Shown here: positions 1 through 64,000 of the stretch, one piece after another
Layout of the letters: each line of letters opens with the position of its first letter
How positions within the stretch are numbered: position 1 is the stretch's first letter
IMG/VR virus record: IMGVR_UViG_3300008267_000092
Coordinates: 24,022 to 88,021 of that record
From: a virus
Lineage: Duplodnaviria; Heunggongvirae; Uroviricota; Caudoviricetes; Crassvirales
Strand: one strand, 5' to 3'
DNA length: 64,000 nt
Position numbers and translations under genes: made by a program
The notes under the pieces: model-generated
Database searches by the model: none
The model's input: the letters and a program-made list of their open reading frames with translations, nothing else
What the model was told of the DNA's origin: nothing

Positions 1-4
1 TAAA

Positions 5-3000
5 ATGTTTACAGGAGATGTTGCATTTTATAAGAATATGATTGATTATAAAAAACGTGTACCTGCAACATATACGGATGGATTACAGTTGCGATTGAAA
101 AAAGGTGAAGAACATTTTACAGTAGCTACAATTGATAAGGTAGAAATAGGTTCACCATACCATAAGGAATTAGTTGAAATGTTAGGTGTTGAAGGTGCTA
201 AACCATATAGTGAAGGTAAGATAAATTCTGCGGATGCTCAAGCTTGGATAACACCTAAAAGGTGGAAGTTTTTAGTTGAACGTTTAGGTAAATGGACTTC
301 GGATCACGACTCATTGTACACTAAAATGATGTCTGATGGTGATCAGTCTTATACAGCTAAAGAATTAAAGATTGCAGCGCAACCTTTAAAAGGTGTATAT
401 TTTTATATGAACGGTAAAACACCAACGTATCTTAAATACTCACAAGCTGTATTGACACCTAGTATGTTAAAAAACTCACCTGGTTTACGATCTATTTATA
501 GTCAAATGGATAAACAAGGTGTTGACGAATTAATTACATTAGATGGCTTTAAAACAGGTTCTCCAAGACCTACAAGAGTACATAATGTTGACGGTACAGT
601 AAAATCTGAAATATCATTTAATACTGAACAGTTATCAAACTATGGTTGGAAATTACAACAAGATTTACCTGTTAAAACATTTAAACAAACTGACGTAGGT
701 TCTCAAATTCAAAAAAATATTTTTGCAGGTTTAATTCACAATTTAGAATTAGCAGGATTTAATTTAGATGGTTCTGAAACAAACGGACAAACAATCTCAG
801 ATAATATTGTAAATATTGTTTCAGGTTTAGTAGATAAAGGTATTTTAGACATTAAAGAGGAATTTGATGTATTTAGAAACGGTGAAATTAAAAACATTAA
901 GGGTTTTTATAAAGCACTTGTTCGTGAGTTGGAAAAAAGAGGTGGTTCTAAGAATGTTATAGACGCTTTAAATAAACAAACTGCATTATATGGTATGCCA
1001 CAATCAATGGATAAGATTGTTAGTGTATTTTCATCTATAATGAATGATCGTTTAATTAAAATTAAAACAAACGGTGGTGCATTTATACAAATGTCTAACT
1101 TTGGTATATCTAAAGAAGAAGGTGATAGTAAAGGTATTTTATGGAACCCTGATATTGAAAATGGTAGTACAACTTATGAACCACGTATTTATACTAAAGA
1201 AAATGGTCGTAAAAGTATAAAACCTGCAGGTATATTAATTTCAGGTTCATTTATTGCAAAATATATTCCTGATTATAAAAAATATAGTGCTGAAGAACTT
1301 TTTAAAGGTAAAGATGGTAATCCACCTATTATTGATAAAAAAATATTAGAAAATTTAGTTGGTTATAGAATTCCTAATCAAGGACTGTCATCAAATGATG
1401 CTTTAGAAATTATAGGTATTTTACCTGAAGAAAACGGTGATACTATTGTAGCATATACAGGTATTACAACTAAGACAGGGTCGGATTTTGATATTGATAA
1501 GATGTACTTAATGATGCCTAATTATTCTTTAGAGGATGATAGATTGGTATATACTACATACGATTCAACGTTATCAAATAAAAAACAATCTAAAGAAGCA
1601 TTACAAAATAGGTTAATTGAACTATATAAATCAGTTTTAACACATCCAAAAGTTATTAAAGATGTAATGACACCTTTAGATAATGATGTCTTAAAAGACG
1701 ATATCGTAGACTTAATACCTTCAGAGTCTTCAGGAACAATGTTTCATTTTGACGCATTTAATGATATTAAATTACGATATGAGTTTATTAATGGTAAAGC
1801 AGGTGTTGGTCAAGAAGCTAATGCTGTAGTTGATGTTAATAGACCTGGTAATTTAAGTATTAATAAATATAATATTGGATGGGGTCATGTTAATGAAAAA
1901 GGTGATACTAAATTAGATAACGAGTATTCTGAAGCATTATCTGAACAAGATTTAAATTATTATAAAGATGCACTTGTTGATATAAAAATAAAAGAGCTTG
2001 AAAAGAAACAGATGCATGTTAATAACGATGTTAGAGAAAAGATAAAAAAAGAGGTTTCTAACTATGTTAATAACGCAGTTAAAAAAATAAAAGTTGGTGA
2101 TTCATTAACTGCGATTCTTAATGCATTTGTGGATATTGCAAAAGATCCTTATATTACAAGAGGTAACTGGACAACATCTACTACAAATACAGGTAACTTA
2201 CTTATACGTGCAGGTGTTCACCCTTTATATGTTACGTCATTTATGGCACAACCTATAATTAAAGAATATATTGAGTATCAAGCAAGTAAAGAATCTATTA
2301 TTACAAAGAATACAGGTGATATTAAAAATAAATTTAAGAAGAATTTAGCAGTAAAGAATCTTGAAAAATTAAACGATAAACATCCTGAGTTATTGAAACC
2401 TTTAGAATTGATTTATCAAAAATTTGCTAAGTCTAATGGTGCTATAAATCCTTTTACAGCATCAAACGCGGCAGAAAGACTTCAAAAAATGTTAGGTAAA
2501 AAAAATACACTATCTGGTGAAGAATTAGAAAATGTATTGATAACATTAAAACGTGAACATGATAGAGTATTTAATGCTGAAAAATTAAATATTACAGATA
2601 GAAAAACTTATAATTTACAACATTATCGTGAACAAATAAAGAATGAGGCTTCTGCAGATTTTCAAATTGCGATATTAGATAAGTTTTACGAATTACAGAC
2701 CGTTAGTAAAGTAGTTAAAGAAAATGTAGATATTTCTAAATTAGATACTAATGGTATGGGTAAAAATGTTAATTCATTATTTAGCACCTTTAATTTAATT
2801 AAACACGTTTTAGATAAGGAGAAAACAGATAGAGTTGGTGTACTTAACGGTTTGGAATCTAAATTTGAAAATACAACTTTAGCTGTATATCATAAAGGAT
2901 TAAAAGAAATTTTAAGAATTGTTCAAGCAAATCCTTTATTATTTCCTCAAGCGGATAATAAAGTTCAAACAATGTTTAATGAGATATCTAATGACCTATA

Positions 3001-6000
3001 TGACACACCTGCAATTGATAAAGATTTAGTAAATGATTTAGAAAAAGAATATTATACTTATGTAATGTCTAATTTTACACCATTTAATTTAAGTTCTGTT
3101 GAAATAAGAAACTTATTAAGTGAATTACCTGTTGAATTTGAAAATTTTAAAAAGGCAAATAAAGGTAAATATGTGGTTATAGATGAGCTTCTAAATAAAT
3201 TTGATAAAAATTTTAAGTTAATAACTTTAAATAACAGAAAAAAATCAAGTTCTTTTGAAGAAAAGTTTACAGATTCTTGGAGAGATTTAATTACAGATCA
3301 TCCTGAATTTGCAGAAAATTTAATTAAATATTCATTTTTAACTTCAGGTTTTCAAATGAATACTAATCAGTTTTTTACATATATTCCCCATGAGTATTTA
3401 TTACAAAATAACATAAATCAATTTATTGTTAATTTTTCTAGACAGGATCAATTCGATTTCCTTGATAAATTTTACTTAAATAACACTGATAATTATAAAT
3501 ATGTACCTAAAGTATTTGATTCTGAAATTCAATCTGAAGATTTAACATCAGGTTTCACTTTAAAACAATCTGATAAAAGTGAAACAGGTAAAGCTCGTTA
3601 TTACGTATCGAGAGATGCTGGTGGAGGTATTTATAAACTAGAAGGGTATGATTCATTTAATAGAGCAATTTATACAAGAATTAAAGCATTAGGTCAAAAA
3701 CGTAAAGGTAGTACAATTGTTGAATATGGTGATCAATTTACAAAATCAAATCTTGAAACTAGTCCTGAATATATCACAAGATTAAAAAATTCAGTAGTTA
3801 CTGAACGTGATAAATATAATCCTAATTTTACTTTAGATAAAATTGCAGATAGAGAAGAAGATGATTCAACTAACGGATTAACTATAGAAGAACCTACTCA
3901 ACCATCTACTAGTATTTCTGAGTTTGATATAGCTGATAAATTATCACCTATAGAACAAAACTTTAAAGATGGTACAGGTGGTAGAAAAATGCAACCACAG
4001 TTTAAAGGTAAATCTACTATGGATCTTATTATATCAGGAGATAGAACTAGAACTACTAGAGCTAAAACTGATATACAAAGAATGACTAAAGATTATGGTT
4101 TATCTAAAATATCAGATCTTGTTGGTAAAGTTATAAGAATGACTGATAATACAGGAAGACAAGTATATACTATGATTACTAATGTAGTTCCATTTACACA
4201 AGAATATCAAGATGCTACGTGGCAAAATGAAGGTTGGGAAAAGTCTGTAACAGATAAACATGTAAATGATTATCCTTATGCAATTGAATTTAAAGTTGTA
4301 GATAAACCTACTCAACCATCTACTACTCAGGTAGAATCAGTTACGACTGAATTAACTCCAGGACAATATGTTAAATATAATGGTGAAACATACATTATTG
4401 TAAAACAGAATGCAAATGGAACATTTCAGATTTTAAATCCTACTTTAGAAGGTCCTTTATCTAAAATATCAGTTTCAAAAGAAAAACTTCAAGCAATCGG
4501 TAAAGAGGCAAAATTGGTTACCTATAAAGGTGTAGAATATTTAGTTACACCTAATAATACAATTATATCTACAGTTACCAATAAGGCGATGAATTGGACT
4601 GAAAATGATGGTAATAGACGTGCTATTTTAGAATTAGCTAATAACAATATCAAATCGTCCGATAAAATTGAAATTCCAACTGTTGAAAAAACTGTAGTTA
4701 GTAAACTTCAAGAAGTTACGATTTTTAAACCTGCAAATAAAGAGCAAGAGGTTGCAATTGAAGCTATTAAGGATTTTATTGAAAATGGTAATCCTAAAGA
4801 GATATTTACTTTAGAAGGTAAAGCTGGTACTGGTAAAACAACGTTAGTTCAAGAGGCATTAGCAGATTCTGTAGAAAAAGGTAAAAATATTCACATTGCG
4901 GCATTGTCACATAAAGCAAAATTAGTTTTAGCTCAAAAATTAGAACAAAGATTTCCTAAAAAAATAAGTAGTAGTAGTATTGCTGGTTTATTAGGAATGA
5001 AAATGAATGAGGAAACTGGTGAGTTTGAAACAGGATTTAGTGAGTTTGAAAGACCTGTAGAATCTGCAGATATTATTGTTATCGATGAAGCATCAATGGT
5101 AAATGAAGAAGCATTATCTTTAATTATGAGTGAAAAAAGATATGGTACTAAAGTTATATTTCTAGGTGATAGAGGTCAATTACCTCCTATTAGAAAATTA
5201 TCGAGTGATGAAATAAGTACAGTATTTGAATCTTCAAACAAAGCAAGTTTAGTTGAACGTGTAAGACAAGGTGAAGAATCTCCAATATTACCATTTGCTG
5301 ATTATTTTTGGGATAATTCAGAATCTGATAAACCTAAAGCGAATCCTATTCCTGAAGGTCAAATAAAAGATTCTTTAACAAGTAAAGGTAATTTAGTATT
5401 TGTAAATAATTTATTTGATGTGTTTGAGGATGTTGTAAGTAGTTTTAAACAGGGTATAGATTCTGGAAACTTCAACATAATTAAAATTGTAACATATAAA
5501 AATGCTACTAGGCAAAATTATAATAAGCAAATTAGAAAATCAATATTTGGAGAAGATGTACCTCAATTTGTGGTAAAAGATCAAATTATGTTTCAAAATA
5601 ATTACATGTCACAAGGTGTTGAATTTTCTAACAGTGATGAATTTTCAATTGAAGCCGTAATAACTTCTGAAAAAAATGGATATAAGGTATTCGATATAGG
5701 TGTTAAAGTAGATCCTACTAAAGATATAATTACTTATTTTTCAGTATTAGCTGAAGAAGATAAGTCTAAATTTAACGAAGAAGTGGCTAGATTATTTGAA
5801 GTGGCTAAAAAAATGGCACCTGGACAACTTAGGAAAATGGCATATAAAAGTGCATGGGCACTTAAAGCTACATTTGCGGAAATAGATTACTCTTATGCAA
5901 TAACATCACATAAATCACAAGGTTCAACATACGATAATGTTATTGTTGATTTAAAAGATATTTATTCTGTAGGTGCAACCACAAACGCATCTAAATCTCG

Positions 6001-6175
6001 TAGTGCTTATACAGGTTTAACAAGAGCTAAAAATACAGCAATTATTATAACAAGTAAGGCTGAAACTAATAGTGACAATGTTAAAAAAGCTTTAAACACA
6101 ATACCTCAAACAACTTTAACTAAAGAAGAGCAGACAAAGGCTGAAGAATTAAAAAAATATTGTAACCCAAGTTAA
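5..6175 (+). CDS. giant multidomain protein (5' partial, >=2056 aa): N-terminal/central region with RNAP-like DxDxD loop, C-terminal RecD/Pif1-like SF1 helicase domain
   Basis: uninterrupted ORF starting at window edge; SDFDIDKM (nt ~1480-1503) resembles the NADFDGDQM catalytic loop of two-barrel RNAPs; C-terminal GKAGTGKTT (Walker A, nt ~4820-4846), IVIDEASMV (Walker B), GDRGQLPPI, SHKSQGSTYDNVIV (SF1 motif VI-like, nt ~5905-5945). Confidence 0.6.
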   Translation: MFTGDVAFYKNMIDYKKRVPATYTDGLQLRLKKGEEHFTVATIDKVEIGSPYHKELVEMLGVEGAKPYSEGKINSADAQAWITPKRWKFLVERLGKWTSDHDSLYTKMMSDGDQSYTAKELKIAAQPLKGVYFYMNGKTPTYLKYSQAVLTPSMLKNSPGLRSIYSQMDKQGVDELITLDGFKTGSPRPTRVHNVDGTVKSEISFNTEQLSNYGWKLQQDLPVKTFKQTDVGSQIQKNIFAGLIHNLELAGFNLDGSETNGQTISDNIVNIVSGLVDKGILDIKEEFDVFRNGEIKNIKGFYKALVRELEKRGGSKNVIDALNKQTALYGMPQSMDKIVSVFSSIMNDRLIKIKTNGGAFIQMSNFGISKEEGDSKGILWNPDIENGSTTYEPRIYTKENGRKSIKPAGILISGSFIAKYIPDYKKYSAEELFKGKDGNPPIIDKKILENLVGYRIPNQGLSSNDALEIIGILPEENGDTIVAYTGITTKTGSDFDIDKMYLMMPNYSLEDDRLVYTTYDSTLSNKKQSKEALQNRLIELYKSVLTHPKVIKDVMTPLDNDVLKDDIVDLIPSESSGTMFHFDAFNDIKLRYEFINGKAGVGQEANAVVDVNRPGNLSINKYNIGWGHVNEKGDTKLDNEYSEALSEQDLNYYKDALVDIKIKELEKKQMHVNNDVREKIKKEVSNYVNNAVKKIKVGDSLTAILNAFVDIAKDPYITRGNWTTSTTNTGNLLIRAGVHPLYVTSFMAQPIIKEYIEYQASKESIITKNTGDIKNKFKKNLAVKNLEKLNDKHPELLKPLELIYQKFAKSNGAINPFTASNAAERLQKMLGKKNTLSGEELENVLITLKREHDRVFNAEKLNITDRKTYNLQHYREQIKNEASADFQIAILDKFYELQTVSKVVKENVDISKLDTNGMGKNVNSLFSTFNLIKHVLDKEKTDRVGVLNGLESKFENTTLAVYHKGLKEILRIVQANPLLFPQADNKVQTMFNEISNDLYDTPAIDKDLVNDLEKEYYTYVMSNFTPFNLSSVEIRNLLSELPVEFENFKKANKGKYVVIDELLNKFDKNFKLITLNNRKKSSSFEEKFTDSWRDLITDHPEFAENLIKYSFLTSGFQMNTNQFFTYIPHEYLLQNNINQFIVNFSRQDQFDFLDKFYLNNTDNYKYVPKVFDSEIQSEDLTSGFTLKQSDKSETGKARYYVSRDAGGGIYKLEGYDSFNRAIYTRIKALGQKRKGSTIVEYGDQFTKSNLETSPEYITRLKNSVVTERDKYNPNFTLDKIADREEDDSTNGLTIEEPTQPSTSISEFDIADKLSPIEQNFKDGTGGRKMQPQFKGKSTMDLIISGDRTRTTRAKTDIQRMTKDYGLSKISDLVGKVIRMTDNTGRQVYTMITNVVPFTQEYQDATWQNEGWEKSVTDKHVNDYPYAIEFKVVDKPTQPSTTQVESVTTELTPGQYVKYNGETYIIVKQNANGTFQILNPTLEGPLSKISVSKEKLQAIGKEAKLVTYKGVEYLVTPNNTIISTVTNKAMNWTENDGNRRAILELANNNIKSSDKIEIPTVEKTVVSKLQEVTIFKPANKEQEVAIEAIKDFIENGNPKEIFTLEGKAGTGKTTLVQEALADSVEKGKNIHIAALSHKAKLVLAQKLEQRFPKKISSSSIAGLLGMKMNEETGEFETGFSEFERPVESADIIVIDEASMVNEEALSLIMSEKRYGTKVIFLGDRGQLPPIRKLSSDEISTVFESSNKASLVERVRQGEESPILPFADYFWDNSESDKPKANPIPEGQIKDSLTSKGNLVFVNNLFDVFEDVVSSFKQGIDSGNFNIIKIVTYKNATRQNYNKQIRKSIFGEDVPQFVVKDQIMFQNNYMSQGVEFSNSDEFSIEAVITSEKNGYKVFDIGVKVDPTKDIITYFSVLAEEDKSKFNEEVARLFEVAKKMAPGQLRKMAYKSAWALKATFAEIDYSYAITSHKSQGSTYDNVIVDLKDIYSVGATTNASKSRSAYTGLTRAKNTAIIITSKAETNSDNVKKALNTIPQTTLTKEEQTKAEELKKYCNPS

Positions 6176-6177
6176 TT

Positions 6178-6681
6178 ATGGAAAATAATAAGAAAAAATT
6201 ATTAAACGATAAAGTTATTAAAACTTTAAATTACAGAATACAACAAGAAGAATATTCTTCAAGAATTTACGAACAATTATCATTATGGTTAAACAATAAA
6301 GGATATTTAAATTTTGCAGAGTTGTTTAAGAAATATTCAGAAGAAGAATTAGTACATGCTAAATTTTCTAAAGATTTTCTATTAGATTATGGTATTACAC
6401 CTTGTCTTGAAGCGTTACCTTCTCCTGAAATGGAAATAGAGTCATTATTAGACGTTTTAGAAGCAGCTTATGAACATGAGCTATTAGTTACTCAACAATG
6501 TGAAGAACTTGCCTCTATGGCTTTAAAAGAAGGTAATCACGTGTTATATCAATTAGCATTAAAGTACTGTGCTGAACAACAAGAAGAGATTGGTAAAGTT
6601 ATTACAAATTTAGATATTTATAAACTAAGTACTGACATGTTGGTTATTGACCATTATGTAGGTGAAAAACTGTTAGGATAA
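6178..6681 (+). CDS. ftn: ferritin (FtnA-like non-heme ferritin, ferroxidase-centre residues conserved)
   Basis: 167 aa; collinear similarity to E. coli FtnA from memory (LNYRIQQEEYSS / SEEELVHAKF / YEHELLVTQQCEELA / AEQQEE), with the ferroxidase-centre positions (E, ExxH, E, QxxE) occupied. Confidence 0.8.
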   Translation: MENNKKKLLNDKVIKTLNYRIQQEEYSSRIYEQLSLWLNNKGYLNFAELFKKYSEEELVHAKFSKDFLLDYGITPCLEALPSPEMEIESLLDVLEAAYEHELLVTQQCEELASMALKEGNHVLYQLALKYCAEQQEEIGKVITNLDIYKLSTDMLVIDHYVGEKLLG

Positions 6682-6682
6682 T

Positions 6683-9600
6683 ATGGTGTGTCCAAATAAA
6701 AGATTAAAGGCTTGGAAAGATTTAGTTAAAGTTGTAGGGGAAGATAAAGCTTATCTTTTATGGGATACCCATGAAGGAAATGTCCCACAACAATATTACA
6801 ATGAACAAAGTATTAATGAATCTGCTACTTTGGTAGCAGGTTCTAATATTTCTGAAGAAAATTTATTTCAATCTACTGTAGATTTTAATGATTTAATTGG
6901 AAATACCAACGAATCTATTTTTACAGATGGTTTTGAAAATAAATCAATTGATTCTGATTTAGGTAAAATAACTGATATTTTATTTAATGGTAATGTTGGT
7001 AATTTAAGAGTTGAACATATTTTAAATAATATTATAGAAAATGTACCTGATATTACAGAACATACTGCTGAAATTATTAACAGGTCTAAAAAACTTTTAA
7101 CTCGTGCAAATGTTAAAGTTGAATTAGTTAAAGATTCAGAAATGGTGTCTAATAATACTGTAATGCAGTATGAAGCTAATACAAATACTATTCAAATATC
7201 TTTAGATAGAATAAACCAATTTGATTCTAAAACTGTAGTTGTTGGATTTTTACACGAAATTGTACATAGTTTAACGGTACAGGCATTAGCTAAAGATCCA
7301 TCTAAAAGAACATTTTCAGAACAAGAATTAGTTGATGTTGTTGAAAACTTTTTAAAAAAATATAAAGACAGTAAATTAACTGAAGAATACGGTTTTAAAG
7401 ATAGGTTTGAATTTGTTGCAGAATTTTACGCAAATCCTGAATTTAGAGATGCTGTTAAAGCTGAATCAGATATTTGGTGGAAAAAAATAGTTGATGCTAT
7501 TAGGAGATTATTTGATGTTGCTAAAAATCCTGAATACACTAAATTATTTGACACTATTATTAAATATGTAGAAAATGATAATGTTGATTTAGAACATATT
7601 GAAAATTTAGATATAATATTTAGAAAAGAAGCAGAATATAAAAAACCTGAATTTGTTACATTTCAAGATAAATTAGATCGATTAAGTGGTAAAGCTATTG
7701 ATAATATTGCACAAGCTAGAGCTCGTACAGCAGCTTCTAAGAAAGCTAAATCTAAGAAGGATCAAAAGACTCATCTAAAGAATATTGATGACTTAATTGA
7801 GGAAATGGATAAGCTTAGTGAGATTAATAAATTACAAGTAATTGCTCAATATACAAATACATTAGCTAAAACGATTTATCAAATAGATAATGGTATGAAA
7901 CGTCTTTATACTAAAACTAAAGATTTTAGAAAAGAGGATTTACTTCCATTATTACAGAGTTATGAAGAGTACTTATTAGCTTACGATTTAACGAATGAAA
8001 TTAATGAACTTCTTGCTGCTTCTCGTAGAGAACTTAAAGTATTATCTGAAGAAGATCAAAAGTCATTAGATGAGATACGTAAAACACTTTCTTATGCTAT
8101 AAGTAGACGTGATGAGCTTGTTAAAGAATTTGTTGATTTAAAAAGAGAACAAGCGGTTAAGGTTTTTGCTAAACCTGAATATAATACCCAAGTTGAAACT
8201 GATTTTAGAAATAGATTATACAAGGAATATGCACAATTAAATATTCAAGGTGAATCGCGTGATCAGTATGTATCACGAATGTTAGCTACAAGAGATAAAG
8301 ATGAATATGAAAAAGCATTAGTTGCTTCTGCTGAAAAAATGATTAACAATCCTTCTTTAGATATAAGTTCTTTTAAAGCAAAATTTTCGGATCATTTAAA
8401 TATTAGTAGTAAACTTATTCAAATTATAACCAATATTACAAGTGCAGTAAGAGAAAAAATTACATCACAGTATAAGGATTATGATTTAATGTTAAATGAC
8501 CTGTTTAAAGATTTGGTAAAAGAAAAAGGTAATAAAAAACCTTCTGAGGCATTTAAGAATATATATGAGCAAGATAAAGACGGTAATTATTTCTTTAAAG
8601 GTGTGTATAGCATTAAATTTAGAGATATTTATTTAGAAGAATACATTCCATTAAAACAAGCGTTATCTGAAATTACTGAAAAATTAAAATTGCAGGGATT
8701 AACTAAAAAAGAATATCTTACAAATGATGAATATAAACAAGCTGATGCAAATGCAAAAGCTTGGATGAAAAAACATACACTTAAAGATCACAATGACCCT
8801 ACAGGTAAAGCTTGGTATCCTAGACCTATTTATAAGAATGCTGAGGTTACAGGTATGGATAAACAAGTTTTAAAAGAAGCAATCGCTTTAGCTAAACTCG
8901 GACATAAAGAATTTAAAGGTAAAAGGTCGTTAATTAGAAAAACAGGTAATGTCCAATTTTATAAGTTTCCAGCTATTACAAAATCTAATTTTGAAAGAGC
9001 TGTTGAAATGGATGCAAAAGGTATTGTTAAAGATATAAAAGCTGATTTAACTGAAATTAGACCTGATGATATAGGATATGGTGAACCTGTATCTAAAACA
9101 GGTGAATCTTTAAAAAGTATTAAAGTGCATTTTAGAGGTGAATTGAGTCCAGACCAACAATCTTTAGATGTTCTTTCAATACTTCGTAAAGAATATTTAA
9201 ATGTTATTAGTTATAAAGAAAAGTCAAAAGAAGAGGCTTCTATCTTATTAGTTGCTGATATTTCTAAAAATAAAGAATATCTACAAATATCTAAAAAAAC
9301 AGGATTACCATTATTAAATGCTTTTAATAAAAATGAACCTATTGAAACAATGTCAGGTGAATTTACAAATGAGTATTTGAAAATTAAAGGTATTATTGAA
9401 AGAACGGTATATGATACATTTCACGAACATGGTGGTAATTTTAGTGGTGTAGATATAAATAAAATTACAAGTTATGTCAATGGTATGACAGCTACAATCG
9501 CGATGTCTTTTGATATCGCATCAGGTACAGCAAACGTACTTAATGGTTTTACACAATTATTTATTGAATCCGTAGGTGGTGATGTATTTAGTACAAAATC

Positions 9601-10804
9601 ATTACTAAAAGCAGAGGCTAAATATACTTCAGATATGCCTAATATTTTACGTGATTTAAGTAGCCCTGTAAAAACTTCATTTACAAATCAATTATTAGAA
9701 ATGTATGATGTTTTTGGTGGGTTTGACCCTGCAACTCAAGAGTTTATTAGAAATAGTGTTGCTAAAAAATTAGCATCTAGACAAACATTAAATGGTTTGA
9801 ATGAGATGGGTGAACATGCTATGAACTCTGTAGTAACAATGAGTGTATTAGATGGTCTTAAAGTAATGAATGCTGAACATAAATATATTGACAAAGATGG
9901 TAAAATTGTAGATTCTGAAAATGAAGCAGCATCGTTACTTGATATGCTTATATTTAATGACAAAGGTAAGTTGGTAATGAGTGATAGTGTTAAATTTACT
10001 AAACAAAATTTAACTGTCGATTATCATAAGGGTGGTAAAGTTCACGTTAACTTATTAATCAAAAATAAAATATTTGATGTATTTGGTGTATATGATAACA
10101 ACTTTAAAAATGAATTTTCAAAAACTGTATTAGGTAAACTTACGATGATGTTTAAAAACTTTTTCCTAAGTGCTGCACAATATAGATTTACAGGTATTCA
10201 AACATCTTTAAAAAGTAAAGAAGATTTAACTGATGATGATTTAAATTATAACACAGCTAAAAAAGAATATACTGAAGGTACTTATGTCACGTTAATTCGA
10301 TATTTTAAAGAAGCTGTCATACCTGCGTTAAAAAATCTTGAATTAATGTATGTTAAAGAGGTATATAGTGGACTATCTGATCATGAAAAAGCAAACCTTA
10401 AAAAAGTAACGGTTGAAATAATGTTAACGTCTATTATTATACCTGCAATAGGTGCATTGATTGCATCGGCTGCAGGACCAGATGATGATGAAACATGGTT
10501 TATGGTTTATCAATTACGAAGACTTGAATCAGAATTATCTCAATTTAGAAACCCAATTGAGGCAGGTAAGATTATTACAAATCCTATTGCTGCAGTAAGA
10601 TTACTTCAACATGGTTTAAGTTTTGCGTATGAAGTTGCAACACCTTTGGATTTTGCACCAGATAAAGGTGATCATTTCTTTTCATATTTAAATGAAGATT
10701 CTAAACATCAAAACATTTTACTTAAAAAAGGTAAAAAAATAGTTCCAATTTGGTCAAAAATGGATCGTGATTATAAACAACTTTATTCACTTATTAATAA
10801 GTAA
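6683..10804 (+). CDS. giant protein (1373 aa) with HExxH zincin-like metallopeptidase motif and C-terminal hydrophobic segment; probable virion/ejection protein
   Basis: long ORF; VVGFLHEIVHSLT (HEIVH) at nt ~7250-7270; predicted TM helix IMLTSIIIPAIGALIASAAG near C-terminus; coiled-coil-rich central part. Confidence 0.5.
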   Translation: MVCPNKRLKAWKDLVKVVGEDKAYLLWDTHEGNVPQQYYNEQSINESATLVAGSNISEENLFQSTVDFNDLIGNTNESIFTDGFENKSIDSDLGKITDILFNGNVGNLRVEHILNNIIENVPDITEHTAEIINRSKKLLTRANVKVELVKDSEMVSNNTVMQYEANTNTIQISLDRINQFDSKTVVVGFLHEIVHSLTVQALAKDPSKRTFSEQELVDVVENFLKKYKDSKLTEEYGFKDRFEFVAEFYANPEFRDAVKAESDIWWKKIVDAIRRLFDVAKNPEYTKLFDTIIKYVENDNVDLEHIENLDIIFRKEAEYKKPEFVTFQDKLDRLSGKAIDNIAQARARTAASKKAKSKKDQKTHLKNIDDLIEEMDKLSEINKLQVIAQYTNTLAKTIYQIDNGMKRLYTKTKDFRKEDLLPLLQSYEEYLLAYDLTNEINELLAASRRELKVLSEEDQKSLDEIRKTLSYAISRRDELVKEFVDLKREQAVKVFAKPEYNTQVETDFRNRLYKEYAQLNIQGESRDQYVSRMLATRDKDEYEKALVASAEKMINNPSLDISSFKAKFSDHLNISSKLIQIITNITSAVREKITSQYKDYDLMLNDLFKDLVKEKGNKKPSEAFKNIYEQDKDGNYFFKGVYSIKFRDIYLEEYIPLKQALSEITEKLKLQGLTKKEYLTNDEYKQADANAKAWMKKHTLKDHNDPTGKAWYPRPIYKNAEVTGMDKQVLKEAIALAKLGHKEFKGKRSLIRKTGNVQFYKFPAITKSNFERAVEMDAKGIVKDIKADLTEIRPDDIGYGEPVSKTGESLKSIKVHFRGELSPDQQSLDVLSILRKEYLNVISYKEKSKEEASILLVADISKNKEYLQISKKTGLPLLNAFNKNEPIETMSGEFTNEYLKIKGIIERTVYDTFHEHGGNFSGVDINKITSYVNGMTATIAMSFDIASGTANVLNGFTQLFIESVGGDVFSTKSLLKAEAKYTSDMPNILRDLSSPVKTSFTNQLLEMYDVFGGFDPATQEFIRNSVAKKLASRQTLNGLNEMGEHAMNSVVTMSVLDGLKVMNAEHKYIDKDGKIVDSENEAASLLDMLIFNDKGKLVMSDSVKFTKQNLTVDYHKGGKVHVNLLIKNKIFDVFGVYDNNFKNEFSKTVLGKLTMMFKNFFLSAAQYRFTGIQTSLKSKEDLTDDDLNYNTAKKEYTEGTYVTLIRYFKEAVIPALKNLELMYVKEVYSGLSDHEKANLKKVTVEIMLTSIIIPAIGALIASAAGPDDDETWFMVYQLRRLESELSQFRNPIEAGKIITNPIAAVRLLQHGLSFAYEVATPLDFAPDKGDHFFSYLNEDSKHQNILLKKGKKIVPIWSKMDRDYKQLYSLINK

Positions 10805-10810
10805 AAGTCA

Positions 10811-10855
10811 AAAAAAAAGGGGTAGTCTACTTAATTGTAGCTACCCCTTTTTTCA
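10811..10855. terminator. bidirectional rho-independent terminator at the convergent junction of + and - blocks
   Basis: aaaaaaaaGGGGTAGtCTACttaattGTAGCTACCCCtttttt: GC stem flanked by A-run and T-run. Confidence 0.65.
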
Positions 10856-10857
10856 TT

Positions 10858-11028
10858 TTATTTAATTTGTATCTTTAATTCGTCAACAATCATCCATTGA
10901 CAATCATTAGAATTAAGATTTACTTCTTCAGATTCTATAAAATCTTCACCATTTTCCCATATATTAATATCATAATCATAAACAAATACATCAGATGTTC
11001 TAAAATCTAAAATTATAATTTTTTTCAT
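10858..11028 (-). CDS. small hypothetical protein (56 aa), start overlaps thyX stop (ATGA)
   Basis: unlisted ORF read from reverse complement; translational-coupling geometry. Confidence 0.3.
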   Translation of the reverse strand: MKKIIILDFRTSDVFVYDYDINIWENGEDFIESEEVNLNSNDCQWMIVDELKIQIK

Positions 11029-11678
11029 AGTTTAAATGCGTTAATAGTGTGTTTAAATGGATTACCTTCTATATTCTTAACAAGTTCTAACATTTCTGTT
11101 ACTATATCCCTAGTTTCTTTTTGTGTGTCTTCTTTTAAACGAAGATTACACATGTGAAAAAATGCCAATAAACTACCAGTCCATATAAACTCAGTTTCTA
11201 AAGATAAAGGTAACACAGAACGAGCTTGTTCTTTTGATATACCTAAATCAAGCAAGTCTATGTACGCTTTTTTACACCACTCTATAACTTTAGATTGTAT
11301 TTGCTTAGCGTGTTCATTATCAGCACCGTTTAAATTTTCTCCTGAACCTTGCTTACTACTTTTTGACTGTAATCTAAATTGTTCAATCTTATAGTAACTA
11401 TCTGAGAAATCCACATAACGACCTGATATACTATTTACAGAAATACCTACTTGATGTTTATGCAATTGTCTTTCTACATATATAGGACATTTAATCCTAA
11501 ATTGTAGTTGGGGATGTCTAAATGGACTTGTGTGTTTGTGATTTACTAAATAGTTAATTAATTTAGCATTTTGTTCTTCTTCATAGTTAGAAGACTCTTT
11601 TCCGTAGCTAACACGAGCTACATTTGAAACCATTTCATCACTTCCATAATGTGATAACAGTTCTACTGTATTATTCAT
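11025..11678 (-). CDS. thyX: flavin-dependent thymidylate synthase ThyX
   Basis: ARVSYGK N-terminal motif, RHPQ...S, SVNSISGRYVDF (ThyX S-x-R-Y signature). Confidence 0.8.
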   Translation of the reverse strand: MNNTVELLSHYGSDEMVSNVARVSYGKESSNYEEEQNAKLINYLVNHKHTSPFRHPQLQFRIKCPIYVERQLHKHQVGISVNSISGRYVDFSDSYYKIEQFRLQSKSSKQGSGENLNGADNEHAKQIQSKVIEWCKKAYIDLLDLGISKEQARSVLPLSLETEFIWTGSLLAFFHMCNLRLKEDTQKETRDIVTEMLELVKNIEGNPFKHTINAFKL

Positions 11679-11937
11679 TTAAATATTTTTTAGTTAATAA
11701 CCAGTCTATCTCTTCAATATTCCAAATTTTACATTCAGTATCAATACTTGTAACATATCTTAAAGTACACAATAATTGACCAAATCGCATATCTGGATAT
11801 TTTAACCATTCTTCTTTTACATGCTTGTAGTGTTTTAAAAATTTACGATATAACACTTCATCATCTGTAAATTCTAAAAATATAGATTTCCGTCTAAATA
11901 ATATTAGACATTTTGGTATTCTTTCAATATCTCTCAT
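11671..11937 (-). CDS. hypothetical protein
   Basis: ORF in operon context. Confidence 0.4.
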   Translation of the reverse strand: MRDIERIPKCLILFRRKSIFLEFTDDEVLYRKFLKHYKHVKEEWLKYPDMRFGQLLCTLRYVTSIDTECKIWNIEEIDWLLTKKYLNE

Positions 11938-12278
11938 TAAAAAGGTAGTTTTTGATTTTCAATCTTATCTATTATAGATGCTTTCTCTAAAATTAAATAG
12001 TTAATTGCGTCACCATATTTTTCATTAAGTAAATCTATAGAAGGTAATTTACCATTCTTAACATCATTTCTAATATCTTGTATTGAAATAATATGTTTTA
12101 AAGCCATACCGTAGATTATTTCTTCTCTACTTGATACATTATTAGACATTGCAACCCCTACATCAAAATTATGTAAAGGGTTGTTATTTCTACGATATTC
12201 TTTAGCTTTAATACTTAACACTTCTTTAATACTATCACAAATATTATCTACTTCGTGGTCAAATCTTTTTTCTGTCAT
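11937..12278 (-). CDS. hypothetical protein
   Basis: ORF in operon context, overlapping start/stop with neighbours. Confidence 0.4.
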   Translation of the reverse strand: MTEKRFDHEVDNICDSIKEVLSIKAKEYRRNNNPLHNFDVGVAMSNNVSSREEIIYGMALKHIISIQDIRNDVKNGKLPSIDLLNEKYGDAINYLILEKASIIDKIENQKLPF

Positions 12279-12469
12279 TTATTTAAATTATTTTTATTAT
12301 TATGTACTTCTTTTTCCATAATTTTATAAAAGGCTTCAATTTTGTCAATTTCATTTTGACAATTATCACAATATAATTTATCTACTTTTTTACCAGTAGC
12401 TATAATTGTACGACATCTGTTACAAATTGTAGCTCCATTACCATTGTTAAATTTATATATTGGTGTCAT
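12275..12469 (-). CDS. small zinc-ribbon protein
   Basis: CNRCRT...CDNCQ (two CxxC pairs). Confidence 0.4.
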   Translation of the reverse strand: MTPIYKFNNGNGATICNRCRTIIATGKKVDKLYCDNCQNEIDKIEAFYKIMEKEVHNNKNNLNK

Positions 12470-13143
12470 ATTTCTAATATATTACCGTTACTTGTTAATT
12501 TTCCAAATTTACCATCAGTAACTACACTACCATTACTAAAAATAGTTGGATAATTTGATAATTTTAACGTACCTGCATTTATAATATCTTCAGTATTATG
12601 AATATGACCAAAGCATACTAATTTAGGTTTAATTCTACCCAATATGTGCGTTTTAAGTGCATTACAACCACAATATTCTAAAACACCTTCTCTACTATAG
12701 GATAAATCTAATATTCCTTTAGGAGGTCCGTGAACGACAAATATGTCAACATCATCGTCCACTTTCTCCCAAACTTTATTAATCTTACTACGGTCTTTCA
12801 TGAAAGCCCAGTTACCAAATTGTGGTGTATGTGGTGAACCAAATATTTTAATCCCCTCAATAGTCACATAATCATTTTCTAAATAAATAATATTGTAAGC
12901 TTCAAAATCTTTTTTAGTTATTAAACCTTTTTCAATACTGGTATCATGATTACCTGCAACATATATTTTATGTTTAATTGGTAATGATTTAAACCAGTGA
13001 ATAAAATCTCTTACTTCAGGTTCATTAGTGTAGGGATCTCGTGGATTACTACAATCACCAGAGTGTATAATAACATCACAGGATTCGTCTATTTTTATTA
13101 ATGTGTGATAAGAGTGTGTATCACTGATGTGATGTATTTTCAT
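12466..13143 (-). CDS. calcineurin-like metallophosphoesterase
   Basis: HISDTH, GDCSNPRD, GNHD, GHIH motifs in canonical order. Confidence 0.7.
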   Translation of the reverse strand: MKIHHISDTHSYHTLIKIDESCDVIIHSGDCSNPRDPYTNEPEVRDFIHWFKSLPIKHKIYVAGNHDTSIEKGLITKKDFEAYNIIYLENDYVTIEGIKIFGSPHTPQFGNWAFMKDRSKINKVWEKVDDDVDIFVVHGPPKGILDLSYSREGVLEYCGCNALKTHILGRIKPKLVCFGHIHNTEDIINAGTLKLSNYPTIFSNGSVVTDGKFGKLTSNGNILEI

Positions 13144-13296
13144 TTTTAACTTTTTTATAAATTAATATTATTATTAAAATTAAAACAATTCCTGACAGAA
13201 TTCTATTTTCTATCGGGAGAGCTTCAACACATGATGGGTGATTAGGACGGGTTGTACACCAACATTCTGTTTTTGGAAGACAAGGAGGTTTCATAA
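13144..13296 (-). CDS. small Cys-rich membrane protein (~50 aa), unlisted
   Basis: MKPPCLPKTECWCTTRPNHPSCVEA + hydrophobic helix ILSGIVLILIIILIY; read from reverse complement. Confidence 0.3.
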
Positions 13297-14016
13297 TTAC
13301 ATTAAGTTTAATTTATTAACATATTCATCTATTCCAAAATTATGAATTTGACTAGAAGTTTTTATATTTAATTCATCATAATTAATTTTATGAAATTCAA
13401 CTTTATTAAGATTGTTGTAAAATCTTAAAATTGGAGATTTCATAAAATTATCATCATCAATAAAACACTTATGTTTTTTAATCATATTCACCACATCTTC
13501 ATCATTGACTGATTCATTATCAACATTGAAAAAGCATCTAATAATCAATGTGTAAACACTAATTAGTGCTGTAGTTTTATTCCAATATGCAGGAACTTTA
13601 AAAATTAACACATCTTCATCTACTGTAATTAATGTTTTGTTTTTTAAATTTAACACGTCTTCAATTTTATTTATAAATAATTGTAAATTGACATAATTAC
13701 TTATTAAAATTTCAGAAGCTTTACTTTTAGGTGTCCAGTTAGTATCACTTTTAAAATTTAAAGTATTTACTCCTAAATAAAAGTATTGTTTACGATTAAA
13801 ACAATTTAAAAGTTTATGATTATAACCATAAACACTACCTATTTCTTTTTTAGTATGTTCAACATAACTAAAATCATTTAAATAATCTCTACATGCTGTA
13901 AAAGGTAAATATGTTTCGTAGTTAGATTTAATTTTATTTAAAATTGTAAAACCTATACCAAAACTTCTACCTTCATTTAATTTACTCCTTTTTTGTAATT
14001 CTTTAATTTTTTTCAT
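13297..14016 (-). CDS. hypothetical protein
   Basis: 239 aa ORF overlapping helicase gene start. Confidence 0.45.
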   Translation of the reverse strand: MKKIKELQKRSKLNEGRSFGIGFTILNKIKSNYETYLPFTACRDYLNDFSYVEHTKKEIGSVYGYNHKLLNCFNRKQYFYLGVNTLNFKSDTNWTPKSKASEILISNYVNLQLFINKIEDVLNLKNKTLITVDEDVLIFKVPAYWNKTTALISVYTLIIRCFFNVDNESVNDEDVVNMIKKHKCFIDDDNFMKSPILRFYNNLNKVEFHKINYDELNIKTSSQIHNFGIDEYVNKLNLM

Positions 14017-15205
14017 TTTCTACATATTTTTTAATACATTCGTCAACATCTTTACAATACACAAATGTAAAGTCTGTTAAATTTTCAATCATTTTTGAAA
14101 ACCACACTTCTTCTTGTGTGTCTTTAGTTAATAATATAAACGCACTACCTACTTTATCTTTATTTTTACGCATTCGACCTAATCTTTGAATAATATCCTT
14201 TTCAGAACTATAATAAGACATCAATACACAATTATCTAAGTTCTTTAAATTGGCTCCCTGAAGAAGCTTTTTAAATGAACCGATAGTATTTATCTTACCA
14301 CTATCAAAGTTAGCTCTAATGGCTTTATTTTGATCCTCAGAGTATCTTGATGATACTGTATTACTTGTTATTTTTAATAATGAATCTAAACTATTACCAA
14401 ACACGATTGTTTGACCTTTAAGATATGTTAATAGTTTAGTAACTGTTCCTATTTTAGATGGTAAATTAAATAGTAAACTACTTCGTTTAGTAGATGTAAC
14501 TCTAATCTTTAAAGACTTTAGTTCTTGGTCTTCAATAAACCAAGATTTCTTATGTTCTCTATCCCAATAATCGTAAGCACTTTTTTCTGTTTGAAAGAAT
14601 TTCTTTTTAGCACTTCCTGCTTCAATAGTTTTATTTACAGCATCTAATTCTTGATAGATTACATAAATATTTAATTCTCTACCAATACCATCTTTTTTAG
14701 CTTGTTCTAACGTGTATGTAAAACATACAGGTGCAATATTATCTAATAACTCACCTTTTGTAAACGTATTAAAACCTTCTTGATAAGATGTAGTTCTATT
14801 TATTGTTGCAGATAATCCTACAATTGCGTCATAATGATTATTTAAAAAGAATTTACTATATTCAGGAGATAATGCAAAATGCAATTCATCCGCAATTACT
14901 AATCCAAAATCATAATTTTCTAACTTATAAACACCTTGATATGTTTTAAATTTTAAATTATAGTCTTTAAATACGTCCTTATTAAACAGTTCTTTATATA
15001 GTGTAATATCATCTAACAAATCCTTTTCTCGCTCAATAGTTTCTGCTAAAAATAAATGTAATTTACCGTCTTTTTTAGGCATTGTGTAGAGACAGTGCAA
15101 TGCTGCGATGGTTTTACCTGTACCTGTAGCGAGTTCTAATGTACCTTTTTTATTATTGTTAAGCCATGCAGTTACGCTTTGCTCTTGAATATCATTTCTT
15201 GTCAT
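14003..15205 (-). CDS. superfamily-2 DEAD/DEAH-box-like helicase
   Basis: ATGTGKT (motif I), ADELH (II), SAT (III), QRLGRMRK (VI). Confidence 0.7.
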   Translation of the reverse strand: MTRNDIQEQSVTAWLNNNKKGTLELATGTGKTIAALHCLYTMPKKDGKLHLFLAETIEREKDLLDDITLYKELFNKDVFKDYNLKFKTYQGVYKLENYDFGLVIADELHFALSPEYSKFFLNNHYDAIVGLSATINRTTSYQEGFNTFTKGELLDNIAPVCFTYTLEQAKKDGIGRELNIYVIYQELDAVNKTIEAGSAKKKFFQTEKSAYDYWDREHKKSWFIEDQELKSLKIRVTSTKRSSLLFNLPSKIGTVTKLLTYLKGQTIVFGNSLDSLLKITSNTVSSRYSEDQNKAIRANFDSGKINTIGSFKKLLQGANLKNLDNCVLMSYYSSEKDIIQRLGRMRKNKDKVGSAFILLTKDTQEEVWFSKMIENLTDFTFVYCKDVDECIKKYVENEKN

Positions 15206-15316
15206 TTATTTTATATAAATCCCTCTTACAGTCGATCTTAATGGGTATTTCAGGGTTTCTGAGAGGGATTAATTTAACTTACTACAAACCCTTTTTCAGT
15301 TATAATTTATTTAAAC

Positions 15317-17044
15317 TTATCCTTCACACATTACACATTCAGAATATAAATCTCTTTGTTGTGCAGAATCTGCTCTCAAATTAGATTCACTTCTAAAATA
15401 ATAAAGTGATTTTAAACCAACTTCCCATGCTCTATAATGTACTAAATTAATAAATTTAGCGGGAGCATCTTGTGAAAATGCTAAATTTATAGATTGTCCT
15501 TGATCTAAATATTGTTGTCTAAGACCCGCTTGATTTACCAATTCTAATTGGTTAATTTCCTTAAATGTTCTGAAAACTTCTTTTTCTTCATCTGATAAAC
15601 ATCGTACATTTACCACAGAACCTTTATCTTCAATGATTTGGTCCCATACTTCAGGAATATTACGTTCTTTACGTTCAAGTAATTTTACTAATTCAGGATT
15701 TCTTCTAATATGTAAACCTTTAGCATCGTCATCAACATAAATGTTTGCTGCGATTGGTTCTACACCTTGTGATAAACCACCTGCAAGTTTTGATGAGCTT
15801 CTGTTAGGTGCAATTGCAAGTAGTGTAAGATTTCTTTTACCTGTACCTTTACACCATTCTGGTTCTCCATATATTTCAGCTAATTCTTTAGATGCTTCCT
15901 CAGCTTGACTACGAATCTGACCAAATATTTTATTAGTTTGACCATTTGCATATATCGAAATAAAAGGAATATTTTTAGATTGTAAATATGTATGATAACC
16001 TAATGTCCCTAAACCTAATGCTCTACTTTTAATTGCAAATCTTGTAGCATCTTCAATACCTTTAATATGTTGTGATTTTTGAATAAATTCTTCAATTACA
16101 GCATCTAGAAAATAAGTTGCTAATTTTACAGTGTTTGTATCTTTCCATTCATCAAATTTGTATAAATTTAACGAACTTAAACAACATACTAATGTGTGTT
16201 CACCGTCTGTTGGTAAAAATATTTCACTGCAAAGATTTGAATGTTTAATTTTTAAATTGTTTCTTTGCCAATTTTCAGGTAAATTACGATTTGCATTGTC
16301 AATAAACATCACATAAGGTTCACCTGTTTTAACACGTTTTTTAAGTGTGTCAGTCCATAATTTACGTTCACGACCATCTGATGCTTTTACAGCACGCATA
16401 AAGTTATCTGTAACTACTGCACCTTGATGAATATTATGACATTGTCTATTAATATCACCTTTAGGTTCTCTAATTTCAAGAAAATCAGGATATTCTTTAT
16501 GCTCAATGTCTAAATACATTGCTACAGCACCACGTCTTAATTTACCTTGTTTCGATGATATAATTGTACTATCGTAAGATTTCATAAATGGTATAATACC
16601 ATCAGATGTACCTAATTCACCATTTTTAATAGGTGTACCGATAGGTCGGACAGCACTAAAATCATATGCTGTACCTCCACCATGTTTAGATAACATACGC
16701 ATTTCCAATTCTTTACGTCCAATATCGTACATATCGTCAGGAACAACCCCACTAAAACATGAAATTGGTAATCCTTTATTTGTACCAAAACTAGACATTA
16801 CAGGTGTTGAAGGTATTAACCAACCATTCCAAAATATAGTAAAGAAATCCTCATATAATGCATCGTTATTTAAAAAATGACATGCTGTTTTAGCTAGTCT
16901 TTCATACGCGATACGAGGTGTTTCATTTTTTTGAAGATAACCTCCTTTTATAGTTGTTAAATATAAATCATTATTACCCCATTCAGGATAATCTTTTCCT
17001 ACATTCCATCCTAATTCTTTAGCTATCTTATGTTCTTCAATCAT
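15317..17044 (-). CDS. nrdA: ribonucleotide reductase large subunit (class I, no ATP-cone)
   Basis: NLCSEI, CCLSSLNL, YYFRSE, C-terminal CVMCEG (CxxC tail). Confidence 0.85.
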   Translation of the reverse strand: MIEEHKIAKELGWNVGKDYPEWGNNDLYLTTIKGGYLQKNETPRIAYERLAKTACHFLNNDALYEDFFTIFWNGWLIPSTPVMSSFGTNKGLPISCFSGVVPDDMYDIGRKELEMRMLSKHGGGTAYDFSAVRPIGTPIKNGELGTSDGIIPFMKSYDSTIISSKQGKLRRGAVAMYLDIEHKEYPDFLEIREPKGDINRQCHNIHQGAVVTDNFMRAVKASDGRERKLWTDTLKKRVKTGEPYVMFIDNANRNLPENWQRNNLKIKHSNLCSEIFLPTDGEHTLVCCLSSLNLYKFDEWKDTNTVKLATYFLDAVIEEFIQKSQHIKGIEDATRFAIKSRALGLGTLGYHTYLQSKNIPFISIYANGQTNKIFGQIRSQAEEASKELAEIYGEPEWCKGTGKRNLTLLAIAPNRSSSKLAGGLSQGVEPIAANIYVDDDAKGLHIRRNPELVKLLERKERNIPEVWDQIIEDKGSVVNVRCLSDEEKEVFRTFKEINQLELVNQAGLRQQYLDQGQSINLAFSQDAPAKFINLVHYRAWEVGLKSLYYFRSESNLRADSAQQRDLYSECVMCEG

Positions 17045-17059
17045 ATATTATTTGTTTAA

Positions 17060-18019
17060 TTAAAATAAATCATCATTCCAATCCTCATTGGGTTTTGCAT
17101 AACCTGTTTCCCTATTAGCAAAAAAGTCTGTTTGCTGTTCACCTGAAATCATAATATAAAACCAACTCATCCTGTCTAATAACTCTTTATCTACAGCATA
17201 TTTAGGTTTTAAATTTAATTCTACAAGCTTTCTATTAGCTCTATCATACATAAAATTCTTCAATTCGTCTTTAGTTATTGTATCTAAATCACCCATTTCA
17301 AAAATCTTATTAATGTATGAGAACTCGTTACGAATTGCTAATTCTACACCTTCATATAAATCAGCACGTAATTTATCTGTCCATAATTCAGGATTTTCTT
17401 CAATAACCGTTCTAAATAATTTACATCCTGCTTCAGAGTGTAATGACTCATCACGACACGAAAAAATCATTTGCTGACCTATTCCTGTTAAACGGTTAGA
17501 TCTTCTAAATGATAGTAATACTGCAAACGAACTAAATAATTGAACACCTTCAGCACACGCACTAAATAGAGCAATGCTTTTTACAATTTCAGATAAATCT
17601 GTAGTATTAGGGTTTATAGACATTAAAACTTTAAGTTTATTCATTATAGTTTCATCTTCGAGAAACGCTTCAAAATCATCTAAACCTAATGTATCATTTA
17701 AATAACTATATGCTGTAGCATGAATATCTTCCCATGAACCAAAACCTTTAGACATCATTTTAATTTCAGGTATGGGGAACCATTTTGGAACATACGATGA
17801 CCAATAATCACCTACTTCACATTCCGTTTGAGTAAACCCTTTAAGAATATTACCAATAACGTTTTTTTCATTTTCGTTAAGATTTTCATTCCAATCTTTA
17901 ACATCTTGTTGCATGTTAATTTCTGTATGTAACCAATGTGCATTTTGCTGTGCAAACCAATAATCATAAGCCCACTGATATTCAAAAGGTTTAAAAGCTA
18001 TTCTTTTTTTATTTATCAT
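17060..18019 (-). CDS. nrdB: ribonucleotide reductase small subunit
   Basis: ferritin-like diiron motifs (DESLHSEAG), C-terminal aromatic tail ...WNDDLF; adjacent to nrdA. Confidence 0.8.
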   Translation of the reverse strand: MINKKRIAFKPFEYQWAYDYWFAQQNAHWLHTEINMQQDVKDWNENLNENEKNVIGNILKGFTQTECEVGDYWSSYVPKWFPIPEIKMMSKGFGSWEDIHATAYSYLNDTLGLDDFEAFLEDETIMNKLKVLMSINPNTTDLSEIVKSIALFSACAEGVQLFSSFAVLLSFRRSNRLTGIGQQMIFSCRDESLHSEAGCKLFRTVIEENPELWTDKLRADLYEGVELAIRNEFSYINKIFEMGDLDTITKDELKNFMYDRANRKLVELNLKPKYAVDKELLDRMSWFYIMISGEQQTDFFANRETGYAKPNEDWNDDLF

Positions 18020-18028
18020 AAATATTTA

Positions 18029-18457
18029 TTAGTTAGTACTACCGTATCCACCCTGACCTCGTTCAGTATTTGATAATTCTTCAACTTCTTCAAATATAAC
18101 ACTTGGATAAGGTATTATTATTAGTTGTGCAAATCTATCACCGACGTTGTACACATCTGTATTAGGGATAGCTTTAAATCTAGCTTTAATAGAGCCTCTA
18201 TATCCAGAATCTATAACTCCTACAGAATTACTCATTATTAAACCTTTATCAGATATACTACTTCTCGGATAAAGTAATCCTACATATCCTTCAGGTATTT
18301 CAATTGCTAAACCTGAATCGTATTCAATATAACCATAAGTTTTATGATCTTCAATACTTACAGATATTGCTGTCAAATCTAATCCTGCATCTCCAGGTTT
18401 TGCATATTTAGGTATAACACTATTAAAATGTAACCTTTTTATTTTTACATTAATCAT
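18029..18457 (-). CDS. dut: dUTP diphosphatase
   Basis: GDAGLDL, GVIDSGYRGSI, RGQGGYGSTN motifs. Confidence 0.85.
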   Translation of the reverse strand: MINVKIKRLHFNSVIPKYAKPGDAGLDLTAISVSIEDHKTYGYIEYDSGLAIEIPEGYVGLLYPRSSISDKGLIMSNSVGVIDSGYRGSIKARFKAIPNTDVYNVGDRFAQLIIIPYPSVIFEEVEELSNTERGQGGYGSTN

Positions 18458-19002
18458 TGTACATTAATTGTTTCGTTTTTAATGTCAATTGCATCACCTA
18501 ATTCTGAATTGTCATCAAGTTTAACCTTCAATTTCTTTTCAAGATCTTCTTTTAGACGTTTATCCTTATATAATATTTTTTTAACACTTAATACAAAGTT
18601 AACACCTACATGATTTTTACCATATATTTCTGTCCAAAAAGATAAAATTTGTTGTTTAGCATCTTCTTTAAATTCTGAATATCTACCGTCAATAAAGGAT
18701 CTGTATTCATGTAAATATTCTTTAGGGAATTTGAATATGTATAACACTTGATTGTTAGGTAGATCTATTGATTTTTGAAACAATTCATTATTTATTAAAC
18801 GATGCTCATACGCTGTAAATTCAGGATTTTTAAATTCAAAATCATGTGTTATAAAAAAACAATCAATGTAATCATCACCGTCATTTATTAAATATGTATT
18901 ATCAACATTATCAAAAAACTTTTTTTCAATACCTATTAAAGGTGCAATTAGTGGTAAGAGATATGTCTTACTCTTATTATATTTAGGTTTACTCATTAAC
19001 AT
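18454..19002 (-). CDS. hypothetical protein
   Basis: 182 aa ORF. Confidence 0.4.
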   Translation of the reverse strand: MLMSKPKYNKSKTYLLPLIAPLIGIEKKFFDNVDNTYLINDGDDYIDCFFITHDFEFKNPEFTAYEHRLINNELFQKSIDLPNNQVLYIFKFPKEYLHEYRSFIDGRYSEFKEDAKQQILSFWTEIYGKNHVGVNFVLSVKKILYKDKRLKEDLEKKLKVKLDDNSELGDAIDIKNETINVQ

Positions 19003-20017
19003 CTATAAAATCATCATTTAAATTTAAACTTCCTTTATTTTCATATATTTCTTGAGCATAATCAAATTGATTTGTTTTCCAATGAAAATATATTTTTTCA
19101 ATATTCTCATTTAGACCTACATATTTAAAACCTGATCTCGTTTTAAAACCATTTATAGCTGCATCATACCATTTATCAGTTAATGTATATATAAACGGAA
19201 TGTTTTCAGATTTACCTAAGTAAATATATTTAAACGGTAATAATGTGTAATTTTTTAATTTAAATTGTTCACATATTTGATTAAATGCTAGTGTATATAC
19301 TGCTCCTTGATAATAGTATCTATAATCAATGAAACTTTTCATAAAACTTTCACCTTTACCTGAACCCGTTTTTAAATCGTAAAATTGTACGGTTTTATCG
19401 GTGTGATTAATTGTTAACTTATCAATATACCCTCTAAATACAAAATACATATACTTATTTTCAAAATATACCTGATAATGATTTTCTAAATCATTGTTAA
19501 ATATATCTTTAGAATGACTATGTGTAAGTAATGTATCTACAGCTAATTCCGCAGACGCATATTCTGAAGTTGTTACTACTAACTTATCTTTAATACTTAA
19601 TTTTGTTTTAACATATTCCCAAAATTCAGGTTTATCAAAGTTTGCAATTAATTTTACTTCATCTTTAACATTACTCCAAAATGTGTTATTTTTTACAATT
19701 TTTAAGACGGTTGTTAAATCTGGTGTACTATCATAATTCTCAATAATTATGTCGGCTAATTGACCTAACATTGCTGACGGTTTATTACCATTAAACAATG
19801 CATATTTATCATTAAACAATGTTGAACCCGTCATTCTATCTGTTAAAATATCATCAACTAATGAACCATGTTTAATACCTTCGTTTTCTACAAACGATCT
19901 TCTAATTAAAGCTTGAGGTCCATTTCTATCAAAATCAGACACTCTTGTGTAACTTAACTGTAAGTCTATTTTTTCAGTATCACTAAGTAGTGAATCTAAC
20001 TTACTTTCTATCTCCAT
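18989..20017 (-). CDS. PD-(D/E)xK RecB/Cas4-like nuclease
   Basis: GYIDKLT (motif II), FYDLKTGSG (D-x-K-T-G motif III), QGAVY (QxxxY). Confidence 0.55.
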   Translation of the reverse strand: MEIESKLDSLLSDTEKIDLQLSYTRVSDFDRNGPQALIRRSFVENEGIKHGSLVDDILTDRMTGSTLFNDKYALFNGNKPSAMLGQLADIIIENYDSTPDLTTVLKIVKNNTFWSNVKDEVKLIANFDKPEFWEYVKTKLSIKDKLVVTTSEYASAELAVDTLLTHSHSKDIFNNDLENHYQVYFENKYMYFVFRGYIDKLTINHTDKTVQFYDLKTGSGKGESFMKSFIDYRYYYQGAVYTLAFNQICEQFKLKNYTLLPFKYIYLGKSENIPFIYTLTDKWYDAAINGFKTRSGFKYVGLNENIEKIYFHWKTNQFDYAQEIYENKGSLNLNDDFIDVNE

Positions 20018-20020
20018 TTA

Positions 20021-20467
20021 TTAGTTTATTTTAATATACACACCAGATTTTTCTTTATCTATTGTGTAAGCGTGATTGTTAATTTTTAAAGGATATGGTA
20101 AAAGATATCTCATGTTGTCATCTTCAATAATATTGTGTGCAACCATTAAATCTTGTATAATTTGTGTTGCATTATTAAAGTCAAAATCTCTTTTACTATC
20201 TCTTACAAAATGAAAACCTACATCAAAAGGTTCCTTTTTACCTTTCATAGCTTTTTCAAATTGAGGTCTTAGTTTTTCAAACTCATTAGGTCTTGTAGCA
20301 TAACCTTTTACTGTCTTTTTACTAGAAGAGTATTGTTGAATGCCAAGTAATCTTAAATATTTAGTAACAGTTGTTGATGCAAAAATACCTCTTGAGGTTT
20401 TTATTTTACTATTTTTTAACGATGGTACGTTATATGGTATAAAAATTAAATTTTCATATTCATTCAT
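20021..20467 (-). CDS. hypothetical protein
   Basis: 148 aa ORF. Confidence 0.4.
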   Translation of the reverse strand: MNEYENLIFIPYNVPSLKNSKIKTSRGIFASTTVTKYLRLLGIQQYSSSKKTVKGYATRPNEFEKLRPQFEKAMKGKKEPFDVGFHFVRDSKRDFDFNNATQIIQDLMVAHNIIEDDNMRYLLPYPLKINNHAYTIDKEKSGVYIKIN

Positions 20468-20528
20468 TTATTTATTAGGTTAAAACTACACCCTGAAAAC
20501 AAGGTGTAGTTGATTTAATACAAAATTT

Positions 20529-21998
20529 TTATATAAAAGGGTTAGATAAATAATCCGAAATGAGATCTTCTACACTTGTTGTAGTTGAAATTTCAGATAT
20601 TTTACTATACCAGTCAAAATAACTATGATTACCATAGTCTTCCTCATCAAATAATACACCTTTTAATTTTGAAAAATGGCAAGTATTCTCTTGTCTAGTT
20701 AAAATATAGTTGACCAGTCTATCATATATTGAGTATCTGTAAGATATATTATTTCTATTACAGTAATCTTTAATAATATACATTAAGCGATTTTGATTCT
20801 CACTACAATTTAATGCATTACCTTCTAGAATATTTTTAGTGTTTATTTTAGCATAATCTACAAGTATTGTACTTAATAATAAAAACATTGAAATTTTAGA
20901 CATATCATATGTTGGAGTATGAATTCTAAATTCAATTGTAGTTTTATTACCAAAAATTAAAGGTATTAAATTATGTATGAAATAACGATGTTTTATATTC
21001 CACTTTTGATTACCACTTGGATCATTTGGGTGATGAGTAACATTATTTAAATCGTTATTAAAATCATAAAATGAAACACCTCCTGACAAATAACTAAATA
21101 AAACATTAAAGTTATAATCAATATTTTTAGAAGTTATTACAGGATCCATTTTTGAAATTAAAGAATATGTAGGATAAGGTTTACTATAATTCTTATTTTT
21201 AATATTAAAATTATATTTTTTATATAACGGAAATAATTCAAAAATGTCGTCTTGTATAAAAGTTGTTAATTTAAAAAATGCTAAAATAAATTCTTTTGTT
21301 CTAGGTACATTTCCAATATGCATATGAAGAGCACAGCTATTATCAAATTCAGTTCTTTCTTTTAGAGCTTTTGTTGTATCAAATAGTGTCTGCACCCCTT
21401 TTACACCTTGTAATGGAATTGTTACATATTCAATACCTGAAATACTACCGTCACGTAAAGGAATTAATCCTAATTTATCTGTAATTCTTTGAGGTATGTA
21501 ACCTTTAATTGTTTCAAATTCAAGTCCAAAAGTGTAATCTTTTAAAGCTTTTCCAACCTCATTAGAGCCATGTAATACTTCAAATTCATATTTTGAGTTA
21601 TATCTCTGAATGTGTGAAATGTGAAAATAAAGACCCGATGATAATTCTTCACGATATTTTTTATTTTGAATTAAAATGTTTTCATTCATCGCAGGTATCA
21701 CGATTCCGTGTTTATTTTCAAAATACATAACGTGATTTGATCTCTGGAACCAACCTATTTTGTCATTTTCAATTAAACCTGAGAGTAAATTTGCATTTTT
21801 AAGAGTGTATTTCTTAAATGTATTACAATATACAATATTACCTTTTTCAACACGGTAATACTTATCATTAATTTTATAACAATCCCCTGAATTTTCAATT
21901 TCAGGATCTCCGATTTTATAATATTTACCTTCAAAAATTCTTGTTTTAGAAATAGGTAGAGACTCACCACTTACAGTTGTTACTATTTTTTCAATCAT
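20529..21998 (-). CDS. GCS2-like carboxylate-amine (COOH-NH2) ligase / amidoligase paralog with ~145 aa N-terminal extension
   Basis: FGLEFET (GvEeEf-like N motif) and ALHMHIGN (GxHxH motif), same motif pair as 23889-24686. Confidence 0.45.
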   Translation of the reverse strand: MIEKIVTTVSGESLPISKTRIFEGKYYKIGDPEIENSGDCYKINDKYYRVEKGNIVYCNTFKKYTLKNANLLSGLIENDKIGWFQRSNHVMYFENKHGIVIPAMNENILIQNKKYREELSSGLYFHISHIQRYNSKYEFEVLHGSNEVGKALKDYTFGLEFETIKGYIPQRITDKLGLIPLRDGSISGIEYVTIPLQGVKGVQTLFDTTKALKERTEFDNSCALHMHIGNVPRTKEFILAFFKLTTFIQDDIFELFPLYKKYNFNIKNKNYSKPYPTYSLISKMDPVITSKNIDYNFNVLFSYLSGGVSFYDFNNDLNNVTHHPNDPSGNQKWNIKHRYFIHNLIPLIFGNKTTIEFRIHTPTYDMSKISMFLLLSTILVDYAKINTKNILEGNALNCSENQNRLMYIIKDYCNRNNISYRYSIYDRLVNYILTRQENTCHFSKLKGVLFDEEDYGNHSYFDWYSKISEISTTTSVEDLISDYLSNPFI

Positions 21999-22005
21999 TG
22001 TTTAA

Positions 22006-23877
22006 TTATATTTTTAAAAAGTTATTCATTTGGTGTAAAGAATCATCAAGAAAATCAATTATATGTCCTGCTACATAATTATCTTTATATTTTTCTAATT
22101 TACTTTTAAGTTTTTGAAAATCTGAAAAACTTTCAGCTAAGTCTTCATCTGCAAGATTTAAAACTAATTCAGAAATTGATTCTTCTTCATCAATTAAAGT
22201 ATTTAATATGTCTTCATCAGAATCAGGTTCTACTACAACTTTCATAAATGAAGGATTATCCCAAGCATCTAATTTTGCTAATTCAGCATCTATAACTTTA
22301 TCAATTTCAGAAACTTCTTCAACAGGAAGTTCTTTTGAAAGATATGTATTTACAGAAGAACTTACAAGATTACCTAAACTTATAACATATTTCTTTTCGG
22401 AACCTAATGGACAAATTTGACCACTAAAAGGTTTTCCATTAAATAATATATTTTGATGTTTCACATCACAAACATCTTTATCTAAATCAATTACAGGGTG
22501 TGTTGATAAGCTTGATAAAGTGTGAAAATCTAAATACTTTCTATTTTTACCTAAATATCTAGTATATGCAATATTATAATCAATCGAAGTTCTTAAATTA
22601 ACACCTTCTACAAAATAAAATAAACTTGGATTTAGGCAGTTTTCACTTTTAAATGGTATAAATTGATTTTTAAGATTTGGATTAACTGCTTCAAACGCAC
22701 CATTAATAAATACTTTATCAATATGAAAATAAAAACGTTCCGTTGCCTCTTTAATATTAGATTCTAAATAATGAAAACCATAACCAGGTATCCATGTATA
22801 AATACCTGTAATAGGTAAACCTTTTTTTAAATATCTTAATTTATTAAAATATACCTTGTTATCATAACTACCAAGTGATTGTAAAGTGGTTTCGTTATAA
22901 ATATTAGAAGTTACAACCTTACTTTCAATAACAGAGTTAGAAGGACTTATAGTTTTTGTAGATTCATTACTTTTGTAACCATAATCGTAGTCCCAATCTT
23001 CATATCCATAATTATGTCCTGAATAGTTTCTTCCTGAATATTGTTTATTATAATTTGTAGAATAATCTTCTTTTTGATACGCTTTTTTACGACTAACTTT
23101 AATTTTTTTAGCGTTTTTAAAATCTCCATCTGTAATAACATATACTGTATTACTGTCTATCGCTTTAATTTTAGTATCATCATCACTAATTGTTTTCAAT
23201 GCTGATTCTAATGAAGACACGTACATACTATTATCATTTTCAAGATATACAAATAATGGACGTTCTTCTACCATTTTTGAATCATTATCTGAAGATAAAC
23301 TTTTTGAAGCACCTTTCCATAAATAACCTACATTGGGTGTATCTGTGTCTGTCCAAAATAAAGCAGCACCTCCAATATATTCACTCAAAACTTTAAAATT
23401 ATTTGAACGATATAATATTTCCAATAATAATTCAGAATCAATTTTAGTTCTAACTGAATCTACAATATTATTTTGATAAGTTGTTAATTTATAATCTGCA
23501 GTTAATTCAACATTGTATTTTTTAGCTAATTCTGTATGATTTGAAAGTGTTCCATTATGACAACCTATAAATTTAAAACCTGAATTAACATTATTTACAT
23601 CAAACCCAAAAGGATGGGCATTATAAGAATTTACCGCACCTACACTTGATTGGCGAGTGTGTCCAATTACAATAGGGTATTCAAAAGGTTTAATATTATT
23701 TTCAACTATAAAATCATAATATAATTTATTTTTATCTAAACCTATATAAATTTCTCCATCATAAGATACACCACAAGAACTTTTACCTCGTTCTACATTA
23801 TATATACCTAATTTGTCAAATTTATCTTTATTAAAATCTTTAGGATCTTTTCCTAAATAACCAAATATTCCACACAT
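22006..23877 (-). CDS. class-II glutamine amidotransferase (Ntn hydrolase) domain protein with Tyr/Asn-rich linker and acidic C-terminal tail
   Basis: N-terminal MCGIFGY (Cys2 nucleophile hallmark of GATase-II/Ntn); no PP-loop SGGxDS so not AsnB/QueC; C-terminal DSDEDILNTLIDEEES. Confidence 0.65.
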   Translation of the reverse strand: MCGIFGYLGKDPKDFNKDKFDKLGIYNVERGKSSCGVSYDGEIYIGLDKNKLYYDFIVENNIKPFEYPIVIGHTRQSSVGAVNSYNAHPFGFDVNNVNSGFKFIGCHNGTLSNHTELAKKYNVELTADYKLTTYQNNIVDSVRTKIDSELLLEILYRSNNFKVLSEYIGGAALFWTDTDTPNVGYLWKGASKSLSSDNDSKMVEERPLFVYLENDNSMYVSSLESALKTISDDDTKIKAIDSNTVYVITDGDFKNAKKIKVSRKKAYQKEDYSTNYNKQYSGRNYSGHNYGYEDWDYDYGYKSNESTKTISPSNSVIESKVVTSNIYNETTLQSLGSYDNKVYFNKLRYLKKGLPITGIYTWIPGYGFHYLESNIKEATERFYFHIDKVFINGAFEAVNPNLKNQFIPFKSENCLNPSLFYFVEGVNLRTSIDYNIAYTRYLGKNRKYLDFHTLSSLSTHPVIDLDKDVCDVKHQNILFNGKPFSGQICPLGSEKKYVISLGNLVSSSVNTYLSKELPVEEVSEIDKVIDAELAKLDAWDNPSFMKVVVEPDSDEDILNTLIDEEESISELVLNLADEDLAESFSDFQKLKSKLEKYKDNYVAGHIIDFLDDSLHQMNNFLKI

Positions 23878-23888
23878 AATTTATTTTT

Positions 23889-24686
23889 TTAATTTGTTAA
23901 AATGTAACTATCTTTTTCAATTTGTCTAAGTAGTAGTTTTGCTAGTTTTCTATCATTGTTATCAATTGCTTCCACTACTTGAGCTGAATATTTATCAATA
24001 TAGTGGGTATGCTTACCGTCTAATACGTGTTCTACAGCTTTTATTGTTTGATCAAATACCCATTTAATCAATGTGTTGTCGTGTATCCAAAAATTAGATA
24101 ATTGACGACATTCTAATCCAAAAAGTTTAGGTCTAAAAGAACCAGCTTTACCATATAGTTCTCTTCTTCGTTCATCGTTATCCAATAATAATGAAGGTAA
24201 TGTTACAAAAATATCAAACATTTTTACAATATTGACAGTTTTTTCAAATTCAGGATCTGGATAACCTATATGAATATGTCCGCCCACACATCTCAAATTA
24301 GTATTTGTATCAGGTTTAGGGTTTATCATTTCCGTATATACGTTGTAATCAGGTTCACAACCAAATAATTGTGCTTGTTCAGATTGCAAATGTATAGGGT
24401 TTATTTCATCTGAAGCTTTTGTAGATAGTTCAAATCCGTGTGAATTTGCAATGACTTCAAGATATTCTTTAACATAATTAATGTTTTCAATATATTCATC
24501 TGCAGTACTACAAGGAGGAATGTTAAATTCAAATGCAATATTATCGGTTTGAATGAAATGACCCTTATCTGTAATTGGATAAGGATCATCTTTAGTTCCA
24601 GGAATTAATCCTACTGCAGATACAATTTCAGTATCATTTTCAATAAATACTTCAGGGTCACTACCTAATTTAATGTCGTATTTCAT
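23889..24686 (-). CDS. GCS2-like carboxylate-amine ligase (amidoligase)
   Basis: KLGSDPEVFIE N-terminal motif and VGGHIHIGYP (GxHxH) typical of glutamate-cysteine-ligase family 2 / phage amidoligases. Confidence 0.5.
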   Translation of the reverse strand: MKYDIKLGSDPEVFIENDTEIVSAVGLIPGTKDDPYPITDKGHFIQTDNIAFEFNIPPCSTADEYIENINYVKEYLEVIANSHGFELSTKASDEINPIHLQSEQAQLFGCEPDYNVYTEMINPKPDTNTNLRCVGGHIHIGYPDPEFEKTVNIVKMFDIFVTLPSLLLDNDERRRELYGKAGSFRPKLFGLECRQLSNFWIHDNTLIKWVFDQTIKAVEHVLDGKHTHYIDKYSAQVVEAIDNNDRKLAKLLLRQIEKDSYILTN

Positions 24687-24705
24687 ATTTTTAATAATGT
24701 TTAAG

Positions 24706-25398
24706 TTATAGTAATTTTGAGTTTAAAAGTTTATCGTTAATTAAATTTAAAGTCATTTTGACTGTAGCATGTTCTTCACTCATCCATTCAGGATGACCTT
24801 GTATTGCCAAAGCTCTTGAATTAGGATACATTACAATTTCAGGTTCTACAAAGTTAGAAGGTAATTGAATTTCTTCATTATCCCCATTCAAATAAGTATC
24901 ACTATTAAAATATGTTGAATGATAAAGAATTTCATAAAATTCACTTTTAAGTTTAAAAGGGTACATCATTTGATGATGATCTCCTGACATTGTATATTCT
25001 TCAGCTCTACCATTAGATTTTGAAATTGTATGTGTGCAATTTCTATGTCCTGTTGTATGTTGGATTAACGCACCACCTTCCATCACTGTTAACAATTGAG
25101 CACCTCTACAAATTCCTAAAAAGGGAACCATTCCTCTAAAGTTAAGATATACAGTTCCTTCAACTAAATCTCGTTGTGTATCACAATTTGTGTATTTACC
25201 CTTTTTTTCTTCATATTTTCGAGGTTCTACATCTGCACCTCCTGTAAAAACGATTAGTGAAGGAGTATTTTCATAATCTACATCTGTTGTAAAATTTAAA
25301 ACTTCAACATCAAACATTACGTTTAGGTAGTTGACACAGGATTTATCTGTGATACCATCCGCAAACATTATTTTTAATTTTTGTTTATTACTTTCCAT
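24706..25398 (-). CDS. class-I glutamine amidotransferase-like / peptidase C26 (gamma-glutamyl hydrolase-like)
   Basis: GICRGAQLL (nucleophile elbow Cys), QGHPE (His-Glu). Confidence 0.65.
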   Translation of the reverse strand: MESNKQKLKIMFADGITDKSCVNYLNVMFDVEVLNFTTDVDYENTPSLIVFTGGADVEPRKYEEKKGKYTNCDTQRDLVEGTVYLNFRGMVPFLGICRGAQLLTVMEGGALIQHTTGHRNCTHTISKSNGRAEEYTMSGDHHQMMYPFKLKSEFYEILYHSTYFNSDTYLNGDNEEIQLPSNFVEPEIVMYPNSRALAIQGHPEWMSEEHATVKMTLNLINDKLLNSKLL

Positions 25399-26290
25399 TT
25401 TTAATTGCTTTTTTAATTATTAATTTTGGTAACATTTCAATATATTTTTGAGCACATATTGAAATATCTTCATTTTCTAAATTACCCATAGAACTTGCAC
25501 TATTACATTCTAAAAGTATGTAATCTTGATATTCTCTAGGTTCACCTTTTTTAGTATAGGGTGTTTGTACTTTAACATCAAATGATAAAATATCAGCACC
25601 TATACTAATCAGAGCGTTTACACAGTCATTAACAATATCATCCCAGCTATTTGGTTTATGGAAAGATTCATTTTCCTCTAAAAACCATACGCAGATATCG
25701 TCATGTCGTCGCCATTTTTCATTTTCAGGAACATTTTCCTTCAATGCTTTTCTACAGGTATAGAAGCAACCATCTTCTGTTACATGCAATCTAAATTCAT
25801 GACCATAGTTTACAAATTTTTCAAAGATATAATTACTAAGATTTTTACCTTCCATCCAAGATTCTAATTCTTCTTGAGATTTAATTAAAGTATTACCTTT
25901 ACCTTTAGAACCATAATGAGCTTTAGCTACAATAGGAAAAGGTAAGTTTTCAATTTCTACACGAGAGCTTTCAATATTTACAAAAAAATTTTGAGCATAT
26001 ATAAACATTTCTGCAGTTTTAACACCTGCTTCAGTAAACTTCTGTTTCATTAGAAGCTTATTTGCAGATATTTTAACTGCTTGAATGGTATTAATTTCAA
26101 TACGATTACCTCCATTATCAATAGTATCTTCTACCTCTGTAGATGATCCAAATCTTATTACCGATTTATATGGTAGCAAATTAAATTTTTTAAATTTAGA
26201 TCTGAATATATCATGACTTGGATGTCTTGATAAAATCATAGGTCTAAATAATGTAAACTTACTTTTACGACGTGTCATTAATTTGTTCAT
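25388..26290 (-). CDS. ATP-grasp ligase (RimK/glutathione synthetase-like)
   Basis: FPIVAKAHYGSKGKGNTLIKSQEEL, EFRLHV, ILLECNSASSMG (Mg-binding E-x-N). Confidence 0.7.
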   Translation of the reverse strand: MNKLMTRRKSKFTLFRPMILSRHPSHDIFRSKFKKFNLLPYKSVIRFGSSTEVEDTIDNGGNRIEINTIQAVKISANKLLMKQKFTEAGVKTAEMFIYAQNFFVNIESSRVEIENLPFPIVAKAHYGSKGKGNTLIKSQEELESWMEGKNLSNYIFEKFVNYGHEFRLHVTEDGCFYTCRKALKENVPENEKWRRHDDICVWFLEENESFHKPNSWDDIVNDCVNALISIGADILSFDVKVQTPYTKKGEPREYQDYILLECNSASSMGNLENEDISICAQKYIEMLPKLIIKKAIKNGK

Positions 26291-26961
26291 TATAAAGTTA
26301 ATAAGTGATTAATTAATTTGATAGCAAATTCATCGTGAATTTCTTCTGGATGATATTGTACAGTGTGTGCAGGGTAATAAGGATAATATGAAAGAGCTTC
26401 AACTTCTCGATCTTTTTCATGTACAGCTAAAACTGTAGCCGTGGTCGGTACTCTATCAACTGTTTGATGATGAATACTATTAATTTTAAATTTTGTAGGT
26501 ATTTCATTTAAAAATTTAAAATCTTCAATTTTTCTATTTATTAATGACACTTCATGTACTAATTTTCCACGATCAGAATCATTTGTTTCGTGATACATAT
26601 CTTGAACGAGTGTACCTCCAAAGTGAACTGCTAGAGATTGATGACCTCTACATATTCCAAATATTGGAATACCATCTAAAATATATTTAGGTAATAATAC
26701 ACGATCAAATCGCTCTCTAAAAGGACACGATTTACCCATATATAATGAAAGTTCATCACTTTCTTTTAAATATCTTGAAGGGTCCACATCTGGTCCTCCA
26801 GGTAATACTAATAAATCTAAATCTTTACGAGTTTCCATTTCATTATGGACAATCATTGTAACATAGCCAAATTGACTAAAAAAGTTTAAGTATGCTTCAG
26901 GTATTCCATATCCTCCAGCTACAGGGTATGCTACAATTCCAATATTTTTTAATGATTTCAT
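26290..26961 (-). CDS. class-I glutamine amidotransferase-like / peptidase C26
   Basis: GICRGHQ nucleophile elbow, QYHPEE His-Glu dyad. Confidence 0.7.
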   Translation of the reverse strand: MKSLKNIGIVAYPVAGGYGIPEAYLNFFSQFGYVTMIVHNEMETRKDLDLLVLPGGPDVDPSRYLKESDELSLYMGKSCPFRERFDRVLLPKYILDGIPIFGICRGHQSLAVHFGGTLVQDMYHETNDSDRGKLVHEVSLINRKIEDFKFLNEIPTKFKINSIHHQTVDRVPTTATVLAVHEKDREVEALSYYPYYPAHTVQYHPEEIHDEFAIKLINHLLTL

Positions 26962-26972
26962 GTTTATTTATT

Positions 26973-27395
26973 TTAATAGGTTAAATGTTTTGTTTCGTGA
27001 TAATCTTTCCAATCTCCAGATTCTACAATCTTTTGTAAATTTAAATTTTCTAATACATCGTTGTATAGATATACATAAATTTCACCATAAGGTGAATCAA
27101 TTTTACGACGATTATAATGATTTGTTGCAGAATTAAAAGAGTAATACCCTTCTAGACAATCTAATTTTTCTAAAGTATTTTCTGTAACTTCATAAACTTC
27201 AACGCTTATAGAAGTGTTACCTTTATTAATAATTGCAGGGTATGATCCTAAATCATACATTGAAAATTCAGGTAACGTTTGAAACGTACCCACTAATTTA
27301 GAATTACCTAATATTTTATGATTTGATAGTCCTTCACGAAGACTACCATACACCCCTACTAATATAGGGGAATTTGTTTGTTTGTTATTGTGCAT
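26973..27395 (-). CDS. gamma-glutamyl cyclotransferase (GGCT/AIG2-like)
   Basis: VGVYGSLREG, VEVYEV, LDCLEGY (catalytic Glu) signature. Confidence 0.75.
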   Translation of the reverse strand: MHNNKQTNSPILVGVYGSLREGLSNHKILGNSKLVGTFQTLPEFSMYDLGSYPAIINKGNTSISVEVYEVTENTLEKLDCLEGYYSFNSATNHYNRRKIDSPYGEIYVYLYNDVLENLNLQKIVESGDWKDYHETKHLTY

Positions 27396-27411
27396 ATTTA
27401 TGTTAATTTAA

Positions 27412-28428
27412 TTAGAATGGTAACATCATTTCCGTTAATAATATTCTAGATGCTTCTTTTATAGATGTGTTTTTAATTAGGTCACTAAAATCTTTAGATT
27501 TATATTTATCATCAATATAAATATCTATTAATCCAAATTCTGTAGCTAACTTGTCACCAAATTGTCTACCCCAATTTATTTCTTTGTCAAAATCGTTATC
27601 ATAAAAAGAATAAATGTCAATAAATCTTTCATTTAATTGTTCAAACACATGTCTTTTTGGTAATACATTTTCACATTGTAAGGCTACAGCAGGTATTTTA
27701 GCATTTTCATAAATAGCCATTACATCTTTTAAAGATTTAGTAATGATTAAATCAGTACCTTTATCAGGTAATTGTGACCACCCTTGCCAAATAGTATTGT
27801 TGTGACTATTTAACCATTTGTATGAACTATTATGTGGTTGATAAATTTTATAAGTTTCAACACTATCCTTATATTCAATAAACACATACGCGTATTTATC
27901 TGCAGTAATTATCTTACCGTTTATAAAGAAATGTGAAATTGGTTGTACATTAAATTTTTCTAATGTGGTTCGAGATATACCAAATTGTTGCCAAAATAAT
28001 ATATCGTGAGTTAACCAATTACGACTTTTTTTCAATAACTCAAATGTTGTAGCATTAGCTAAAAATTCATCACGATTGATACTTTTAATACTATTAGTAG
28101 GAGACTTTACAATTTGTTTAACTATAAAGTCATTTTCCATATCAAAATCAATTGCGATTTTACTTAACGCTTCAAAATAAGTCATATTAAATTTCATTTG
28201 TACAAATTTAATACAATCACCTGAACCTAATACGAAATCTTTAAAACATATTTCACCACTCTGACCTTTAAAGAATCCAAATGAAGGATTTCTTTCATTT
28301 CTTAATGGTGAATAAATCAACCGACCTGGTATAATTTCTTCATCAATATACTTTTGAAATATTTCAATATCTGTTACATATTTTAATAAATCTTGTTTAG
28401 TAATCATTTGTTTATTCAGATTTATCAT
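27412..28428 (-). CDS. DNA primase-like protein (degenerate CHC2 zinc finger + TOPRIM-like region)
   Basis: SPLRNERNPSFGFF...ICFKDFVLGSGDCIKFV resembles DnaG zinc-binding segment (CPFHxExTPSF...CFGCG..GDvIkFv) with Cys/His losses. Confidence 0.45.
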   Translation of the reverse strand: MINLNKQMITKQDLLKYVTDIEIFQKYIDEEIIPGRLIYSPLRNERNPSFGFFKGQSGEICFKDFVLGSGDCIKFVQMKFNMTYFEALSKIAIDFDMENDFIVKQIVKSPTNSIKSINRDEFLANATTFELLKKSRNWLTHDILFWQQFGISRTTLEKFNVQPISHFFINGKIITADKYAYVFIEYKDSVETYKIYQPHNSSYKWLNSHNNTIWQGWSQLPDKGTDLIITKSLKDVMAIYENAKIPAVALQCENVLPKRHVFEQLNERFIDIYSFYDNDFDKEINWGRQFGDKLATEFGLIDIYIDDKYKSKDFSDLIKNTSIKEASRILLTEMMLPF

Positions 28429-28502
28429 AATTTTAAGTGCTATTATTCATATTTACAGTATTTAATTTCTTTTTCTCTAACTTCTTCTTTGTACCGTACC
28501 AA

Positions 28503-28874
28503 TTAATCTTTTAAGTTCTGCTTCTTAACAATTTCAATCAACTTGACCAAACAAGCAAGTTCTGCTTCTTCGTAGGTATAAAAATCACCTTTTGAAATAT
28601 TTGATTGATGTAAACCATTTATATGATATGCAGATATATTTCCACCATAACTATATTCTGTCATTATACAAGAAAATATTTTATACTTCTCTCTAAACCA
28701 TTTAAATGCTTGTGAAAATGTTGGTGCTGAACAATTTAATAATAGTTCTTTTTCTTGTTTACTGTCATGCCAAAAAACAAACTCACCATTCTCATAATAA
28801 CCAAAACAAGGTTCATCAAAACCCAATTCTTTCAACTCCAACGCAATCTCGTAAGGTACAACTTCTTTTTCCAT
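28503..28874 (-). CDS. hypothetical protein
   Basis: 123 aa ORF. Confidence 0.4.
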   Translation of the reverse strand: MEKEVVPYEIALELKELGFDEPCFGYYENGEFVFWHDSKQEKELLLNCSAPTFSQAFKWFREKYKIFSCIMTEYSYGGNISAYHINGLHQSNISKGDFYTYEEAELACLVKLIEIVKKQNLKD

Positions 28875-29027
28875 ATTACTGTTGTTTTATTATTACTTTA
28901 TTTATTGAACTGCAAGTAGGACAAGTTGAATCACCACAGATAGATAAAAGAGTATTTTTATTTGAAATTTTAATCTTCCCTTTATTTTTACAATTTACCA
29001 CTACCATAAACTTCTTTTCTTTATCCA

Positions 29028-29267
29028 TTAGTTCTTTTTACATTTATTACATTCAACATAGTGCATTATAATATAACCATGGTCTCCATTACTCTCTAAG
29101 TAATCATGTCCATCAGAACATTTAATTACTTGCCAACTCCAAGTATCTGCTTTACTATAACTAGGAAATGTTATTTCTTTTGATGGTTCAGATTCAGAAA
29201 TTGTTACTCTTTTTTCTACACAACTTACTATAGTTAGTAACATTGTAAACATTAAAATTTTTTTCAC
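29028..29267 (-). CDS. small lipoprotein
   Basis: MKKILMFTMLLTIVSC lipobox-like signal; Cys-rich. Confidence 0.4.
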   Translation of the reverse strand: MKKILMFTMLLTIVSCVEKRVTISESEPSKEITFPSYSKADTWSWQVIKCSDGHDYLESNGDHGYIIMHYVECNKCKKN

Positions 29268-29575
29268 AATCCTTTTTCTTTTTTATAGATTTCTAATAGT
29301 TCTTTTGATGTGTATTCATCAAATATAATATCTTCATTATATCTAATTACTAACCATTCTGCAAATTTAATGGCAAAATTATCGCATATTTCTATACAAT
29401 CATTTGTGTCAAATTTTAAAAAATGAGGTTTAGAATTTTTTAATACTTTTTCAAACTTAATTATAGGAGCGTGTAGGCTGGCATCTACAAGCACCGAAAC
29501 GTTAGGCGTAATTTTTACCACACCTACTACATTTTGAAACTTTTGGCATTCTGCCATCATTAGGTATAAATCCAA
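29264..29575 (-). CDS. hypothetical protein
   Basis: 103 aa ORF. Confidence 0.35.
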   Translation of the reverse strand: MDLYLMMAECQKFQNVVGVVKITPNVSVLVDASLHAPIIKFEKVLKNSKPHFLKFDTNDCIEICDNFAIKFAEWLVIRYNEDIIFDEYTSKELLEIYKKEKGL

Positions 29576-29702
29576 ATTCGTCTATACAATCTTGCATTTT
29601 ACAAGTGAATTGATGCCAACCTATTTTGCAAAGTAATCTACCAATAAAACTACGCCTAACATCAGGTTGCTTCAATGGCTTGGTTACGTTTTCTTTTGAC
29701 AT
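29502..29702 (-). CDS. small zinc-ribbon protein
   Basis: C-x-W-H...CSRCGKNY. Confidence 0.3.
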   Translation of the reverse strand: MSKENVTKPLKQPDVRRSFIGRLLCKIGWHQFTCKMQDCIDEFGFIPNDGRMPKVSKCSRCGKNYA

Positions 29703-29778
29703 ATTTTCGTTTATTTAAAGTTTTTAATTCTAATTAAGTTTATCGGTTAAAGTCGCCACTAAAGCAACCTGCGTACCG

Positions 29779-30015
29779 TTATAAGATAGCCACACAATCA
29801 CGTAGATAATGAGAATTGCAATTATTTACACCTTCTAATTCTGAAATACAATACCCTTTTTCGTCTGAAAAATAAGCAGACAACTGACCATCGTCAAAAG
29901 ATAAAAAACCTATTTTCCCATCAGGCATTTTTAACTTTGTTGTTTCAAAAAATATTTCAATTCCGTTTTTATCTAATTCTTTTGTTGATATTCCATACAT
30001 AATTGATTTTCTCAT
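29779..30015 (-). CDS. hypothetical protein
   Basis: 78 aa ORF. Confidence 0.35.
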   Translation of the reverse strand: MRKSIMYGISTKELDKNGIEIFFETTKLKMPDGKIGFLSFDDGQLSAYFSDEKGYCISELEGVNNCNSHYLRDCVAIL

Positions 30016-30142
30016 AATAATTCTAATTTAAAGCCATCATATAACAAGTGTTTGCCATCAGTGGCAGGCTTGGGTTTTATTTAATTTTAATTCGGAAATA
30101 TCTAAACTTCCTTTGTATTTGTTGACTTTGTTGTTTTATTTT

Positions 30143-30166
30143 GTCCCCGACATCAATGTCGGGGAC
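30143..30166. terminator. GC-rich perfect hairpin GTCCCCGACAT-caa-TGTCGGGGAC
   Basis: 11-bp perfect stem in AT-rich intergenic region just downstream of 30183..30467 gene. Confidence 0.5.
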
Positions 30167-30182
30167 ATTTAAGTTGTAAATA

Positions 30183-30467
30183 TTACATCATTTTCTCAAT
30201 TATAGCTTCTATTCTGCCTTTCATTCCGTGACCTGTAACTTTAAGTACTTCGTGAACTTTCCAAAGTTCGTCTATAATTTCGTTTCTAATTTTATTAATT
30301 TCATGCAAATTTTCAGTTGCTAATGCTTCTGAAAGGTTCTCAATTTTTTTAGTTTCTGTTTTCATATTAGTTTTTGTTTCGTGAATTTCTCCGTTTTTTA
30401 TGTAGTACTTAGGAATATTGTGAGTTGGTATCAATCTTCCTTGCCATTTTTTAGGGAATATACACAT
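30183..30467 (-). CDS. hypothetical protein
   Basis: 94 aa ORF. Confidence 0.4.
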   Translation of the reverse strand: MCIFPKKWQGRLIPTHNIPKYYIKNGEIHETKTNMKTETKKIENLSEALATENLHEINKIRNEIIDELWKVHEVLKVTGHGMKGRIEAIIEKMM

Positions 30468-30638
30468 ATTAAAAGTATTTAGTTTTGTGCATTGATTTGT
30501 AGGCTACTTCGTTATCGTAAATGCTGCTATATCTATTTTACCTGTATTACCAAGTTCATATTCTTTTAAAAATTCTTCTGCTGTTGGTATTGTGTTTAAA
30601 TTTTCCATAACTTCTATTTGTTTTAAATTAATATTTAG

Positions 30639-30713
30639 TGGTCAGAATGGGACTCGAACCCATGTAACAGTCTTCCATGCAGTGTCTGTACCTTGCCACT
30701 CAGTCACCTGACC
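30639..30713 (-). tRNA. tRNA-like gene (75 nt), canonical acceptor stem and T-arm but non-canonical D/anticodon arms; possible tRNA-Pro(UGG)-derived pseudogene
   Basis: reverse complement GGTCAGG...ATGGGTTCGAGTCCCATTCTGACCA: 7-bp acceptor helix, perfect T-stem with TTCGAGT loop; anticodon stem does not pair cleanly in my manual fold. Confidence 0.4.
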
Positions 30714-31075
30714 ATTTTCTTCATGTGAGGACACTTATTTATTAGCACCTTTCTCTTATTAAAATACCTTGTTTACTGCTCAGTGTGGTATCAACTGTAA
30801 TAACTAATAAGAGTTAAGGTCACGTAGTTAATTCGCAGAAAGTTTCTAATGTTTCAGTTCTACCTTATAACTACTTGCTGAGACTCATTTGTGTTGTGTG
30901 GAACCATTCATTATCCACCTTAACTCGCATATTCCTTTCTCAAGGGAACAACACATCTAGGATTTCTCCATTACTACCAGAATTGACTTGTTACAGCCTA
31001 TCTTCATAATACCCTGTAATTCAGGATTAGTATCTTTATGTAAATTTAAAAGTTTTGCTTTTATTAAACTACCGA

Positions 31076-31102
31076 CCCACTAAGTAGACCCACTAAGTAG
31101 AC
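31076..31102. repeat. tandem direct repeat 2x CCCACTAAGTAGAC
   Basis: exact 13-14 nt unit repeated head-to-tail, followed by hairpin + T7 at 31106-31129. Confidence 0.6.
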
Positions 31103-31105
31103 CAG

Positions 31106-31129
31106 GTGAGATTAGAACTCACTTTTTTT
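31106..31129 (+). terminator. short hairpin GTGAG-attagaa-CTCAC followed by TTTTTTT
   Basis: 5-bp stem + T-run. Confidence 0.35.
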
Positions 31130-31204
31130 AAATTTACAAACCATCAATGTTTAGGGTATATTTTAACTATTTTACATTTTTTACAAACGGTAAAGTACTC
31201 CCAT

Positions 31205-31360
31205 TTACTTTTTATTTTTAAATATTAATTTTGCTGAGATATACATCCCAAATATAAAAATTCCTATTCCTAACCATGCGTCGATATGGTTAAAACTCCA
31301 GATTGACGTAAATATCAAAAATACTGTTGTTAATGTAATTTTTGTAAATTTATTTACCAT
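31205..31360 (-). CDS. small membrane protein (51 aa), paralog of 32414-32566
   Basis: MVNKFTKITLTTVFLIFTSIWSFNHIDAWLGIGIFIFGMYISAKLIFKNKK; shares IW(S/I)FNH(I/V)DAW(L/V)GIG..(F/V)..G.YISAKL core with the second copy; unlisted (<60 aa). Confidence 0.55.
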   Translation of the reverse strand: MVNKFTKITLTTVFLIFTSIWSFNHIDAWLGIGIFIFGMYISAKLIFKNKK

Positions 31361-31378
31361 AATTTATTTATTATTAAA

Positions 31379-31584
31379 AACCAACACATCCATCAAGATT
31401 GGGATAAGTTAGAAGTTTTACGTTCAATATTAGTAGGAATTATTGAGCACTGCTCCACCATACTTTTCACTTATCTTACTCAATAAACATAACACTTCTT
31501 GTAGCGTTAGTGATAGTGAGCTACAGCATTTTATCTCACAGAGCTGTTATCACTTTGTCTACCTTTCTATGTGTTGGTTTATTT
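31379..31584 (-). repeat. conserved ~200-bp intergenic element, copy 1, bounded by 11-bp inverted repeat AACCAACACAT / ATGTGTTGGTT
   Basis: blocks CCAACACATCCATCAAGATTGGGATA, AACATAACACTTCTTG, TCTATGTGTTGGTTTATTTT shared with copy 2. Confidence 0.6.
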
Positions 31585-31585
31585 T

Positions 31586-32395
31586 TTATCTTACTGTCTT
31601 AACAAATGGTAAACCACTACCACCAGCATAGGTTGATGGTAAAACACCATTCCAACGGTTAATTGTTTTTTCTTGTAACACTTCTGGTGTTAAACCTCTA
31701 GAACGAATAATAGATTGTTCTGTTTTTAAAATTTCCAATTCATTCTTTTTCTTTTGTTCTGAAATTAATTGGTCCAATACTGAAATATTTGTATTTACTT
31801 CATTACGATTATCAATTTTTTCTTTAACTTTCTTAGAGAAATCTAAATTTAAACTGAAACTGATTAATTCTAAACCAGATTTTTCAAATTCTTTTTTAAC
31901 AATATCTTGTACATATTGTTCAAATTTTAACGAACCTCCATTCGCCATTAATTGTTCTGTTGTGTAACTTCTAGAAGCCTCTTTAATTACATCATAAATT
32001 CTTGGTTCTAGTACGTTATCTTGCAAAGCGGACATAAAATTATCTCCAGAACCTAATCTAGAATTTTGAAATACAACGTCTACTACCCTAGTTTCAATAA
32101 CTTTAAACGAATATAAAGGTTTTGATGTAAATGCTGTATTATCAGCAGCCTTGATATTTAAAATTCGTTCAGTTCCTTCATCAGTTGTATACTGTCCTCT
32201 CTGTTCCCACGCTGGTACTTGGAATAATTCAGTTCCAGGAGCAATCGTAACAACCTTACCTTGTTGTTTAGAATAATCTGATTTACCATTCTTACCATAA
32301 TTTTCCATCAACACCCCATAATAATTAGGGGCAACCCTTGTTGTACATGAAGTTAACAACACAAAAACCAACATAACACTTAATAATTTTTTCAT
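31586..32395 (-). CDS. SPFH/band-7-like lipoprotein
   Basis: lipoprotein signal MKKLLSVMLVFVLLTSC; central SPFH-like region, C-terminal coiled coil. Confidence 0.4.
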   Translation of the reverse strand: MKKLLSVMLVFVLLTSCTTRVAPNYYGVLMENYGKNGKSDYSKQQGKVVTIAPGTELFQVPAWEQRGQYTTDEGTERILNIKAADNTAFTSKPLYSFKVIETRVVDVVFQNSRLGSGDNFMSALQDNVLEPRIYDVIKEASRSYTTEQLMANGGSLKFEQYVQDIVKKEFEKSGLELISFSLNLDFSKKVKEKIDNRNEVNTNISVLDQLISEQKKKNELEILKTEQSIIRSRGLTPEVLQEKTINRWNGVLPSTYAGGSGLPFVKTVR

Positions 32396-32413
32396 TTTTT
32401 TTTCATTTTTTTT

Positions 32414-32566
32414 TTATTTTAATTTTTTTATTAATAATTTTGCTGAGATATATAAACCTAACACAAAAACACCTATCCCAACCCAAGCGTCAACGTGATT
32501 AAAAATCCAAACAGTTCCGTAAAGGTATAAAAACGATACAATTACAACTTTAAATACTTTTTCCAT
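32414..32566 (-). CDS. small membrane protein (~50 aa), paralog of 31205-31360 (ORF track start at 32614 likely too far upstream)
   Basis: MEKVFKVVIVSFLYLYGTVWIFNHVDAWVGIGVFVLGLYISAKLLIKKLK. Confidence 0.55.
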   Translation of the reverse strand: MEKVFKVVIVSFLYLYGTVWIFNHVDAWVGIGVFVLGLYISAKLLIKKLK

Positions 32567-32589
32567 TTTTTTATTATAATTAATAATTA

Positions 32590-32812
32590 ATAAAATAAAT
32601 AACACATCCATCAAGATTGGGATACAGCATTTAAGTTAGAGTTTTAAGAAGGATATTACTCCTTACACCATTGCTTTTATCATACTCAACAAAACATAAC
32701 ACTTCTTGATAGTGTTTATAATACGCTAAAATGGATCTTGATACTTGATTCGCCCTTTAGCTTCGAGTATCCTATATTATATTGTCTGTTTTTCTATGTG
32801 TTGGTTTATTTT
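32590..32812 (-). repeat. conserved ~200-bp intergenic element, copy 2
   Basis: same three sequence blocks as copy 1 in the same order, upstream of the paralogous small membrane protein gene. Confidence 0.6.
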
Positions 32813-32820
32813 AATTTATT

Positions 32821-33396
32821 CTACCATGCTGAAGCTTCAGATGATGTACTAGAGGTTGATTGTGTAGGTGCATCAGCAACTAATCTTTCCATCATATCTC
32901 CATTTTTACGATTTAATTTTGATGGTGAAGTCTCTGCAGATTCTACAAAATCAAAATATCTTAATCCGATATATTGAGATGGTTTTTGAATAGTACCATA
33001 GGTAACAAATACATTTAAAGATTTACCTTCTGAATTATCTTTAATAAGCTTAAATAAGCTATCTAAAGCTTCTTTAGAAGTAGACACTTCAGGAAATACA
33101 AAATCTTTAGCAACTACAGCTTTAGCTGCAGATAATACTCTACCTACTGTCCAACGTTCAAGGTCTGCATTTCTTTTAGCGTCATACATTTCATTATTTT
33201 TATGATAGTAAAAACCTTGATTTACAAGACCACCATTTACATCTTTAAAAATAAGTTTGTAATCAGGTACATTATCTGCGTCACCTGGTTGTTTTTTCTC
33301 AACCGACATTGTTACATTCTCTACTTTACCTGCTACACCATTGTTGAAAATTACAACACTACTTTCGAAACTTGAATCATTTAAATTGAAACTCAT
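32821..33396 (-). CDS. hypothetical protein, possibly ssDNA-binding protein
   Basis: 191 aa, Ser/Thr/acidic C-terminal tail, position next to recombination ATPase; weak. Confidence 0.3.
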   Translation of the reverse strand: MSFNLNDSSFESSVVIFNNGVAGKVENVTMSVEKKQPGDADNVPDYKLIFKDVNGGLVNQGFYYHKNNEMYDAKRNADLERWTVGRVLSAAKAVVAKDFVFPEVSTSKEALDSLFKLIKDNSEGKSLNVFVTYGTIQKPSQYIGLRYFDFVESAETSPSKLNRKNGDMMERLVADAPTQSTSSTSSEASAW

Positions 33397-33564
33397 ATTA
33401 ATTATTATTTATTGATTATTAAAATTATTTTTTGTTAAAAACTGTTTCTATTTTTAGAAAATACCCTTCTTGGAAACAGTCAAAGCAAGACGCCAACCTA
33501 CGATTTGGAGATTTAGTGGCACTAAGTTGTGACTTATCTGTCTTCGATCCTTTGTACTTCAGGC

Positions 33565-34335
33565 TTATTCTTTTACAAAAATCTTATCCCAATGAGATGT
33601 GAATTTACCAGTTTCATCAGATTCTAGTACCACGATTTCTCTATTTTTAAGATGCTCAGGTCGAGCACCTACAGTTAAAGATTCTGCAGGTTTAAAGTTG
33701 GCAATTGTTTTATTATCTTTTCTATAAAGATATGCAATGGCATCAGATTGTGAACATACAATAGATGACAGTTTACCCGCTAAATCTAAACCTCTTGCTG
33801 TCATTTCTTTACCTTCATGCTCAATGATTTTATCTTTAGTATGTCCTGCAATAATCAATGTATCACATAATTGTTCTAATTCATTAAGAATGATTAAAAC
33901 TGCCTCCCTGAGGGGTCCGTAGCCAGCGCCATTTGCAAGCGTTCTAACATCTGTACCTTTGAAGTTTTTACCCATTGGTGTATCTAAATACAGTTTTAAT
34001 GCTAAATCTGTAGCATAGTTTTCTTCTAATGCTGAAATAGTATCAATAGTGATGTATTTATATGTGTGACTTTTATTTGATGTGTTAGATTCTTTTAATT
34101 TGTCAATAACCATCTTTAAAGCTGCAATAGGTTTTACATTTTCTTTACGAGCAATGTCTAACACATTGATTTTTAAACCTGATACAAACCCTGAACCATC
34201 TTCTAAATCTAAAATTAGATTATTTTCAAGACGGCTCAAACTTTCTGTTTTACCACATTTAGGTTGTGAAAATAATATTAACCTTTTAGGGTTAACTCTT
34301 GTAGGTTTTGTAACCTTACTTGGTAATTCTACCAT
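33565..34335 (-). CDS. RecA-superfamily P-loop ATPase (Sak4/AAA_24-like recombination protein?)
   Basis: N-terminal Walker A SQPKCGKTE, Walker B-like LIIAGH; size ~250 aa. Confidence 0.4.
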   Translation of the reverse strand: MVELPSKVTKPTRVNPKRLILFSQPKCGKTESLSRLENNLILDLEDGSGFVSGLKINVLDIARKENVKPIAALKMVIDKLKESNTSNKSHTYKYITIDTISALEENYATDLALKLYLDTPMGKNFKGTDVRTLANGAGYGPLREAVLIILNELEQLCDTLIIAGHTKDKIIEHEGKEMTARGLDLAGKLSSIVCSQSDAIAYLYRKDNKTIANFKPAESLTVGARPEHLKNREIVVLESDETGKFTSHWDKIFVKE

Positions 34336-34336
34336 A

Positions 34337-35245
34337 TTATACGTTTCTTATATTGTTAATAAATTGTTTAACTTTACTTATTCCCTGACTATCATCAGGA
34401 AGTGGTAATTCTTTAAAATAATTGACAGCTCCGTCAAAATACAAAGGACATATTGCACCAGCACCGCCTTCACGACCACCTAATATTTCTAAAAATCTGA
34501 TATTATCTTTAAAGAAAGTTATATCATATCCATAATAGTCAGGTATTTCGTGTCTAAACGGACTAAATAATCCTAAAATTACGTTTGCATCTCTAGCTGT
34601 TAATTTATTATCGGCAAGACCGTCTAATGTAGGTTTAAGTTTGTTAAACTTTTTGTTTTCAATTGATTCTTGAGCCGCGCTCTGCTGTTGAATTACTACA
34701 GGTATATAATTAAATCTATTTCTTAATTTAATTAAATAATCTGACGATAATACAGACATACTTTCATGTAATGATAATTGTACACCGTTACGTTTTTCAC
34801 TTGATATCAATGAAATGTGATCAACTATAATCATAACATATTCATCAGGATCGTTTGGTTCATAATAATCATTTACTTCTGTAAGCTTACCTTCTATTTC
34901 AATCGTACGTTTGTGTAATTTACCATTCGCTAATGCATAATCTCTTACAAGATTAAACATTCCAAAACCATGACGTATGTCATCAATAAATTCAACAATT
35001 TCTTCTATTTTATCAAAATAAACTTCATATTTTGCAATAATGTCTAATATTCCTTGAGATAAAACGTTATCTGCTTTTGTACTTTTAAGGTCTTTTGGGC
35101 TGATTCGTAACCCTTCTTTAACATATAAAATGTTTGCAAATGCGGATAACATCTTTTCTTCTTTAGACATTTCTAATGTAAAATAGAAGATTTTTAATCT
35201 AATATCTAGTTTATTATCTATTATTTGTTGTATTGTATTATACAA
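34337..35245 (-). CDS. DnaB-like replicative helicase, C-terminal portion (motifs H1a-H4) lacking Walker A
   Basis: IFYFTLEMS (H1a), YVMIIVDHISLI (Walker B/H2), QQQSAAQES (H3), ARDANVILGLFSP (H4). Confidence 0.6.
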   Translation of the reverse strand: MYNTIQQIIDNKLDIRLKIFYFTLEMSKEEKMLSAFANILYVKEGLRISPKDLKSTKADNVLSQGILDIIAKYEVYFDKIEEIVEFIDDIRHGFGMFNLVRDYALANGKLHKRTIEIEGKLTEVNDYYEPNDPDEYVMIIVDHISLISSEKRNGVQLSLHESMSVLSSDYLIKLRNRFNYIPVVIQQQSAAQESIENKKFNKLKPTLDGLADNKLTARDANVILGLFSPFRHEIPDYYGYDITFFKDNIRFLEILGGREGGAGAICPLYFDGAVNYFKELPLPDDSQGISKVKQFINNIRNV

Positions 35246-35281
35246 AAATAACCAATCCGCAATTTGTGTTTTCTTTTGAAA

Positions 35282-35752
35282 TTATACAAACCATGTAGTT
35301 TCATCATGACCCATTAACGTTAAAATGTCTTTTAATGAACGTTCACCATTACCTTTTTCTTCAAATTTTGATTTACTATTATTAAAATCAACTAAGTATA
35401 TATAATATTCTGAAGTGTTATTACCAGACTCATACATTACCCATTTTTGTACATCTGGACAAAATAAAAATCTTAAATGCATTTTATTACATATGGATAA
35501 AGGTTTTGTTAACTTTTCAATTTGTGAAGCAATATGTTTTTTTGAAGCATGTGGGTAATAGGTTTTTACAACTGTTAACAATTCATCAAAACTTCTTCTT
35601 TTTTTACCACATTGTGAATTTGTACAATGTACATCGTGATAGGTTTCACAAAAAGTATAATTGTAACTGTGTTGACCCTCATCATAACATCTTTTTAAAA
35701 AAGAAACAATTTTTTCTCTGGGGTGTTTTTCAACGTTTACATATAATTTCAT
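35282..35752 (-). CDS. Cys/His-rich ORF inside the helicase-interrupting insertion (candidate intron-encoded endonuclease)
   Basis: 156 aa, CYDEGQHSYNYTFCETYHDVHCTNSQCGKKRR; located between helicase fragments. Confidence 0.35.
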   Translation of the reverse strand: MKLYVNVEKHPREKIVSFLKRCYDEGQHSYNYTFCETYHDVHCTNSQCGKKRRSFDELLTVVKTYYPHASKKHIASQIEKLTKPLSICNKMHLRFLFCPDVQKWVMYESGNNTSEYYIYLVDFNNSKSKFEEKGNGERSLKDILTLMGHDETTWFV

Positions 35753-36012
35753 ACTATAATTTAATAATTAATTTAACTTGTTTTATTTATTTAATTTTGG
35801 TAGTCGTGGTTATAAAATTAATATTTTATATTTATAGCCTGGACTATCTCTTCATCCACGTAGGATGCTGGACGCTAATAATGTATTACATAACACGCTT
35901 GTTAAACCATTTAGTCTCTACACCTTCCTTATAAGATCGTATAAGGCTTGGCACGGTATTGTCATCTTTCAATGAGTTTCACCGTTTTCATCCAGTTTTC
36001 ATCTAAATATTA
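35753..36012 (-). ncRNA. GC-richer structured segment, candidate group I intron core interrupting DnaB-like helicase gene
   Basis: CCTGGACTATCTCTTCATCCACGTAGGATGCTGGACGCT and CTTATAAGATCGTATAAGGCTTGGCACGG paired-looking segments in otherwise AT-rich DNA. Confidence 0.35.
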
Positions 36013-36219
36013 CTATTTAGCGGAGCAAAACATACCCACTTTACTATTTGCCGAGATAAGGTAATACTTACCTTGTTCTATACCTGGTGATTCTTTCTCA
36101 AATCTTGGAAAACCCCATGGTATGCAGTTAATTTTACCTGATAATAATCTATCTCTACGTTCAGTAATAGATTTAAATACTCTATTATAAAGGCTTTTTG
36201 GTTTATTTAATAAATCCAT
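36013..36219 (-). CDS. DnaB-like helicase N-terminal fragment up to (degenerate) Walker A region
   Basis: SGKINCIPWGFPRFEKESPGIEQGKYYLISANSKVGM aligns to DnaB G..GIPTGF..LD..TGG...G.LIIIAARPSMGKT; ORF stops immediately after. Confidence 0.5.
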   Translation of the reverse strand: MDLLNKPKSLYNRVFKSITERRDRLLSGKINCIPWGFPRFEKESPGIEQGKYYLISANSKVGMFCSAK

Positions 36220-36222
36220 ACA

Positions 36223-36819
36223 TTATTTAAGTTGTGAGGTCCATCCCTCTGATTTTGTTTCAATCTCATCAATAAAAGCACTTAATTTTGAAGATTCACC
36301 GTGAGCATCTTTTTTATAAATAAAATAATCTGCCGCCTGTAAATAAGTGTAATTATTTAATGATTTAATATAAATGTCTGCCGCTTTTAAGATTTGTTCT
36401 CGACTGTATGACGGATTTTCACGCATCCATTTTAACATCTTATCTGTACAAGCACCAACACTACCCATACTACCAGGTTTCAAACCTTTCCATTTATTTC
36501 TAAATGTTTCTACAAAATCATTTAAATCTGTATTTAAAAGTCTTTCAGATTTTTTTACAACTCTTTTATTTGAAATACTCCCTACTCGATCTATAGATAC
36601 AAAATCTATAAATAACTTACCTTTTTCTCTAAGTACTACTTCATCTTTATTGTTTTGATTAATTTTAATAAATTGTTTTTTTTCTAATGATTCTAAATGA
36701 TCAAACGAGTTTTCACGAATTACACTGTCATTTAAATATAACAATGTTGTAAATTCATCAAGACTTAAATCTTGCTCGTTTAATAATTTAAAATCTAATA
36801 CGAACGCGTGGTTCTTCAT
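36223..36819 (-). CDS. hypothetical protein
   Basis: 198 aa ORF upstream of helicase. Confidence 0.4.
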   Translation of the reverse strand: MKNHAFVLDFKLLNEQDLSLDEFTTLLYLNDSVIRENSFDHLESLEKKQFIKINQNNKDEVVLREKGKLFIDFVSIDRVGSISNKRVVKKSERLLNTDLNDFVETFRNKWKGLKPGSMGSVGACTDKMLKWMRENPSYSREQILKAADIYIKSLNNYTYLQAADYFIYKKDAHGESSKLSAFIDEIETKSEGWTSQLK

Positions 36820-36905
36820 AGGCTTATTCTTTATCTATTTTACATATTACACAACCACTAATAATTAAAAACAATATTAAAAATATTGCAAACATAATAT
36901 TATGA

Positions 36906-37088
36906 TTATTCATCTAAACCTTCGTCTTCATTTAATGAAAATACAAAATCTTCAGCTAACTCTATAGTAACGTGACCTGCACCTTTACAAAGATTACATG
37001 TTGTTTTTTCTAATTTTTTATTATTTTCAGAAGGTTCAAGTGTTTCACCAACACCCATACATTTAGGACATACAATTAAGTTTGACAT
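36906..37088 (-). CDS. small DnaJ-type zinc-finger protein
   Basis: CPKCMGVGE...CNLCKGAGH (two CxxCxGxG). Confidence 0.4.
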   Translation of the reverse strand: MSNLIVCPKCMGVGETLEPSENNKKLEKTTCNLCKGAGHVTIELAEDFVFSLNEDEGLDE

Positions 37089-37291
37089 ACTTTTAAATTA
37101 TTAGTTTTTAATTTTTGATAATTGGTTTTTATTCTATTTATATCTAAATAGTCACTAATTGCATGAATACTTAATTCCATATCCAAATCTTGTTGAATAT
37201 ATTCTGCAATTAGTAATGGGTTACTTGTTTGATAATGATTCATTACCAAGTCAACAGCTAAGGCTTGTTCACTATATTTGTGATACGACAT
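37076..37291 (-). CDS. hypothetical protein
   Basis: 71 aa ORF. Confidence 0.3.
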   Translation of the reverse strand: MSYHKYSEQALAVDLVMNHYQTSNPLLIAEYIQQDLDMELSIHAISDYLDINRIKTNYQKLKTNNLKVCQT

Positions 37292-37293
37292 AA

Positions 37294-38199
37294 TTAAAAA
37301 AGTGACAGTTGATTAAAATTATTTACTTCGTCTATTATTTCTTGTGTTTTACGAATATAATATGAATAATTTATTTGATATTCGTCAAATGGTTTTTCTT
37401 TATACTCGTTAAAGATTTCAACACCTTCTCCCACATTAACATGTTGCATTGTACCCATACCATGCTTTTGTTTGAATAAATATGGTTTATTCTTGCTGAA
37501 ATAATACCTATTAAGTTGTTGCTGAATTTCGTTATTCCAATATACCACATAGTCTTTACTTATTTTATTAGATTTACAATAGTCATAGATGTGTAGGTTG
37601 TGTTTATCAGGATTTGATATATATTCATTAGGGGGTATCCCTCTAATATAATATTCATTCAATGCCTTAGATATAATTAATTCATTACATGAATCACCTA
37701 ATGGTATTTCTCTTTTATTGTCCTCATTAAAAGGTAATTTGAAAAAACCTTTACGTTTTATTTTACCACCACCTGTTTCACAAATATAATTATTGACATT
37801 TTTATAAATGATTTTATTATAATTCTCATGTTCAAATTCAAGATTAAATTTTCGAGCTGTAATATCTAAAATATCTTGATATTGTTTTAACATATGCATA
37901 GGTACTAACACTTCAATTCCGTCAGTATTTGCAGAGACAACTTGCCATTTGTTAATAATACAAATTTCAATACATTTAGTTAAAAATATTTGACCTATTA
38001 ATCGTAATCTCATTGCACCTTCAGGATAATATAACCAGCTATGGGAATTATCCAATAAACCTGATGTTGAATTAAGAATAAGTTTAAGAAATGAATCTTT
38101 AGCTTTATTTTTATTACGTTTAGCCTCAATACGTTCTGTTTTTACTTGTCTGTATCGATCTAACACTTCAGGTTGTCTAATACATCCATAATTTAACAT
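37294..38199 (-). CDS. family-B-like DNA polymerase, C-terminal fragment (motifs B and C)
   Basis: KLILNSTSGLL (KxxxNSxYG-like motif B), SANTDGIEVL (DTD motif C). Confidence 0.5.
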   Translation of the reverse strand: MLNYGCIRQPEVLDRYRQVKTERIEAKRNKNKAKDSFLKLILNSTSGLLDNSHSWLYYPEGAMRLRLIGQIFLTKCIEICIINKWQVVSANTDGIEVLVPMHMLKQYQDILDITARKFNLEFEHENYNKIIYKNVNNYICETGGGKIKRKGFFKLPFNEDNKREIPLGDSCNELIISKALNEYYIRGIPPNEYISNPDKHNLHIYDYCKSNKISKDYVVYWNNEIQQQLNRYYFSKNKPYLFKQKHGMGTMQHVNVGEGVEIFNEYKEKPFDEYQINYSYYIRKTQEIIDEVNNFNQLSLF

Positions 38200-38225
38200 T
38201 ATATTTGGATATAGTGCTTATATCC

Positions 38226-38966
38226 TTAATCCAGTATGTTTCCATCTGGCTGGACTATATCATTATTTAAAACTTTAACCCATTTAAAACCATACATTGA
38301 TGGTTTTTCACCACTACAACACGCGTAAATATTATGTACTTTATAGGTGGGATTATCAATTATAATATCCTTTACCTTTTTCCATTCTTTTATTAGTGTT
38401 GTACCGTTTTTAGAATATTGTAAAATTGTGTATTTTGTGTGAATATCCGATACCTTTTTCTTCATTTGTTCTTTTATTTCTGGATTTTCTTTCCAAAATT
38501 TAGATGAAGATTTACTTATTTTAATTCTTTCTTCAGGATTTTCATATCTTTTTTTATGTGAAATACTCATTTTAATACGTGTATTTTCATGACAAATCAT
38601 ATTTGTAGAAGAATCTCTTCTCAAATTGTATCCTAATTTAGAATCTGTTGTTTTGTAAAAATCTATCCAAAACAATTCTTTTTCTTTAATTATTGATTCA
38701 AAATCTTTAATATTTTTATCAATAATTTCAAGTACAAAATATTCAAATTTTTCTTTTCCGTATTTCCACCACGCATTTATAAAATATTGATTTTCTCTTT
38801 TGGGGTCTTTAGCGTTAAGTCCTCCAATATGATTATATATTCGTTGTCTAATATTTATAGATTTTCCAATATATTTTTTATCCGTTTCAATATTTCTAAT
38901 GCAGTAAATACCACAAAGACCCTCATGTAATTTATTTGTTTTCATATAAAATTTTATTTTATACAA
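38226..38966 (-). CDS. GIY-YIG homing endonuclease
   Basis: GIYCIRNIETDKKYIGKSINIRQRIYNH (GIY..YIG..R..H). Confidence 0.8.
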   Translation of the reverse strand: MYKIKFYMKTNKLHEGLCGIYCIRNIETDKKYIGKSINIRQRIYNHIGGLNAKDPKRENQYFINAWWKYGKEKFEYFVLEIIDKNIKDFESIIKEKELFWIDFYKTTDSKLGYNLRRDSSTNMICHENTRIKMSISHKKRYENPEERIKISKSSSKFWKENPEIKEQMKKKVSDIHTKYTILQYSKNGTTLIKEWKKVKDIIIDNPTYKVHNIYACCSGEKPSMYGFKWVKVLNNDIVQPDGNILD

Positions 38967-39222
38967 AGATACATTATTTTGAGGTAATATCCTAATTAAT
39001 TAGGGTAAATTTTACATAAATTTTATATTACTATAGCGTTTATGTGTTTTAAATACTTCCTGTTTAGTCTCTGAACCTTTATCCCATTAGGACACTTGGC
39101 TGCGGATTGACCAATCTTTATCTTTTTTACTATACTGAGGTAATTATTCTCACCACATAGTATGTTACCACCTATGTTTAGTAGATAAAGCTCTAAGGTT
39201 ATTCCCGTCAATTTAAGAAGTT
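38967..39222 (-). ncRNA. GC-richer structured segment, candidate group I intron core upstream of the GIY-YIG ORF
   Basis: GGACACTTGGCTGCGGATTGACC, GCGCCACTTTAACGC; the 70-aa ORF 39023..39235 here is probably not coding. Confidence 0.35.
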
Positions 39223-40194
39223 TTAATTGCGCCACTTTAACGCAATATCTGAGGTCATAATTTGTAAATCATTATCTGTATAATATTGTTCATTTTCATT
39301 AACAGAATGAAGACCTCCAATACCATATGTTAATCTAATATTTGTATTATTGTAATTAACTAAAAGTTCTTTACTGAATGTATCTTTACCATTTAATATT
39401 TCTAACCATAAATTTTGAAATATTGGTAATTTAAATTCAGGGTCAAAACCTTTTAAGATTTCATTTAAATACAATGTAGGTTTTTCATATCTTGTATTTC
39501 TGACTTCATTTATCTTTCTAGATGTTATCTTACAATAATCTGATAATAAAGCTTCTGATGCAATTTTTGGTGCATCCCAAGACCAACAATTTAAATTATA
39601 CTCTTTAATAATATTACCTCTTAAACGAATTTCTCCCTCCATTTCTAAAGTTAATAATTCTAATATACCTAAGTCGTGGGTATAATTATAATATCTTAAC
39701 TTAGGGAGATCTTCTAAAGATAATATAGAGTTTGGTTTAAATGGTAATTCTTGTACAACAGGATAACCTAATTGAATACCTAAAGATTTTAAACTTATCT
39801 TTTTAGAAATTCTTAACATTTTTGACCAATATGCAAACAAATCTATATCAATCCATTTAGATTTCATATATTTAATTTGTTTAACATCTTCGTCAAAAAT
39901 GTCATCTATTATTTTATCTGAGAAATATTTTAATTCTAGACATATATTTGAATATCCTAAGTACTTCAAATTTTCATAATTTTTAACTAAATACTTGACA
40001 ACCATGTTATCGTAATGTAATCCGTTAAAACTTATTAAAAATCCAGTATAACTTTTAAAAAATCCATATATTTTATCTATATCGTTTCTTTCTTCAGATA
40101 TTTCATAAAATGTAATTTCTTTAGTGACGAAATCTTTTATACCAACACAGAAATAATTTTTGTAACATTCTATATCGTATAGTTTTTTATTCAT
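39223..40194 (-). CDS. DNA polymerase N-terminal fragment with 3'-5' exonuclease motifs
   Basis: YDIECYKNYF (Exo I DxE), FNGLHYDNMVV (Exo II N..YD). Confidence 0.55.
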   Translation of the reverse strand: MNKKLYDIECYKNYFCVGIKDFVTKEITFYEISEERNDIDKIYGFFKSYTGFLISFNGLHYDNMVVKYLVKNYENLKYLGYSNICLELKYFSDKIIDDIFDEDVKQIKYMKSKWIDIDLFAYWSKMLRISKKISLKSLGIQLGYPVVQELPFKPNSILSLEDLPKLRYYNYTHDLGILELLTLEMEGEIRLRGNIIKEYNLNCWSWDAPKIASEALLSDYCKITSRKINEVRNTRYEKPTLYLNEILKGFDPEFKLPIFQNLWLEILNGKDTFSKELLVNYNNTNIRLTYGIGGLHSVNENEQYYTDNDLQIMTSDIALKWRN

Positions 40195-40319
40195 CGTAGT
40201 GGTGTAATACTTCTTAAATCATATTTTATTAATTTAGCTTTTGAGAATTTCTCAATTAAATAACTTCTCACTTCTTTTTGAGTTTTAAAAGGTTTAACAA
40301 ATTGTTTTTCGAACATATA
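40194..40319 (-). CDS. small ORF (41 aa) whose TGA overlaps the polymerase ATG
   Basis: MFEKQFVKPFKTQKEVRSYLIEKFSKAKLIKYDLRSITPLR; ATGA overlap. Confidence 0.25.
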
Positions 40320-40609
40320 TAATTATTTAAAGGTTACTTAATAAATAATAGAGCTTAACATACTACTTATCCTACTCTATTTGGTAACACTGAGCTGTTA
40401 CAGGGAAATCCGTGAGTTGTAAACCTCCGATTTCATGATAGTATATTTGTTTACACTCAACTATCCCATACTTTTAATAAAATAATAGTGTAGGTTGTTA
40501 ATCTACATTTCCGTTAGGGTTTTACACTTAAACTAACTATTATTTCTCACCATTTACACGGATGGTTGTATTTTTGATTTAATTTGTATTTCCATATATA
40601 ACTATATGA

Positions 40610-41143
40610 TTATCTTATAATATTTTTTATTATTTCTTCAATTTCAGATCGTTGTTCAGTTGTAAATAATGGTTGTTTAATTTTAGACCATTGATTTAAA
40701 CTTTGATTTAAAAATTCACCATACCAACCACTCAAGTTTCCTTGAATAATTTCAAAATCTAAAGAATTATTTTTAACTCTAAAAGATTTTATTTTACAAT
40801 CTTTTTTACCCCAACCTTCATTTAAAGCTACAATATCACCAACTGTAAATATTTCACCGTCACTTAAACGTTTAATTGAATGTATTCTAGCATTATCACA
40901 TTTTAACATAGCTTCAATATATCCACAACCATAATTAGAAACATCTGTTATTGTAGGCTTTATTGTACATAATCTAGCTAAAGATAATATTTCATACTCT
41001 TTTTCAATAACTTCTTCCCAAAATTCAGGATAATCACAACATTTTAAAAAGATAACACCATTACTAGTATAATTTTCAGTGGTAATGATATATCCTAATT
41101 TAGGGCTTCCTGGATAGGTTTTAATTAAAATGTATTTTTTCAT
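40610..41143 (-). CDS. hypothetical protein
   Basis: 177 aa ORF. Confidence 0.4.
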   Translation of the reverse strand: MKKYILIKTYPGSPKLGYIITTENYTSNGVIFLKCCDYPEFWEEVIEKEYEILSLARLCTIKPTITDVSNYGCGYIEAMLKCDNARIHSIKRLSDGEIFTVGDIVALNEGWGKKDCKIKSFRVKNNSLDFEIIQGNLSGWYGEFLNQSLNQWSKIKQPLFTTEQRSEIEEIIKNIIR

Positions 41144-41195
41144 TGTTATTTGTTTTAAATGTTATTATTTAATTCGTGGAGACGATATTTTAATA

Positions 41196-41696
41196 TTATT
41201 TATTAATGTAAGTTCTACCACAAGAAATATCTCGAATTGTAGTGTATGGTAAATTATATTGAATTGCTAAATTTCTTAAATTTAACTTTTCATTATTTTT
41301 TCTACGAGTTTTAATAATATTGTAAATAGTTAAAGCTATTTCATTATTTATTAACATGTTTGGTGGTGTATTTCCTTTTTCAAATCTTTTACCTATTGGT
41401 ACAATCATTCTGTTTTTATTATAACAATCTTTCATATTTTCACTTTGTGTACCTAAAAATAAATGATTAGGATTGACACATTTACGGTTATCACATTTAT
41501 GACAAACATTTAATGTTTTATCTGTAATTATACCATACGTTAACTCATAAGATAATCTATGAGAACTATGTGTTTTTTCTTTTGTTTTAAACGCACCGTA
41601 TCCATTTAATCTGCATGATGCAGTCCATTCCCAACAATCATCTTCTGATTTAATATTTACTTTATCCCAGAATTTTTTAATTTGTTGTTCATTCAT
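41196..41696 (-). CDS. HNH homing endonuclease
   Basis: [23 protein letters not shown] (His-Me finger). Confidence 0.8.
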
Positions 41697-41730
41697 AATT
41701 TATTAAATTTTAATTATTAGGGTGTTATTT

Positions 41731-41788
41731 CGTCTCCAAACATCATAGGATATACCCTGAGTTTGGAGACGGTGGGATTCGAACCCAC
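41731..41788 (-). pseudogene. tRNA 3'-half remnant (T-arm + 3' acceptor strand) fused to an 11-bp hairpin in the 5' leader of the HNH gene
   Basis: reverse complement GTGGGTTCGAATCCCAC-CGTCTCCA...; CGTCTCCAAAC pairs with downstream GTTTGGAGACG; no D/anticodon arm upstream. Confidence 0.5.
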
Positions 41789-42207
41789 GTCGATCAATGC
41801 GTTTGTTATATAATTTTATACAGCTTTTTGTAGTATTTAATCTTTAATGTCCCTTAAACACTACTAAATGTGGACAGCTATGGCAATGTTATACTCTAGC
41901 CAGTGTTGAGTTTGATTTGGGATTAGCGCACACGCGAATTCTAATTTACCAAATCATTTTAAACTATGCTGCCATTAATACTTCTTCTTTAGAAGAGTTA
42001 ATCAATGAAAAAACTTTAGCCATATTGGCTTTTGCTTGATTTTTGCCGTTTAAAATATTCACCTTAGTTTACAGTTATCTCTCTGGCTGAATTATATAAT
42101 TACTGACACAACCTCAAAGCCAGTCGTCCCCTTATTAATTGTTTAAAGTACAATCATAAACTTATTATTAGAAGGTGACACTTAATGTAATCACCTTCTA
42201 TAATTTA

Positions 42208-42531
42208 TTATCTTAATGAATCTAACAAGCTCAAACCAATATGTTGAGGTTTTAATTCAATGTCTGATATTTTAGCACTTGTTAGTTTTTTAGATTTGTC
42301 ATCAAATCTATAATCATTCAATACAAAGTTCCAATATATATTCCACAGAAGATTCATTTCTGGTTTGGATATATAACCTGTTTTAAAGTATTTGTTATTG
42401 ATTTTAGATAACGCATCTAATTGTACAAGTCTTAAATGTGGTTTCATTTCCACACATAAACATGCTTTTAACATAGATGTTACTTTTAATCCTCTGTATC
42501 CTTCTTTTTGTAAATTTGTTACTGTTTTCAT
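42208..42531 (-). CDS. hypothetical protein
   Basis: 107 aa ORF followed by AGAAGGTGA...TCACCTTCT hairpin. Confidence 0.4.
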   Translation of the reverse strand: MKTVTNLQKEGYRGLKVTSMLKACLCVEMKPHLRLVQLDALSKINNKYFKTGYISKPEMNLLWNIYWNFVLNDYRFDDKSKKLTSAKISDIELKPQHIGLSLLDSLR

Positions 42532-42534
42532 TGT

Positions 42535-42909
42535 TTAATTGTTTATGTTTGAAAATTCAATGTAATTTTGACCTTCGTGTATTCTAAAATAGTTTTCAAA
42601 TAATTGTAATGCTACTTTAGCACCATCTTTTTCTGAAATACATTCAAATACTTGGTATTCATAACCACCTTTTGTTTTACCCTTGACCACTTCACTTATT
42701 ACATGATATCTGAACACTTCTGTATCAATATACATCGCGATAGTAGTTTGATTGTTTTCATTAAATACAACTGTCACATCGGTTTCTAATGATTTAGATT
42801 CGACGTTTTCAACACTTGTAAAATAACTTGTATATTTTCTTACAAATGTGGATTGTGCGTTTACAGTGATGCATACTAGCAACATTGTAATAGTAATTAG
42901 CTTTTTCAT
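42535..42909 (-). CDS. secreted hypothetical protein
   Basis: signal peptide MKKLITITMLLVCITVNAQ. Confidence 0.4.
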   Translation of the reverse strand: MKKLITITMLLVCITVNAQSTFVRKYTSYFTSVENVESKSLETDVTVVFNENNQTTIAMYIDTEVFRYHVISEVVKGKTKGGYEYQVFECISEKDGAKVALQLFENYFRIHEGQNYIEFSNINN

Positions 42910-43148
42910 AATGTTGCTTTTATAATTAGTTTTAAATCATCTGGATCAGCATCTAGAATAGAAACCATTAGTTTATCTTCAGATTCTGAAGTTTCTAATA
43001 TATTACTCAAAATTCTTATTTTATCATAAGATAATGTTTTACCTTCTGCAAATACATGAATCTTTTTTATTATTTTAGATAAATCTTTTTTTTCAAATAT
43101 TGACAAATCAGTATTATCCGATTGCCATCTTCCGTTTGCTATTTTCAT
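42906..43148 (-). CDS. hypothetical protein
   Basis: 80 aa ORF. Confidence 0.35.
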   Translation of the reverse strand: MKIANGRWQSDNTDLSIFEKKDLSKIIKKIHVFAEGKTLSYDKIRILSNILETSESEDKLMVSILDADPDDLKLIIKATL

Positions 43149-43200
43149 CGTGTTTGTGTAAAATGGTTATAATTATTGCGAATACTGTAGTTAGCAGTAA

Positions 43201-43515
43201 TTATTCCAAAATACGCTCAACCAAATCTTCTGCTAATTCTTGTCCGTAAACTGAAAGCATATTTTCAGAAATAAATCTTTGCAATAGTTCAAGCATTTTT
43301 TTTGAGTTTGCAAATAATTTAGCATTTGCCATTACTTCTTCTTGTGATAATCCAAAAACGTGAGCAACATTATGCGTATTTACTTCTTTTGAAAATATAA
43401 TTATTTGCATTAATTCGTCATTGTGTCCTAACAAATCAATTCCTAAATCTTCTTTAAAGTTTCCTTTTGTTCCTTTGAAATCCATCTCGTTTAGTATTAT
43501 AACTACTGCTAACAA
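43201..43515 (-). CDS. hypothetical protein
   Basis: 104 aa ORF. Confidence 0.35.
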   Translation of the reverse strand: MLAVVIILNEMDFKGTKGNFKEDLGIDLLGHNDELMQIIIFSKEVNTHNVAHVFGLSQEEVMANAKLFANSKKMLELLQRFISENMLSVYGQELAEDLVERILE

Positions 43516-43675
43516 CGGTTATACAATAGTTGGGTTAATTTATTAATTTAAAGTCTGTTTTGTGTCGGGATAATTTGTGTTTTCGAAAAAATTACGGATA
43601 TATTATCCCAACCATCGTATAGCCGTCGAACGTTATTAGTGTTAGTGTTAAAAATAGTTTAATTTCGTACATTGT

Positions 43676-43864
43676 TTAGTTGTTTTTCCTGTTGTTAATA
43701 ATCGCAATAATGAATAATACTGGTAATGATATTGGAGCTGTTAATAATAAAAATATTGATTCTGCAGCTTCTTCTTCTGTGATATGTTTATAGTTTATTG
43801 TTGATGTTATAAATGCACACATCGTAATATAACATATCCCCGCGTATAAAAGTAATAAAAGCAT
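43676..43864 (-). CDS. small membrane protein
   Basis: two hydrophobic helices. Confidence 0.35.
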   Translation of the reverse strand: MLLLLLYAGICYITMCAFITSTINYKHITEEEAAESIFLLLTAPISLPVLFIIAIINNRKNN

Positions 43865-43888
43865 AATTATTTGTTTTAGTTGTTTAAT

Positions 43889-44377
43889 TTATGATAATAA
43901 TAATCTGATATCATATGTAAAATGTTTTACAATTGGTTGTAAATTTATTTCCACATTTACAGTTGTTTGTTCGTGTGATGTAGGTACATCCTGTGCAATA
44001 ATAAATTCATATATTTCATGACTTGTACCACCAAGACCTGTTATCATACCATTTGAAATGTCTGTACGATAAAAATTATTTTCACCTTGTTTGTTGGTGT
44101 ACATTAGATAAATTTTCTTTTTTAATTTTATCGCAATTTCTAATTCTTTTTTTACACCTGAAGGTAACATATTTATAGGTTGTATCCAATTATTTGTAAC
44201 ACCTGTAAAAATAAATATATCACAATTTTCAACACGACTTTCATTGTAAGGAAAACCTTGTCTCCACATATATGTAGAAATTAAATTATTTGTAGAATTA
44301 TCTAATTTATATACACAATGATTATAAGATTTTTCCCTGTCAACCATTGCGACAGGGAAGCTGAAATAGACATTCAT
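43889..44377 (-). CDS. hypothetical protein
   Basis: 162 aa ORF. Confidence 0.4.
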   Translation of the reverse strand: MNVYFSFPVAMVDREKSYNHCVYKLDNSTNNLISTYMWRQGFPYNESRVENCDIFIFTGVTNNWIQPINMLPSGVKKELEIAIKLKKKIYLMYTNKQGENNFYRTDISNGMITGLGGTSHEIYEFIIAQDVPTSHEQTTVNVEINLQPIVKHFTYDIRLLLS

Positions 44378-44700
44378 TACTTTTTATCTTTAAAGTACTT
44401 GTTATACGAATCTTGTTTGATTTTTAATTCTCTTTCAAGTAATTCTTTTTCGTATTCTAATTGAATTATTTGTTCAAATCTTTTTTGACATTCGGTCATT
44501 GTTAGAGCTTGTTGTCCTTGATTTAGATTTGTGTTTAAAGAGAAGTCTTTAGCTTCTAAAATCTGATCGTTTTTTCTTTCTACTTCTTCTTCAAGACCAT
44601 CTAATAATGTTTTTTGAAGATTACGTTTAATACGTTTGAAAAAGTCTTCAGCTCTTTCTGATACAGATTGTGATCTCGATAAAATGTTTTTTGCTTCCAT
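44377..44700 (-). CDS. coiled-coil hypothetical protein
   Basis: 107 aa, heptad-rich. Confidence 0.4.
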   Translation of the reverse strand: MEAKNILSRSQSVSERAEDFFKRIKRNLQKTLLDGLEEEVERKNDQILEAKDFSLNTNLNQGQQALTMTECQKRFEQIIQLEYEKELLERELKIKQDSYNKYFKDKK

Positions 44701-45720
44701 GATTATTTATTTGTTAAATTGTTTTTGTTTATAATTATAATTAAATGAATTAGTTAATATGTAATGAATAATAAATAAAATACATTATAAGATTTACTTA
44801 ATAGTTATATCTTTCAAATGTTCTTGATATGGAATTTATGCAATTTATATCAACTCATAATGTATTTTAATTTTAATATAATCAGTCAACCCAGCATAAC
44901 CTGTAATTGACTGACTAAAGTGTTGTTATTAATCCTCTGTTAAAGGATTATCATGAATACAATCTTCTGAATTGTATACCATGCATATTTCACAATAATA
45001 ATCATTTTCCATAATTTTGTTATTTAGTTAGTTTAATAATAATGGTAATATATACATTGAATCTAATAGTGCACATATTGCAAAACAATATGTTTTTTGT
45101 AAAATAGACATCTTCTCGTCTAAAGCTGGTATTACACAGATTGTAATCATGATTTTGTTATTTAGTCAGTTAATAATTTGTTTTAAAAATAAACTCTACA
45201 AGGTTGCACCTTGAATTACACCAGATATAACTATACAGACTGTATTGTGTTACCAGCAATTGGATAGAGTTTTGTTAAACATATAACATCTCCAGGAGAA
45301 ATACTACACTACTAGACTTAATCTAGGTTCAAAAGAGTGCTGATTATATGTTTTATTGTAAATAATTAGTATCTAAATACTATTTGTAGGATGAAATATG
45401 CAATAATACACACACCCAATGCAATCTGATTATTCTGTTTTGAAAGTAATTGTTTTAACATAATAGCTATATTTAATTATTGAATGATTAATTAATTGTG
45501 TGAGAGTAATGGTTGAAATGTTGTGTGGAGTTTTAACACAACATATACAACATCACTTTTATTGTGACAACATATAACTTATAAAGTGACAAACACTAAT
45601 ATTTTTTTGTGAGACGTTTTACATAGGTACGCTAAACATACGCAAACAAACTAACGTAATGTAAATAACATAACGATAAACGCAACCAAAATAACTCAAT
45701 ATATTACGTACTAAAAGTCA

Positions 45721-45748
45721 AAAAATATAAGGCACCCGAAGGTGCCTA
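45721..45748 (-). terminator. rho-independent terminator GGCACC-cgaa-GGTGCC + U-tract (minus orientation)
   Basis: perfect 6-bp GC stem, tetraloop, reverse complement followed by TTATATTTTTT, immediately after stop of 45754..46215. Confidence 0.7.
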
Positions 45749-45753
45749 TATAT

Positions 45754-46215
45754 CTATGCTTCAGCCTTAACAGTACTTGCTTTAGCAAGAATGTCTGTAA
45801 GACTACGTTTCTTCGCAACAACTGCTTTAGCAGGAGTGTACGATTTAGGCATAAGAACCTCTGTCTCAACACCCTCAATGTCAACAGTAACCATATGACA
45901 TACAAGTGTTCCAGGAACACCTTTAGCTAAATCCTGCGCTTTGTCAATAGACATACGCATAGTAAGCTTATGGTTAGAAGCAGACTCGAAATCTTCATTC
46001 TTGAAGTCCTCTACAGATTGTTGAAAACCATATTCACTAACAGCTTTGAAGCTAACAATAGCAAATTCAGTACCGTCTTCCCAAACAAATGGTTCTCCGT
46101 CTCCGTCAGTATAACCAACGTGAGTTACTTCAATACCTTTATAAGGCACCATAGCTTGTTCAATTACAGGTTTAGATTCAATGATTCTTAACGCAATTTC
46201 TTGAGTAATTTCCAT
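45754..46215 (-). CDS. GC-richer, probably highly expressed early protein with Lys/Ala-rich C-terminal tail (possible DNA-binding)
   Basis: 153 aa; local GC clearly above genome background; strong terminator; C-terminal PAKAVVAKKRSLTDILAKASTVKAEA. Confidence 0.5.
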   Translation of the reverse strand: MEITQEIALRIIESKPVIEQAMVPYKGIEVTHVGYTDGDGEPFVWEDGTEFAIVSFKAVSEYGFQQSVEDFKNEDFESASNHKLTMRMSIDKAQDLAKGVPGTLVCHMVTVDIEGVETEVLMPKSYTPAKAVVAKKRSLTDILAKASTVKAEA

Positions 46216-46743
46216 AATATAACAGCTTTACGTCCTGCCGACGTTGTTTGTATTGGAAGTGCTGAGTCATCGCTACATTCCAAGATTAGACATATTTTAG
46301 GTATCTCGTAGCAATAAGCCACGGGTATATCCCAAAATTTAAAAAGGGTCGGGGCATGATCTTGGGTTATCCCACACTCACATCAACAATAAAAATTTTC
46401 AAAAATTTTAAAAAAAAATATTTTTCAATTCATCCATTTTAAGACACTATTTATACCTCAGATAATAACTAATACCAGACATGCTATTACAGTGTCTTAA
46501 ATCAAACAAAACACATCAAATTTTAGATGTTGCAAAGTTACGTAACATCGTTCAGGTTATATAATACAAAATATCCACCTAAACTAATTAACAAATCATT
46601 TTCTGCTAAGAAGAAAAGAAAGTAACCAAAGAAAAGAAGAATATATATAATATATTCTCCAATTGCGCGTACACGCGCGCGTATTTATATAGCTTTTATG
46701 TGTCAATAAAAAATATTTTAAAAATAACTGTTAAAAAATTAGG

Positions 46744-46770
46744 AATTGTCATTTATTTTTCGTATCTTTG
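46744..46770 (+). promoter_or_regulatory. Bacteroidetes-type promoter (weaker -33, TATCTTTG -7)
   Basis: aTTG...19 nt...TATCTTTG. Confidence 0.4.
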
Positions 46771-46890
46771 TAATGTTATAAACAACACGACAAAAACACA
46801 ACAGAGTCGGACCGAGAGGCATAAAGGTTTTGGCAGGGAGGTGTATTATAAAAGAGGAGGGTTACCTTTAGTAAAATAATTAAAAATAAA

Positions 46891-46922
46891 TTTGCATATT
46901 TTAAAAATATTTCGTATATTTG
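46891..46922 (+). promoter_or_regulatory. Bacteroidetes sigma-A-type promoter TTTG-N20-TATATTTG upstream of first + strand early gene
   Basis: TTTGCATAT...TTCGTATATTTGTA; matches -33 TTTG / -7 TAnnTTTG consensus; ATG at 46946. Confidence 0.55.
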
Positions 46923-46945
46923 TATAAAATAAAAATAACAACTTT

Positions 46946-47134
46946 ATGACAAGACCTAAGTTTAATATTGGTGAAAAAGTGTATCATAATACACCAGACT
47001 CCGATGAAGCTATTGTAGTAGATATACTTTATTCACATCTACTAGATAAAACAACATACATTGTATCTACAGGATTTGGTGCTGAATTTGAATGTATGGA
47101 ACACGAATTAACTGATGAAAAATTATTATTTTAA
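46946..47134 (+). CDS. hypothetical early protein
   Basis: 62 aa ORF after promoter. Confidence 0.4.
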   Translation: MTRPKFNIGEKVYHNTPDSDEAIVVDILYSHLLDKTTYIVSTGFGAEFECMEHELTDEKLLF

Positions 47135-47139
47135 ATAAC

Positions 47140-47364
47140 ATGGATAATGAAACAAATGGGGTTTGGTTTGAACCTACAATAATTTATAGTAACGATCAAC
47201 CTGCAGGATTTAAAGAGTGGTCTAAAGGAATCATCTATAATAAATACAAAATCACATTACCAGATGGTACATCTATGAATGCTAAAATGTTCTTAGATCT
47301 ACAACAAAGATTTGAATCAGGTAATTATACAACATATTTGGTTAACAGATATGTTGAACAATAA
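47140..47364 (+). CDS. hypothetical early protein
   Basis: 74 aa ORF. Confidence 0.4.
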   Translation: MDNETNGVWFEPTIIYSNDQPAGFKEWSKGIIYNKYKITLPDGTSMNAKMFLDLQQRFESGNYTTYLVNRYVEQ

Positions 47365-47391
47365 AATAATTTAAAAAAAAGTTACTAAAAG

Positions 47392-47422
47392 TTTGCATAT
47401 GTCAAATATTATTCGTATCTTT
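47392..47422 (+). promoter_or_regulatory. Bacteroidetes sigma-A-type promoter TTTG-N19-TATCTTTG
   Basis: GTTTGCATATG...ATTCGTATCTTTGTA, same extended motif as 46891 copy; ATG at 47449. Confidence 0.55.
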
Positions 47423-47448
47423 GTAGAGAATTTAAAATACATATAAAA

Positions 47449-47715
47449 ATGGTAGATACGATACACGAAGTAATAAGAGAAGATTTATTATCAAATCAAA
47501 AAGAATTATTCAATTTATATAATTATTACACACATAAATATAGAAGTAACGATAGATTATTAGACATTAATGTTGGGTTATTTATTAATGATAAACAACA
47601 ATTTGTAGCTCAAATTTATGTTGCTGATAAACATACTAAAATAAGAGAACAATTAATTCTGGATGAAAACCACACAGTTAAAGATACTAATATTATAGTT
47701 AAAAGATATGAATAA
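47449..47715 (+). CDS. hypothetical protein
   Basis: 88 aa ORF. Confidence 0.4.
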   Translation: MVDTIHEVIREDLLSNQKELFNLYNYYTHKYRSNDRLLDINVGLFINDKQQFVAQIYVADKHTKIREQLILDENHTVKDTNIIVKRYE

Positions 47716-48001
47716 AGATAAACACATTCACGTAAGTTCAACTGTCAATATCCCATGTAGCAATGGGATATTAGATGAAACAGTTGACTTTTATAAAAGG
47801 ACATTATTGTTTGATGCCGTCCGTAATGAAATTAATCTGGTCAAGTCAAAACAGAGTTACCCTCTAGATAACAGATCAGATGTAGAATTAACACTAGATG
47901 TAGTAATTGTATCTAAAGCTAGATACAATAGGTTAATTGAATTAGAAAAAGTTAATGAGCACACACACGAACAATTTAAAGAACTTAAAGTAAATGAGTA
48001 G
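47708..48001 (+). CDS. hypothetical protein
   Basis: 97 aa ORF. Confidence 0.4.
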   Translation: MNKDKHIHVSSTVNIPCSNGILDETVDFYKRTLLFDAVRNEINLVKSKQSYPLDNRSDVELTLDVVIVSKARYNRLIELEKVNEHTHEQFKELKVNE

Positions 48002-48254
48002 TTTTAATACATCCTCTCGTAAAAAAAGTCTTATGTCTGATGATCGTAAGATTAAAAAACACGTTACAGCTTTTTACAAAATCATAGATGAAATTGAAGC
48101 TTTAGCTGTTAAAATTAAAGAATTAAATCTTGAAGTTACAGAAGAAAATGTAAAAGACATTGCTTCAGATATTATGGGTAGAGATTTAGATTCAATGGAA
48201 ATCTTTTTATTAATGGGTAAATTAGAATCACATGTTGAACAAAGTGACAATTAA
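47994..48254 (+). CDS. hypothetical protein
   Basis: 86 aa ORF. Confidence 0.4.
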   Translation: MSSFNTSSRKKSLMSDDRKIKKHVTAFYKIIDEIEALAVKIKELNLEVTEENVKDIASDIMGRDLDSMEIFLLMGKLESHVEQSDN

Positions 48255-48507
48255 AAATGTATCTGCTTTTCTAGAAGGTAATTCTAAACAAATATTAGCA
48301 GGAATGGGATTACAACCTAAACATATTGAAGAGCAGGTTATGTACAGAGCATCCGTTTGTTCAGATTGTATGCAGGTAGGTAAATGTAAGATGTGTGGAT
48401 GCTCACTACCTGGTAAATTACATGTTGCAAAATCATGTAATCCTGAAAGATTTCCAGATTTAATGAGTAGTAAAGAATGGGAAGAATTTAAAACAAAATT
48501 AAAATAA
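48232..48507 (+). CDS. Cys-rich zinc-binding protein
   Basis: CSDCMQVGKCKMCGC...C; co-directional with operon (antisense ORF 48228..48530 rejected). Confidence 0.4.
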   Translation: MLNKVTIKNVSAFLEGNSKQILAGMGLQPKHIEEQVMYRASVCSDCMQVGKCKMCGCSLPGKLHVAKSCNPERFPDLMSSKEWEEFKTKLK

Positions 48508-48737
48508 TGATTAAAGAATATATAATACATAATGAACCTTTAAATGTTATTTTAGATAAGATTGCTACGTTTATTAAACATGTAACTAAGTTTGATGAAT
48601 TACATGGTAATTATAATTACGAAGTATCAATATCTAAAAATAGAGATTTATGGAGTGCAAAATTAAAAATTGACAATGAAACGAAACATGACACTAAAAT
48701 ATCTAAAACAATTACTGAAGCACCTTCAGTATTATAA
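48507..48737 (+). CDS. hypothetical protein
   Basis: 76 aa ORF. Confidence 0.35.
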   Translation: MIKEYIIHNEPLNVILDKIATFIKHVTKFDELHGNYNYEVSISKNRDLWSAKLKIDNETKHDTKISKTITEAPSVL

Positions 48738-48990
48738 TGATATGGCACCTTTCCCTGTATATGATACAGAATATGTTGAGGAGGTGAAAACTAAAATAAA
48801 AGAAATGGAAGAAAAAAGTAATGAATACGATGAGTTACCTGTAGTAGCTTGTAGACACTGTAAAAGTTTACATGTTGTATCTGATGAGTTAGACAATTCA
48901 ATATGCATGCGTTGTGGTTCTGTAAATGAATTACAGGAGTTTGAAAATATTTATAAATATAAAGAATTTAAAGATGGCGAGAATTCCTAA
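48670..48990 (+). CDS. zinc-ribbon protein
   Basis: CRHCKS...CMRCGS. Confidence 0.4.
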   Translation: MTMKRNMTLKYLKQLLKHLQYYNDMAPFPVYDTEYVEEVKTKIKEMEEKSNEYDELPVVACRHCKSLHVVSDELDNSICMRCGSVNELQEFENIYKYKEFKDGENS

Positions 48991-49639
48991 TACCGAGAAG
49001 AGAACATTAAAGACTGAGCCAAAATTAATGGTTGATCTTAATTTTGAACAGAAAGAATTTGTAGAATTGTTTTATCAGTACGATGTTAATTTCTTATTAG
49101 GAGATTTTGGATCAGGTAAGTCATTAGCTGCTGTACATACAGCATTAAAAGCTTTTAGAAAAAAGCAATTTAATAATATTTGGATTACTAGACCTATGAT
49201 TAAAAATAATCTAGGAGCTTTACCTGGGGAGATTGAAGATAAATTAAGTCCTTACATATTCCCAATTATTCAAAATTTAGAAGTTTGTCAAGGTAAGGAA
49301 ATGACTGAAAAGATGCAGAAAGAAGGTTTAATTAAGATTATGCCAATAGAGGTTGCCAAAGGTGTAACATTTATGAAATCTGTAGTTATTGTTGATGAAT
49401 TTCAAGATATGGATTACGAAGATTTTAGAACAATTTTAACTAGATTGGGTAATGGAAGTAAAATGATATTTTGTGGATCCACCCAACAAGTAGCAAGACA
49501 AATTGGTAAAAACAGTTGTATTGAAAGAGTTGAAACTTTAAAAAATTCTAATCTTGTAGGTTTTAAAACACTAACTTCAAATCATAGAAATCCAATATTA
49601 ACTGAAATAATTAAATATTTAGAAACTAAAAATGAATAA
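48926..49639 (+). CDS. phoH: PhoH-like P-loop ATPase
   Basis: LLGDFGSGKS (Walker A), VVIVDEFQDMD (Walker B), FCGSTQQV. Confidence 0.55.
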   Translation: MNYRSLKIFINIKNLKMARIPNTEKRTLKTEPKLMVDLNFEQKEFVELFYQYDVNFLLGDFGSGKSLAAVHTALKAFRKKQFNNIWITRPMIKNNLGALPGEIEDKLSPYIFPIIQNLEVCQGKEMTEKMQKEGLIKIMPIEVAKGVTFMKSVVIVDEFQDMDYEDFRTILTRLGNGSKMIFCGSTQQVARQIGKNSCIERVETLKNSNLVGFKTLTSNHRNPILTEIIKYLETKNE

Positions 49640-50027
49640 TACTAAAATTGCGAATCTTAATGTTAAATTAAAAGATTTATTCTTTAAATGGTTGGATGTA
49701 ACTAAAGCGTGGCATAAACTAAATAATCAACAACAGCAAGTATTAGCACTTTTATTATATTATCATTATCGATACAAAAAAGATATAACAAATAATAAAG
49801 TTCTTTGGAGACTTTTATTTGATTACGATACAAAAATTAAAATAAAAGAAGATCCTGTATTTGAAAAAGAATTGAGTGATAGTGCTTTAAATAATATTTT
49901 TTCAATATTAAGAAAAAAGAAGATTATTATAGATGGTGAAATATCACCATTGTATATTCCCGAGTTAGCATCTAAAAGTAATAATTTTAAAATCATTTTT
50001 AATTTTAACATCATAGACAATGACTAA
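49632..50027 (+). CDS. hypothetical protein
   Basis: 131 aa ORF. Confidence 0.4.
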   Translation: MNNTKIANLNVKLKDLFFKWLDVTKAWHKLNNQQQQVLALLLYYHYRYKKDITNNKVLWRLLFDYDTKIKIKEDPVFEKELSDSALNNIFSILRKKKIIIDGEISPLYIPELASKSNNFKIIFNFNIIDND

Positions 50028-50295
50028 ATCAGACAATGATAAAATTAAAAAACTTATACATCGTATAGGGTTAAAGTATAATCTTAGAGATGAAGATGTA
50101 AATAAAATAATAACTTCACCATACATATATGTTAGACAGATTATCACAAATATGGAAATTGAAGAGAATATAACAGAAGACGAATTTAACAAATTAAAAA
50201 CAAATTTTATATTTCCAAATATTGGAAAATTATATATTAAATACGGTACTGTATTGAGGTACCAAAATCAAAAAAAACATGATAGAACAAAGTAA
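50020..50295 (+). CDS. hypothetical protein
   Basis: 91 aa ORF. Confidence 0.4.
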   Translation: MTKSDNDKIKKLIHRIGLKYNLRDEDVNKIITSPYIYVRQIITNMEIEENITEDEFNKLKTNFIFPNIGKLYIKYGTVLRYQNQKKHDRTK

Positions 50296-50644
50296 TTTTA
50301 CGCAGGAAGAAGTATTAAAAATCGCTAAAGATTTTAACATTGAACCAATGTTCAATAAAGTGATTATCACATTAAACAAATTAGAAGAAGATGGTAATCT
50401 TGTATTATCTGAAAACATGTTGTCTGAAGAACAATATATTGTATCTAAGGGTGATACGGTTCGAGGTTTAGAAATTGGTCAAAAGGTAATTATTGATATT
50501 GAAAGAATGATGATTACTGTAAAATCAGAATCTGTAAATGCTTATGAGGATGTAAAACAAATTAAAATTGAACCTATATTGTATAATCATACAATGTTTG
50601 CAATCATTGAAGATAGATTAATTAAAGCTAAATATAAAAACTAA
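50279..50644 (+). CDS. hypothetical protein
   Basis: 121 aa ORF. Confidence 0.4.
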   Translation: MIEQSNFTQEEVLKIAKDFNIEPMFNKVIITLNKLEEDGNLVLSENMLSEEQYIVSKGDTVRGLEIGQKVIIDIERMMITVKSESVNAYEDVKQIKIEPILYNHTMFAIIEDRLIKAKYKN

Positions 50645-50645
50645 T

Positions 50646-50921
50646 ATGGAATTATTTTTACACATTATTGTAGGTCTAGCAATTGTAGGTCTTATTTATG
50701 AATATATACGATTACTTAAAGGTTATGAAAATCTTGCAGAAGTATTTGTAGATTCTGAAGCGGAATATTTTTATAACGAAAAAGAACTTCAGAAAACAAT
50801 TGAAGAATTAAAACTTGAAATTGAATTACTTAAAACAGAGTCTGAAAAACAAACTCTTGAAGTAACACCTAAACCTGTAAGAAAGAAACCCGTTTCTAAA
50901 AAAATACCAAACGTAGAATAA
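50646..50921 (+). CDS. small membrane/coiled-coil protein
   Basis: N-terminal TM helix IIVGLAIVGLIY, coiled coil. Confidence 0.4.
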   Translation: MELFLHIIVGLAIVGLIYEYIRLLKGYENLAEVFVDSEAEYFYNEKELQKTIEELKLEIELLKTESEKQTLEVTPKPVRKKPVSKKIPNVE

Positions 50922-51181
50922 TGAAATTATTTGAAATGCGTGACTTCAATCTCCAAGTGATTCCAGAAGCTTGGGGATTGTTGCCGTTTAAGGCAATACT
51001 TAAACGAGATAAAAACCGTAATAAAGAAACTGCATTTAAGGAAATGTTATTTATATATTTTTATTGTGATATACGATCAGATTATGTTTATATAACAGAC
51101 AATGTAGTTAGAACTACAGAAATTAAAAAAGATATTGGACTTTCTGAAGACTGGAAAATAGATGATGTAATCAATCGTTAA
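50921..51181 (+). CDS. hypothetical protein
   Basis: 86 aa ORF. Confidence 0.4.
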   Translation: MKLFEMRDFNLQVIPEAWGLLPFKAILKRDKNRNKETAFKEMLFIYFYCDIRSDYVYITDNVVRTTEIKKDIGLSEDWKIDDVINR

Positions 51182-51430
51182 AAGCTGCGGATGATATATC
51201 TAAATATCTTGAAAAAACAGATGCATTATTAGATGAGAGAACGATTAATGGTGGTACTGTTACAACATTGGCTACAATTACAGCATCGCTTAAATCTGTC
51301 CCAGTAATTATGCGAGATCTTAAAGCAGCATATAAAGAAGTTTTAAGTGAACAAAAAGAAATGGAAGGTAGAACTAAAGGAAGTAAAACGATGGGACTTT
51401 TTGAGGATGGTCTTGGTGAAATAGGATAAT

Positions 51431-52897
51431 ATGGAAGAAATATATTTTAAAGAGGAAGCTAGAAATAAACTTTTAAGTGGTATAAATAAATTACACGATG
51501 CTGTAGCATCTACAATGGGACCAAATGGTAAGACGGTTATTATAAGTGATGTGTATGGTAAACCTAAAGTAACTAAAGATGGTGTATCTGTTGCAAGAGC
51601 GATTTCATTTAAAGATCCTGTTGAAAATATGGGTGCAGAATTAATCAAAGAAGTAGCAGAACTTACTGTAGATATCGCGGGAGATGGTACTACTACAGCT
51701 ACAGTTTTAGCTACTGCTTTTATTAACAATTTAATAACCTTTGAATCTAAAGACATTAATAAAGCCTTTGATGAAATAATACCTAAAGTATTAGAACAAT
51801 TAAAAATAAATTCTAGAACATTGGAACGTGATAATATTAAACACGTTGCTACAATTTCTGCAAACAACGATATAACTATAGGTGAGGTTATTCAAAACGC
51901 ATATAACCATTCAGATATTATTAAAATTGAAGAATCAACATCTAATAGTGATATATTGGAATTAGTTGAGGGTATGCAGTTAGATGTATCTTATTTATCA
52001 AAAGCATTTGTAAATATTGATCGTAAAGCAGAATGTGAATTGACTAATCCACATGTATTAATTATAGATGGTAAACTTGAGAACTTAAAAGTTTTTGAAC
52101 AATTATTAAACACTGTTGCTGCAAACAACGAATCATTATTAATTATAACAGAACATGTTTCAGAACAAGTATTAAGAATGCTTGAAACAAATGCATTAAG
52201 CGGTAATATTAAACTATGTGTAATTAAATCACCTGGATTTGGACAACATAGAAAAGATTTACTGAAGGATATTGCAAAGTTTACACAATCTACAATTATA
52301 ACAGATTTAAGCAAACCTTATACGTTAAGTATTGCAGGTAAACTGCAGTCTGTAAGAGTTACTAAAAATAATTCTATCTTGGTTAAGGATTCATCAATAG
52401 ATGTTACAGAAGCAATTGCAGATTTAAATGAATTGTCTAAATCTATAGATCTATCTGAACACGATAAGGATTTGATTATCCAACGAAGAGATAGACTTAC
52501 AGGTAAGATATCAATCATTAAAGTTGGAGGTGTTTCTGAGATTGAGATGAAAGAACGTAAAGATAGATATGATGATGCGGTATTAGCTGTAGCCTGTGCA
52601 TTAGAAGAAGGAATTGTACAAGGTGCGGGTTTAGCATTATATCACAGTATTCAAAATGTTTATGATGTAAAATATGATGAAAAAACACCATATCATTTTA
52701 TAATGAAAAGTCTACTTTCACCATATGATAACATTTGTAAAAATGGGACATGTATTCCTGTAATGAGTAATATGTTTGATCAAAACATTATAGATCCACT
52801 TAAAGTTACAAGATGTGCATTAGAGAATGCAGTATCTGTAGCTAAAACAATATTATCAACAGACACAATTATTTTAAATGAGCGTCAATGGAGTTAA
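51431..52897 (+). CDS. groEL: GroEL/Cpn60-family chaperonin (488 aa, lacks C-terminal GGM tail)
   Basis: ARNKLLSGINKLHDAVASTMGPNGKTV...VTKDGVSVARAI...GDGTTTATVLA collinear with GroEL N-terminus/ATP-binding loop. Confidence 0.85.
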   Translation: MEEIYFKEEARNKLLSGINKLHDAVASTMGPNGKTVIISDVYGKPKVTKDGVSVARAISFKDPVENMGAELIKEVAELTVDIAGDGTTTATVLATAFINNLITFESKDINKAFDEIIPKVLEQLKINSRTLERDNIKHVATISANNDITIGEVIQNAYNHSDIIKIEESTSNSDILELVEGMQLDVSYLSKAFVNIDRKAECELTNPHVLIIDGKLENLKVFEQLLNTVAANNESLLIITEHVSEQVLRMLETNALSGNIKLCVIKSPGFGQHRKDLLKDIAKFTQSTIITDLSKPYTLSIAGKLQSVRVTKNNSILVKDSSIDVTEAIADLNELSKSIDLSEHDKDLIIQRRDRLTGKISIIKVGGVSEIEMKERKDRYDDAVLAVACALEEGIVQGAGLALYHSIQNVYDVKYDEKTPYHFIMKSLLSPYDNICKNGTCIPVMSNMFDQNIIDPLKVTRCALENAVSVAKTILSTDTIILNERQWS

Positions 52898-55149
52898 ACA
52901 ATTATCAAACACCTATAGATGATAAACTGAAAGCGTCATTACATAAAGAAATATATGGTGACATTTTAGAATATGTATCTAGTGTTAAGTTTATACAAAG
53001 ACTTGTTGCACCTGAAAGCATTAGAGGGTTTGCTAAAGATAGGGAAAAAGAAGTTGAGTTTTATAATGATGGTAGAATTAAAATTGATTTAACAAACCCT
53101 CACATTCTTGAAGATATGGACTTTTTTAGAGAAAAGGCTTTATTTTTTGAAAAGAATGGTAGATATACAAATATACCTCCTAATAGTAATCCTAAGTCTG
53201 AGTATGCTGAGTTTTGGAAAGAAGAACTTCGTAAATGGAAACATGGTGTTGTGAGACCTAGTGATGGTGAATGGATTCCAGGAACATTATATTTTTATTG
53301 GAACTACAGTCCAATATGGTTAGTTGAAAAGGTAGGTAAGGAATCTGCAAACAAGAAGACTAAGGGAGAACGTCTTCGTAAGTTCCCTAAACCATGGTTA
53401 GGTGATTACTTATATTTTCATTATACACAACAAGCTAAGGATAACGGTAAACATGGTAAAGTATTAAAGACTAGGGGAATTGGTTTCAGTTTTAAAAATG
53501 CTGCAGAATCACCAAGAAATATGTATGTATATCCTGGTTCAGGTAATCCTAATTTTCACTTAGCTTCAGATAAAACCTTTTTATCAGGTGATAAAGGTAT
53601 ATGGGGTAAAATCTTAGATGTTTTAGACTGGGTTGCAGAACACACACCTTTACCAAAGATGAGAATTGTCGATGGTAAAAAAGCAATGGAACTTCAACTT
53701 GGTTACCCTGATGAGTATGGTAACCGTAAAGGATTGTTATCTTCTGTATTTGGAATATCCTTAAAAGATAATCCTGATAAAGCAAGGGGTATTCGTGGAC
53801 CACTTATTCATTATGAGGAAGACGGATTATTTCCTGACTTAGAAAAAGCATGGAACGTAAATAGAAAAGCGGTAGAGGATGGTGATGTTGCATTTGGATT
53901 TATGTTGGCAGGAGGTACAGGTGGTACACAAGGTGCATCATTTGCAGGATCTGAAAAGTTATTTTATAAACCTGATGCATATAACATTTATGGTTTACCA
54001 AATGTATATGATAAAAACAATAATGGTGAAACAGAATGTGGTTTCTTTTGGGGAGCATATTTAAATCGAAATAACTGTTACGATGAAACAACAGGAGAAC
54101 CTGATGTAATCAAGGCTTTAGTGGAGATACTTTCTGATAGATTTGTTGTTAAATATGGATCATCAGATTCATCAGCAATTACACAAAAGAAAGCTGAGGA
54201 ACCTATTACACCACAAGAGGCAATTATGCGTACTGAAGGTACTGTATTTCCTGTTGCAGATATTAAAGAATATCTTGAAAGTGTGGCTCCTAAAAAAGAA
54301 TCATTTTTAGCAGAACATTATGTTGGAGAATTAGTTCTTAATAACCTAGGTGATGTAGAATGGAAACCTAATGGAGATATACATCCATTGAGAGCATACG
54401 ATTCATCTGATGGTAATAAAACTGGATGTTTAGAGATATTTGAGATGCCTCGAAAAAACGCTAATGGTGATATCCCTAGAGGTAGATATATTTTTGGTAT
54501 TGACCCTATTGATGCCGATACAGGTACATCATTATTTAGTATAATTGGTTTAGATACATTTACAGATAGAATTGTGTGTGAATATTCAGGTAGACCTAGA
54601 TTAGCTAATGAGGCTTACGAAATCGCGTTACGTACACTTAAATTTTATAATGGTGAAGCAAATTATGAAAGTAACTTAAAAGGTTTATTTAGTTACTTTG
54701 ATAGTAAAAACTGTTTACACTTTTTATCAGATGTACCTCAAGTATTACGTGATATGGATATGGTTAAAGCAACTAACCTATATGGTAATAAAGCTAAAGG
54801 TACACACGCAAATAAAGAAATTAATAAGTGGGGTAGATTGTTACAATCACAATGGATGCAAACTAAAGCCCACGGTGATGATGAAGATAATAGACTTAAT
54901 CTTCATCGTATTCGAAGTATTCCTTATTTAGAAGAATGTATTGCCTGGAATAGTGATGGTAACTTTGACCGTGTATCTGCAATGGGTATGTTGATGATTT
55001 TACGTGAAGATAGATTTAAACGTACTAATTCTTTAAAAGGAAACGTAGATAAAACTGTTAAAAAATTATCAAATGATTCGTTCTTTAATAAAAATTATCA
55101 AACGTCAAACACAATAGCTATTACTAATACTTTGAATTTCAATAAATAA
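52888..55149 (+). CDS. terminase large subunit (putative)
   Basis: 753 aa; C-terminal RNase-H-like nuclease motif FGIDPIDADTGTSLFSIIGLD; deviant Walker A-like KTRGIGFS; position immediately upstream of portal. Confidence 0.5.
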   Translation: MELNNYQTPIDDKLKASLHKEIYGDILEYVSSVKFIQRLVAPESIRGFAKDREKEVEFYNDGRIKIDLTNPHILEDMDFFREKALFFEKNGRYTNIPPNSNPKSEYAEFWKEELRKWKHGVVRPSDGEWIPGTLYFYWNYSPIWLVEKVGKESANKKTKGERLRKFPKPWLGDYLYFHYTQQAKDNGKHGKVLKTRGIGFSFKNAAESPRNMYVYPGSGNPNFHLASDKTFLSGDKGIWGKILDVLDWVAEHTPLPKMRIVDGKKAMELQLGYPDEYGNRKGLLSSVFGISLKDNPDKARGIRGPLIHYEEDGLFPDLEKAWNVNRKAVEDGDVAFGFMLAGGTGGTQGASFAGSEKLFYKPDAYNIYGLPNVYDKNNNGETECGFFWGAYLNRNNCYDETTGEPDVIKALVEILSDRFVVKYGSSDSSAITQKKAEEPITPQEAIMRTEGTVFPVADIKEYLESVAPKKESFLAEHYVGELVLNNLGDVEWKPNGDIHPLRAYDSSDGNKTGCLEIFEMPRKNANGDIPRGRYIFGIDPIDADTGTSLFSIIGLDTFTDRIVCEYSGRPRLANEAYEIALRTLKFYNGEANYESNLKGLFSYFDSKNCLHFLSDVPQVLRDMDMVKATNLYGNKAKGTHANKEINKWGRLLQSQWMQTKAHGDDEDNRLNLHRIRSIPYLEECIAWNSDGNFDRVSAMGMLMILREDRFKRTNSLKGNVDKTVKKLSNDSFFNKNYQTSNTIAITNTLNFNK

Positions 55150-55214
55150 TAAATAATTATTTGGAATAATTAATAAAATTTGTTATATTAGCAAGTTATA
55201 TAAAAATAGAAAAA

Positions 55215-57608
55215 ATGCCAAGAATAAATAACTTAACATTACCTCTGCAGAGATTAGCTTTTAAGAAAAAAGATAAACAGTGGAGGACGGATTGTATTGA
55301 TTATGCAGATCGACATTCCTTCTATAACAATGAAAGAGTTCGTAAAAGTTTACAAAATAAGATTATAAATCTTAATCTTTATAATGGTATTGTAGATATT
55401 AGAGACTTAACTAATGTTGTAAACCCACATCAGGTTGATGCAAGTTTTGTACCTGATAATATCCCACACCACCCAATACTCGTCCCTAAAATTGATCTTT
55501 TAGTGGGTGAAGAAATAAAACGAAGATTTGATTATTCAATCATTGTTACAAATCCTGATGCTATTACCAAAAAAGAAGAAGATAAGAAGGAGTTTTTAAA
55601 ACAGAAACTTGTTGAATTTCTTCAGAGTCATTATTCAGATGAGGAATTGAAAGTTAAAATGGAGGAGTTGGAAAAACACATGAAATATAATTGGCAAGAC
55701 CTTCGTGAAAAAACAGCTAATCAAATATTAAAACATTACAGTCAAGAACAACGTTTTGACCTCACATTTAATTTAGGATTTAAAGATGCCTTAATCTTCG
55801 CAGAAGAAATTTATCAATGTGATATTATACACGATGAACCTGTATTGCTTAAACTTAACCCTTTAAAAGTACACTCTGTAAGATCTGGTAATTCAGATAG
55901 AATTGAAGATTCTTCTATAATTATTATACAAGATCACTGGAGTCCAAATAAAATTGTAGATGTATATCACGATGAGTTAAAACCTGAAGATATTGATTAC
56001 ATTTTAACATATAGTACAAATTCATCTAAAGGATCTTATTCAGATGATCAAAATAACCACGTACTACTTCGCGACGCATTGAATACAGGGGTTGAGGGTA
56101 TGTATGATACCATTTTTAATTTAGCAGAACTTAACGGGCACTTTTTTGGGTCTAACTACACCGATGACACAGGAAACATTAGAGTACTTAAAGTATTTTG
56201 GAAATCAATTAAACAGATTAAAAAAATTAAGTATTACGATGAATATGGTGAAGAACAATATAAGATAGCGTCTGAAGAATACATTCCTAATAAGGATATG
56301 GGTGAAGAAGTTACTACCATGTGGGTTAATGAATGGTGGGAAGGTGTTAAGGTAGGTAAAGATATTTATTTAAATATTAGACCTCGAAAAGTTCAATATA
56401 ATAAAATACATAATCCTTCACTCTGTCATCCAGGAATTGTAGGTCAAATTTATAATACAAGTCAATCTAAAGCTGTTTCATTAGTTGATAGATGTAAAAA
56501 CTATCAATACATGTATGATGTAATTTGGGATAGACTGAATAAAGCTATTGCTACAAACTACGGTAAGATATTTGAATTAGACCTTGCTAAAGTTCCTGAA
56601 AACTGGGAAGTTGAAAAATGGATGCACTTTGCTGTAGTAAATAAGATTGCAGTTATTGATTCATTTAAAGAGGGTCAACAAGGTGCAGCTACAGGTAAAC
56701 TTGCAGGTTCTATGAATACTCAAGGTGGACGTGTGATGGATATGGAAACAGGTTCTTATATTCAACAACACATTCAATTATTGGAGTTTATTAAAATGGA
56801 AATGGGTGAAATTGCAGGAGTATCTGCTCAACGTCAAGGACAAGTTTCAAATCGAGAAACTGTAGGTGGTGTTGAACGATCTGTAAATCAATCTAGTCAT
56901 ATTACAGAATGGTGGTTTATGTTGCATGAACAGTGTAAAATTCGTGTACTTGAAACATTTATAGAAACTGCTAAAGTTGCATTAAAAGGGAATAATAAAA
57001 AAGTACAATTTCTTTTAGATGATCAATCAATACAAGTTTTAAATTTAGAAGATAATGATTTTTCAGAACAAGACTACGGAATTGTAATTACAACTTCTGG
57101 TAAGACAATGGAGCTTGAACAGATGATTAAACAAAATGCTCAAGCATTTTTACAAAATGGAGGTTCTATGTCTACAATCATGGATATATATTTTAGTTCA
57201 TCGTTAATGGATATGCGTAGAAAACTTGAAGATGCTGAAGAGCAAATGCATCAACGACAATCTGAACAATCTCAAGAAGCTAATAAAATTCAACAAGAAC
57301 ACAATCAGGCATCTATTGATTTAGAAAATAGAAAACTTGAACTTGAAGATTTGAAAAATCAACGAGATAATCAGACTAGATATGATATTGCACTTTTATC
57401 ACAAGAAACTAATGCTGGTGATTTAAATGGTGATGGGGTTGAAGACCCGATGGAGCGTGAAAAATTTAATCTGAGTGTAGATCAAAAGCGTCAAGATTAC
57501 ATTTTAAAAATGAAACAACTTGAGAATGATATGAGTAAACATAAGGATAACGTAGCATTAACTAAGGAAGCACACGCAATTTCAAGAATAAAAAAGTCAA
57601 CAAAATAG
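55215..57608 (+). CDS. portal protein (putative)
   Basis: 797 aa, follows terminase; long C-terminal coiled-coil/charged region. Confidence 0.45.
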   Translation: MPRINNLTLPLQRLAFKKKDKQWRTDCIDYADRHSFYNNERVRKSLQNKIINLNLYNGIVDIRDLTNVVNPHQVDASFVPDNIPHHPILVPKIDLLVGEEIKRRFDYSIIVTNPDAITKKEEDKKEFLKQKLVEFLQSHYSDEELKVKMEELEKHMKYNWQDLREKTANQILKHYSQEQRFDLTFNLGFKDALIFAEEIYQCDIIHDEPVLLKLNPLKVHSVRSGNSDRIEDSSIIIIQDHWSPNKIVDVYHDELKPEDIDYILTYSTNSSKGSYSDDQNNHVLLRDALNTGVEGMYDTIFNLAELNGHFFGSNYTDDTGNIRVLKVFWKSIKQIKKIKYYDEYGEEQYKIASEEYIPNKDMGEEVTTMWVNEWWEGVKVGKDIYLNIRPRKVQYNKIHNPSLCHPGIVGQIYNTSQSKAVSLVDRCKNYQYMYDVIWDRLNKAIATNYGKIFELDLAKVPENWEVEKWMHFAVVNKIAVIDSFKEGQQGAATGKLAGSMNTQGGRVMDMETGSYIQQHIQLLEFIKMEMGEIAGVSAQRQGQVSNRETVGGVERSVNQSSHITEWWFMLHEQCKIRVLETFIETAKVALKGNNKKVQFLLDDQSIQVLNLEDNDFSEQDYGIVITTSGKTMELEQMIKQNAQAFLQNGGSMSTIMDIYFSSSLMDMRRKLEDAEEQMHQRQSEQSQEANKIQQEHNQASIDLENRKLELEDLKNQRDNQTRYDIALLSQETNAGDLNGDGVEDPMEREKFNLSVDQKRQDYILKMKQLENDMSKHKDNVALTKEAHAISRIKKSTK

Positions 57609-57612
57609 CTAT

Positions 57613-57660
57613 TAGTGACAATCTCAATTTAAAAGGTTGTCACTAATTAATTTGCTTTTA
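57613..57660 (+). terminator. rho-independent terminator
   Basis: TTAGTGACAA...TTGTCACTAA stem followed by T-rich tract. Confidence 0.5.
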
Positions 57661-57709
57661 AATAAAAAAAACATTATATTTGCAAACTTTATAACATAGG
57701 GAGAAAATT

Positions 57710-58789
57710 ATGGAAGATGAAAACGATTTAATGTCAATTTTTGGTTCTAATCAAGAACTTAATTTTGACGGTGATTTTACAAATACACTTGATGAAGATC
57801 AAGTAGATGAAGGTGATCAAGATGACACCTTAGATATGAATAAACAACCTGTCGAGGAAGAAGAAGATTCTCCAGAGGACGTAGATGGGGATGAAGACAA
57901 CACTGATGAGGGTGACGATTCCTCTGATGAAAATTCTCCCAACCTATATTCTTCCATCGCAGATGTTCTTTTTGAACAAGGAATTATACCCTCATTGGAG
58001 TCTTCACAAGAAATTAAATCCGTTGACGATTTTGTTGACGTGTTTAAAAAAGAAATAGGTGTTCAAGCAGATCGAAAACTTGAAGAGTATTTAAACAATT
58101 TAGATTTAGAAAAAATTGCTACATCTCGCAAAACACAACTTGAATTAAATAGTATTGACGAAGATTATTTAAAAGATAATTTGGAAATCGCTAAAGATAT
58201 TATTTTTAGAGATTATTTAAATCAAGGTTTGTCAGAAGATCGCGCTCGTAAAATGTTACGAAAAACAATAGATCTAGGTGAAGATACTGTTTTAGAGGAT
58301 GCCCTGGAGTCTGTTCAAAGTTTAAAAGAGTTTGAAGCTAAACAAGAAGAAGTTGAAAGAGCTCGTTATACTCAGTCATTAGAAGAGCAACGAAAACATC
58401 AGGAACAGTTAGATACAACTATAAAGAATTACATTTATAATTCTAATGAAATTGTTAAAGGTATTCCTAATACTAAAGCCTTACAAGAAAAAGTCTTTAG
58501 AACAATGACTGAAGTTGTTTCTAAGAATCCTCAAACAGGAGAATTAGAAAATAAATTAATGAAAGAACGTTCAGCTAATCCTATTGAGTTTGATACAAAA
58601 ATGTATTACCTCTACGAATTAACAAATGGTTTTTCTGATTTAAGTAAAATTTCAAACACTGTAAATTCAAAAGCTGTTAAAAAATTAGAAACAGTTTTAC
58701 GTAAAACAAAGTTTGAAGATAATGGTACTCCAGGGTACATGCAGGATCCAAATAGTTACAATGGTTTTGGGTCAGAATTAGTTTTATAA
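57710..58789 (+). CDS. highly acidic protein (scaffolding-like?)
   Basis: N-terminal DEDQVDEGDQDD...EEEDSPEDVDGDEDNTDEGDDSSDE; position between portal and putative capsid gene. Confidence 0.35.
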   Translation: MEDENDLMSIFGSNQELNFDGDFTNTLDEDQVDEGDQDDTLDMNKQPVEEEEDSPEDVDGDEDNTDEGDDSSDENSPNLYSSIADVLFEQGIIPSLESSQEIKSVDDFVDVFKKEIGVQADRKLEEYLNNLDLEKIATSRKTQLELNSIDEDYLKDNLEIAKDIIFRDYLNQGLSEDRARKMLRKTIDLGEDTVLEDALESVQSLKEFEAKQEEVERARYTQSLEEQRKHQEQLDTTIKNYIYNSNEIVKGIPNTKALQEKVFRTMTEVVSKNPQTGELENKLMKERSANPIEFDTKMYYLYELTNGFSDLSKISNTVNSKAVKKLETVLRKTKFEDNGTPGYMQDPNSYNGFGSELVL

Positions 58790-58814
58790 AGTATTAATAA
58801 TTAAATAAATAAAT

Positions 58815-60320
58815 ATGTCTTTAGGTAAATTTGTAATGACCAAGGGTAAAGCTTGGTCAGGATTGACTCTAAAAAATCACATCGGTGCTATTTTTGGAAG
58901 TCAGCCACAATTAATCTCTCCACTAACAACTGTGTTGTTACAAAATTCAGGAATGAAAAATTTAGATACTACGTTATCATTATTTCCTGAAAAAGTTTTA
59001 AATACTGCTGACGATTTCGTTTGGAAAGTTGTAGGTAGTGATGAGAGAAATATTCCACTTGTTGAAGCAAGATTTCAAGGTGCTGTAGTTAACGGTGCTA
59101 GTGTAGGTGTGGGTGTTGCTAGAACAAAATTTCAATTAGTATTTGCTGAGAAGTGGTTTACTAAAATGCACGTAATTGCAGGACCTCGTCCAGATGTATA
59201 TCAAATCAGAATTCTTGAAGATGCGTATGAAGAAGGTACTAACTACATTTATGATTGTGAAGTTTGGGGTGGTCAAGAATCATTAGCTGGTATTCCTGGA
59301 GATGAACTTTTACCAGGTAACAGATTCTCTATCGAGGGTGCTCCTGTTGAGGATGAACTTTCTATCAAAGGTGCAGGTATTCAATTTACTTCTCCATACT
59401 TAATTAGAAACTCAGTTTCTACAATGCGTGTTGAGCATAAAGTATCTGGAGCAATGATTGATTGTAAAGTAGAGCCTGTATATTTTGCAGGTATTGAAAC
59501 AAGAGATCCTAACACTGGAAAAGTTCACAAGTCAAGCACTTGGATGCAGGAAGTTTACTGGCAGTTTGAAAAAGCATTCTCTCGTATTAAATCACGTACA
59601 ATTATGTTTGGTAAAACAAACCGTGATGAAAATGGTCGTTTCTTAAACAAAGGTAATGCTAACATTGAGATTAAAGCTGGTTCAGGTATTCGTGAGCAAA
59701 TGGAAGTATCTAATACAATTACTTACAACCGATTCTCTATGCGTCTTTTAGAAGATGTATTGTCTGAATTATCTGAAGGTAAATTAGATTGGACTGAAAG
59801 AAAGTTCATGTTGAGAACAGGAGAAAGAGGAGCTGCTCAATTTAATAGAGCTGCAACTGCTGCTGCTTCAGGATGGAAAGCTATCTTTGATAACACTAAC
59901 CAAAACGCAGTTAAACAAGTTTCATCTAAATTTAGTGAGAACGCATTTAAAGCAGGATTCCAATTTACAGAATGGATAGCACCTAATAACATTCACATTA
60001 TGTTAGAGGTAGATCCAATGTATGATGATAAAGTTCGTAATAAAATTTTACATCCTGATGGAGGAGTTGCTGAATCTTACAGATATGATATTCTTTATAT
60101 CGGTTCTATGGAAGAACCTAATATCCAAAAAGTAAAAGTACGTGGTGATGATGAATTACGTGGTTATATGGCAGGTATTAGAGATCCATTCTCTGGACGT
60201 AGAGGTGGTGTTATGCAATTGATGGAAGACTCTGCTACAATGACTGCAATGTGTGGTACTGGAGCAATGGTTAAAGATCCATCAAGAACAGCTACTTTAA
60301 AACCAGCGTTGTTAGATTAA
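58815..60320 (+). CDS. major capsid protein (putative)
   Basis: 501 aa, elevated GC/codon bias, strong terminator downstream, canonical position after portal/scaffold. Confidence 0.4.
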   Translation: MSLGKFVMTKGKAWSGLTLKNHIGAIFGSQPQLISPLTTVLLQNSGMKNLDTTLSLFPEKVLNTADDFVWKVVGSDERNIPLVEARFQGAVVNGASVGVGVARTKFQLVFAEKWFTKMHVIAGPRPDVYQIRILEDAYEEGTNYIYDCEVWGGQESLAGIPGDELLPGNRFSIEGAPVEDELSIKGAGIQFTSPYLIRNSVSTMRVEHKVSGAMIDCKVEPVYFAGIETRDPNTGKVHKSSTWMQEVYWQFEKAFSRIKSRTIMFGKTNRDENGRFLNKGNANIEIKAGSGIREQMEVSNTITYNRFSMRLLEDVLSELSEGKLDWTERKFMLRTGERGAAQFNRAATAAASGWKAIFDNTNQNAVKQVSSKFSENAFKAGFQFTEWIAPNNIHIMLEVDPMYDDKVRNKILHPDGGVAESYRYDILYIGSMEEPNIQKVKVRGDDELRGYMAGIRDPFSGRRGGVMQLMEDSATMTAMCGTGAMVKDPSRTATLKPALLD

Positions 60321-60336
60321 TAATATGTAGGTTTTT

Positions 60337-60368
60337 AGAGGTGTACCTTAAACACCTCTTAATTTTAA
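60337..60368 (+). terminator. rho-independent terminator AGAGGTGT-accttaa-ACACCTCT + T-tract
   Basis: 8-bp perfect stem. Confidence 0.6.
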
Positions 60369-60375
60369 TAAATTA

Positions 60376-61245
60376 ATGGGAGAAATAATGGGAGAAATTA
60401 CAAAAGAAAAAAAGTTTACTTTACCTGAAAAAATAGTTACAGTAAAATATATTCCTCGTAAAAAAGGAATGGCATCAAATGTTGGCGAAGATCACGTATT
60501 AGCTGGAGGAATGTTGAGTGGTTCAATAAAAAAGTTCCAAGCACCCTTGTTGAGAAATGGTTCAATTGTAAACATTTTAACGTCTGAAGAAAAAGAATAT
60601 CTTGAAGGAGTTACAGGTTTAAATTTATCAGTTTATGGTGAATTTTGGACAACACATTTTGTATCACTATTTAAAGACGATAATAGATTTGATTTAGGTA
60701 ATCCGATGGATTATATTTCATATAAAATTTTAACGTTTTTAAAAGATGATATATCACCTAATTGGGCAGATCGTAATAAAAAACAAACCTACCAATTTGT
60801 TGTTACAGATAGTGATGAAGAACTTTCTGAAAGAAAACAAACTTTTGACTTTAAGAAAAATGCTTTTAAACTTTATGGTAAAATTGAGGATGATAAAGAA
60901 AAACTTCTTAGTATTTTAAAACTTCTCACAAATAAACCAGTGTCTGAAGATACTTCTTTAAAATGGTTACAAACTAAAGTTGAGGAGCATCTAGATAAAG
61001 AACCAAAATCATTTGTAGAATTAATGACAGATTCTAATTTAGAAACTAAAATGTTAATTCAACTTGCTGAGGATAAAGGTGTTATCATTAAAGCTGGAAA
61101 TAAATATGCTACGGTAGATGGTTTAGATTTATGTGAAAATGGTCAAACCGCTTCTTTTGAAAATACTGTTACATATTTAAATAACCCAAAACATCAAGAA
61201 GTTAGAAGTCTAATTGAGGCTAAGATTTTAAAATCTAAAAAATAA
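60376..61245 (+). CDS. structural-module hypothetical protein
   Basis: 289 aa ORF. Confidence 0.45.
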   Translation: MGEIMGEITKEKKFTLPEKIVTVKYIPRKKGMASNVGEDHVLAGGMLSGSIKKFQAPLLRNGSIVNILTSEEKEYLEGVTGLNLSVYGEFWTTHFVSLFKDDNRFDLGNPMDYISYKILTFLKDDISPNWADRNKKQTYQFVVTDSDEELSERKQTFDFKKNAFKLYGKIEDDKEKLLSILKLLTNKPVSEDTSLKWLQTKVEEHLDKEPKSFVELMTDSNLETKMLIQLAEDKGVIIKAGNKYATVDGLDLCENGQTASFENTVTYLNNPKHQEVRSLIEAKILKSKK

Positions 61246-61247
61246 CT

Positions 61248-61985
61248 ATGACTACTGCTGAATTTAAAAATGAGTTTCAAATACACTATAATGCAATAGC
61301 ATCACAAAGTGCACCAGGGTTAGATGATTATGAAATAAGTCTTTTTCTAACTAAGGCTCAATTGGAAATTGTTAAGAATTATTATAATACCCTAGGTAAT
61401 AAGTATAAGAAAGGATTTGAAGGTTCAGAAAAAAGAAGAGTTGATTTAAAAGAACTTATTAAAACATATGAATCATCAACAATCATTTCCTCTACAGAGG
61501 GTATTGTGGATACTTCTAAATTTTTTAAAATACCCGATGATGTATTTTTAATTGTATATGAAAATGCAACATTAGGTGAAGATGTGTGTTACAAAGATAA
61601 ACAAATTAAAGTTATTCCTAAAACACATGATGAATTTAATATTCAATATAATAATCCTTTTAAACAACCTGATCATACTGTAGCATGGAGATTAAACGTG
61701 TCTAAAATAAATAATAATAAAGTTGTAGAATTAGTTTCTAAATATACAATTGACAAATATCAAATACGATATATTAAGTATCCAAGACCAATAATTCTAT
61801 CTAATTTTGACACAACATTTCCTAATGAGAATATTTCTATAGATGGTTATAAATTAGCTTATAGTTGTGAATTGGATGATAGTATCCATCGCGAAATAAT
61901 AGACCGTGCTGTAGAATTAGCGTTAAGGGATTATAAACCGTCTAACCTAGAAAGTAAAGTTCAGTTAGATCAACGAAATGAATAA
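61248..61985 (+). CDS. structural-module hypothetical protein
   Basis: 245 aa ORF. Confidence 0.45.
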   Translation: MTTAEFKNEFQIHYNAIASQSAPGLDDYEISLFLTKAQLEIVKNYYNTLGNKYKKGFEGSEKRRVDLKELIKTYESSTIISSTEGIVDTSKFFKIPDDVFLIVYENATLGEDVCYKDKQIKVIPKTHDEFNIQYNNPFKQPDHTVAWRLNVSKINNNKVVELVSKYTIDKYQIRYIKYPRPIILSNFDTTFPNENISIDGYKLAYSCELDDSIHREIIDRAVELALRDYKPSNLESKVQLDQRNE

Positions 61986-62011
61986 ATTATAAATAATAAA
62001 AATAAAAAATT

Positions 62012-63034
62012 ATGTTTGGACCAAATCAAGTTGGTGAATTAATTATTGGGGCAACCGCTTCTTCAAGCACTACCACACAAGATTTTGTAGCTAATGCTGC
62101 AGATAAAGCGTTGGTTGTACATTCTGAAAATGGTACAGTTGCTGCTGCAAATATACCATTTAGAGTATTACAAAAAACAGCAGGTGACGCAGGTAAGGGA
62201 TTAAATTACGAATTTTCAGATGTTGTAATTCCTAGAAATGTGGAGAAAGTAACAGTTGCTACATATGCACCTGAAATTCAAAAATCTGTAACTGTTTCAG
62301 GTTTTACAGGTAATGTACTTGCAAATACAACTTATGTTGCTGAAATTAGATTATATAACGACGGTGGTTCGTTATCACCTGAAAACTTTACAATCATTCA
62401 AGGATTTTATGTTACAGGTGCTTCAGTAACTGCTGAAACTGCAACTACAATTCGTGATGGACTATTGTCTTCTTTAAGAAAGAATATCATCAGAAGAGGT
62501 GATTTCGAATTTGCAACTGCTACAGTTGCATCACCTATTGGATTTACAATTGCAGGTAAAGTACAAAAAGTTGTTCCTGGTAAAATCATTGGTAAGCAAA
62601 TTGAATTTGATGTGACTGCTAAGACATATCAAAATCTTCAAGATTTAACACAACCTCAACAAAACTTAGGTTTACTTACAGCTGTAACTACAGCTAATAA
62701 CAACCCTGGTTCAGGTACTGCAAAAGCAGCTATCAATTACGAATGGTTTGTTAAAGGTGTTAAATATGAGCCTTACAGAGCAACAGGATATCCTGCAGAC
62801 TTTAATACACCGTATTATGCATCTGCTGCTGGATTGTATAACACAATTCAAGTTGTTTATTTTGCGGATCGTAAAGAAACTTCTGTTGAAAGACAATACA
62901 AAGTATTGACTATCATGGTTGATAAAGTAACTGATACTTTAGCAAACAACGCTGCAACAAACACTATCCTTACAAGTATTCGTACGGCTGTAGGAAGTAA
63001 TGCGGTAGTTCCTGCTAACTTAGCTGTAGCATAA
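62012..63034 (+). CDS. Thr/Ala/Val-rich abundant structural protein (major tail or head-decoration candidate)
   Basis: 340 aa, beta-rich low-charge composition, strong terminator directly downstream. Confidence 0.4.
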   Translation: MFGPNQVGELIIGATASSSTTTQDFVANAADKALVVHSENGTVAAANIPFRVLQKTAGDAGKGLNYEFSDVVIPRNVEKVTVATYAPEIQKSVTVSGFTGNVLANTTYVAEIRLYNDGGSLSPENFTIIQGFYVTGASVTAETATTIRDGLLSSLRKNIIRRGDFEFATATVASPIGFTIAGKVQKVVPGKIIGKQIEFDVTAKTYQNLQDLTQPQQNLGLLTAVTTANNNPGSGTAKAAINYEWFVKGVKYEPYRATGYPADFNTPYYASAAGLYNTIQVVYFADRKETSVERQYKVLTIMVDKVTDTLANNAATNTILTSIRTAVGSNAVVPANLAVA

Positions 63035-63053
63035 ACATTATAAAATTAACCTT

Positions 63054-63088
63054 AAAGGAAGAAGACATAAATCTTCTTCCTTTTTTTA
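63054..63088 (+). terminator. rho-independent terminator AAAGGAAGAAGA-cataaa-TCTTCTTCCTTT + T7
   Basis: 12-bp stem + U-tract. Confidence 0.7.
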
Positions 63089-63098
63089 TATCTATAAA

Positions 63099-63674
63099 AT
63101 GGTAAAAATAAACAATTTTGAAATATTAGAAGAAGGTGGTAAATTGGCAATTGATGTTGAAACTACTGTGGGATTTAGTATCACTTCTATTTTACTATGG
63201 GATAGTACAACTTTTAAAGATTATACAGCCGCAGTAGATTTATCATATAAGTTGGTAAATATTAATAATAAGGAAGTATTTTTTGTAACCGCTATAGAAT
63301 TAGGTATTACATCTTTTGATAATGTTAATTTTATAGAAGTTGAAACAAATGACACTACAGACACAAGTTGTGATACATGTCAACTTCCAACATTGGGAAT
63401 TACTTATAATTTAGCAGAATTTAAAACCTGTTTAATTAATTATATACTAGAACTTAAAAATACAGGATGTCCTACCTGTAATGGAGCTATGTTCAATGAC
63501 ACAGTGTTAATGATTAACCTCCTAATAGAAACAATAGAGAATTGTTTTGAAATAGGTTACTATACACAAGCTTTAGATGCGCTTGTAAAATTAAAAAAGA
63601 TATGTTCATTCAATACTTGTAAAGATTGTAAGACTGTAGCTTGTGCGTCTTGTAATAAATTTAAACAACACTAA
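63099..63674 (+). CDS. Cys-rich hypothetical structural protein
   Basis: 191 aa; CDTCQ, CPTCNG, CKDCKTVACASCNKF. Confidence 0.45.
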   Translation: MVKINNFEILEEGGKLAIDVETTVGFSITSILLWDSTTFKDYTAAVDLSYKLVNINNKEVFFVTAIELGITSFDNVNFIEVETNDTTDTSCDTCQLPTLGITYNLAEFKTCLINYILELKNTGCPTCNGAMFNDTVLMINLLIETIENCFEIGYYTQALDALVKLKKICSFNTCKDCKTVACASCNKFKQH

Positions 63675-63676
63675 TA

Positions 63677-64000
63677 TGTTACCAGTTAATGATAAAAATC
63701 ATACATCATTAGTAATAGGTTCAATTGAAAAGATTTACAACAAATCTAAAATTTATGGTAAGTTTAAAATTAAAAATTTATACTTTATAGATATAATTTC
63801 AAACTTATTAAAAAGTAAATGTGTAACACTAACTAATGAACAGACTAATGAATTATTATCAATTTATTATGCTGTAACTTTTCAATCTGATGAAATTTGT
63901 AGACCTACAATTTGTAAAACATATCAAACTTCAGCAAGACCTAAATTTATACAAGCCGATAGTGAAGATTGTAACGATGTACCTGCTTTTCCTAAAATAT
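63677..64000 (+). CDS. hypothetical protein (3' partial, runs off window)
   Basis: ATG at 63677, 108 codons with no stop to window end. Confidence 0.4.

Follow-up and report, generated by a model that had tools for sequence, protein, structure and literature searches.

In bacteria, genomic islands and prophages integrate at the 3' end of ssrA, and the gene is kept intact. In phage T4, free-standing homing endonucleases (mobE, I-TevI) are expressed by read-through from the upstream host gene, and a hairpin in the leader limits their expression.

T4 also encodes SegB, a free-standing GIY-YIG homing endonuclease located in the T4 tRNA gene cluster, and the conserved TpsiC stem-loop motif is part of the site that SegB recognises; close relatives lack the gene, which is inherited with neighbouring RNA genes (PMC2330249). 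Complete phage tmRNAs have been described in the mycobacteriophage Bxz1 group and Bacillus phage G (PMC4131195) and in Cellulophaga phage Calle (PMC8776804). No association of an HNH gene with a phage tmRNA is noted in PMC4131195 or PMC8776804, and literature searches for a link between phage tmRNA and homing endonucleases returned only generic phage genome papers.

We analysed a stretch of DNA of 64,000 nucleotides (referred to below as the window), a lytic-type phage genome with genes for terminase, major head protein and ribonucleotide reductase. With a probability of about 85%, we identify the locus described here as a phage tmRNA gene together with a mobile HNH homing-endonuclease cassette inserted behind it. 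The features of the tmRNA gene and its upstream flank are the following:

42169..42200, minus strand: 10-bp hairpin with a perfect stem, located between the tmRNA 5' end and the ORF upstream of it (perfect-stem scan)
41764..42131, minus strand: complete tmRNA (ssrA) gene, 368 nt (ARAGORN, Rfam RF00023 and homologues)
42125..42131, minus strand: acceptor 5' strand GGGGACG, partner of CGTCTCC (from the sequence)
41964..42047, minus strand: tag reading frame GKNQAKANMAKVFSLINSSKEEVLMAA and stop codon (ARAGORN)
41772..41788, minus strand: T-arm GTGGG-TTCGAAT-CCCAC of the tmRNA's tRNA-like domain (sequence, Rfam)
41764..41771, minus strand: acceptor 3' strand CGTCTCC and discriminator A, the end of the tmRNA, which doubles as the 5' arm of the leader hairpin

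ARAGORN called the tmRNA at 42131..41764 on the minus strand, and Rfam RF00023 matched it over model positions 1-374 with 55.3 bits (gathering score 47) and an E value of 5.7e-19. The acceptor stem, GGGGACG/CGTCTCC, comprises 7 bp including G3.U70, and the discriminator is A. CCA is not encoded; the gene ends in …CGTCTCCA and is followed directly by AAC. Among relatives the acceptor stems covary (ACG/CGT, ATG/CAT, TCG/CGA, GTG/CAC, GCG/CGC), and both sides of the T-stem have changed in 5/5 pairs. The tag frame is kept in relatives together with the motif ANMxxV[FH][SN][LI][LI]N, and homologous tags were found in more than 10 of them. The RF00023 alignment spans PK1-PK4, with low posterior probability in the middle part of the tmRNA (accuracy 0.57) and several non-standard pairs. 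These sequence features predict a tmRNA that is apparently functional. The hairpin at 42169..42200 and the leader hairpin described below together bracket the gene.

The first-pass annotation of this DNA had reported a perfect T-arm, an acceptor 3' strand, a hairpin and an HNH ORF, all of which are present on the minus strand, and it had offered as one reading the remnant of a tRNA gene, the rest having been destroyed by insertion of the HNH gene. That reading has in its favour that ARAGORN calls no tRNA here (nor anywhere in the 64-kb window) and that ordinary phage tRNA-Ser and tRNA-Ala genes contain the same 25 nt of T-arm plus acceptor strand. A D arm and an anticodon arm are also missing nearby, as had been stated; this is literally correct but misleading, because the T-arm and acceptor strand form the 3' part of a tmRNA, which has its 5' partner strand at 42131. 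Against a remnant, a full-length tmRNA ends exactly here by both ARAGORN and RF00023, the sequence 5' of the T-arm is tmRNA body, and a complementary 5' strand with G3.U lies 368 nt upstream. Of the checks that had been suggested, ARAGORN does place the end of a gene at the T-arm and acceptor strand, that of a tmRNA and not of a tRNA, and the comparison with related phages shows that, rather than having no tRNA here, they do carry a t(m)RNA gene at the same place, which in the HNH-less relatives is a tmRNA and not a tRNA. What stands is an insertion beside a tRNA-like gene; the tRNA remnant and its destruction have, in our judgement, next to no chance of being correct. As the insertion lies just after the last nucleotide of the tmRNA, the tmRNA gene is intact.

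Homologues of this tmRNA were found in the Cellulophaga phages Calle_1 (where it is annotated as a tmRNA), phi38:1 and phi14:2, and a census gave 87 further phage tmRNA loci with covarying acceptor and T stems. Several relatives' tmRNAs fall below the Rfam gathering score (L031, L035, L020, L015), and the tmRNAs with odd T-loops (L033-L037) were missed by ARAGORN. Because the two programs missed relatives, tmRNA ends were located by explicit pairing rules. The tmRNA pattern had 0 matches in 185,579 bacterial and archaeal genomes. When 24 kb of the window were compared with GenBank phages by megablast, the sole match was 54 nt of the tmRNA, and there is therefore no close sequenced relative. 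Exact matches to the 25-nt T-arm and acceptor sequence in IMG/VR were only tRNA-Ser and tRNA-Ala genes in tRNA arrays (L004-L006) and were set aside as irrelevant.

Downstream of the tmRNA gene, the locus is laid out as follows:

41731..41771, minus strand: leader hairpin CGTCTCCAAAC – UCAGGG UAUAU CCUAUGA U – GTTTGGAGACG, with an 11-bp outer stem and an inner stem
41185..41763, minus strand: putative mobile cassette of ~579 nt, leader plus HNH ORF (L025 alignment; empty-site relatives)
41196..41696, minus strand: HNH endonuclease ORF, 166 aa, with an HNH_3 domain and a C-terminal three-helix domain
41176..41184, minus strand: CGTCTCCAC, 9 nt read as left over from the tmRNA 3' end as it was before the insertion (acceptor strand, A, C; L025 alignment; third copy of the 8-mer)
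41144-41175, minus strand: native spacer (L025 alignment)
40610-41143, minus strand: conserved downstream gene, 177 aa, phrog_11079, whose homologue directly follows the tmRNA in empty-site phages

Empty sites, in which the tmRNA is present but the cassette is not, were found in L022, L025 and L199. In L022 and L025 the tmRNA is followed by ~30 nt and then by a homologue of the window ORF at 40610-41143, and the window is ~580 nt longer. Since the tmRNA of these two phages runs straight into the same downstream gene, the window carries an insertion of ~579 nt. It starts right after the tmRNA discriminator base and has a leader of 67 nt and ~10 nt of non-coding sequence after the ORF. Behind the HNH gene, CGTCTCCAC followed by GAATTAAATAA aligns with the L025 tmRNA end and spacer, and all census relatives without HNH have a tmRNA end that reads CTCCA and then C. 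The tmRNAs closest to that of the window, all without HNH, are those of L007 (87.6%), L025 (74.6%) and L020 (71%). The closest HNH proteins (78-80% identity) adjoin tmRNAs that are only ~66% identical to the window's, and the similarity rankings of HNH and tmRNA thus disagree. In the unbiased census the cassette occurred at only 2/87 tmRNA loci.

The 8-mer CGTCTCCA has 3 copies in the 64 kb, all at the HNH locus, compared with 0.22 expected. An att-like site had been among the earlier suggestions, and the tmRNA 3' end is indeed repeated in direct orientation on both sides of the insert; the copies would then be attL and attR of a site-specific integration at the tmRNA 3' end, as for the islands at bacterial ssrA. 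That tmRNA genes are classic integration sites also speaks for this explanation. However, the 579-nt insert encodes the HNH nuclease only and no integrase, the direct repeat is just 8-9 nt long, the sister insertions at L035, L117, L126 and L031 have no downstream repeat of the tmRNA end, and the DNA that received the insert is itself the genome of a lytic-type phage. We consider integration at an att site very improbable. We prefer to read the short repeat as what is left of the tmRNA end of the recipient, and the cassette was likely inserted by break repair rather than by site-specific recombination.

The repeat was also weighed as a pair of exon junctions, with the HNH ORF inside an intron (group I or other) in the tmRNA 3' end and the hairpin as a P1-like element. 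The 8-nt copies flank the insert and the 5' exon end pairs just inside it, like a group I P1 helix; moreover, a group I intron is known in the T-loop of a bacterial tmRNA. Against an intron, no intron family was found at E ≤ 1 in 41100-41800, and the non-coding flanks of the ORF, just 67 nt and ~10 nt, leave no room for a ribozyme core (P3-P8). The potential splice site in the hairpin is without a G.U pair, the tmRNA is already complete 5' of the insert, and the downstream repeat is missing at the other HNH+ loci. There is, in our estimate, hardly any chance that the insert is an intron.

The HNH ORF matched Pfam HNH_3 (PF13392) with 35 bits (cut-off 24.8) as well as endonuclease/HNH families of PHROGs. 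The search for homologues found 1541, and the C/H/N residues were invariant across 26 homologues. An AlphaFold model of the protein was of low confidence (mean pLDDT 61.7, ~50 in the nuclease domain) apart from confident helices at 118-158; a PDB sequence search gave no match. Genomic context was readable for 11/12 of the proteins looked up among homologues of at least 56% identity (all but P0014). All but one of these homologues lie just 3' of a phage tmRNA (directly so for P0002, P0004, P0006, P0007, P0009, P0011, P0013, P0017, P0019 and P0022), and the exception lies behind a tRNA. The HNH gene of the more distant locus L049 is likewise directly 3' of a tmRNA. At ~14 distinct HNH+ loci, the insertion always falls immediately after the tmRNA discriminator base or an encoded CCA; among the more distant HNH_3 loci, 2/60 adjoin a t(m)RNA. 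From these sequence comparisons we infer a free-standing mobile homing-endonuclease cassette, specific to the tmRNA 3' end, with nuclease activity, target and homing as predicted properties.

By analogy with T4 SegB, and in keeping with the mutated T-loops described next, the HNH enzyme may recognise the T-loop/acceptor DNA of tmRNA genes in cassette-less phages. During co-infection it would cut or nick such a gene, and the cassette would then be copied into the cut gene by recombinational repair. The position of the cassette just outside the mature RNA would keep the tmRNA working.

T-loops that depart from TTCRANN were found at 9/15 HNH+ loci compared with 6/85 HNH- loci (Fisher p = 9e-6), and when the loci were collapsed by loop type the association had p = 0.0066. 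The non-canonical loops include GGCAGAA, TATCGTAT and TGCAATT. The window's own T-loop, TTCGAAT, is canonical and so does not account for its self-immunity.

The acceptor strand and its extension had been reported in the first-pass annotation to pair with a downstream arm 20 nt away. The pairing is as described: the inverted repeat CGTCTCCAAAC/GTTTGGAGACG, with arms at 41771..41761 and 41741..41731, is 11/11 complementary, across a loop of 19 nt and not 20. The leader hairpin folds with -23.3 kcal/mol (z = -5.8), and 0/200 shuffles fold as well. Comparably strong perfect hairpins number ~8 in the window versus ~0.7 in Markov simulations; these were counted with a perfect-stem scan instead of the whole-window inverted-repeat listing, which is dominated by A+T-rich imperfect repeats. 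A hairpin with compensatory changes is also present in L031, L118, L035, L117, L121 and L126. Across all 7 loci, the helix of 14 pairs is 93.8% paired, with changes on both sides in 4 of the pairs, as in the arms CGTCTCCAAAC/GTTTGGAGACG, CACCTCCAAAC/GTTTGGAGGTG and CACCTCCAAGATT/AATCTTGGAGGTG. None of 500 shuffles reached the observed pairing and covariation, a comparison that covers a small sample of 7 related sequences and in which the shuffles ignore shared ancestry.

Only in the HNH+ leader type of the window is the acceptor strand wholly sequestered, and the minimum-free-energy fold of the read-through precursor takes the hairpin, not the acceptor stem. In other HNH subgroups an encoded CCA is followed by a hairpin of another kind (L033 type), or a hairpin is lacking (L049); because these leaders differ, pairing with the acceptor strand is not obligatory for the HNH family. 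The leader pattern CTCCAAACTCA..TATATC..TGATGT had 0 matches in IMG/VR and 0 in GTDB species genomes. The stretch from the tmRNA to the HNH start contains no Bacteroidetes-type -7 box, which is weak evidence that the HNH gene lacks a promoter of its own, as that consensus may not be this phage's. A sigma-70 promoter scan was uninformative, with 25 sites versus 26 expected.

We tentatively propose, at somewhat less than even odds, that the hairpin works as an RNA element within the leader of the cassette. The HNH gene, apparently without its own promoter, would probably be transcribed by read-through from the tmRNA. In the read-through transcript the leader arm GUUUGGAGACG would pair with the acceptor 3' strand plus AAC, in competition with the acceptor stem. 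The hairpin may then mark or control the boundary between tmRNA and HNH mRNA, as a processing site and by insulating or dampening HNH expression.

The hairpin may instead be functionless: a DNA by-product, such as an inverted target duplication made in break repair, kept perfect by quasi-palindrome correction and carried as a passive passenger. Copying from the opposite strand would give an exact Watson-Crick complement, which the arm is (A-U where the acceptor stem has G.U), and the L031/L118 arm GAAGGTG suits a CACCTTC acceptor better than the CATCTCC of L031 and L118 themselves and looks like a fossil of a former host. A C.A mismatch is tolerated in 4/7 leaders, with a second mismatch in 2 of those 4, and the L049 subgroup does without a hairpin. 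In contrast, compensatory changes occur in the unconstrained extension (AAAC/GTTT versus AAGATT/AATCTT) and in the inner stem (GG/CC versus AG/CT), and two changes in the window's arm exactly match its differing acceptor sequence. That a G.U pair is tolerated is expected of pairing in RNA but not in DNA. In the other subgroups a hairpin of different sequence is retained at the same place, with a compensatory change in L122. We regard a functionless hairpin as unlikely, though well worth keeping in mind.

A plain transcription terminator of the tmRNA was considered as well, since many HNH-less relatives have a hairpin and a U-tract 3-5 nt past the tmRNA end (L155, L196, L208, L210, L217). The tail of the present stem, GAAAUAACACCC, has no U-tract, and the hairpin is therefore not a classical terminator; nor is it in the terminator-scan list, whereas the window's genuine terminator at 10813-10853 does carry U-tracts. 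The empty-site phage L025 has no hairpin at all, and a stop at this point would silence the HNH gene. A terminator here seems a poor prospect.

The T-arm and hairpin together might also form a functional tRNA-like minihelix, another of the earlier suggestions, resembling the tRNA-like domain of a permuted tmRNA, for RNase P, RNase Z, the CCA-adding enzyme or SmpB. The Rfam family tmRNA_permuted (RF04321) matches 41788..41726 with 29.9 bits (E 7.5e-5 to 3.5e-4) at model positions 36-98, a match made up of T-arm, 3' strand, loop and 5' strand. The hairpin stem starts at the first acceptor nucleotide and would thus stack on the T-stem, a separate element of similar layout is present in L007, and a mycobacteriophage with only the tRNA-like domain of tmRNA is known (PMC4131195). 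However, 29.9 bits is below the gathering score of 47, the match covers only those positions of a model of 213, and the arm is followed by the HNH ORF, not by a tmRNA body. A-U replaces the alanine identity pair G3.U, the discriminator and the next 3 nt are paired, unlike in normal RNase P or RNase Z substrates, and the layout is absent from other HNH subgroups. Such a minihelix is improbable.

A more speculative extension of the functional-leader proposal, which we think rather unlikely, is that the cassette leader acts in cis as an 'anti-acceptor' that gives the end of the read-through transcript the form of a tRNA-like domain as in permuted tmRNA. The HNH mRNA would then be excised from the tmRNA transcript by RNase P, RNase Z or RNase III, and a fraction of the ribosome-rescue RNA might stay inactive until processed. 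HNH expression and tmRNA maturation would in this way be mechanistically coupled, and the endonuclease would drive T-loops off the near-universal TTCRANN, as immunity.

With these results an apparent half tRNA becomes an annotated gene pair, and the case illustrates how easily the tRNA-like domain of a tmRNA is taken for a broken tRNA. They define a putative HNH homing-endonuclease family tied to phage tmRNA 3' ends, for which there are empty sites and several variants of the insertion, and with the T-loop as a candidate recognition element. The family would offer a direct experimental system for selfish nucleases that colonise essential structured-RNA genes without inactivating them, and would allow one to ask whether nucleases force such RNAs to accept non-canonical T-loops. 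With the acceptor-complementary leader, a possible coupling between RNA maturation and selfish-gene expression can be put to the test. A further outcome is a large tmRNA lineage, apparently specific to phages, whose tags are conserved and unusually long.

Among described systems, the phages with complete tmRNAs resemble the window in carrying such a gene, and the Cellulophaga phage tmRNAs are detectable homologues; unlike them, the tmRNAs of the window's lineage have long tags (22-36 aa) in which an internal motif is conserved. As with the ssrA islands, a mobile element sits at a tmRNA 3' end without disrupting the gene, and behind the window's cassette a short copy of the gene end persists. 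The cassette differs from those islands in having neither integrase nor att sites, in its size of 0.6 kb and in its phage host. The permuted (two-piece) tmRNA precursor RF04321 shares the order T-arm, acceptor 3' strand, loop and acceptor 5' strand; the window's element, however, scores below the gathering score, has no tmRNA body after the 5' strand and no G3.U, and its T-arm already belongs to a standard one-piece tmRNA.

The likeness to T4 SegB lies in a selfish nuclease gene among phage tRNA-type genes, and the same logic is proposed for the HNH cassette. The nuclease is of the HNH_3 rather than the GIY-YIG type, its presumed target is a tmRNA gene instead of a tRNA gene, the insertion is fixed at the base after the discriminator, and the leader pairs with the acceptor strand. 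With T4 mobE and I-TevI the cassette would share read-through and a leader RNA hairpin. The T4 hairpin hides the ribosome-binding site, whereas the HNH leader hairpin ends 35 nt before the ATG and, unlike its T4 counterparts, has as one of its arms the functional 3' strand of the upstream RNA gene.

On the minus strand, the junction between the apparent tRNA half and the HNH gene reads …GACGTGGGTTCGAATCCCAC CGTCTCCA AAC TCAGGGTATATCCTATGAT GTT TGGAGACG AAATAACACCCTAATAATTAAAATTTAATAAATT ATG… and contains these features:

41788..41772, minus strand: T-arm
41771..41764, minus strand: acceptor-type strand plus A
41771..41761 and 41741..41731, minus strand: arms of an inverted repeat, 11/11 complementary, with a 19-nt loop
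41696..41196, minus strand: HNH_3 endonuclease ORF, 166 aa (PF13392 at 35 bits, cut-off 24.8; PHROGs HNH families)

ARAGORN called no tRNA in the whole 64-kb window and a single tmRNA (42131..41764, minus strand, tag GKNQAKANMAKVFSLINSSKEEVLMAA*), and the Rfam tmRNA model matched 42131..41763 over its full length (55.3 bits, E 5.7e-19; gathering score 47). The gene begins with GGGGACGACTGGCTTTGA, and its acceptor stem pairs CGTCTCC with GGGGACG, including a G3.U pair. Given both tmRNA calls and this pairing of the 5' strand, the T-arm and acceptor strand belong to an intact tmRNA, where they form the 3' portion of the tRNA-like domain; the tmRNA has its defining features, pseudoknots aside. 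The first-pass annotation was therefore right about the sequence, as the T-arm, acceptor strand, inverted repeat and HNH ORF are real and not due to chance (hairpin z = -5.8), but not about a tRNA remnant. The D and anticodon arms are indeed absent, but this is the normal appearance of a tmRNA. Phages are already known to carry tmRNAs (PMC4131195; PMC8776804), and GenBank phage matches were limited to those of Cellulophaga phages Calle_1 (annotated as tmRNA), phi38:1, phi40:1 and phi14:2.

Comparison with related phages, a check proposed in that annotation, revealed an intact tmRNA and no HNH gene at the same locus in two metagenomic relatives, L022 and L025. Their tmRNA (74.6% identical to the window's) ends in CATCTCCAC and is followed by the spacer TAAATAAACTAACAATTTAAAATAAATATT and a homologue of window ORF 40610-41143 (MKYKLIKEYPGSPKL…); the locus with the closest tmRNA, L007 (87.6% identical), also lacks HNH. 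When aligned with L025, the window has approximately 580 extra nt, and the sequence after its HNH stop, CGTCTCCAC|GAATTAAATAATAAC…ATG, aligns with the L025 tmRNA end and spacer. The cassette (leader plus HNH ORF) occupies 41763..41185, immediately 3' of the discriminator base. The window contains three copies of CGTCTCCA (0.22 expected), each within the tmRNA/HNH locus: at the tmRNA end, inverted in the leader, and downstream of the HNH gene. We also took a census of IMG/VR loci (L127-L241) ascertained solely by the tmRNA-internal motif AAGCTGTATAAA(N)TTRTA. A C follows the tmRNA end (CTCCA|C) in 85/85 HNH-less tmRNAs among the census matches listed, and in further relatives including L022/L025. 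At the window's functional tmRNA end, the next base is A (CTCCA|AAC). As the copy downstream of HNH keeps the C of HNH-less relatives, it is a remnant of the tmRNA end that preceded insertion. The locus showed the defining features neither of an att site, as had been suggested, nor of a group I intron. A 12-nt inverted repeat flanks the HNH ORF in the window only (41177-41188 and 41727-41738, TGGAGACGAAAT … ATATCGTCTCCA, 11/12 complementary); it could pair the HNH mRNA ends or represent short terminal inverted repeats.

We infer that the remnant could stem from a cut, upstream of the acceptor strand, in a genome that lacked the cassette, followed by repair on a donor whose downstream context differed. 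At the left end, the donor's tmRNA end and cassette would have been copied; the right end would have been joined without homology, so that the recipient kept its own CGTCTCCAC and spacer. In an alignment of window 41740-42131 with L007, L025, L126 and L031, the window tmRNA is a mosaic, near-identical to that of L007 apart from an exchange of the tag module (L025/L031 type in the window, L126 type in L007). Its T-stem (GTGGG/CCCAC) resembles that of HNH-bearing L126 (GTGGT/ACCAC) and not that of L007 (GGGAG/CTCCC), from which it differs at 4/5 pairs. These likenesses are consistent with repeated recombination in the tmRNA gene.

A protein identical to the window HNH is recorded on a 94-kb contig. 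A search with the window HNH found 1541 homologues, and genomic context was read for 11 of the closest (P0014 was left out). Ten, at 58-80% identity, directly adjoin a tmRNA end on its 3' side (P0002 at locus L117, P0004 at L031/32, P0006 at L118, P0007 at L033/34, P0009 at L119/120, P0011 at L126, P0013 at L035/36, P0017 at L121, P0019 at L122, P0022 at L123/124), with several of the tmRNAs supported by Rfam at 66-77 bits. The exception, P0024 (L125, 696-801), directly follows a tRNA-Met with an odd T-loop. Among 60 more distant HNH_3 loci, HNH adjoins a t(m)RNA in only two, L049 (likewise immediately 3' of a tmRNA) and L078, where a related HNH lies within a 13-gene tRNA array (1319-2052). 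As a class, t(m)RNA 3' ends may be targets of the wider family.

Among the census matches listed (at least 115 loci), 87 are tmRNAs of this lineage, of which only two have HNH, and none of 30 loci collected by DNA pattern or neighbouring gene has it. The tmRNAs nearest to the window's are HNH-less, the nearest HNHs adjoin tmRNAs just ~66% identical, and the genes downstream of the cassette vary from locus to locus. Scattered occurrence at one fixed insertion point, combined with incongruent relationships, is what marks a free-standing homing endonuclease gene. The window HNH has the domain, sporadic presence and fixed site of such an enzyme; its activity and homing are predicted from these comparisons.

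The usual tmRNA T-loop is TTCRANN, found in 79/85 HNH-less loci among the census matches listed. Loops departing from it (TATCGTAT, GGCAGAA, TTCAAT, TGCAATT) occur in 9/15 HNH-bearing loci, an enrichment over the listed HNH-less matches (Fisher p = 9e-6) that is smaller when each loop type is counted once (4/9 versus 6/85 listed; p = 0.0066). Three of the six deviant HNH-less loci listed (L199, L213, L220) have the odd loops of HNH-bearing L035, L117 and L121, and L199 is an empty-site twin of L035.

Deviant T-loops and the loci that carry them
TATCGTAT: L033, L034, L037, L119, L122, L182
GGCAGAA/G: L035, L199
TTCAAT: L117, L213
TGCAAYT: L121, L220

We hypothesize that the nuclease reads T-loop DNA and that mutated loops confer immunity or resistance, and go no further because phylogeny makes the samples non-independent and the T-loop of the window itself is canonical. 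ARAGORN misses several tmRNA genes with non-canonical T-loops.

The leader hairpin continues inward (UCA/UGA, GGG/CCU) and reaches -23.3 kcal/mol (z = -5.8). In seven leaders of the window type, the 3' arm pairs with the local acceptor 3' strand and the next 3-6 bases.

Pairing of acceptor strand and leader 3' arm
Window: CGTCTCCAAAC / GTTTGGAGACG, perfect
L035: CACCTCCAAAC / GTTTGGAGGTG, perfect
L121: CACCTCCAAGATT / AATCTTGGAGGTG, perfect
L031, L118: CATCTCCAAAC / GTTTGAAGGTG, one G.U, one C.A
L117, L126: CACCTCCAAAC / GTCTGAAGGTG, two mismatches

Across these seven loci the 14-pair helix (alignment A3) is 93.8% paired, with both sides changed in four pairs, values reached by 0/500 shuffles and by no slid register; the inner stem covaries too (GG/CC versus AG/CT). 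A contiguous local stem sequesters the whole acceptor strand in window-type leaders only and in 0/15 HNH-less loci. L033-type leaders have a different hairpin, which begins immediately 3' of an encoded CCA and shows a compensatory change in L122; L123-type leaders form a stem from TCCA and extension only; and L049 has no hairpin between tmRNA and HNH. From this comparison, a boundary hairpin is nearly universal at the junction and acceptor pairing is one variant.

With no U-tract after the stem, the hairpin is not a classical terminator, and an intrinsic terminator was rejected; true terminators occupy the corresponding place in many HNH-less relatives. A permuted tmRNA was also rejected, the T-arm and hairpin matching the central part of the Rfam permuted-tmRNA model below threshold (29.9 bits). 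In the minimum-free-energy fold of a read-through precursor, the hairpin forms and the acceptor stem is lost. A Bacteroidetes-type -7 box lies 33 nt upstream of the tmRNA; none was seen between the tmRNA and the HNH ATG, a weak negative. We favour, at a probability of roughly 0.4, an RNA element that serves read-through transcripts as a boundary for processing or insulation. The main alternative, a functionless inverted duplication kept by quasi-palindrome correction, seems to us unlikely.

The phage tmRNA lineage is large (at least 87 tmRNAs among at least 115 IMG/VR loci matching AAGCTGTATAAA(N)TTRTA) and appears phage-specific, as a related motif, AAAAGCTGTATAAAA…GTTCGAWTC, had no matches in 185,579 bacterial and archaeal species genomes. 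Bacterial tmRNA tags are ~10 aa and ALAA-type. The phage tags are unusually long, at 22-36 aa, in the window (41964-42047, minus strand) and in L001, L007, L009, L014, L015, L022, L028, L031, L037, L118 and L126. Internally they have a motif in common, approximately A-Q-[IV]-x-A-N-M-x-x-V-[FH]-[SN]-[LI]-[LI]-N, and they terminate in MAA, VAA, IAA, FAA or VGV, which suggests a function beyond a C-terminal degron. In L007, ~300 nt downstream of the standard tmRNA, 3649-3726 holds another T-arm (AGGGGTTCGATTCCCCT), along with TCATCTCAC, a loop and GUAGGUGAAAUAGUUU; it matches Rfam tmRNA_permuted weakly (17.8 bits, E 0.19) and may be a tmRNA-like element, either permuted or consisting of the tRNA-like domain only. 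A short way downstream of the tmRNA/HNH locus, odd ~95-nt tRNA-like genes (e.g. GATTGAGTGGCGGAATGGTAGACGC…GGTTCAAATCCTGTCTCAATCA) turn up repeatedly: in L020 (after the tmRNA), L033/L034/L119 (after HNH), L187 and L037 (2022-2118, called by ARAGORN as a 97-nt tRNA-Thr(agt)). Unusual anticodons, att and act, occur in tRNAs at L015 2941-3130.

The window is phage genome, with genes for terminase large subunit, major head protein, ribonucleotide reductase and a GroEL-like protein. The chaperonin gene (51431-52897, plus strand; phrog_5725, E 1.5e-122) lies immediately upstream of terminase, and two ORFs are very large (5-6175 and 6683-10804). Further strong perfect hairpins occur at 10813-10853 (a bidirectional terminator with A/T tracts between convergent genes), 30142-30167 (11 bp, G+C-rich, TGTCCCCGACA-TCAA-TGTCGGGGACA) and 63054-63083. 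The interval from the upstream ORF to the tmRNA 5' end holds a perfect 10-bp hairpin without a U-tract (42169-42200, UAGAAGGUGA-12 nt-UCACCUUCUA), so that this hairpin and the leader's bracket the tmRNA gene with two of the window's few strong hairpins.

What is new is a putative family of homing endonucleases that is dedicated to the 3' ends of phage tmRNAs and has a leader complementary to the acceptor. Once recognised, the element is ordinary in its identity; its site-specific family, covarying anti-acceptor leader and deviant T-loops are both new and testable. The closest characterised analogue is T4 SegB, whose gene lies within the T4 tRNA cluster and which recognises a TpsiC stem-loop motif (PMC2330249).

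Follow-up and report, generated by a model that had tools for sequence, protein, structure and literature searches.

The spacer at positions 46216-46945 of the window (the whole 64,000-nucleotide stretch of phage DNA analysed here) is probably, when the explanation is taken as a whole, the central region that controls divergent transcription in a crAss-type phage related to Cellulophaga phage phi14:2, with replication genes read in one direction and particle genes in the other. The spacer is bounded by the ATG of a minus-strand gene of 153 aa and the ATG of a plus-strand gene of 62 aa, and the map of gene blocks (plus strand, 5-10804; minus strand, 11025-46215; plus strand, 46946-64000) bears out the initial annotation in treating it as the only divergent strand switch of the window. 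The rightward block proceeds from small ORFs to PhoH, GroEL, terminase, and portal. The 153-aa protein that heads the leftward block has a probable OB fold and is possibly a single-stranded DNA-binding protein; no homolog of it was found in the cultured-phage collection. Small conserved ORFs were also sought in the spacer and none was found; the ORFs present are short, and one that was checked had lost its ATG in the related locus L012.

The guess that the DNA comes from a crAss-like phage was correct. The window matches phi14:2 gene for gene and is syntenic with it throughout, with shared features that include a virion RNA polymerase (vRNAP) with the motif DFDID, a replicative module in the same gene order, and a GroEL-TerL-portal series. 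The window ORF at 5-6175 is the homolog of the phi14:2 polymerase gp66 (35% identical, DFDID motif present). By position and by sequence elements, 46216-46945 is the counterpart of the divergent spacer between g110 and g111 of phi14:2. This homology was recognised by reading the phi14:2 spacer directly; a nucleotide search of cultured phages with the region or with its conserved core alone returned no match, and exact 15-mer seeds against IMG/VR returned mostly chance matches. Purified gp66 transcribes double-stranded DNA poorly and prefers single-stranded templates in vitro. In phi14:2, the spacer parts an early, rifampicin-resistant replicative module, transcribed by the injected virion RNA polymerase gp66, from a middle/late module transcribed by the host RNA polymerase (bioRxiv 10.1101/2020.03.07.982082). 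RNA-seq data for infection of Cellulophaga baltica by phi14:2 are available as GSE133609. Middle promoters of phi14:2, including P108 and P110, were mapped by primer extension, and the authors found no common promoter motif at the early 5' ends (bioRxiv 10.1101/2020.03.07.982082). The suggestion that the spacer is a master regulatory switch therefore holds in a modified sense, through its homology to the g110/g111 spacer, but the elements to which the suggestion was attached are not the conserved ones.

Table 1. Features of the divergent spacer and its two bounding genes, in window coordinates
Feature	Position	Strand	Basis or remark
First gene of leftward replicative module ('early' by analogy), 153 aa	45754..46215	-	
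Structured 5' leader (proposed)	46216..46298	-	HP1, CA-rich strand, HP2, UGUCUAA
HP1	46230-46244	-	conserved loop GGCG/GGCAG
CA-rich single strand	46245-46252	-	ACAAACAA
HP2	46253-46283	-	
Conserved single strand	46286-46292	-	UGUCUAA
Hairpin HP3	46299..46333	-	begins at GGG directly after T-run
HP3 inner stem	46323-46307	-	CGUGGC-UUAUU-GCUACG
Single-copy core	46318..46383	-	GTGAGnGT..TAACCnAnnATCATnCCCC(G)ACnCTTTT..AAnTTTTGGGATATACC; candidate promoter/start element of early/replicative module
Phased A/T tract	46386..46436		A5T4, A5T4, A9, T5; immediately upstream of core
Closest-relative block	46438..46565	-	inverted repeat, -7-like box, two palindromes
Inverted repeat	46438-46447 / 46491-46500		TTAAGACACT / AGTGTCTTAA
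-7-like box	46540-46533	-	TAACTTTG
Two GTTAYRTAAY palindromes	46537-46546, 46556-46565		
Homopurine mirror repeat, H-DNA type	46607..46642		initially described as GAAAAGAA repeats
(AT)n run and 21-nt alternating pyrimidine/purine G+C-rich tract, Z-DNA type	46640..46684		
Promoter P_R1 (predicted), host sigma-A type variant	46739..46770	+	motif; TTAG-N20-TATCTTTG
Purine-rich non-coding RNA or leader, ~95 nt	46777..46871	+	3' block AAAGGTTTTGG..AAGAGGAGGGTTACCTTTAG conserved
Promoter P_R2 (predicted), full host sigma-A type	46891..46922	+	motif; TTTG-N20-TATATTTG, 24 nt 5' of ATG 46946
First gene of rightward block, 62 aa	46946..47134	+	ORF map

The most conserved stretch of the locus, above the flanking genes, is a core on the leftward strand, the first 40 nt of which are 100% identical to L012 where the flanking coding sequence is 50-80% identical. 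A profile of the core has one match in the window (E 4e-22), one match per related locus, and a single match across the complete genome of phi14:2, where it precedes g111 (record 97992-98047, E 4e-11); L097 carries a diverged copy. The window, phi14:2, and all relatives have the core immediately before the first gene that is read in the replicative direction, and it is kept before first genes that are not homologous to one another (g111 in phi14:2 and the 153-aa gene in the window). One contig has an inverted cassette in which the core and leader have moved jointly with the first 36 codons. The core is absent from cr108_1, another member of the Asinivirinae, and has no match in 185,579 bacterial genomes, on which grounds a host-derived or prophage origin was rejected. 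It is not described in the phi14:2 paper of Drobysheva et al. (bioRxiv 10.1101/2020.03.07.982082). Most relatives carry within the core a near-match to the host -7 box (AAATTTTG), and the box is perfect (TAATTTTG) in L075, L080, L082, and L090. A helix within the core (GAGAGUGGG with CCC-G-ACUCU) was rejected on inspection of the sequences, as the pairing fails across lineages. None of the core, the leader, the purine-rich RNA, and the non-coding RNAs of L031 and L076 could be assigned to an Rfam family; nothing reached the gathering score, and at E<=10 the only matches were to eukaryotic lncRNAs at chance level.

Adjoining the core on its upstream side are the A/T tracts that the initial annotation placed at 46381-46440, in which two A5T4 blocks with a spacing of 10 bp precede an A9 run and the G+C content is 13%. 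Every relative, phi14:2 and L097 among them, carries an A/T tract in this position, with a sequence that varies; -7-like boxes also occur in the tract. Nine other A/T-only runs of at least 25 nt occur in the window, and the feature is thus not specific to the spacer.

Downstream, the core runs into the hairpin HP3. RNAalifold applied to MAFFT alignments was uninformative for both strands, with the hairpins out of register, and hairpins were instead judged by per-sequence folds and by comparison of sense with antisense. The sense fold of HP3 is the more stable in 15 of 16 lineages, with summed energies of -221.9 kcal/mol versus -156.2 kcal/mol for antisense. In the alignment, 84.6% of cells pair, versus 25-55% when the partners are slid; three pairs have changed on both sides, and switches between G-C and G-U are numerous. 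The inner stem is different in L075, L076, L078, L079, L090, and phi14:2, yet it occupies the same place. We propose, from these folds, that HP3 is the 5'-terminal stem-loop of the leftward transcript, and that leftward RNA synthesis would start at or just upstream of the GGG at 46333-46331, the point from which a sense-strand hairpin can form in every lineage. The GGGG that follows the core in phi14:2 is at record ~98031-98034. In the window's clade, two more covarying hairpins would follow HP3 in the transcript, ahead of the start codon of the gene for the putative OB-fold protein. Equivalents of HP1 and HP2 are found in each relative within this clade, to which both are limited, with stems that differ: ACGUC/GACGU, AUAGC/GCUAU, AUAGA/UCUAU, and AAGCA/UGCUU for HP1, and GGAAUG../..CUUCC, GGAAUGA/UCAUUC, and GAAUAAU/AUUAUUC for HP2.

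This deeply conserved, single-copy element of ~65 bp makes a good candidate for the signal at which the injected phage RNA polymerase starts. Because the homologous module of phi14:2 is read by gp66 and the window encodes a gp66 homolog with DFDID, we infer that the core is the recognition and start site of the virion polymerase or of an accessory factor. More specifically, we tentatively suggest that the core is a promoter of the two-barrel virion RNA polymerase, that initiation takes place at the GGG, and that one start drives the entire ~35-kb replicative module, a reading that we consider possible rather than probable. On this view, the core would melt at its T-rich stretch, and the phased A/T tract would provide, upstream, a conserved bend or a flank that opens easily; this tract, joined in some lineages by a supercoil-responsive cluster of non-B-DNA, would help to make available the single strand that the enzyme prefers as its template. 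Against such a promoter stand its single copy per genome, which is unusual (N4 has three and T7 many), the failure of the phi14:2 authors to find a motif common to the early 5' ends, and the cr108_1 genome, which does without the core. In addition, the -7-like boxes in the A/T tract mean that the core could be transcribed and act as RNA, and the near-match to the host -7 box in the cores of most relatives means that it could be an activator-dependent host promoter.

We think it unlikely that the core is an RNA element, that is, a binding site for a phage protein within a longer leader transcribed from an upstream promoter such as the box TAACTTTG or a -7-like box in the A/T tract. In several lineages, boxes of the latter kind do lie 20-35 nt before the core, and that of L075 is perfect (TAAATTTG), but their position varies, and an A/T tract would be expected to contain such boxes by chance. 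The candidate for the binding protein is the product of the first gene, which resembles an OB-fold binder of single-stranded DNA or RNA and would repress its own translation as T4 gp32 does; the core of phi14:2, however, precedes a non-homologous gene, which argues against autoregulation by the 153-aa protein. The leader has conserved unstructured CA- and U-rich stretches, and HP3 takes in the GGG and, in some lineages, UUUU, so that the RNA must begin at or before the GGG, but the core itself has no covarying helix of its own. Still more doubtful is an unusual promoter for the host RNA polymerase, in which a Bacteroidota -7 box nAAnTTTG (46340-46333) would work without a -33 TTTG and a phage activator would act at the conserved block TCATGCCCCGAC, comparable to the MotA box of T4 middle promoters. 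A GC-rich block does lie where the -33 element would be, and a -7-like box is found throughout the window's wider clade, including the four lineages in which it is perfect, whereas phi14:2 (TGGAATTG) and L097 (in which CGAACTTTGG gives AACTTTGG) lack TAnnTTTG here and keep the rest of the core. A start 4-7 nt past the box would leave the GGG out of the RNA, yet the GGG pairs in the conserved sense hairpin, and the rifampicin resistance of early transcription in phi14:2 likewise argues against a host promoter.

The proposed virion-polymerase promoter can be compared with several known phage systems. As in N4, early genes are read by an injected polymerase, and gp66, like the N4 vRNAP, prefers single-stranded templates in vitro. 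A small G/C-clamped hairpin at the proposed start (GGGGAGUAUCCCC in phi14:2, GGGGAUAUACCCC in L097) is a further likeness, with a 5-bp stem and a 3-nt loop in phi14:2; the window does not have an N4-type hairpin, as its GGG-AUAUA-CCC has 3 bp and occurs in one copy per genome. The N4 enzyme, in contrast, is a T7-like single-subunit polymerase and gp66 a two-barrel polymerase; each of the three N4 promoters carries, upstream of +1, a stem of 5-7 bp with a 3-nt loop, whereas here there is one site and most of the conserved sequence is upstream of the hairpin and not self-complementary. Promoters of the T7 type with the phi10 leader are similar in layout, with an invariant recognition block of ~20-40 bp, a melting stretch rich in A/T, a GGG for initiation, and a stem-loop from +1 onward; they differ in belonging to an unrelated polymerase family and in being present in many copies versus one per genome for the core. 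The T4 gene 32 operator offers a likeness in its long, conserved, structured leader with unstructured A/U/C-rich stretches and in a first gene for a single-strand binder, here an apparent OB-fold protein, but no pseudoknot was found here and the phi14:2 core fronts an unrelated gene.

On the rightward side, promoters of the host Bacteroidota type were sought as a -33 TTTG and a -7 TAnnTTTG spaced ~19-21 nt apart, with extended conserved flanks. P_R2 matches the mapped P110 of phi14:2 in position and motif, and the next rightward site (47392-47423) is a full match that differs from P108 by only a few bases; the two are nearly identical to the phi14:2 sites at 47757-47788 and 47147-47178 of locus L085. 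A third full site (57651-57682, plus strand), before the gene that follows portal, is nearly identical to the one upstream of g092 in phi14:2. The phi14:2 sites precede g110, g108, and g092, and those of the window are found where the plus block starts and at the position of the g092 homolog; no sense-oriented full site was found within the replicative block of the window or of phi14:2. The extended motif of P_R1 (ATTAGGAATTGTCATTTATTTTTCGTATCTTTG) aligns with the other promoters of the window and has a near-match in phi14:2 (L085, 47403-47437) and a copy in L097. The sites at 46891 and 47392, with the TTAG variant at 46739, are predicted to be phi14:2-type middle/late promoters for the host primary sigma factor.

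P_R1 sits 5' of the ~95-nt purine-rich RNA, which is conserved in L012, L070, L003/L011, L097, and phi14:2 (g109/g110 spacer), is weakly structured (z = -1.0), and is covered by no credible ORF at 46777-46871. Based on motif and positional homology, tandem TTTG/TTAG-N20-TAnnTTTG promoters would start the middle/late block, the upstream one first yielding the conserved purine-rich leader or small RNA. The window and phi14:2 are thus alike in the TTTG-N20-TAnnTTTG promoters that head the small-ORF/GroEL/terminase block, in the single-copy core upstream of the first gene in the replicative direction, and in a unit of promoter and purine-rich RNA. They differ in the first gene 3' of the core, in the purine-rich RNA unit of phi14:2, which is placed between g109 and g110 in an orientation opposite to its neighbours, and in the absence from phi14:2 of the -7-like box inside the core, the leader hairpins HP1 and HP2, the mirror repeat, and the GC tract.

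Sequences of narrower distribution separate the two divergent units. The block at 46438-46565 is 88-95% identical to L012/L070, occurs in L012, L070, L011, and L081, and is missing from L033/L073, L031, L075, L076, and phi14:2; its minus strand folds to -28.9 kcal/mol (z = -3.4) versus -14.3 kcal/mol for the plus strand, and it may serve as a small accessory RNA or as a site for a regulator. The features described in the initial annotation (A/T tracts, purine repeats, AT run, and GC tract) are all present where it placed them. The purine repeats are perfect 15-nt mirror arms, TAAGAAGAAAAGAAA-GTAACC-AAAGAAAAGAAGAAT, separated by a 6-nt spacer; this mirror repeat is the longest in the 64 kb and the only homopurine one. 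Mirror repeats with arms of at least 11 nt gave ten overlapping matches at five sites, and 20 shuffles gave 0-6. The alternating-AT run was recovered at 46640-46656. The GC tract (46664-46684) is a 21-nt perfect purine/pyrimidine alternation, the longest such run in the window, and holds its only (CG)n run with n of at least 3. As a hairpin, the tract is no more stable than dinucleotide shuffles (z = -1.0); positions 46664-46683 scored as weakly terminator-like on the plus strand, with an interrupted U-run and a stem that is degraded in L012, and no plus-strand promoter was found upstream. The tract had been described as a palindrome whose conservation should be checked; the palindrome is lost even in relatives that are ~80% identical, and what persists is the alternation alone (L012, TGCGCGCACATACACGCGTATATATATA; L033, TACGCGCGTGTATATA). 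The mirror repeat and the alternating tract would be prone to H-DNA (homopurine mirror, arms of at least 10 nt) and Z-DNA (alternation with CG/CA steps over at least 12 nt), respectively. The alternating run and the mirror repeat exceed chance, but the features flagged initially are not the conserved part of the region. The purine mirror repeat is confined to the closest relatives, and neither it nor the GC tract was found in phi14:2, L031, L075, L076, or L097.

Whether these tracts have any function is nearly an even question. They may have no specific role and represent simple-sequence DNA of a non-coding spacer, expanding and drifting through slippage, as suggested by their occurrence in close relatives only, by a (TA)n/(TAA)n microsatellite at the same place in the L033/L073 clade, and by the ordinary stability of the GC hairpin; slippage in dinucleotide units would automatically keep the alternation. 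However, both mirror arms have changed symmetrically in L012 and L070 relative to the window, with the mirrors still perfect, which is not readily explained by slippage alone. Positions 46634-46673 are 90% identical to L012/L070, above the flanking coding sequence, and in two clades (the window and L033) the GC tract stays ~80 bp ahead of the -7 box that belongs to the next rightward promoter. We regard the mirror repeat, the (AT)n run, and the GC tract as probable lineage-specific, non-B-DNA-prone sequences between the two divergent units that would at most modulate supercoiling or insulate the units, and not as core machinery.

The spacer had also been read as a replication origin, to be checked by cumulative GC skew. 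The cumulative skew does have its minimum in the region, at 46.6 kb, with its maximum at the convergent junction at 10.7 kb, but the flip coincides exactly with gene orientation. Coding-strand skew is +0.155 to +0.184 in all three blocks, so that gene orientation alone would account for the flip; an inflection of GC skew at a strand switch thus carries no independent information on the origin in these genomes. Neither iterons nor significant direct-repeat families were detected, no DnaA box with at most one mismatch occurs in 46216-46945 (the window-wide count is below chance), and no initiator gene adjoins the region, leaving the claim without independent support. It is improbable, in our estimation, that the region or part of it is an origin besides its promoter role, whether through the A/T unwinding element, the non-B-DNA cluster, or transcription that starts from the core and primes or activates replication in the manner of the T7 primary origin and T4 oriF/oriG. 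The 13% G+C tract beside a unique conserved site and the grouping of H-DNA-, cruciform-, and Z-DNA-prone sequences within 80 bp would suit an origin, but the non-B cluster is missing from the five relatives that lack the purine repeat and the GC tract. Origins of Carjivirus communis have been predicted at a strand switch (PMC10983915), and the window shares with these and with the T7 and T4 origins a promoter, here putative, beside DNA very rich in A/T where the skew inflects and the strand switches. It differs from them in having the A/T tract upstream, not downstream, of the leftward start, and in lacking a RepL-type initiator gene, iterons, and an independent skew signal.

Among the viruses of Bacteroidota, crAss-like phages rank with the most abundant, and, to our knowledge, all of them inject a giant two-barrel RNA polymerase, a family of virion enzymes related to QDE-1, the eukaryotic RNA-interference polymerase. 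We know of no crAss-like phage other than phi14:2 with a transcription study, which could not find what the enzyme recognises, and of no defined consensus for a promoter of the gp66 family. In addition to the core, two more undescribed conserved non-coding RNAs are flagged in the same spacer. If the virion-polymerase reading of the core is true, the core would be the first defined promoter for the two-barrel virion polymerase family. A unique, highly conserved site common to the tractable phi14:2 and to its uncultured relatives would make recognition by this polymerase a simple experimental question.

Sequence comparisons place the window within a crAss-like phage whose large terminase shares ~40% identity with the cr111, cr126, and IAS virus enzymes. 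Gene content and order agree almost gene for gene with those of Cellulophaga phage phi14:2, and the homolog of gp66, the injected virion RNA polymerase of phi14:2, shares 35% identity with gp66 and the DFDID catalytic motif. Because of this agreement in gene content and order, the 730-bp region at 46216-46945, confirmed as the sole divergent switch of the window, corresponds to the phi14:2 g110/g111 divergent spacer. Within the replicative block, a full-length tmRNA gene adjoins an HNH endonuclease gene, the DNA polymerase is split into two ORFs, and two repeats point to tandem duplication of the start of a gene together with its upstream region.

Features of the window and, where named, of related records
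Feature	Coordinates	Strand	Remarks
gp66 and gp65 homologs	5-10804	+	convergent to replicative module
Replicative module	46215 down to 11025	-	DNA polymerase split by homing endonuclease, DnaB-like helicase, Sak4, primase, amidoligase cluster, ribonucleotide reductase, thymidylate synthase
Small ORFs, PhoH, GroEL, terminase, portal	46946 onward	+	
Direct repeat, 97 nt	31204-31300 / 32413-32509		75% identity
Repeat, 38 nt	31548 / 32775		near the 97-nt repeat
DNA polymerase (phrog_1252)	37294-40194	-	ORFs 39223-40194 and 37294-38199
Homing-endonuclease ORF	38226-38966		separates polymerase halves; own GTATCTTTGTA-type promoter at 38962-38972
HNH endonuclease gene	41196-41696		
tmRNA gene	41763-42131	-	ARAGORN (tag peptide ...VLMAA); Rfam RF00023, 55.3 bits (gathering score 47)
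Core element	46383-46326	-	GTGAGTGTGGGATAACCCAAGATCATGCCCCGACCCTTTTTAAATTTTGGGATATACC
Homopurine mirror repeat	46607-46642		15-nt arms, 6-nt spacer
Alternating pyrimidine/purine run	46664-46684		21 nt
TTAG-variant promoter	46739-46770	+	followed by ~95-nt purine-rich non-coding stretch ending AAGAGGAGGGTTACCTTTAG
Promoter plus purine-rich RNA, window	46739-46871	+	
Same unit, phi14:2 record	97395-97535		
Same unit, L097	5450-5600	-	
TTTG-N18-21-TAnnTTTG promoters	46891-46922, 47392-47423, 57651-57682	+	full Bacteroidota primary-sigma pattern

Protein and pattern searches yielded ~15 independent relatives. Relative to the closest full-length loci (L012 and L070), the spacer is 80-100% identical versus 50-80% in surrounding genes, with peaks at 46274-46353, 46434-46553, and 46634-46673. 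Distant relatives keep only an A/T tract, rightward promoters of one defined type, and a ~65-bp core directly 5' of the first minus-strand gene. The block at 46438-46565, 88-95% conserved among closest relatives only, contains a 10-bp inverted repeat with arms 43 nt apart and two GTTAYRTAAY palindromes, the first of which remains palindromic in L012 after a CG to TA change. Its minus-strand fold is far more stable than shuffled sequences (z = -3.4), and the block could serve as an operator pair or encode an accessory small RNA.

The initial annotation had read the region as a replication origin or master regulatory switch. Cumulative GC skew does bottom out at 46.6 kb and peak at the convergent junction at 10.7 kb. 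However, coding-strand skew is alike in all three gene blocks (+0.155 to +0.184), and gene orientation therefore explains the pattern. Neither iterons nor DnaA boxes were found in the region, and no initiator gene adjoins it; an origin is possible but gains no independent support. The switch proposal holds in substance, but not for the elements that had been singled out. The region is of a recognized type, one in which early and middle/late promoters diverge, and is homologous to its phi14:2 counterpart.

Sequence inspection recovered all of those elements in place. The A/T tract (13% G+C) comprises two A5T4 units spaced 10 bp apart, then A9. The purine-rich repeats form a perfect mirror repeat, the longest in the window and its sole homopurine one. 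The GC tract is indeed unusual, being the longest alternating run in the 64 kb and holding the window's only (CG)n with n ≥ 3, and the stability of its palindrome hairpin does not exceed that of shuffled controls. Conservation of the GC tract is partial: two clades retain it solely as purine/pyrimidine alternation (L012, TGCGCGCACATACACGCGTATATATATA; L033, TACGCGCGTGTATATA), and both tract and mirror repeat are absent from the compared loci of L031, L075, L076, L097, and phi14:2. These tracts may be drifting, microsatellite-like DNA, although two observations argue mildly for some constraint: the mirror repeat, limited to closest relatives, has both arms altered symmetrically there, so that its mirror form persists, and the distance from GC tract to rightward promoter is constant at ~80 bp.

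All three full-pattern promoters of the window precede plus-strand genes and are nearly identical to the sites preceding g110, g108, and g092 in phi14:2. There, primer extension located P108 and P110, sigma-70 holoenzyme transcribed promoters of this class in vitro, and middle and late transcription was rifampicin-sensitive (bioRxiv 10.1101/2020.03.07.982082). The TTAG-variant promoter and its purine-rich RNA are jointly conserved in L012, L070, L003, L097, and phi14:2, the RNA ending in AAGAGGA(R)GG(K)TACCTTT. In L097 it is just the next gene's leader, whereas in phi14:2 the unit occupies the g109/g110 spacer, antisense to its neighbours, where old ORF annotations have been removed; no published description was found in the literature consulted. 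In the equivalent spacer position, L031 (~880-1230) and L076 (~3560-3760), each read on the locus minus strand, share a gene for a ~230-nt non-coding RNA. It has a GTATCTTTGT-type promoter of its own, a hairpin-plus-U terminator, and a conserved GGTATGACnACTTCnAnAACACTGGnnAGCCAAG, without a match in Rfam.

The core is a deeply conserved element, present in one copy and not previously described. A 14-lineage profile matches once in the window (E = 4e-22), once in each related locus, and once in the complete phi14:2 genome, 5' of g111 (E = 4e-11), although the downstream genes of phi14:2 and the window are unrelated. L097 has a diverged copy in an equivalent divergent layout. The core had no Rfam match and was absent from 185,579 bacterial genomes searched. 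Several short metagenomic contigs (L071, L078, L079, L080) break off no more than ~100 nt from the core or its A/T tract, which could mean that assembly failed in such extreme A/T sequence or hint at a physical genome end. In IMGVR_UViG_3300020050_004378 (L003/L011), the counterpart of window 46155-46572, which takes in the core, the leader, and 36 codons from the start of the 153-aa gene, lies inverted (L011 9971-10388) between homologs of 47336 and 47469 and is fused to a 97-aa ORF, either a real cassette rearrangement or a misassembly.

In every lineage a hairpin can start at the GGG directly 3' of the T-run, with an inner stem that varies (CGUGGC/GCUACG, CCCAUG/CGUGGG, CCGUUC/GAGCGG, CAUUGC/GCAGUG, UAUGGC/GCUGUG). 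The sense strand gives the more stable fold in 15 of the 16 lineages (totals, -221.9 versus -156.2 kcal/mol for antisense). Across a 12-lineage alignment, 84.6% of cells pair versus 25-55% with slid partners, with two-sided changes at three pairs and frequent G-C/G-U alternation. This folding bias and covariation indicate that the hairpin is a feature of minus-strand (gene-sense) RNA, with the GGG inside that RNA. The window's clade adds two hairpins with compensatory stems and conserved single-stranded motifs before the ATG of the first leftward gene, whose conserved 153-aa product (confident predicted model, pLDDT 86) weakly resembles OB-fold single-strand-binding proteins.

Transcription of the entire replicative direction of phi14:2 is 'early' and rifampicin-resistant and is carried out by injected gp66; no upstream motif for this enzyme was found (bioRxiv 10.1101/2020.03.07.982082), and no later paper in the literature searched defines one. 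Because a pattern search found no sense-orientation host-type promoter within the replicative block of either phage, the core is the sole conserved candidate signal at its head. Its layout (invariant block, T-rich stretch, GGG, and stem-loop beginning at the G-run) is similar to that of phage-encoded polymerase promoters. Alternatively, the core could be an activator-dependent host promoter. In most relatives it contains a near-match to the host -7 box (TAnnTTTG), perfect in four lineages, but phi14:2 and L097 have none, and a host-type start would leave out the GGG, which joins the conserved pairing. The core could also be an RNA operator transcribed from farther upstream; however, the core itself contains no covarying helix, and the -7-like boxes upstream, unsurprising in an A/T tract, are not conserved in position.

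The core is thus a candidate virion-polymerase promoter; where leftward synthesis starts, which enzyme carries it out, and what part the non-B-DNA tracts might play are inferences. As gp66 is efficient on single-stranded DNA but poor on double-stranded DNA, a conserved A/T tract that melts easily would be a plausible helper, and nearby supercoil-responsive tracts possible ones. The core makes the question of what a crAss-like virion polymerase recognizes directly testable.

Follow-up and report, generated by a model that had tools for sequence, protein, structure and literature searches.

The window analysed here, a stretch of 64,000 nucleotides from an uncultured crAss-like phage, carries three closely spaced promoter cassettes (P1, P2, and P3; Table 1) that are very probably used by the host RNA polymerase with its primary sigma factor (sigma-A type), in the manner of the middle promoters of Cellulophaga phage phi14:2, and that head the rightward gene block. 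The sequence, position, orientation, statistics, homology, and synteny of these sites were determined directly, and from them we infer their transcription starts, their dependence on the host polymerase, and their middle timing. Read as a transcription map of the phage, this would confine the host-polymerase promoters to the side of the chaperonin, terminase, and portal genes and leave the replication side without host-type promoters, as expected if an injected virion RNA polymerase reads it.

The window is assigned to a crAss-like phage (Crassvirales) with phi14:2 as its nearest cultured relative. Its portal protein showed 57% identity to that of phi14:2, and the remaining matches of this protein were crAss-like phages of Bacteroides and Flavobacterium. 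A megablast search of positions 44000-52000 against phage records gave no match; relatives were reached via proteins, and the chaperonin-anchored loci compared below were drawn from viral metagenomes. The minus-strand block, containing ribonucleotide reductase, a split DNA polymerase, primase, helicases, and an annealing protein, is separated by a divergent gap from a plus-strand block that is syntenic with the leftward block g110 to g093 of phi14:2, chaperonin, terminase, and portal included. At the left end of the window, the gp66 homolog aligned with residues 877-2086 of phi14:2 gp66 (35% identity, E = 1e-125). This ORF has about 800 further residues beyond the aligned part, and its residues 1537-2024 matched the Dda-like helicase family, an extension that the gp66 of phi14:2 does not have; it may encode a polymerase-helicase fusion.

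All three cassettes contain the -7 box TAnnTTTG, and P1 and P2 also the -33 box TTTG with a 20-nt gap, a combination that agrees with the consensus quoted in PMC7366714 and PMC9723704 for the Bacteroidota primary sigma factor sigma-ABfr; P3 reads TTAG at -33. Two near-identical cassettes at 46891 and 47392 had been proposed in a first-pass annotation of the region, and both the sequences and the 20-nt spacing were found as described. The gap between their blocks, given as 12-14 nt, is actually 11 nt in both, and the ATG codons, placed about 25 nt beyond each cassette, lie close to that, at 21 nt (46946) and 23 nt (47449). The third -7 copy listed there at 46763 is also present and, moreover, forms part of a whole cassette in which TTAG replaces TTTG. 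The TTAG of P3 and of several sites in relatives is a departure from the published consensus, and its frequency among relatives identifies it as a common variant and no defect. The phage cassettes also differ from the consensus in a GTA extension on either side of the -7 box and in the addition of a spacer block, TGTCA(A/T)AT, and an upstream A/T block.

Taken as a whole, the cassette spans about 60 nt and comprises four parts, namely an upstream A/T-rich block, roughly (A)ATAATTTAAAAATAA, a -33 block, TT(T/A)G(C/G)A(T/A)AT, a spacer block, (A)TGTCA(A/T)(A/T)T, and a -7 block, GTAT(A/C)TTTGTA, with transcription expected to start about 5 nt past the TTTG of the -7 box. The -7 boxes of P1 and P2 stand in sense orientation, 31 and 33 nt before their respective ATGs. 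Since the -7 box occupies positions -12 to -5 in flavobacteria (Flavobacterium psychrophilum; PMC9723704), the starts were predicted near 46775 for P3, near 46927 for P1 (leader of ~19 nt), and near 47428 for P2 (leader of ~21 nt); the leaders of P1 and P2 are A-rich and have no Shine-Dalgarno sequence. P1 would serve the ORFs at 46946 and 47140, P2 would serve the genes from 47449 onward, and from P3 a conserved non-coding segment of ~100 nt would be transcribed. Both ORFs behind P1 are coding, as their mismatches with relative L105 are concentrated at third codon positions (13/12/25 and 8/8/20 mismatches per codon position for 46946-47134 and 47140-47364, respectively). Searches of the small ORFs against Pfam and PHROG gave no match.

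Table 1. Features of the 64-kb window, ordered by position.
Feature	Positions	Strand	Sequence	Remarks
Plus-strand genes	5-10804	+		
gp66 (virion RNA polymerase) homolog	5-6175	+		DFDID motif present
Replication module (minus-strand block)	11025-46215	-		41 minus-strand genes
Divergent gap	46216-46945			730 nt
P3 promoter	46739-46772	+	TTAGGAATTGTCATTTATTTTTCGTATCTTTGTA	-33-like TTAG 46739-46742; -7 TATCTTTG 46763-46770
P3 inner blocks		+	middle TGTCATTT; TTCGTATCTTTGTA	TTCGTATCTTTGTA at 46759-46772
Conserved non-coding segment	46773-46885	+	cores GAGTCGGACCGAGAGGCATAAAGGT and AGAGGAGGGTTACCTTT	cores at 46804-46828 and 46853-46869
P1 promoter	46891-46924	+	TTTGCATATTTTAAAAATATTTCGTATATTTGTA	-33 TTTG 46891-46894; -7 TATATTTG 46915-46922
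P1 blocks	46891-46899 and 46911-46924	+	TTTGCATAT, 11 nt, TTCGTATATTTGTA	
Plus-strand block	46946 to window end	+		
ORF, 62 aa	46946-47134	+		behind P1 (putative); from ORF list
ORF, 74 aa	47140-47364	+		behind P1 (putative); from ORF list
P2 promoter	47392-47425	+	TTTGCATATGTCAAATATTATTCGTATCTTTGTA	-33 TTTG 47392-47395; -7 TATCTTTG 47416-47423
P2 blocks	47392-47400 and 47412-47425	+	TTTGCATAT, 11 nt, TTCGTATCTTTGTA	
ORF, 88 aa	47449-47715	+		first behind P2; opens overlapping run of small ORFs toward PhoH-like and chaperonin genes
PhoH-like gene	48926-49639	+		
Chaperonin gene	51431-52897	+		
Terminase large subunit	starts 52888	+		
Portal gene	starts 55215	+		
Fourth Bacteroidota-type promoter	57651-57684	+	TTTGCTTTTAAATAAAAAAAACATTATATTTGCA	between portal gene and g092 homolog; generic match
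phi14:2 g092 homolog	57710-58789	+		

Three exact copies of the 14-mer TTCGTAT(A/C)TTTGTA fall inside 670 bp, and the rest of the 64 kb gave no match with 0 or 1 mismatch. A weight matrix built solely from the sequences upstream of phi14:2 genes g070, g075, g108, and g110 ranked P2 first (31.0 bits), P1 second (26.4 bits), and P3 third (21.3 bits) over the 64 kb, the best score among 50 shuffles being 18.4 bits. Genome-wide enrichment of the generic pattern TTTG-N19-21-TAnnTTTG had been anticipated in the first-pass annotation, with its absence counting against the promoters; within the 64-kb window no enrichment was found (4 matches versus 2.95 expected), yet homology, position, and orientation, rather than frequency, mark the sites as real. 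With just three or four such promoters in 64 kb, window-wide enrichment is not demonstrable. Within 80 nt before gene starts, the -7 box alone likewise showed no enrichment (7 sense versus 14 antisense). Three of the four generic matches (46891, 47392, and 57651) lie 31-35 nt upstream of plus-strand start codons, and a -7 box at this distance was detected for none of the 41 minus-strand genes, despite several long non-coding gaps in the minus-strand block, as would be expected if the virion polymerase transcribes it. The generic match at 57651 scored just 9.9 bits on the middle-promoter matrix and has a counterpart at the syntenic place in phi14:2 (L001 2722-2754, minus strand), and likewise in L104, L127, and L129.

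A fourth matrix match, at 38995-38962 on the minus strand (TTAGGATATTACCTCAAAATAATGTATCTTTGTA), reached 15.1 bits, inside the range of the shuffles, and was not counted. It precedes an ORF for a GIY-YIG homing endonuclease (38226-38966, minus strand) located between the two ORFs (39223-40194 and 37294-38199) of the split DNA polymerase (37294-40194, minus strand). A GIY-YIG ORF is also found directly behind a perfect cassette in locus L151.

Among 29 chaperonin-anchored relatives, all 59 matrix matches of at least 17 bits were on the gene strand. Groups of one to four cassettes lay 3.4-7.6 kb before the chaperonin gene, and some relatives had one further cassette about 6 kb downstream of it. 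Selection of sites by TAnnTTTGTA alone recovered the upstream A/T block, TTtGgAta, and TgTcAAaTA from the 80 sites on the gene strand, and no upstream signal from the 29 on the other strand. In the close relative L105 (~86% DNA identity), the three cassettes and the two small ORFs are all retained, with -33 boxes TTTGGA and TTAGGA (its P1 reads TTTGGAATT...TATCTTTGTA, and its P2 has TTAG at -33), and P3 is conserved in L104, L105, and L128. These data bear on the idea that the repeats are not promoters and serve instead as protein-binding sites, e.g., iterons of a replication origin or packaging signals at the GC-skew switch. The three copies fall inside 700 bp in the region of the cumulative GC skew minimum, as such sites might, but the strict orientation in the relatives, the fixed distance to start codons, the presence of similar sites far off (before the g092 homolog and homing-endonuclease genes), and the match to promoter sites mapped by primer extension make this idea exceedingly improbable.

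The same sequence was found in bacterial chromosomes. The exact 18-mer TTTGCATATGTCAAATAT was present in 28 viral loci, most of them with a -7 box at the same spacing, and in 73 loci of bacterial genomes, 39 of which had the -7 box at the same spacing, 37 of these 39 being Bacteroidales. The other 34 bacterial loci, without a -7 box, belong mostly to other phyla and look like chance matches. Downstream of the Bacteroidales sites there were genes for cytidine deaminase, PheS, an RsmA-type methylase (rRNA adenine dimethylase), a phosphorylase, a transposase, and a pyruvate/indolepyruvate-type oxidoreductase. Since the extended motif also precedes Bacteroidales housekeeping genes, it counts as a promoter form of the host, and its spacer is no phage-specific operator. 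The host phylum, which the first-pass annotation had deduced from the promoters, is thus borne out by the Bacteroidales loci as well as by membership in the Crassvirales; the bacteria with exact matches are Bacteroidales from gut and rumen, whereas the probable host is a flavobacterium, and the low G+C of the window (~28%) together with the Cellulophaga relative suggest the class Flavobacteriia.

The closest counterparts of the cassettes were found in phi14:2 itself. The transcription study of this phage (bioRxiv 10.1101/2020.03.07.982082) places middle promoters upstream of g070, g075, g108, and g110 and describes in them an "extended tripartite motif", to which the four blocks of our cassette would correspond. 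In the phi14:2 record, the sites upstream of g108 and g110 read TTTGCATATGTCAAATATTTTACGTAGTTTTGTA and TTTGGATATCTCAGAATTAAGTATTATCTTTGTA, respectively; P2 is identical to the former at 24 of 24 nt, and P3 shows 89% identity over 38 nt to L001 13399-13436, which in phi14:2 lies between g110 and g109 on the opposite strand. No homology to g110, g109, and g108 was detectable in the first three small ORFs of the window, so the correspondence to this gene group rests on the promoters and on synteny. On this evidence, the cassettes correspond to the phi14:2 middle promoters upstream of g110 and g108, a class already known experimentally, and their match to sites where host-polymerase promoters were mapped by primer extension upholds the proposal that they depend on the host RNA polymerase. 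They share with the promoters of Drobysheva et al., which include a related consensus for middle/late promoters in crAss-like phages, the block structure, the spacing, and the syntenic position at the head of the chaperonin-terminase-portal block, as well as the site before the g092 homolog, and differ in the small ORFs downstream and in the orientation of the P3 unit, which is inverted in phi14:2.

The comparison also qualifies the earlier statement that the promoters are of the Bacteroidota sigma-A rather than of the E. coli type. The -33 TTTG/-7 TAnnTTTG geometry supports its first half, whereas "rather than" is overstated: P1 has a weak sigma-70 match (TTTGCA-N18-TATATT, 9/12), and the phi14:2 study reports that the E. 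coli sigma-70 holoenzyme transcribed the g070 and g075 promoters in vitro, reproducing their in vivo 5' ends (bioRxiv 10.1101/2020.03.07.982082). The scan for sigma-70 sites (TTGACA-N16-18-TATAAT, at least 9/12 matches) was itself non-discriminating in this AT-rich DNA, with 8 such sites in the region versus 13 expected.

The same study describes the early genes of phi14:2 as the replication module, transcribed by injected gp66 in a rifampicin-resistant manner and without a common upstream motif, and its middle and late transcripts as rifampicin-sensitive (bioRxiv 10.1101/2020.03.07.982082). The encoded gp66 homolog, and the location of the cassettes in a divergent region where early transcription must begin too, raise the alternative that they are promoters of the virion-packaged polymerase and not of the host enzyme. 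This is very improbable, given that the early transcripts of phi14:2 are reported to lack a common motif and its middle class, g108 and g110 included, to be rifampicin-sensitive, that every site is directed away from the replication module, and that the motif is the form found in host chromosomal promoters.

The small genes behind the cassettes had been labelled as early, a label that homology contradicts, as g108 and g110 are classed as middle in the phi14:2 study, where the early class is the replication module. Nor is there a strand change between the small ORFs and the chaperonin, terminase, and portal genes, into which the plus-strand block runs on and whose functions are middle or late; the crAss001 study and the Crassvirales review (PMC10136315) put terminase and structural genes in a late, host-polymerase class. 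The opposing view, in which the same host-polymerase promoters drive immediate-early genes upon DNA entry, draws on their apparent completeness for the host sigma-A polymerase, on the occurrence of the same sequence before Bacteroidales housekeeping genes, so that no phage factor would seem to be needed, and on the small size and unknown function of the genes, a typical early-gene trait. In addition, the earliest phi14:2 sample was taken 40 min after infection (bioRxiv 10.1101/2020.03.07.982082), which may have been too late to catch host-driven expression at the very start. Weighed against the homology, the common strand, and the late class of structural genes, we regard this view as improbable.

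Under the preferred, middle-class reading, an early phase in which the injected virion RNA polymerase reads the oppositely oriented replication module would be followed, by analogy with phi14:2, by firing of the host sigma-A holoenzyme at P1-P3 once the virion-polymerase phase is under way. The start sites, the timing, and the rifampicin sensitivity are here all carried over from a relative whose portal protein is just 57% identical. The delay of host-type promoters that need no phage factor could possibly be due to late DNA entry or to an early phage factor. In the Crassvirales, small genes of unknown function behind strong host-type promoters are not necessarily early.

A related alternative keeps the host polymerase and lets a phage factor, acting on the spacer TGTCA(A/T)AT or on the upstream A/T block, set the timing or strength of the promoters. 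The conservation of these blocks well past the published -33/-7 consensus would agree with it, and the delayed expression in phi14:2 from constitutive-looking promoters wants some explanation, but some ordinary chromosomal genes of Bacteroidales carry the identical spacer block in their promoters, the E. coli sigma-70 holoenzyme by itself is reported to have reproduced the starts seen in vivo at two phi14:2 promoters, and no candidate factor was identified, so that such control appears unlikely.

Returning to the cassettes as plain host promoters, we tentatively propose, with a good measure of doubt, that the spacer and upstream A/T blocks make up an extra element for the Bacteroidota RNA polymerase and, independently, that the P3 unit is a mobile small-RNA gene. 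The candidate recognition element, (A)TGTCA(A/T)AT (including TGTCAAAT), lies about 20 nt upstream of the predicted start. If this element is real, the canonical -33/-7 description would be incomplete, as the spacer is common to Bacteroidales housekeeping promoters and aquatic crAss-like phages. Found from Bacteroidales chromosomes to marine phages, the ~60-nt cassette is also a candidate strong, portable promoter for engineering in Bacteroidota.

Coliphage N4 uses an injected virion RNA polymerase for its early genes and the host polymerase for its late genes. The phage analysed here resembles N4 in having two polymerases, oppositely oriented modules, and host-type promoters confined to the structural side, and differs from it in that its virion polymerase comes from an unrelated family (two-barrel gp66 type). 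Hairpin-type early promoters are not known for it. The Crassvirales review (PMC10136315) likewise draws the analogy with N4.

We offer the segment behind P3 as a lead, being a candidate for a non-coding RNA of the phage. By nhmmer, it was found only in the window, L104/L105, L128, and phi14:2 (66-88 bits), and neither a scan of viral contigs with its 3' block nor nhmmer over all fetched loci gave additional homologs. The motif AGAGGA(A/G)GG(G/T)TACCTTT lies 75-95 nt past a P3-type promoter in the window and in phi14:2, and the unit is also present in L104/L105 and L128. A conserved ORF in the segment was rejected, as the window and phi14:2 do not agree in their reading frames. An Rfam search of 46200-47500 with E up to 10 gave nothing relevant, the predicted fold of the segment was no better than those of shuffles (z = -1.2), and the four homologs yielded just 9 consensus pairs with no convincing covariation. 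The next element after the segment is P1 in the window and L105 and directly an ORF in L128; the segment may consequently represent a long 5' leader or, alternatively, a small RNA about 100 nt in length. P3 and the purine-rich segment of about 100 nt behind it may form a small-RNA gene complete in itself, which has undergone inversion and transfer among related phages.

The divergent gap also holds a G+C-rich hairpin (TGCGCGTACACGCGCGCGTA) followed by a T-rich tail (46664-46683, plus strand). It lies near the GC-skew minimum, some 55 nt before P3, is partly conserved in L105, and resembles a terminator at a place where no terminator is expected.

Other possible RNAs were observed in the replication module. 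A tmRNA gene (41763-42131, minus strand; Rfam RF00023, 55.3 bits versus a gathering score of 47) lies inside it and is the sole Rfam family reaching its gathering score in the window; its tag peptide, as given by ARAGORN, is unusual (GKNQAKANMAKVFSLINSSKEEVLMAA). This tmRNA may be related to the highly transcribed non-coding intergenic RNAs of the phi14:2 early region. In addition, no ORF reaching 80 aa was seen in long stretches of the minus-strand block (30468-31585, 44701-45753, and 29576-30182), where non-coding RNA genes may lie, as has been reported between g004 and g006 in phi14:2.

Finally, RNA-like elements were also seen behind cassettes of the relatives. A different short hairpin, typically GCAACTAGTTTAGGATnnAGTTGC, with variants in some loci, is found immediately downstream of one cassette in many relatives (L106, L107, L111, L114-L117, L121, L122, L124-L126, L129, and L130; e.g., L116 1019-1042) and is absent from the window; this hairpin may represent a further small RNA that the phage group expresses from such a promoter. 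In L111 (4285-4370), a cassette is followed by a tRNA-like sequence (…GTTCGAATCC…), in keeping with a published remark that tRNA genes of crAss-like phages are frequently preceded by such motifs.

Follow-up and report, generated by a model that had tools for sequence, protein, structure and literature searches.

A short GroEL-type chaperonin gene and a diverged GroES-fold co-chaperonin candidate upstream of the terminase gene of a marine crAss-like phage

The window, the whole stretch of 64 kb that was analysed, is from a marine crAss-like phage (Crassvirales), as indicated by the overlapping large terminase gene and by the portal and Crassvirus capsid genes 3′ of its GroEL gene. The genome is crAss-like and, at ~94 kb, not of jumbo size. 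The genes that concern us lie on the same strand in the following order:

50279..50644, + strand, diverged Cpn10/GroES-fold co-chaperonin candidate, 121 aa (profile and fold comparison)
50646..50921, + strand, short ORF (91 aa) separating the Cpn10-like and GroEL genes
50921..51429, + strand, phrog_16390 gene, directly 5′ of GroEL
51431..52897, + strand, short GroEL (group I chaperonin large subunit), 488 aa (Pfam, PHROG, PDB, AF2/Foldseek)
52888..55149, + strand, TerL, the large terminase subunit (PHROG 6681, 3.2e-105)
55215..57608, + strand, portal protein (PHROG 6547, 8.8e-165)
58815..60320, + strand, Crassvirus major capsid protein, 501 aa (Pfam PF23898, 7.5e-173)

The chaperonin ORF reported by the first-pass annotation was recovered at precisely these positions as an ATG-to-stop frame of 488 aa, and its placement just ahead of the terminase and portal genes was confirmed, the GroEL stop and the TerL start overlapping by 10 nt. 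This position next to TerL is conserved across the family of short GroELs. The phrog_16390 gene is likewise conserved, with 187-189 aa in most relatives; in the window, a 61-nt deletion splits it, leaving an 86-aa ORF with the C-terminal remainder out of frame. The 91-aa ORF has a 95-aa version in the nearest relatives. No terminator-like site was found on the + strand between 46.7 and 58 kb of the window, and a scan for sigma-70 promoters returned 81 candidates against 86 expected from shuffles, sigma-70 being probably inapplicable to a Bacteroidota-type host. Recent horizontal transfer of the GroEL gene was considered and rejected, since its GC content (~0.30) equals that of its surroundings and the family is deeply diversified. 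The same window also encodes a full-length tmRNA, a ferritin/Dps-like protein and PhoH.

The product of 51431..52897 is a true GroEL homologue. The Cpn60 homology first seen from the letters alone, for which an alignment to Pfam PF00118 (Cpn60_TCP1) had been suggested, is borne out by a whole-protein profile match (E 4.9e-46; 157.9 bits, the cut-off being 34.3), and PHROG 5725, ‘chaperonin groEL’, matches at E 1.5e-122. In phmmer searches of PDB sequences, an ancestral Bacteroidetes-group GroEL was matched at E 1.5e-98 and Escherichia coli GroEL at ~1e-84, and the closest of the solved structures searched is a reconstructed ancestral GroEL of the FCB group (Fibrobacteres-Chlorobi-Bacteroidetes; PDB 9rwr). 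The AF2 monomer model (pLDDT 89.3, pTM 0.80) predicts the equatorial, intermediate and apical domains, with no lid-like insertion seen in the last, and its top 50 Foldseek matches are all GroEL/Hsp60 (best TM 0.91, 4ki8/8bl2); aligned structurally, solved GroELs are 34-38% identical to it. Both the short GroEL and the 121-aa gene are under purifying selection, dN/dS for the former being about 0.14 (0.14-0.15). A decaying pseudogene was rejected on this value and on the invariance of the catalytic residues. For residue-level comparison with E. coli GroEL (P0A6F5, 548 aa, 100% identical to PDB 4pkn), the following features of the window gene are used:

51680..51697, + strand, GDGTTT nucleotide-binding motif, residues 84-89, equivalent to E. 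coli G86-T91 and including D87 (alignment)
52097..52189, + strand, region of apical helices H and I, residues 223-253 (alignment)
52574..52576, + strand, codon of D382, the catalytic D398 of GroEL (alignment; invariant in the family)
52742..52789, + strand, loop of residues 438-453 in place of GroEL helix Q and the 476-484 hairpin (alignment and model DSSP)

The ATP-site residues TMGP (30-33), D52, GDGTTT (D87), ISAN (150-153), D398 and D495 are all present in the window protein and kept in every complete sequence of the short family. Around the GDGTTT motif, A83, D85, G86 and T87 (window numbering) are invariant in 44 family members, and at least 90% of them share G84, T88 and T89; G415 is an alanine in the window and a glycine in most relatives. 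ATP binding by the short GroEL is nevertheless only assumed, because the adenine-contact hairpin (N479/A480) falls within a deletion of ~21 residues, in a region that is variable in the family.

In length, the window protein falls 60 aa short of E. coli GroEL (488 versus 548 aa), and it ends in ...ILNERQWS without a GGM tail, both in agreement with the first reading of the sequence; the family consensus at this end is LNExQW, with an invariant W. Across 26 family sequences, 19 residues make up the helix D region, where E. coli GroEL has 24; the segment corresponding to E. coli 452-490 has a median of 18 against 39, and the tail has 9 against 29. As judged from these alignments, the three deletions are fixed in the short family. 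The first two concern the ring interface: the inter-ring contacts of GroEL involve A109, E434, R452-E461, S463 and V464, and a single-ring mutant was obtained with R452E/E461A/S463A/V464A (PMC2741606; PMC12696368). In the short GroELs, position 105 (K105, on helix D like A109) is deleted, A109 is I or K and R452 is variable, and the positions of E461, S463 and V464, together with N479/A480, lie inside the deletion at the 438-453 loop, with 461, 463 and 464 deleted in nearly all family members. Since the usual inter-ring contacts are gone, the short GroEL may assemble as a single ring.

The apical groove is altered as well. In E. coli GroEL, L234E abolishes the binding of both GroES and substrate, and the window protein carries a glutamate, E223, at this very position; L237 and L259 correspond to L226 and L248, V263 to E252 and V264 to T253. 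Five of the nine classical groove residues are thus kept (Y199, S201, F204, L237 and L259) and four are changed (Y203A, L234E, V263E and V264T), E252 being conserved in at least 90% of the family; R197 of GroEL is a valine. Of the three groove positions described as essential contacts for GroES (PMC12696368), two are replaced (L234E and V264T), and V263 is also a glutamate; these replacements count against the binding of a GroES-type lid. These changes and the deletions are fixed throughout the family, which is under purifying selection (dN/dS about 0.14), and so point to remodelling and not to decay. The first-pass annotation had named the loss of residues needed for ATPase activity or substrate binding as the point on which its reading could fail, and that loss proves to be partial: the catalytic ATP residues are in place, while the N479/A480 hairpin is deleted and four of the nine apical positions are changed.

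The absence of a GroES-like gene nearby, also noted at first, did not hold up, since a diverged GroES-fold gene lies on the same strand ~790 nt upstream of GroEL, at 50279..50644. It was exposed only by a viral-GroES HMM, followed by profile-profile and fold comparison. Pfam and PHROG scans of 47 small window ORFs gave no GroES match, nor did phmmer with E. coli GroES across the window; direct HMM searches of the 121-aa protein and its family against Pfam, PHROGs and PDB sequences found nothing, and PF00166 did not match any of 22 aligned family members even at E up to 10. No canonical GroES was found in the part of the ~94-kb genome that was covered, the 64-kb window and ~5 kb of flank. With hhalign, the family aligned to 11 GroES sequences over 89 columns, the whole domain, with a probability of only 73.6% (E 2.9e-5), and to Gp15 of crAss001, annotated ‘putative 10kDa chaperonin’, with 96.8% (E 2.5e-10); Gp15 itself reaches Pfam Cpn10 (PF00166) below threshold (E 0.0036, 17.7 bits against 21.1). 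Nine of the 43 distant matches of the family profile are Pfam Cpn10 proteins (best E 1.7e-11).

The predicted structure of the 121-aa protein, a monomer model built with 14 homologues from a protein database, has the GroES beta-barrel fold, with an N-terminal helix, an extra beta-hairpin insertion and no roof hairpin. Its top structural matches are true co-chaperonins aligned over near full length, not dehydrogenases, and among viral models Foldseek returned dozens of annotated viral GroES. A mobile-loop motif, D-G-x-L-V-L-S, occupies residues 38-44, with L41 invariant and L43 nearly invariant among close homologues. The surrounding residues 31-50 have almost no secondary structure and a pLDDT that falls to 64-73, and the loop is four residues shorter than in GroES.

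The two genes travel together. GroEL homologues were found in 288 of 50,697 phage records, and the short family, which is abundant in marine metagenomes, alone comprises more than 120 clusters at 90% identity; calling phage chaperonins rare was therefore an overstatement. In every related short-GroEL locus with at least ~1.3 kb of upstream sequence, a gene for 116-128 aa lies 0.5-1.9 kb upstream of GroEL, and none of these loci contains a canonical GroES. Among more distant viral GroELs (517-549 aa), 13 of 16 have a GroES-like ORF within ~1 kb, directly upstream in 10, and the eight with the strongest GroES matches retain a fully hydrophobic groove, YSYFLLLVV or YSYMLLLIV. In a clade whose GroEL has R234, the small-protein loop reads G-L-[D/E/N]-L instead of G-x-L-V-L, a hint, on the sequences compared, of co-variation between groove and loop. 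Members of the 121-aa family are also present in phages of the crAss001 type, which have no GroEL; they can therefore work with a host GroEL, and their presence is no proof of a partnership with the phage GroEL.

We consider it reasonably probable that the phage encodes a two-component group I chaperonin system, in a same-strand block running into the terminase, portal and capsid genes. Given the diverged GroES-type gene ~0.8 kb upstream, this would be a full two-part folding machine and not a lone chaperonin. In this scheme, a ring of seven phage GroEL subunits would be closed by seven copies of the 121-aa protein in a cycle driven by ATP, the ring being possibly single with the loss of the usual inter-ring contacts. 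The clients would be late phage proteins, of which the 501-aa major capsid protein is the likeliest by analogy only; that the system helps to fold capsid or virion proteins is plausible, given where the genes lie and the precedents of T4 and lambda.

A stricter version of the two-component system can be proposed only tentatively. The pair might be obligate, single-ring and orthogonal to the host, with a cage tuned to the 501-aa crass capsid protein, that is, a minimal, host-insulated, SR1-like system. Coupling between rings would have disappeared with the helix D end and the E461-V464 segment, and the recharged groove together with the changed loop of the partner would account for the orthogonality to host GroEL/GroES. 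Such a pair would have evolved in marine crAss-like phages, with a diverged and roofless Cpn10.

The chaperonin could instead be a stand-alone holdase or foldase, lidless like EL gp146, OBP gp246 and AR9 gp228, with the 121-aa protein serving the host GroEL in the manner of T4 gp31. The partly charged groove (L234E, V263E, V264T, Y203A), the valine at R197 and the occurrence of the small-protein family in crAss001-type phages without GroEL all suit this reading; there are documented phage chaperonins that do without a co-chaperonin (PMC7185714; PMC9598537), and helix D of EL gp146 is likewise one turn shorter (PMC7185714). We nevertheless find it rather unlikely, because the window protein is far nearer to cellular GroEL than to EL gp146 (E 1e-98 versus 3.8e-34), Y199, S201, F204, L237 and L259 are retained in the groove, groove and small-protein loop differ together between clades, canonical GroES is absent exactly where the diverged gene is present, and the model has no lid-like apical insertion. 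The earlier suggestion that this chaperonin might act without a co-chaperonin is not supported, given the same proximity to cellular GroEL and the conserved Cpn10/GroES-fold gene 0.8 kb upstream, which co-travels with the GroEL family.

A general takeover of proteostasis, in which the chaperonin pair would provide bulk folding or stress tolerance and have no dedicated capsid client, finds its support in the tmRNA, the ferritin-like protein and PhoH of the same window. We judge it improbable, since GroEL and TerL overlap within a terminator-free block that also holds the portal and capsid genes, the TerL-adjacent position is kept across the family, and established precedents tie phage use of GroEL/GroES to head assembly (T4 gp23/gp31, as cited in PMC5649160). 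Least probable of all is the use of the host's canonical GroES by the phage GroEL, with an unrelated role for the 121-aa GroES-fold protein, for although host co-chaperonin use was proposed by Marine et al. for GroES-less viral GroEL clades (PMC5649160) and GroES-like folds also occur outside chaperonins, as in alcohol dehydrogenase domains, two of the three positions held to be crucial for touching GroES carry other residues, the nearest structures are co-chaperonins, the family profile reaches Pfam Cpn10 proteins and the loop keeps its G-x-hydrophobic-tripeptide, modelled as flexible.

GroEL genes are already annotated in the crAss-like phages phi14:2, a cultured phage of Cellulophaga, and cr108_1, and what appears to be new is the pairing, the correlated remodelling and the possible single-ring form; in the literature on crAss-like phage chaperonins, we found no paper discussing this system. 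Phage GroELs lacking a recognisable GroES have so far been read as independent of a lid or as users of the host's. Here, the phage has a candidate lid, diverged so far that routine annotation passes over it: the phi14:2 and cr108_1 versions carry the label hypothetical, and no PHROG is matched significantly. Among the published ‘GroEL-only’ viral clades, some may thus have to be re-read. With its natural deletion of ring contacts and its recharged lid groove, the family offers a test case for single-ring, host-orthogonal chaperonin function, for the co-evolution of chaperonin and co-chaperonin, and for whether crass-type capsid proteins need a dedicated cage.

With bacterial GroEL/GroES, the system shares the three-domain fold (TM 0.91), the catalytic ATP residues and a separate small gene of GroES fold. 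Compared with E. coli GroEL, the window protein has a helix D that is five residues shorter and is missing ~21 residues from the inter-ring segment and hairpin of the equatorial domain; its family ends in ...LNERQW, with the invariant Trp, instead of the GGM tail. In contrast to the bacterial groES-groEL operon, the partner gene is not adjacent and is too diverged for Pfam.

The nearest named counterparts are phi14:2 g105 (490 aa) and cr108_1 gp_22570 (494 aa), both annotated ‘chaperonin groEL’, which like the window protein belong to Crassvirales, are short, lack the GGM tail and lie upstream of TerL, but are only 37-38% identical to it. The homologues of the 121-aa protein in these relatives, phi14:2 g096 (S0A2F3) and A0A7M1RXD4 of cr108_1, are unannotated. 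Unlike the window protein, phi14:2 GroEL combines a helix D region of full length with a groove that has stayed more hydrophobic (YSYFSLIVQ), and the small gene of phi14:2 lies between GroEL and TerL, whereas that of the window is upstream of GroEL. Bacteroides phage crAss001 has in Gp15 a homologue of the 121-aa protein with the same placement in the block upstream of TerL; having no GroEL, this phage presumably uses that of its host, whereas the window phage has its own. The Gp15 loop is canonical (TTGGIIDS), and the protein lacks the N-terminal helix and has a longer C-terminus than the marine family. That crAss001-type gut phages keep only the small subunit suggests a stepwise history, the lid first and the phage's own ring later.

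T4 gp31 lacks the roof hairpin, as does the 121-aa protein, and T4 relies on the host GroEL, while the window phage brings its own. Compared with gp31 and RB49 CocO, the 121-aa loop is shorter than that of GroES, not longer, and the protein has an extra hairpin insertion and an N-terminal helix. EL gp146, OBP gp246 and AR9 gp228 are, like the window protein, phage-encoded GroEL relatives with altered ring-ring contacts, and the one-turn shortening of helix D in EL gp146 (PMC7185714) has its parallel in the window. Single rings have been observed for these jumbo-phage chaperonins, and the window GroEL may form one as well; they are highly diverged from GroEL and act without a co-chaperonin, whereas the window protein is GroEL-like in sequence and accompanied by a candidate co-chaperonin. 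It does not group with the EL gp146 type, matching 6tmt at E 3.8e-34 and GroEL at 1e-98, with that candidate present. The virioplankton GroES>GroEL operons (Marine et al. 2017, PMC5649160) are, like the window locus, chaperonins of marine phages. In most loci of this type recovered here (L031-L047), GroEL has 517-549 aa and a GroES-like ORF lies no more than ~1 kb away, as a rule directly upstream, and those with the strongest GroES matches have an intact hydrophobic groove where that of the window is partly charged. The window family fits instead the description of the ‘GroEL-only’ viral clade, which has been assumed to use either no GroES or that of the host (PMC5649160).

The gene at 51431..52897 (+) runs from ATG to stop and encodes a protein of 488 aa, exactly where the first-pass annotation had placed it, and the Cpn60 homology claimed for it is upheld by matches to Pfam Cpn60_TCP1 (E 4.9e-46; score 157.9 bits, cut-off 34.3) and, over its full length, to the PHROG 'chaperonin groEL' (E 1.5e-122). 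Among solved structures, the best sequence match is a reconstructed ancestral Fibrobacteres-Chlorobi-Bacteroidetes GroEL (E 1.5e-98), followed by many bacterial GroELs (E. coli at ~1e-84) and mitochondrial Hsp60. The AlphaFold2 model of this short GroEL, built with 44 family members as input, reaches a pLDDT of 89.3 and a pTM of 0.80, and its best 50 Foldseek matches in the PDB are all GroEL or Hsp60, with TM scores of up to 0.91 to the GroEL-ADP and GroEL-ATP states. The downstream order of terminase and portal also holds, and because these genes and a Crassvirus major capsid protein gene follow GroEL, the window belongs to a crAss-like phage:

52888..55149, TerL (PHROG 6681, 3.2e-105), its ATG 10 nt before the GroEL stop
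55215..57608, portal (PHROG, 8.8e-165)
58815..60320, Crassvirus major capsid protein (PF23898, 7.5e-173)

The + strand block of these genes, which also holds GroEL, the Cpn10-like gene and a PhoH-like ATPase (48926..49639, +; PF02562, 2.9e-43), was found in a window scan to be without terminator-like sites from 46.7 kb through the portal. The nearest isolate by DNA is Cellulophaga phage phi14:2 (Crassvirales, Steigviridae), whose 490-aa g105 already carries the annotation 'chaperonin groEL'. Immediately upstream of GroEL lies a gene (50921..51429, +; phrog_16390) that forms one ORF of 187-189 aa in most relatives and of 198 aa in one (L015). The window copy lacks 61 nt present in its nearest relatives, L002 and L003, and is thereby broken into an 86-aa ORF (50921..51181) and a C-terminal remnant in another frame (to 51429); either the gene is truly disrupted or the assembly is at fault.

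The short GroEL and 120 homologues were aligned to E. coli GroEL, using a reference sequence 100% identical to PDB 4pkn. The catalytic elements of the nucleotide site are intact, namely TMGP at 30-33, D52, GDGTTT with D87, ISAN at 150-153, D398 (window D382) and D495, and these residues are common to all complete sequences of the short family, the close relatives sharing its deletions. The 60 residues missing relative to E. coli GroEL are unevenly distributed. Helix D, residues 89-109 of GroEL (PMC2741606), is 5 residues shorter, with 15 residues in the model and the K105 position removed; ~21 residues are absent between E. coli 458 and 484, where a modelled loop of window residues 438-453 stands in for the following helix and hairpin; ~20 residues have been lost from the C-terminus, among them the GGM repeats; and small gaps occur at E. 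coli 166-168 and ~304-308. In the 26 family members compared, the helix D region is without exception 19 residues long (24 in E. coli GroEL), region 452-490 has a median of 18 residues (39 in E. coli) and the tail has 9 (29 in E. coli). The GGM tail is replaced family-wide by a short conserved L-N-E-x-Q-W (window ...LNERQW, residues 482-487, nt 52874..52891), in which L482 and W487 are invariant and which might contribute to the cavity floor or a subunit contact.

The ring-to-ring contacts of GroEL involve A109, E434, R452-E461, S463 and V464, and the mutations R452E/E461A/S463A/V464A give single-ring GroEL (PMC2741606; PMC12696368). Positions 461, 463 and 464 fall inside the deletion of the short GroEL and, as deletion or substitution affects both of the classical sites of inter-ring contact, the chaperonin ring may be single. 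The same ~21-residue deletion removes N479/A480, the adenine contacts of GroEL, so ATP binding, judged from sequence, is no more than likely. Both residues are among those functionally important in GroEL (PMC2741606). Of the nine classical apical binding residues, five are kept (Y199, S201, F204, L237 and L259) and the other four carry the substitutions Y203A, L234E, V263E and V264T; position 263 is Glu in at least 90% of the short family. R197, which pairs with E386 in an inter-subunit salt bridge of GroEL (PMC2741606), is replaced by Val.

In the protein database, the short family comprises more than 120 clusters with 59-100% identity, all of 480-504 aa and many on contigs of 92-105 kb, a crAss-like size. 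As identity to sequenced isolates does not exceed 38%, the family is known from metagenomes only. The gene is old and maintained: recent capture is rejected on its GC content, which agrees with that of neighbouring genes, and on the >120 clusters, and a relic on a dN/dS of 0.14-0.15 against its nearest relatives.

A canonical GroES was looked for in ~69 of the ~94 kb of the genome; none was found by Pfam and PHROGs among 47 small window ORFs, nor by a standard phmmer scan with E. coli GroES. The first-pass view that no GroES-like gene lies nearby is not borne out, as a viral-GroES HMM and profile comparison expose a diverged candidate of 121 aa at 50279..50644 (+). Among 46 viral loci fetched with GroEL relatives, 16 are distant (30-37% identity, 517-549 aa), and 13 of the 16 have a GroES-like ORF within ~1 kb, directly upstream in 10. 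The HMM, built from eleven neighbouring viral GroES and E. coli GroES, weakly matches (E 0.1-5) one recurrent ~120-aa ORF in short-GroEL loci, the candidate being the window copy. Its clear homologues occupy 26 loci, namely every short-family locus with at least ~1.3 kb of upstream sequence, where the small gene lies 0.5-1.9 kb upstream of GroEL, as well as a more distant locus (L030) and phi14:2 (g096).

Several comparisons provide evidence that the small protein is a candidate co-chaperonin of the Cpn10/GroES type. Profile-profile comparison with GroES gives a probability of 73.6% (E 2.9e-5) across 89 columns over the whole domain, and among predicted viral structures it best matches proteins of phi14:2 and cr108_1 that are uncharacterised, along with dozens of viral proteins annotated as GroES. 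Searched by tblastn against phage genomes, it matches crAss001 Gp15 and relatives, annotated 'putative 10kDa chaperonin' (hhalign to Gp15: 96.8%, E 2.5e-10); Gp15 itself matches Pfam Cpn10 below threshold (E 0.0036). The family profile, searched against 1.84 billion representative proteins, recovers 169 clusters; 9 of 43 distant clusters match Pfam Cpn10 (best 1.7e-11), and the ADH 'GroES-like' domain is the sole other family to recur among the 43. The small protein has a loop, flexible in the model, that carries D-G-x-L-V-L-S, comparable to A-G-G-I-V-L-T in GroES; the roof hairpin is absent, as from T4 gp31, and an extra N-terminal helix and a beta-hairpin insertion are present. The dN/dS of the small protein is 0.12-0.16.

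In the eight distant viral GroELs with the strongest neighbouring GroES matches (541-549 aa), the groove is hydrophobic throughout (YSYFLLLVV or YSYMLLLIV at 199, 201, 203, 204, 234, 237, 259, 263 and 264), E386 and R197 (K in one) are retained and the equatorial segment is of full length, while grooves are less uniform in other distant viral GroELs with weaker GroES-like ORFs (517-530 aa). GroELs accompanied by the diverged small protein have 482-507 aa (three look truncated or over-extended in ORF call), the deletions, a groove of the form [YF]-S-x-F-[E/K/R/Q]-[L/I/F]-[L/M/I/V]-E-[S/T] and V or T at 197. In a single clade of the short family with R at GroEL 234 (L012, L013, L016, L023), the small-protein loop reads G-L-[D/E/N]-L, against G-x-L-V-L in other clades, with a one-residue deletion and an acidic or polar residue; the two changes may compensate each other at the proposed interface.

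In Steigviridae, the Cpn10-like gene is conserved within the block upstream of TerL:

7411..7821, crAss001
10872..11252, cr108_1
7767..8156, phi14:2

Gut phages of the crAss001 type have it at the same place without GroEL, and only there does it bear a chaperonin label; phi14:2 and cr108_1 have both genes, and it is annotated as hypothetical. In the simplest history, the phages would have begun with a gp31-like lid serving host GroEL, and some lineages would later have gained a ring of their own.

The phage encodes, in tight genomic linkage, a GroEL with intact catalytic residues and a candidate partner of GroES fold whose loop bears a hydrophobic tripeptide, both genes being under purifying selection in the terminator-free + strand block. 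The two would act as a lid-and-ring chaperonin whose ring may be single, and the altered groove and loop may insulate the pair from the host system. One rival reading is a general proteostasis role alongside the phage tmRNA. The tmRNA gene, of full length, lies in the replication-module region (41763..42131, -; Rfam RF00023, score 55.3 bits, gathering score 47, E 5.7e-19, model positions 1-374; tag peptide predicted by ARAGORN GKNQAKANMAKVFSLINSSKEEVLMAA*), and its presence together with the two chaperonin genes hints at a wider set of phage proteostasis functions. Alternatively, the phage GroEL would use host GroES. A third rival, a lid-independent holdase, would resemble the jumbo-phage chaperonin EL gp146, which matches the 488-aa protein at only E 3.8e-34 among solved structures.

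The clients of a lid-and-ring chaperonin would be late proteins. Proteins as large as 2056 or 1373 aa are too large for encapsulation in the GroEL cage, and the giant proteins of the window are unlikely cage clients. The 501-aa capsid protein would most plausibly be the foremost client, by analogy with T4, whose gp23 needs gp31 (cited in PMC5649160). The giant ORFs and other genes of the window are:

5..6175 (+), giant ORF truncated by the window start and at least 2056 aa long, whose C-terminal part is a Dda-like helicase domain (phrog_325, 8.5e-77)
6178..6681 (+), ferritin/Dps-like gene (PF00210, 3.3e-20), flanked by the two giant ORFs
6683..10804 (+), giant ORF of 1373 aa, with no match in a PHROG search
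20529..23877 (-), adjacent amidoligase-like (phrog_2443, 1.2e-34) and glutamine amidotransferase-like (phrog_4736, 5e-13) genes in the replication module

A DpsA-like gene is also present in crAss001, and the amidoligase-like/amidotransferase-like pair may function in nucleotide or DNA modification.

The bare presence of a phage GroEL is not new, since GroEL genes are already annotated in the crAss-like phages phi14:2 (2013) and cr108_1, a PHROG family exists and marine viral GroELs have been surveyed (PMC5649160). In the literature searched, no prior description was found of the loss of inter-ring segments and tail in the short family, the fixed recharging of the lid-binding groove, the cryptic Cpn10 accompanying these GroELs or the link of the small protein to crAss001 Gp15. 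The assumption of Marine et al. for GroEL-only viral clades was that they work with no lid or with that of the host (PMC5649160); the window shows at least one such lineage in which the candidate lid is simply unrecognisable by sequence, a result that would gain in importance if the single-ring, host-orthogonal reading were true.
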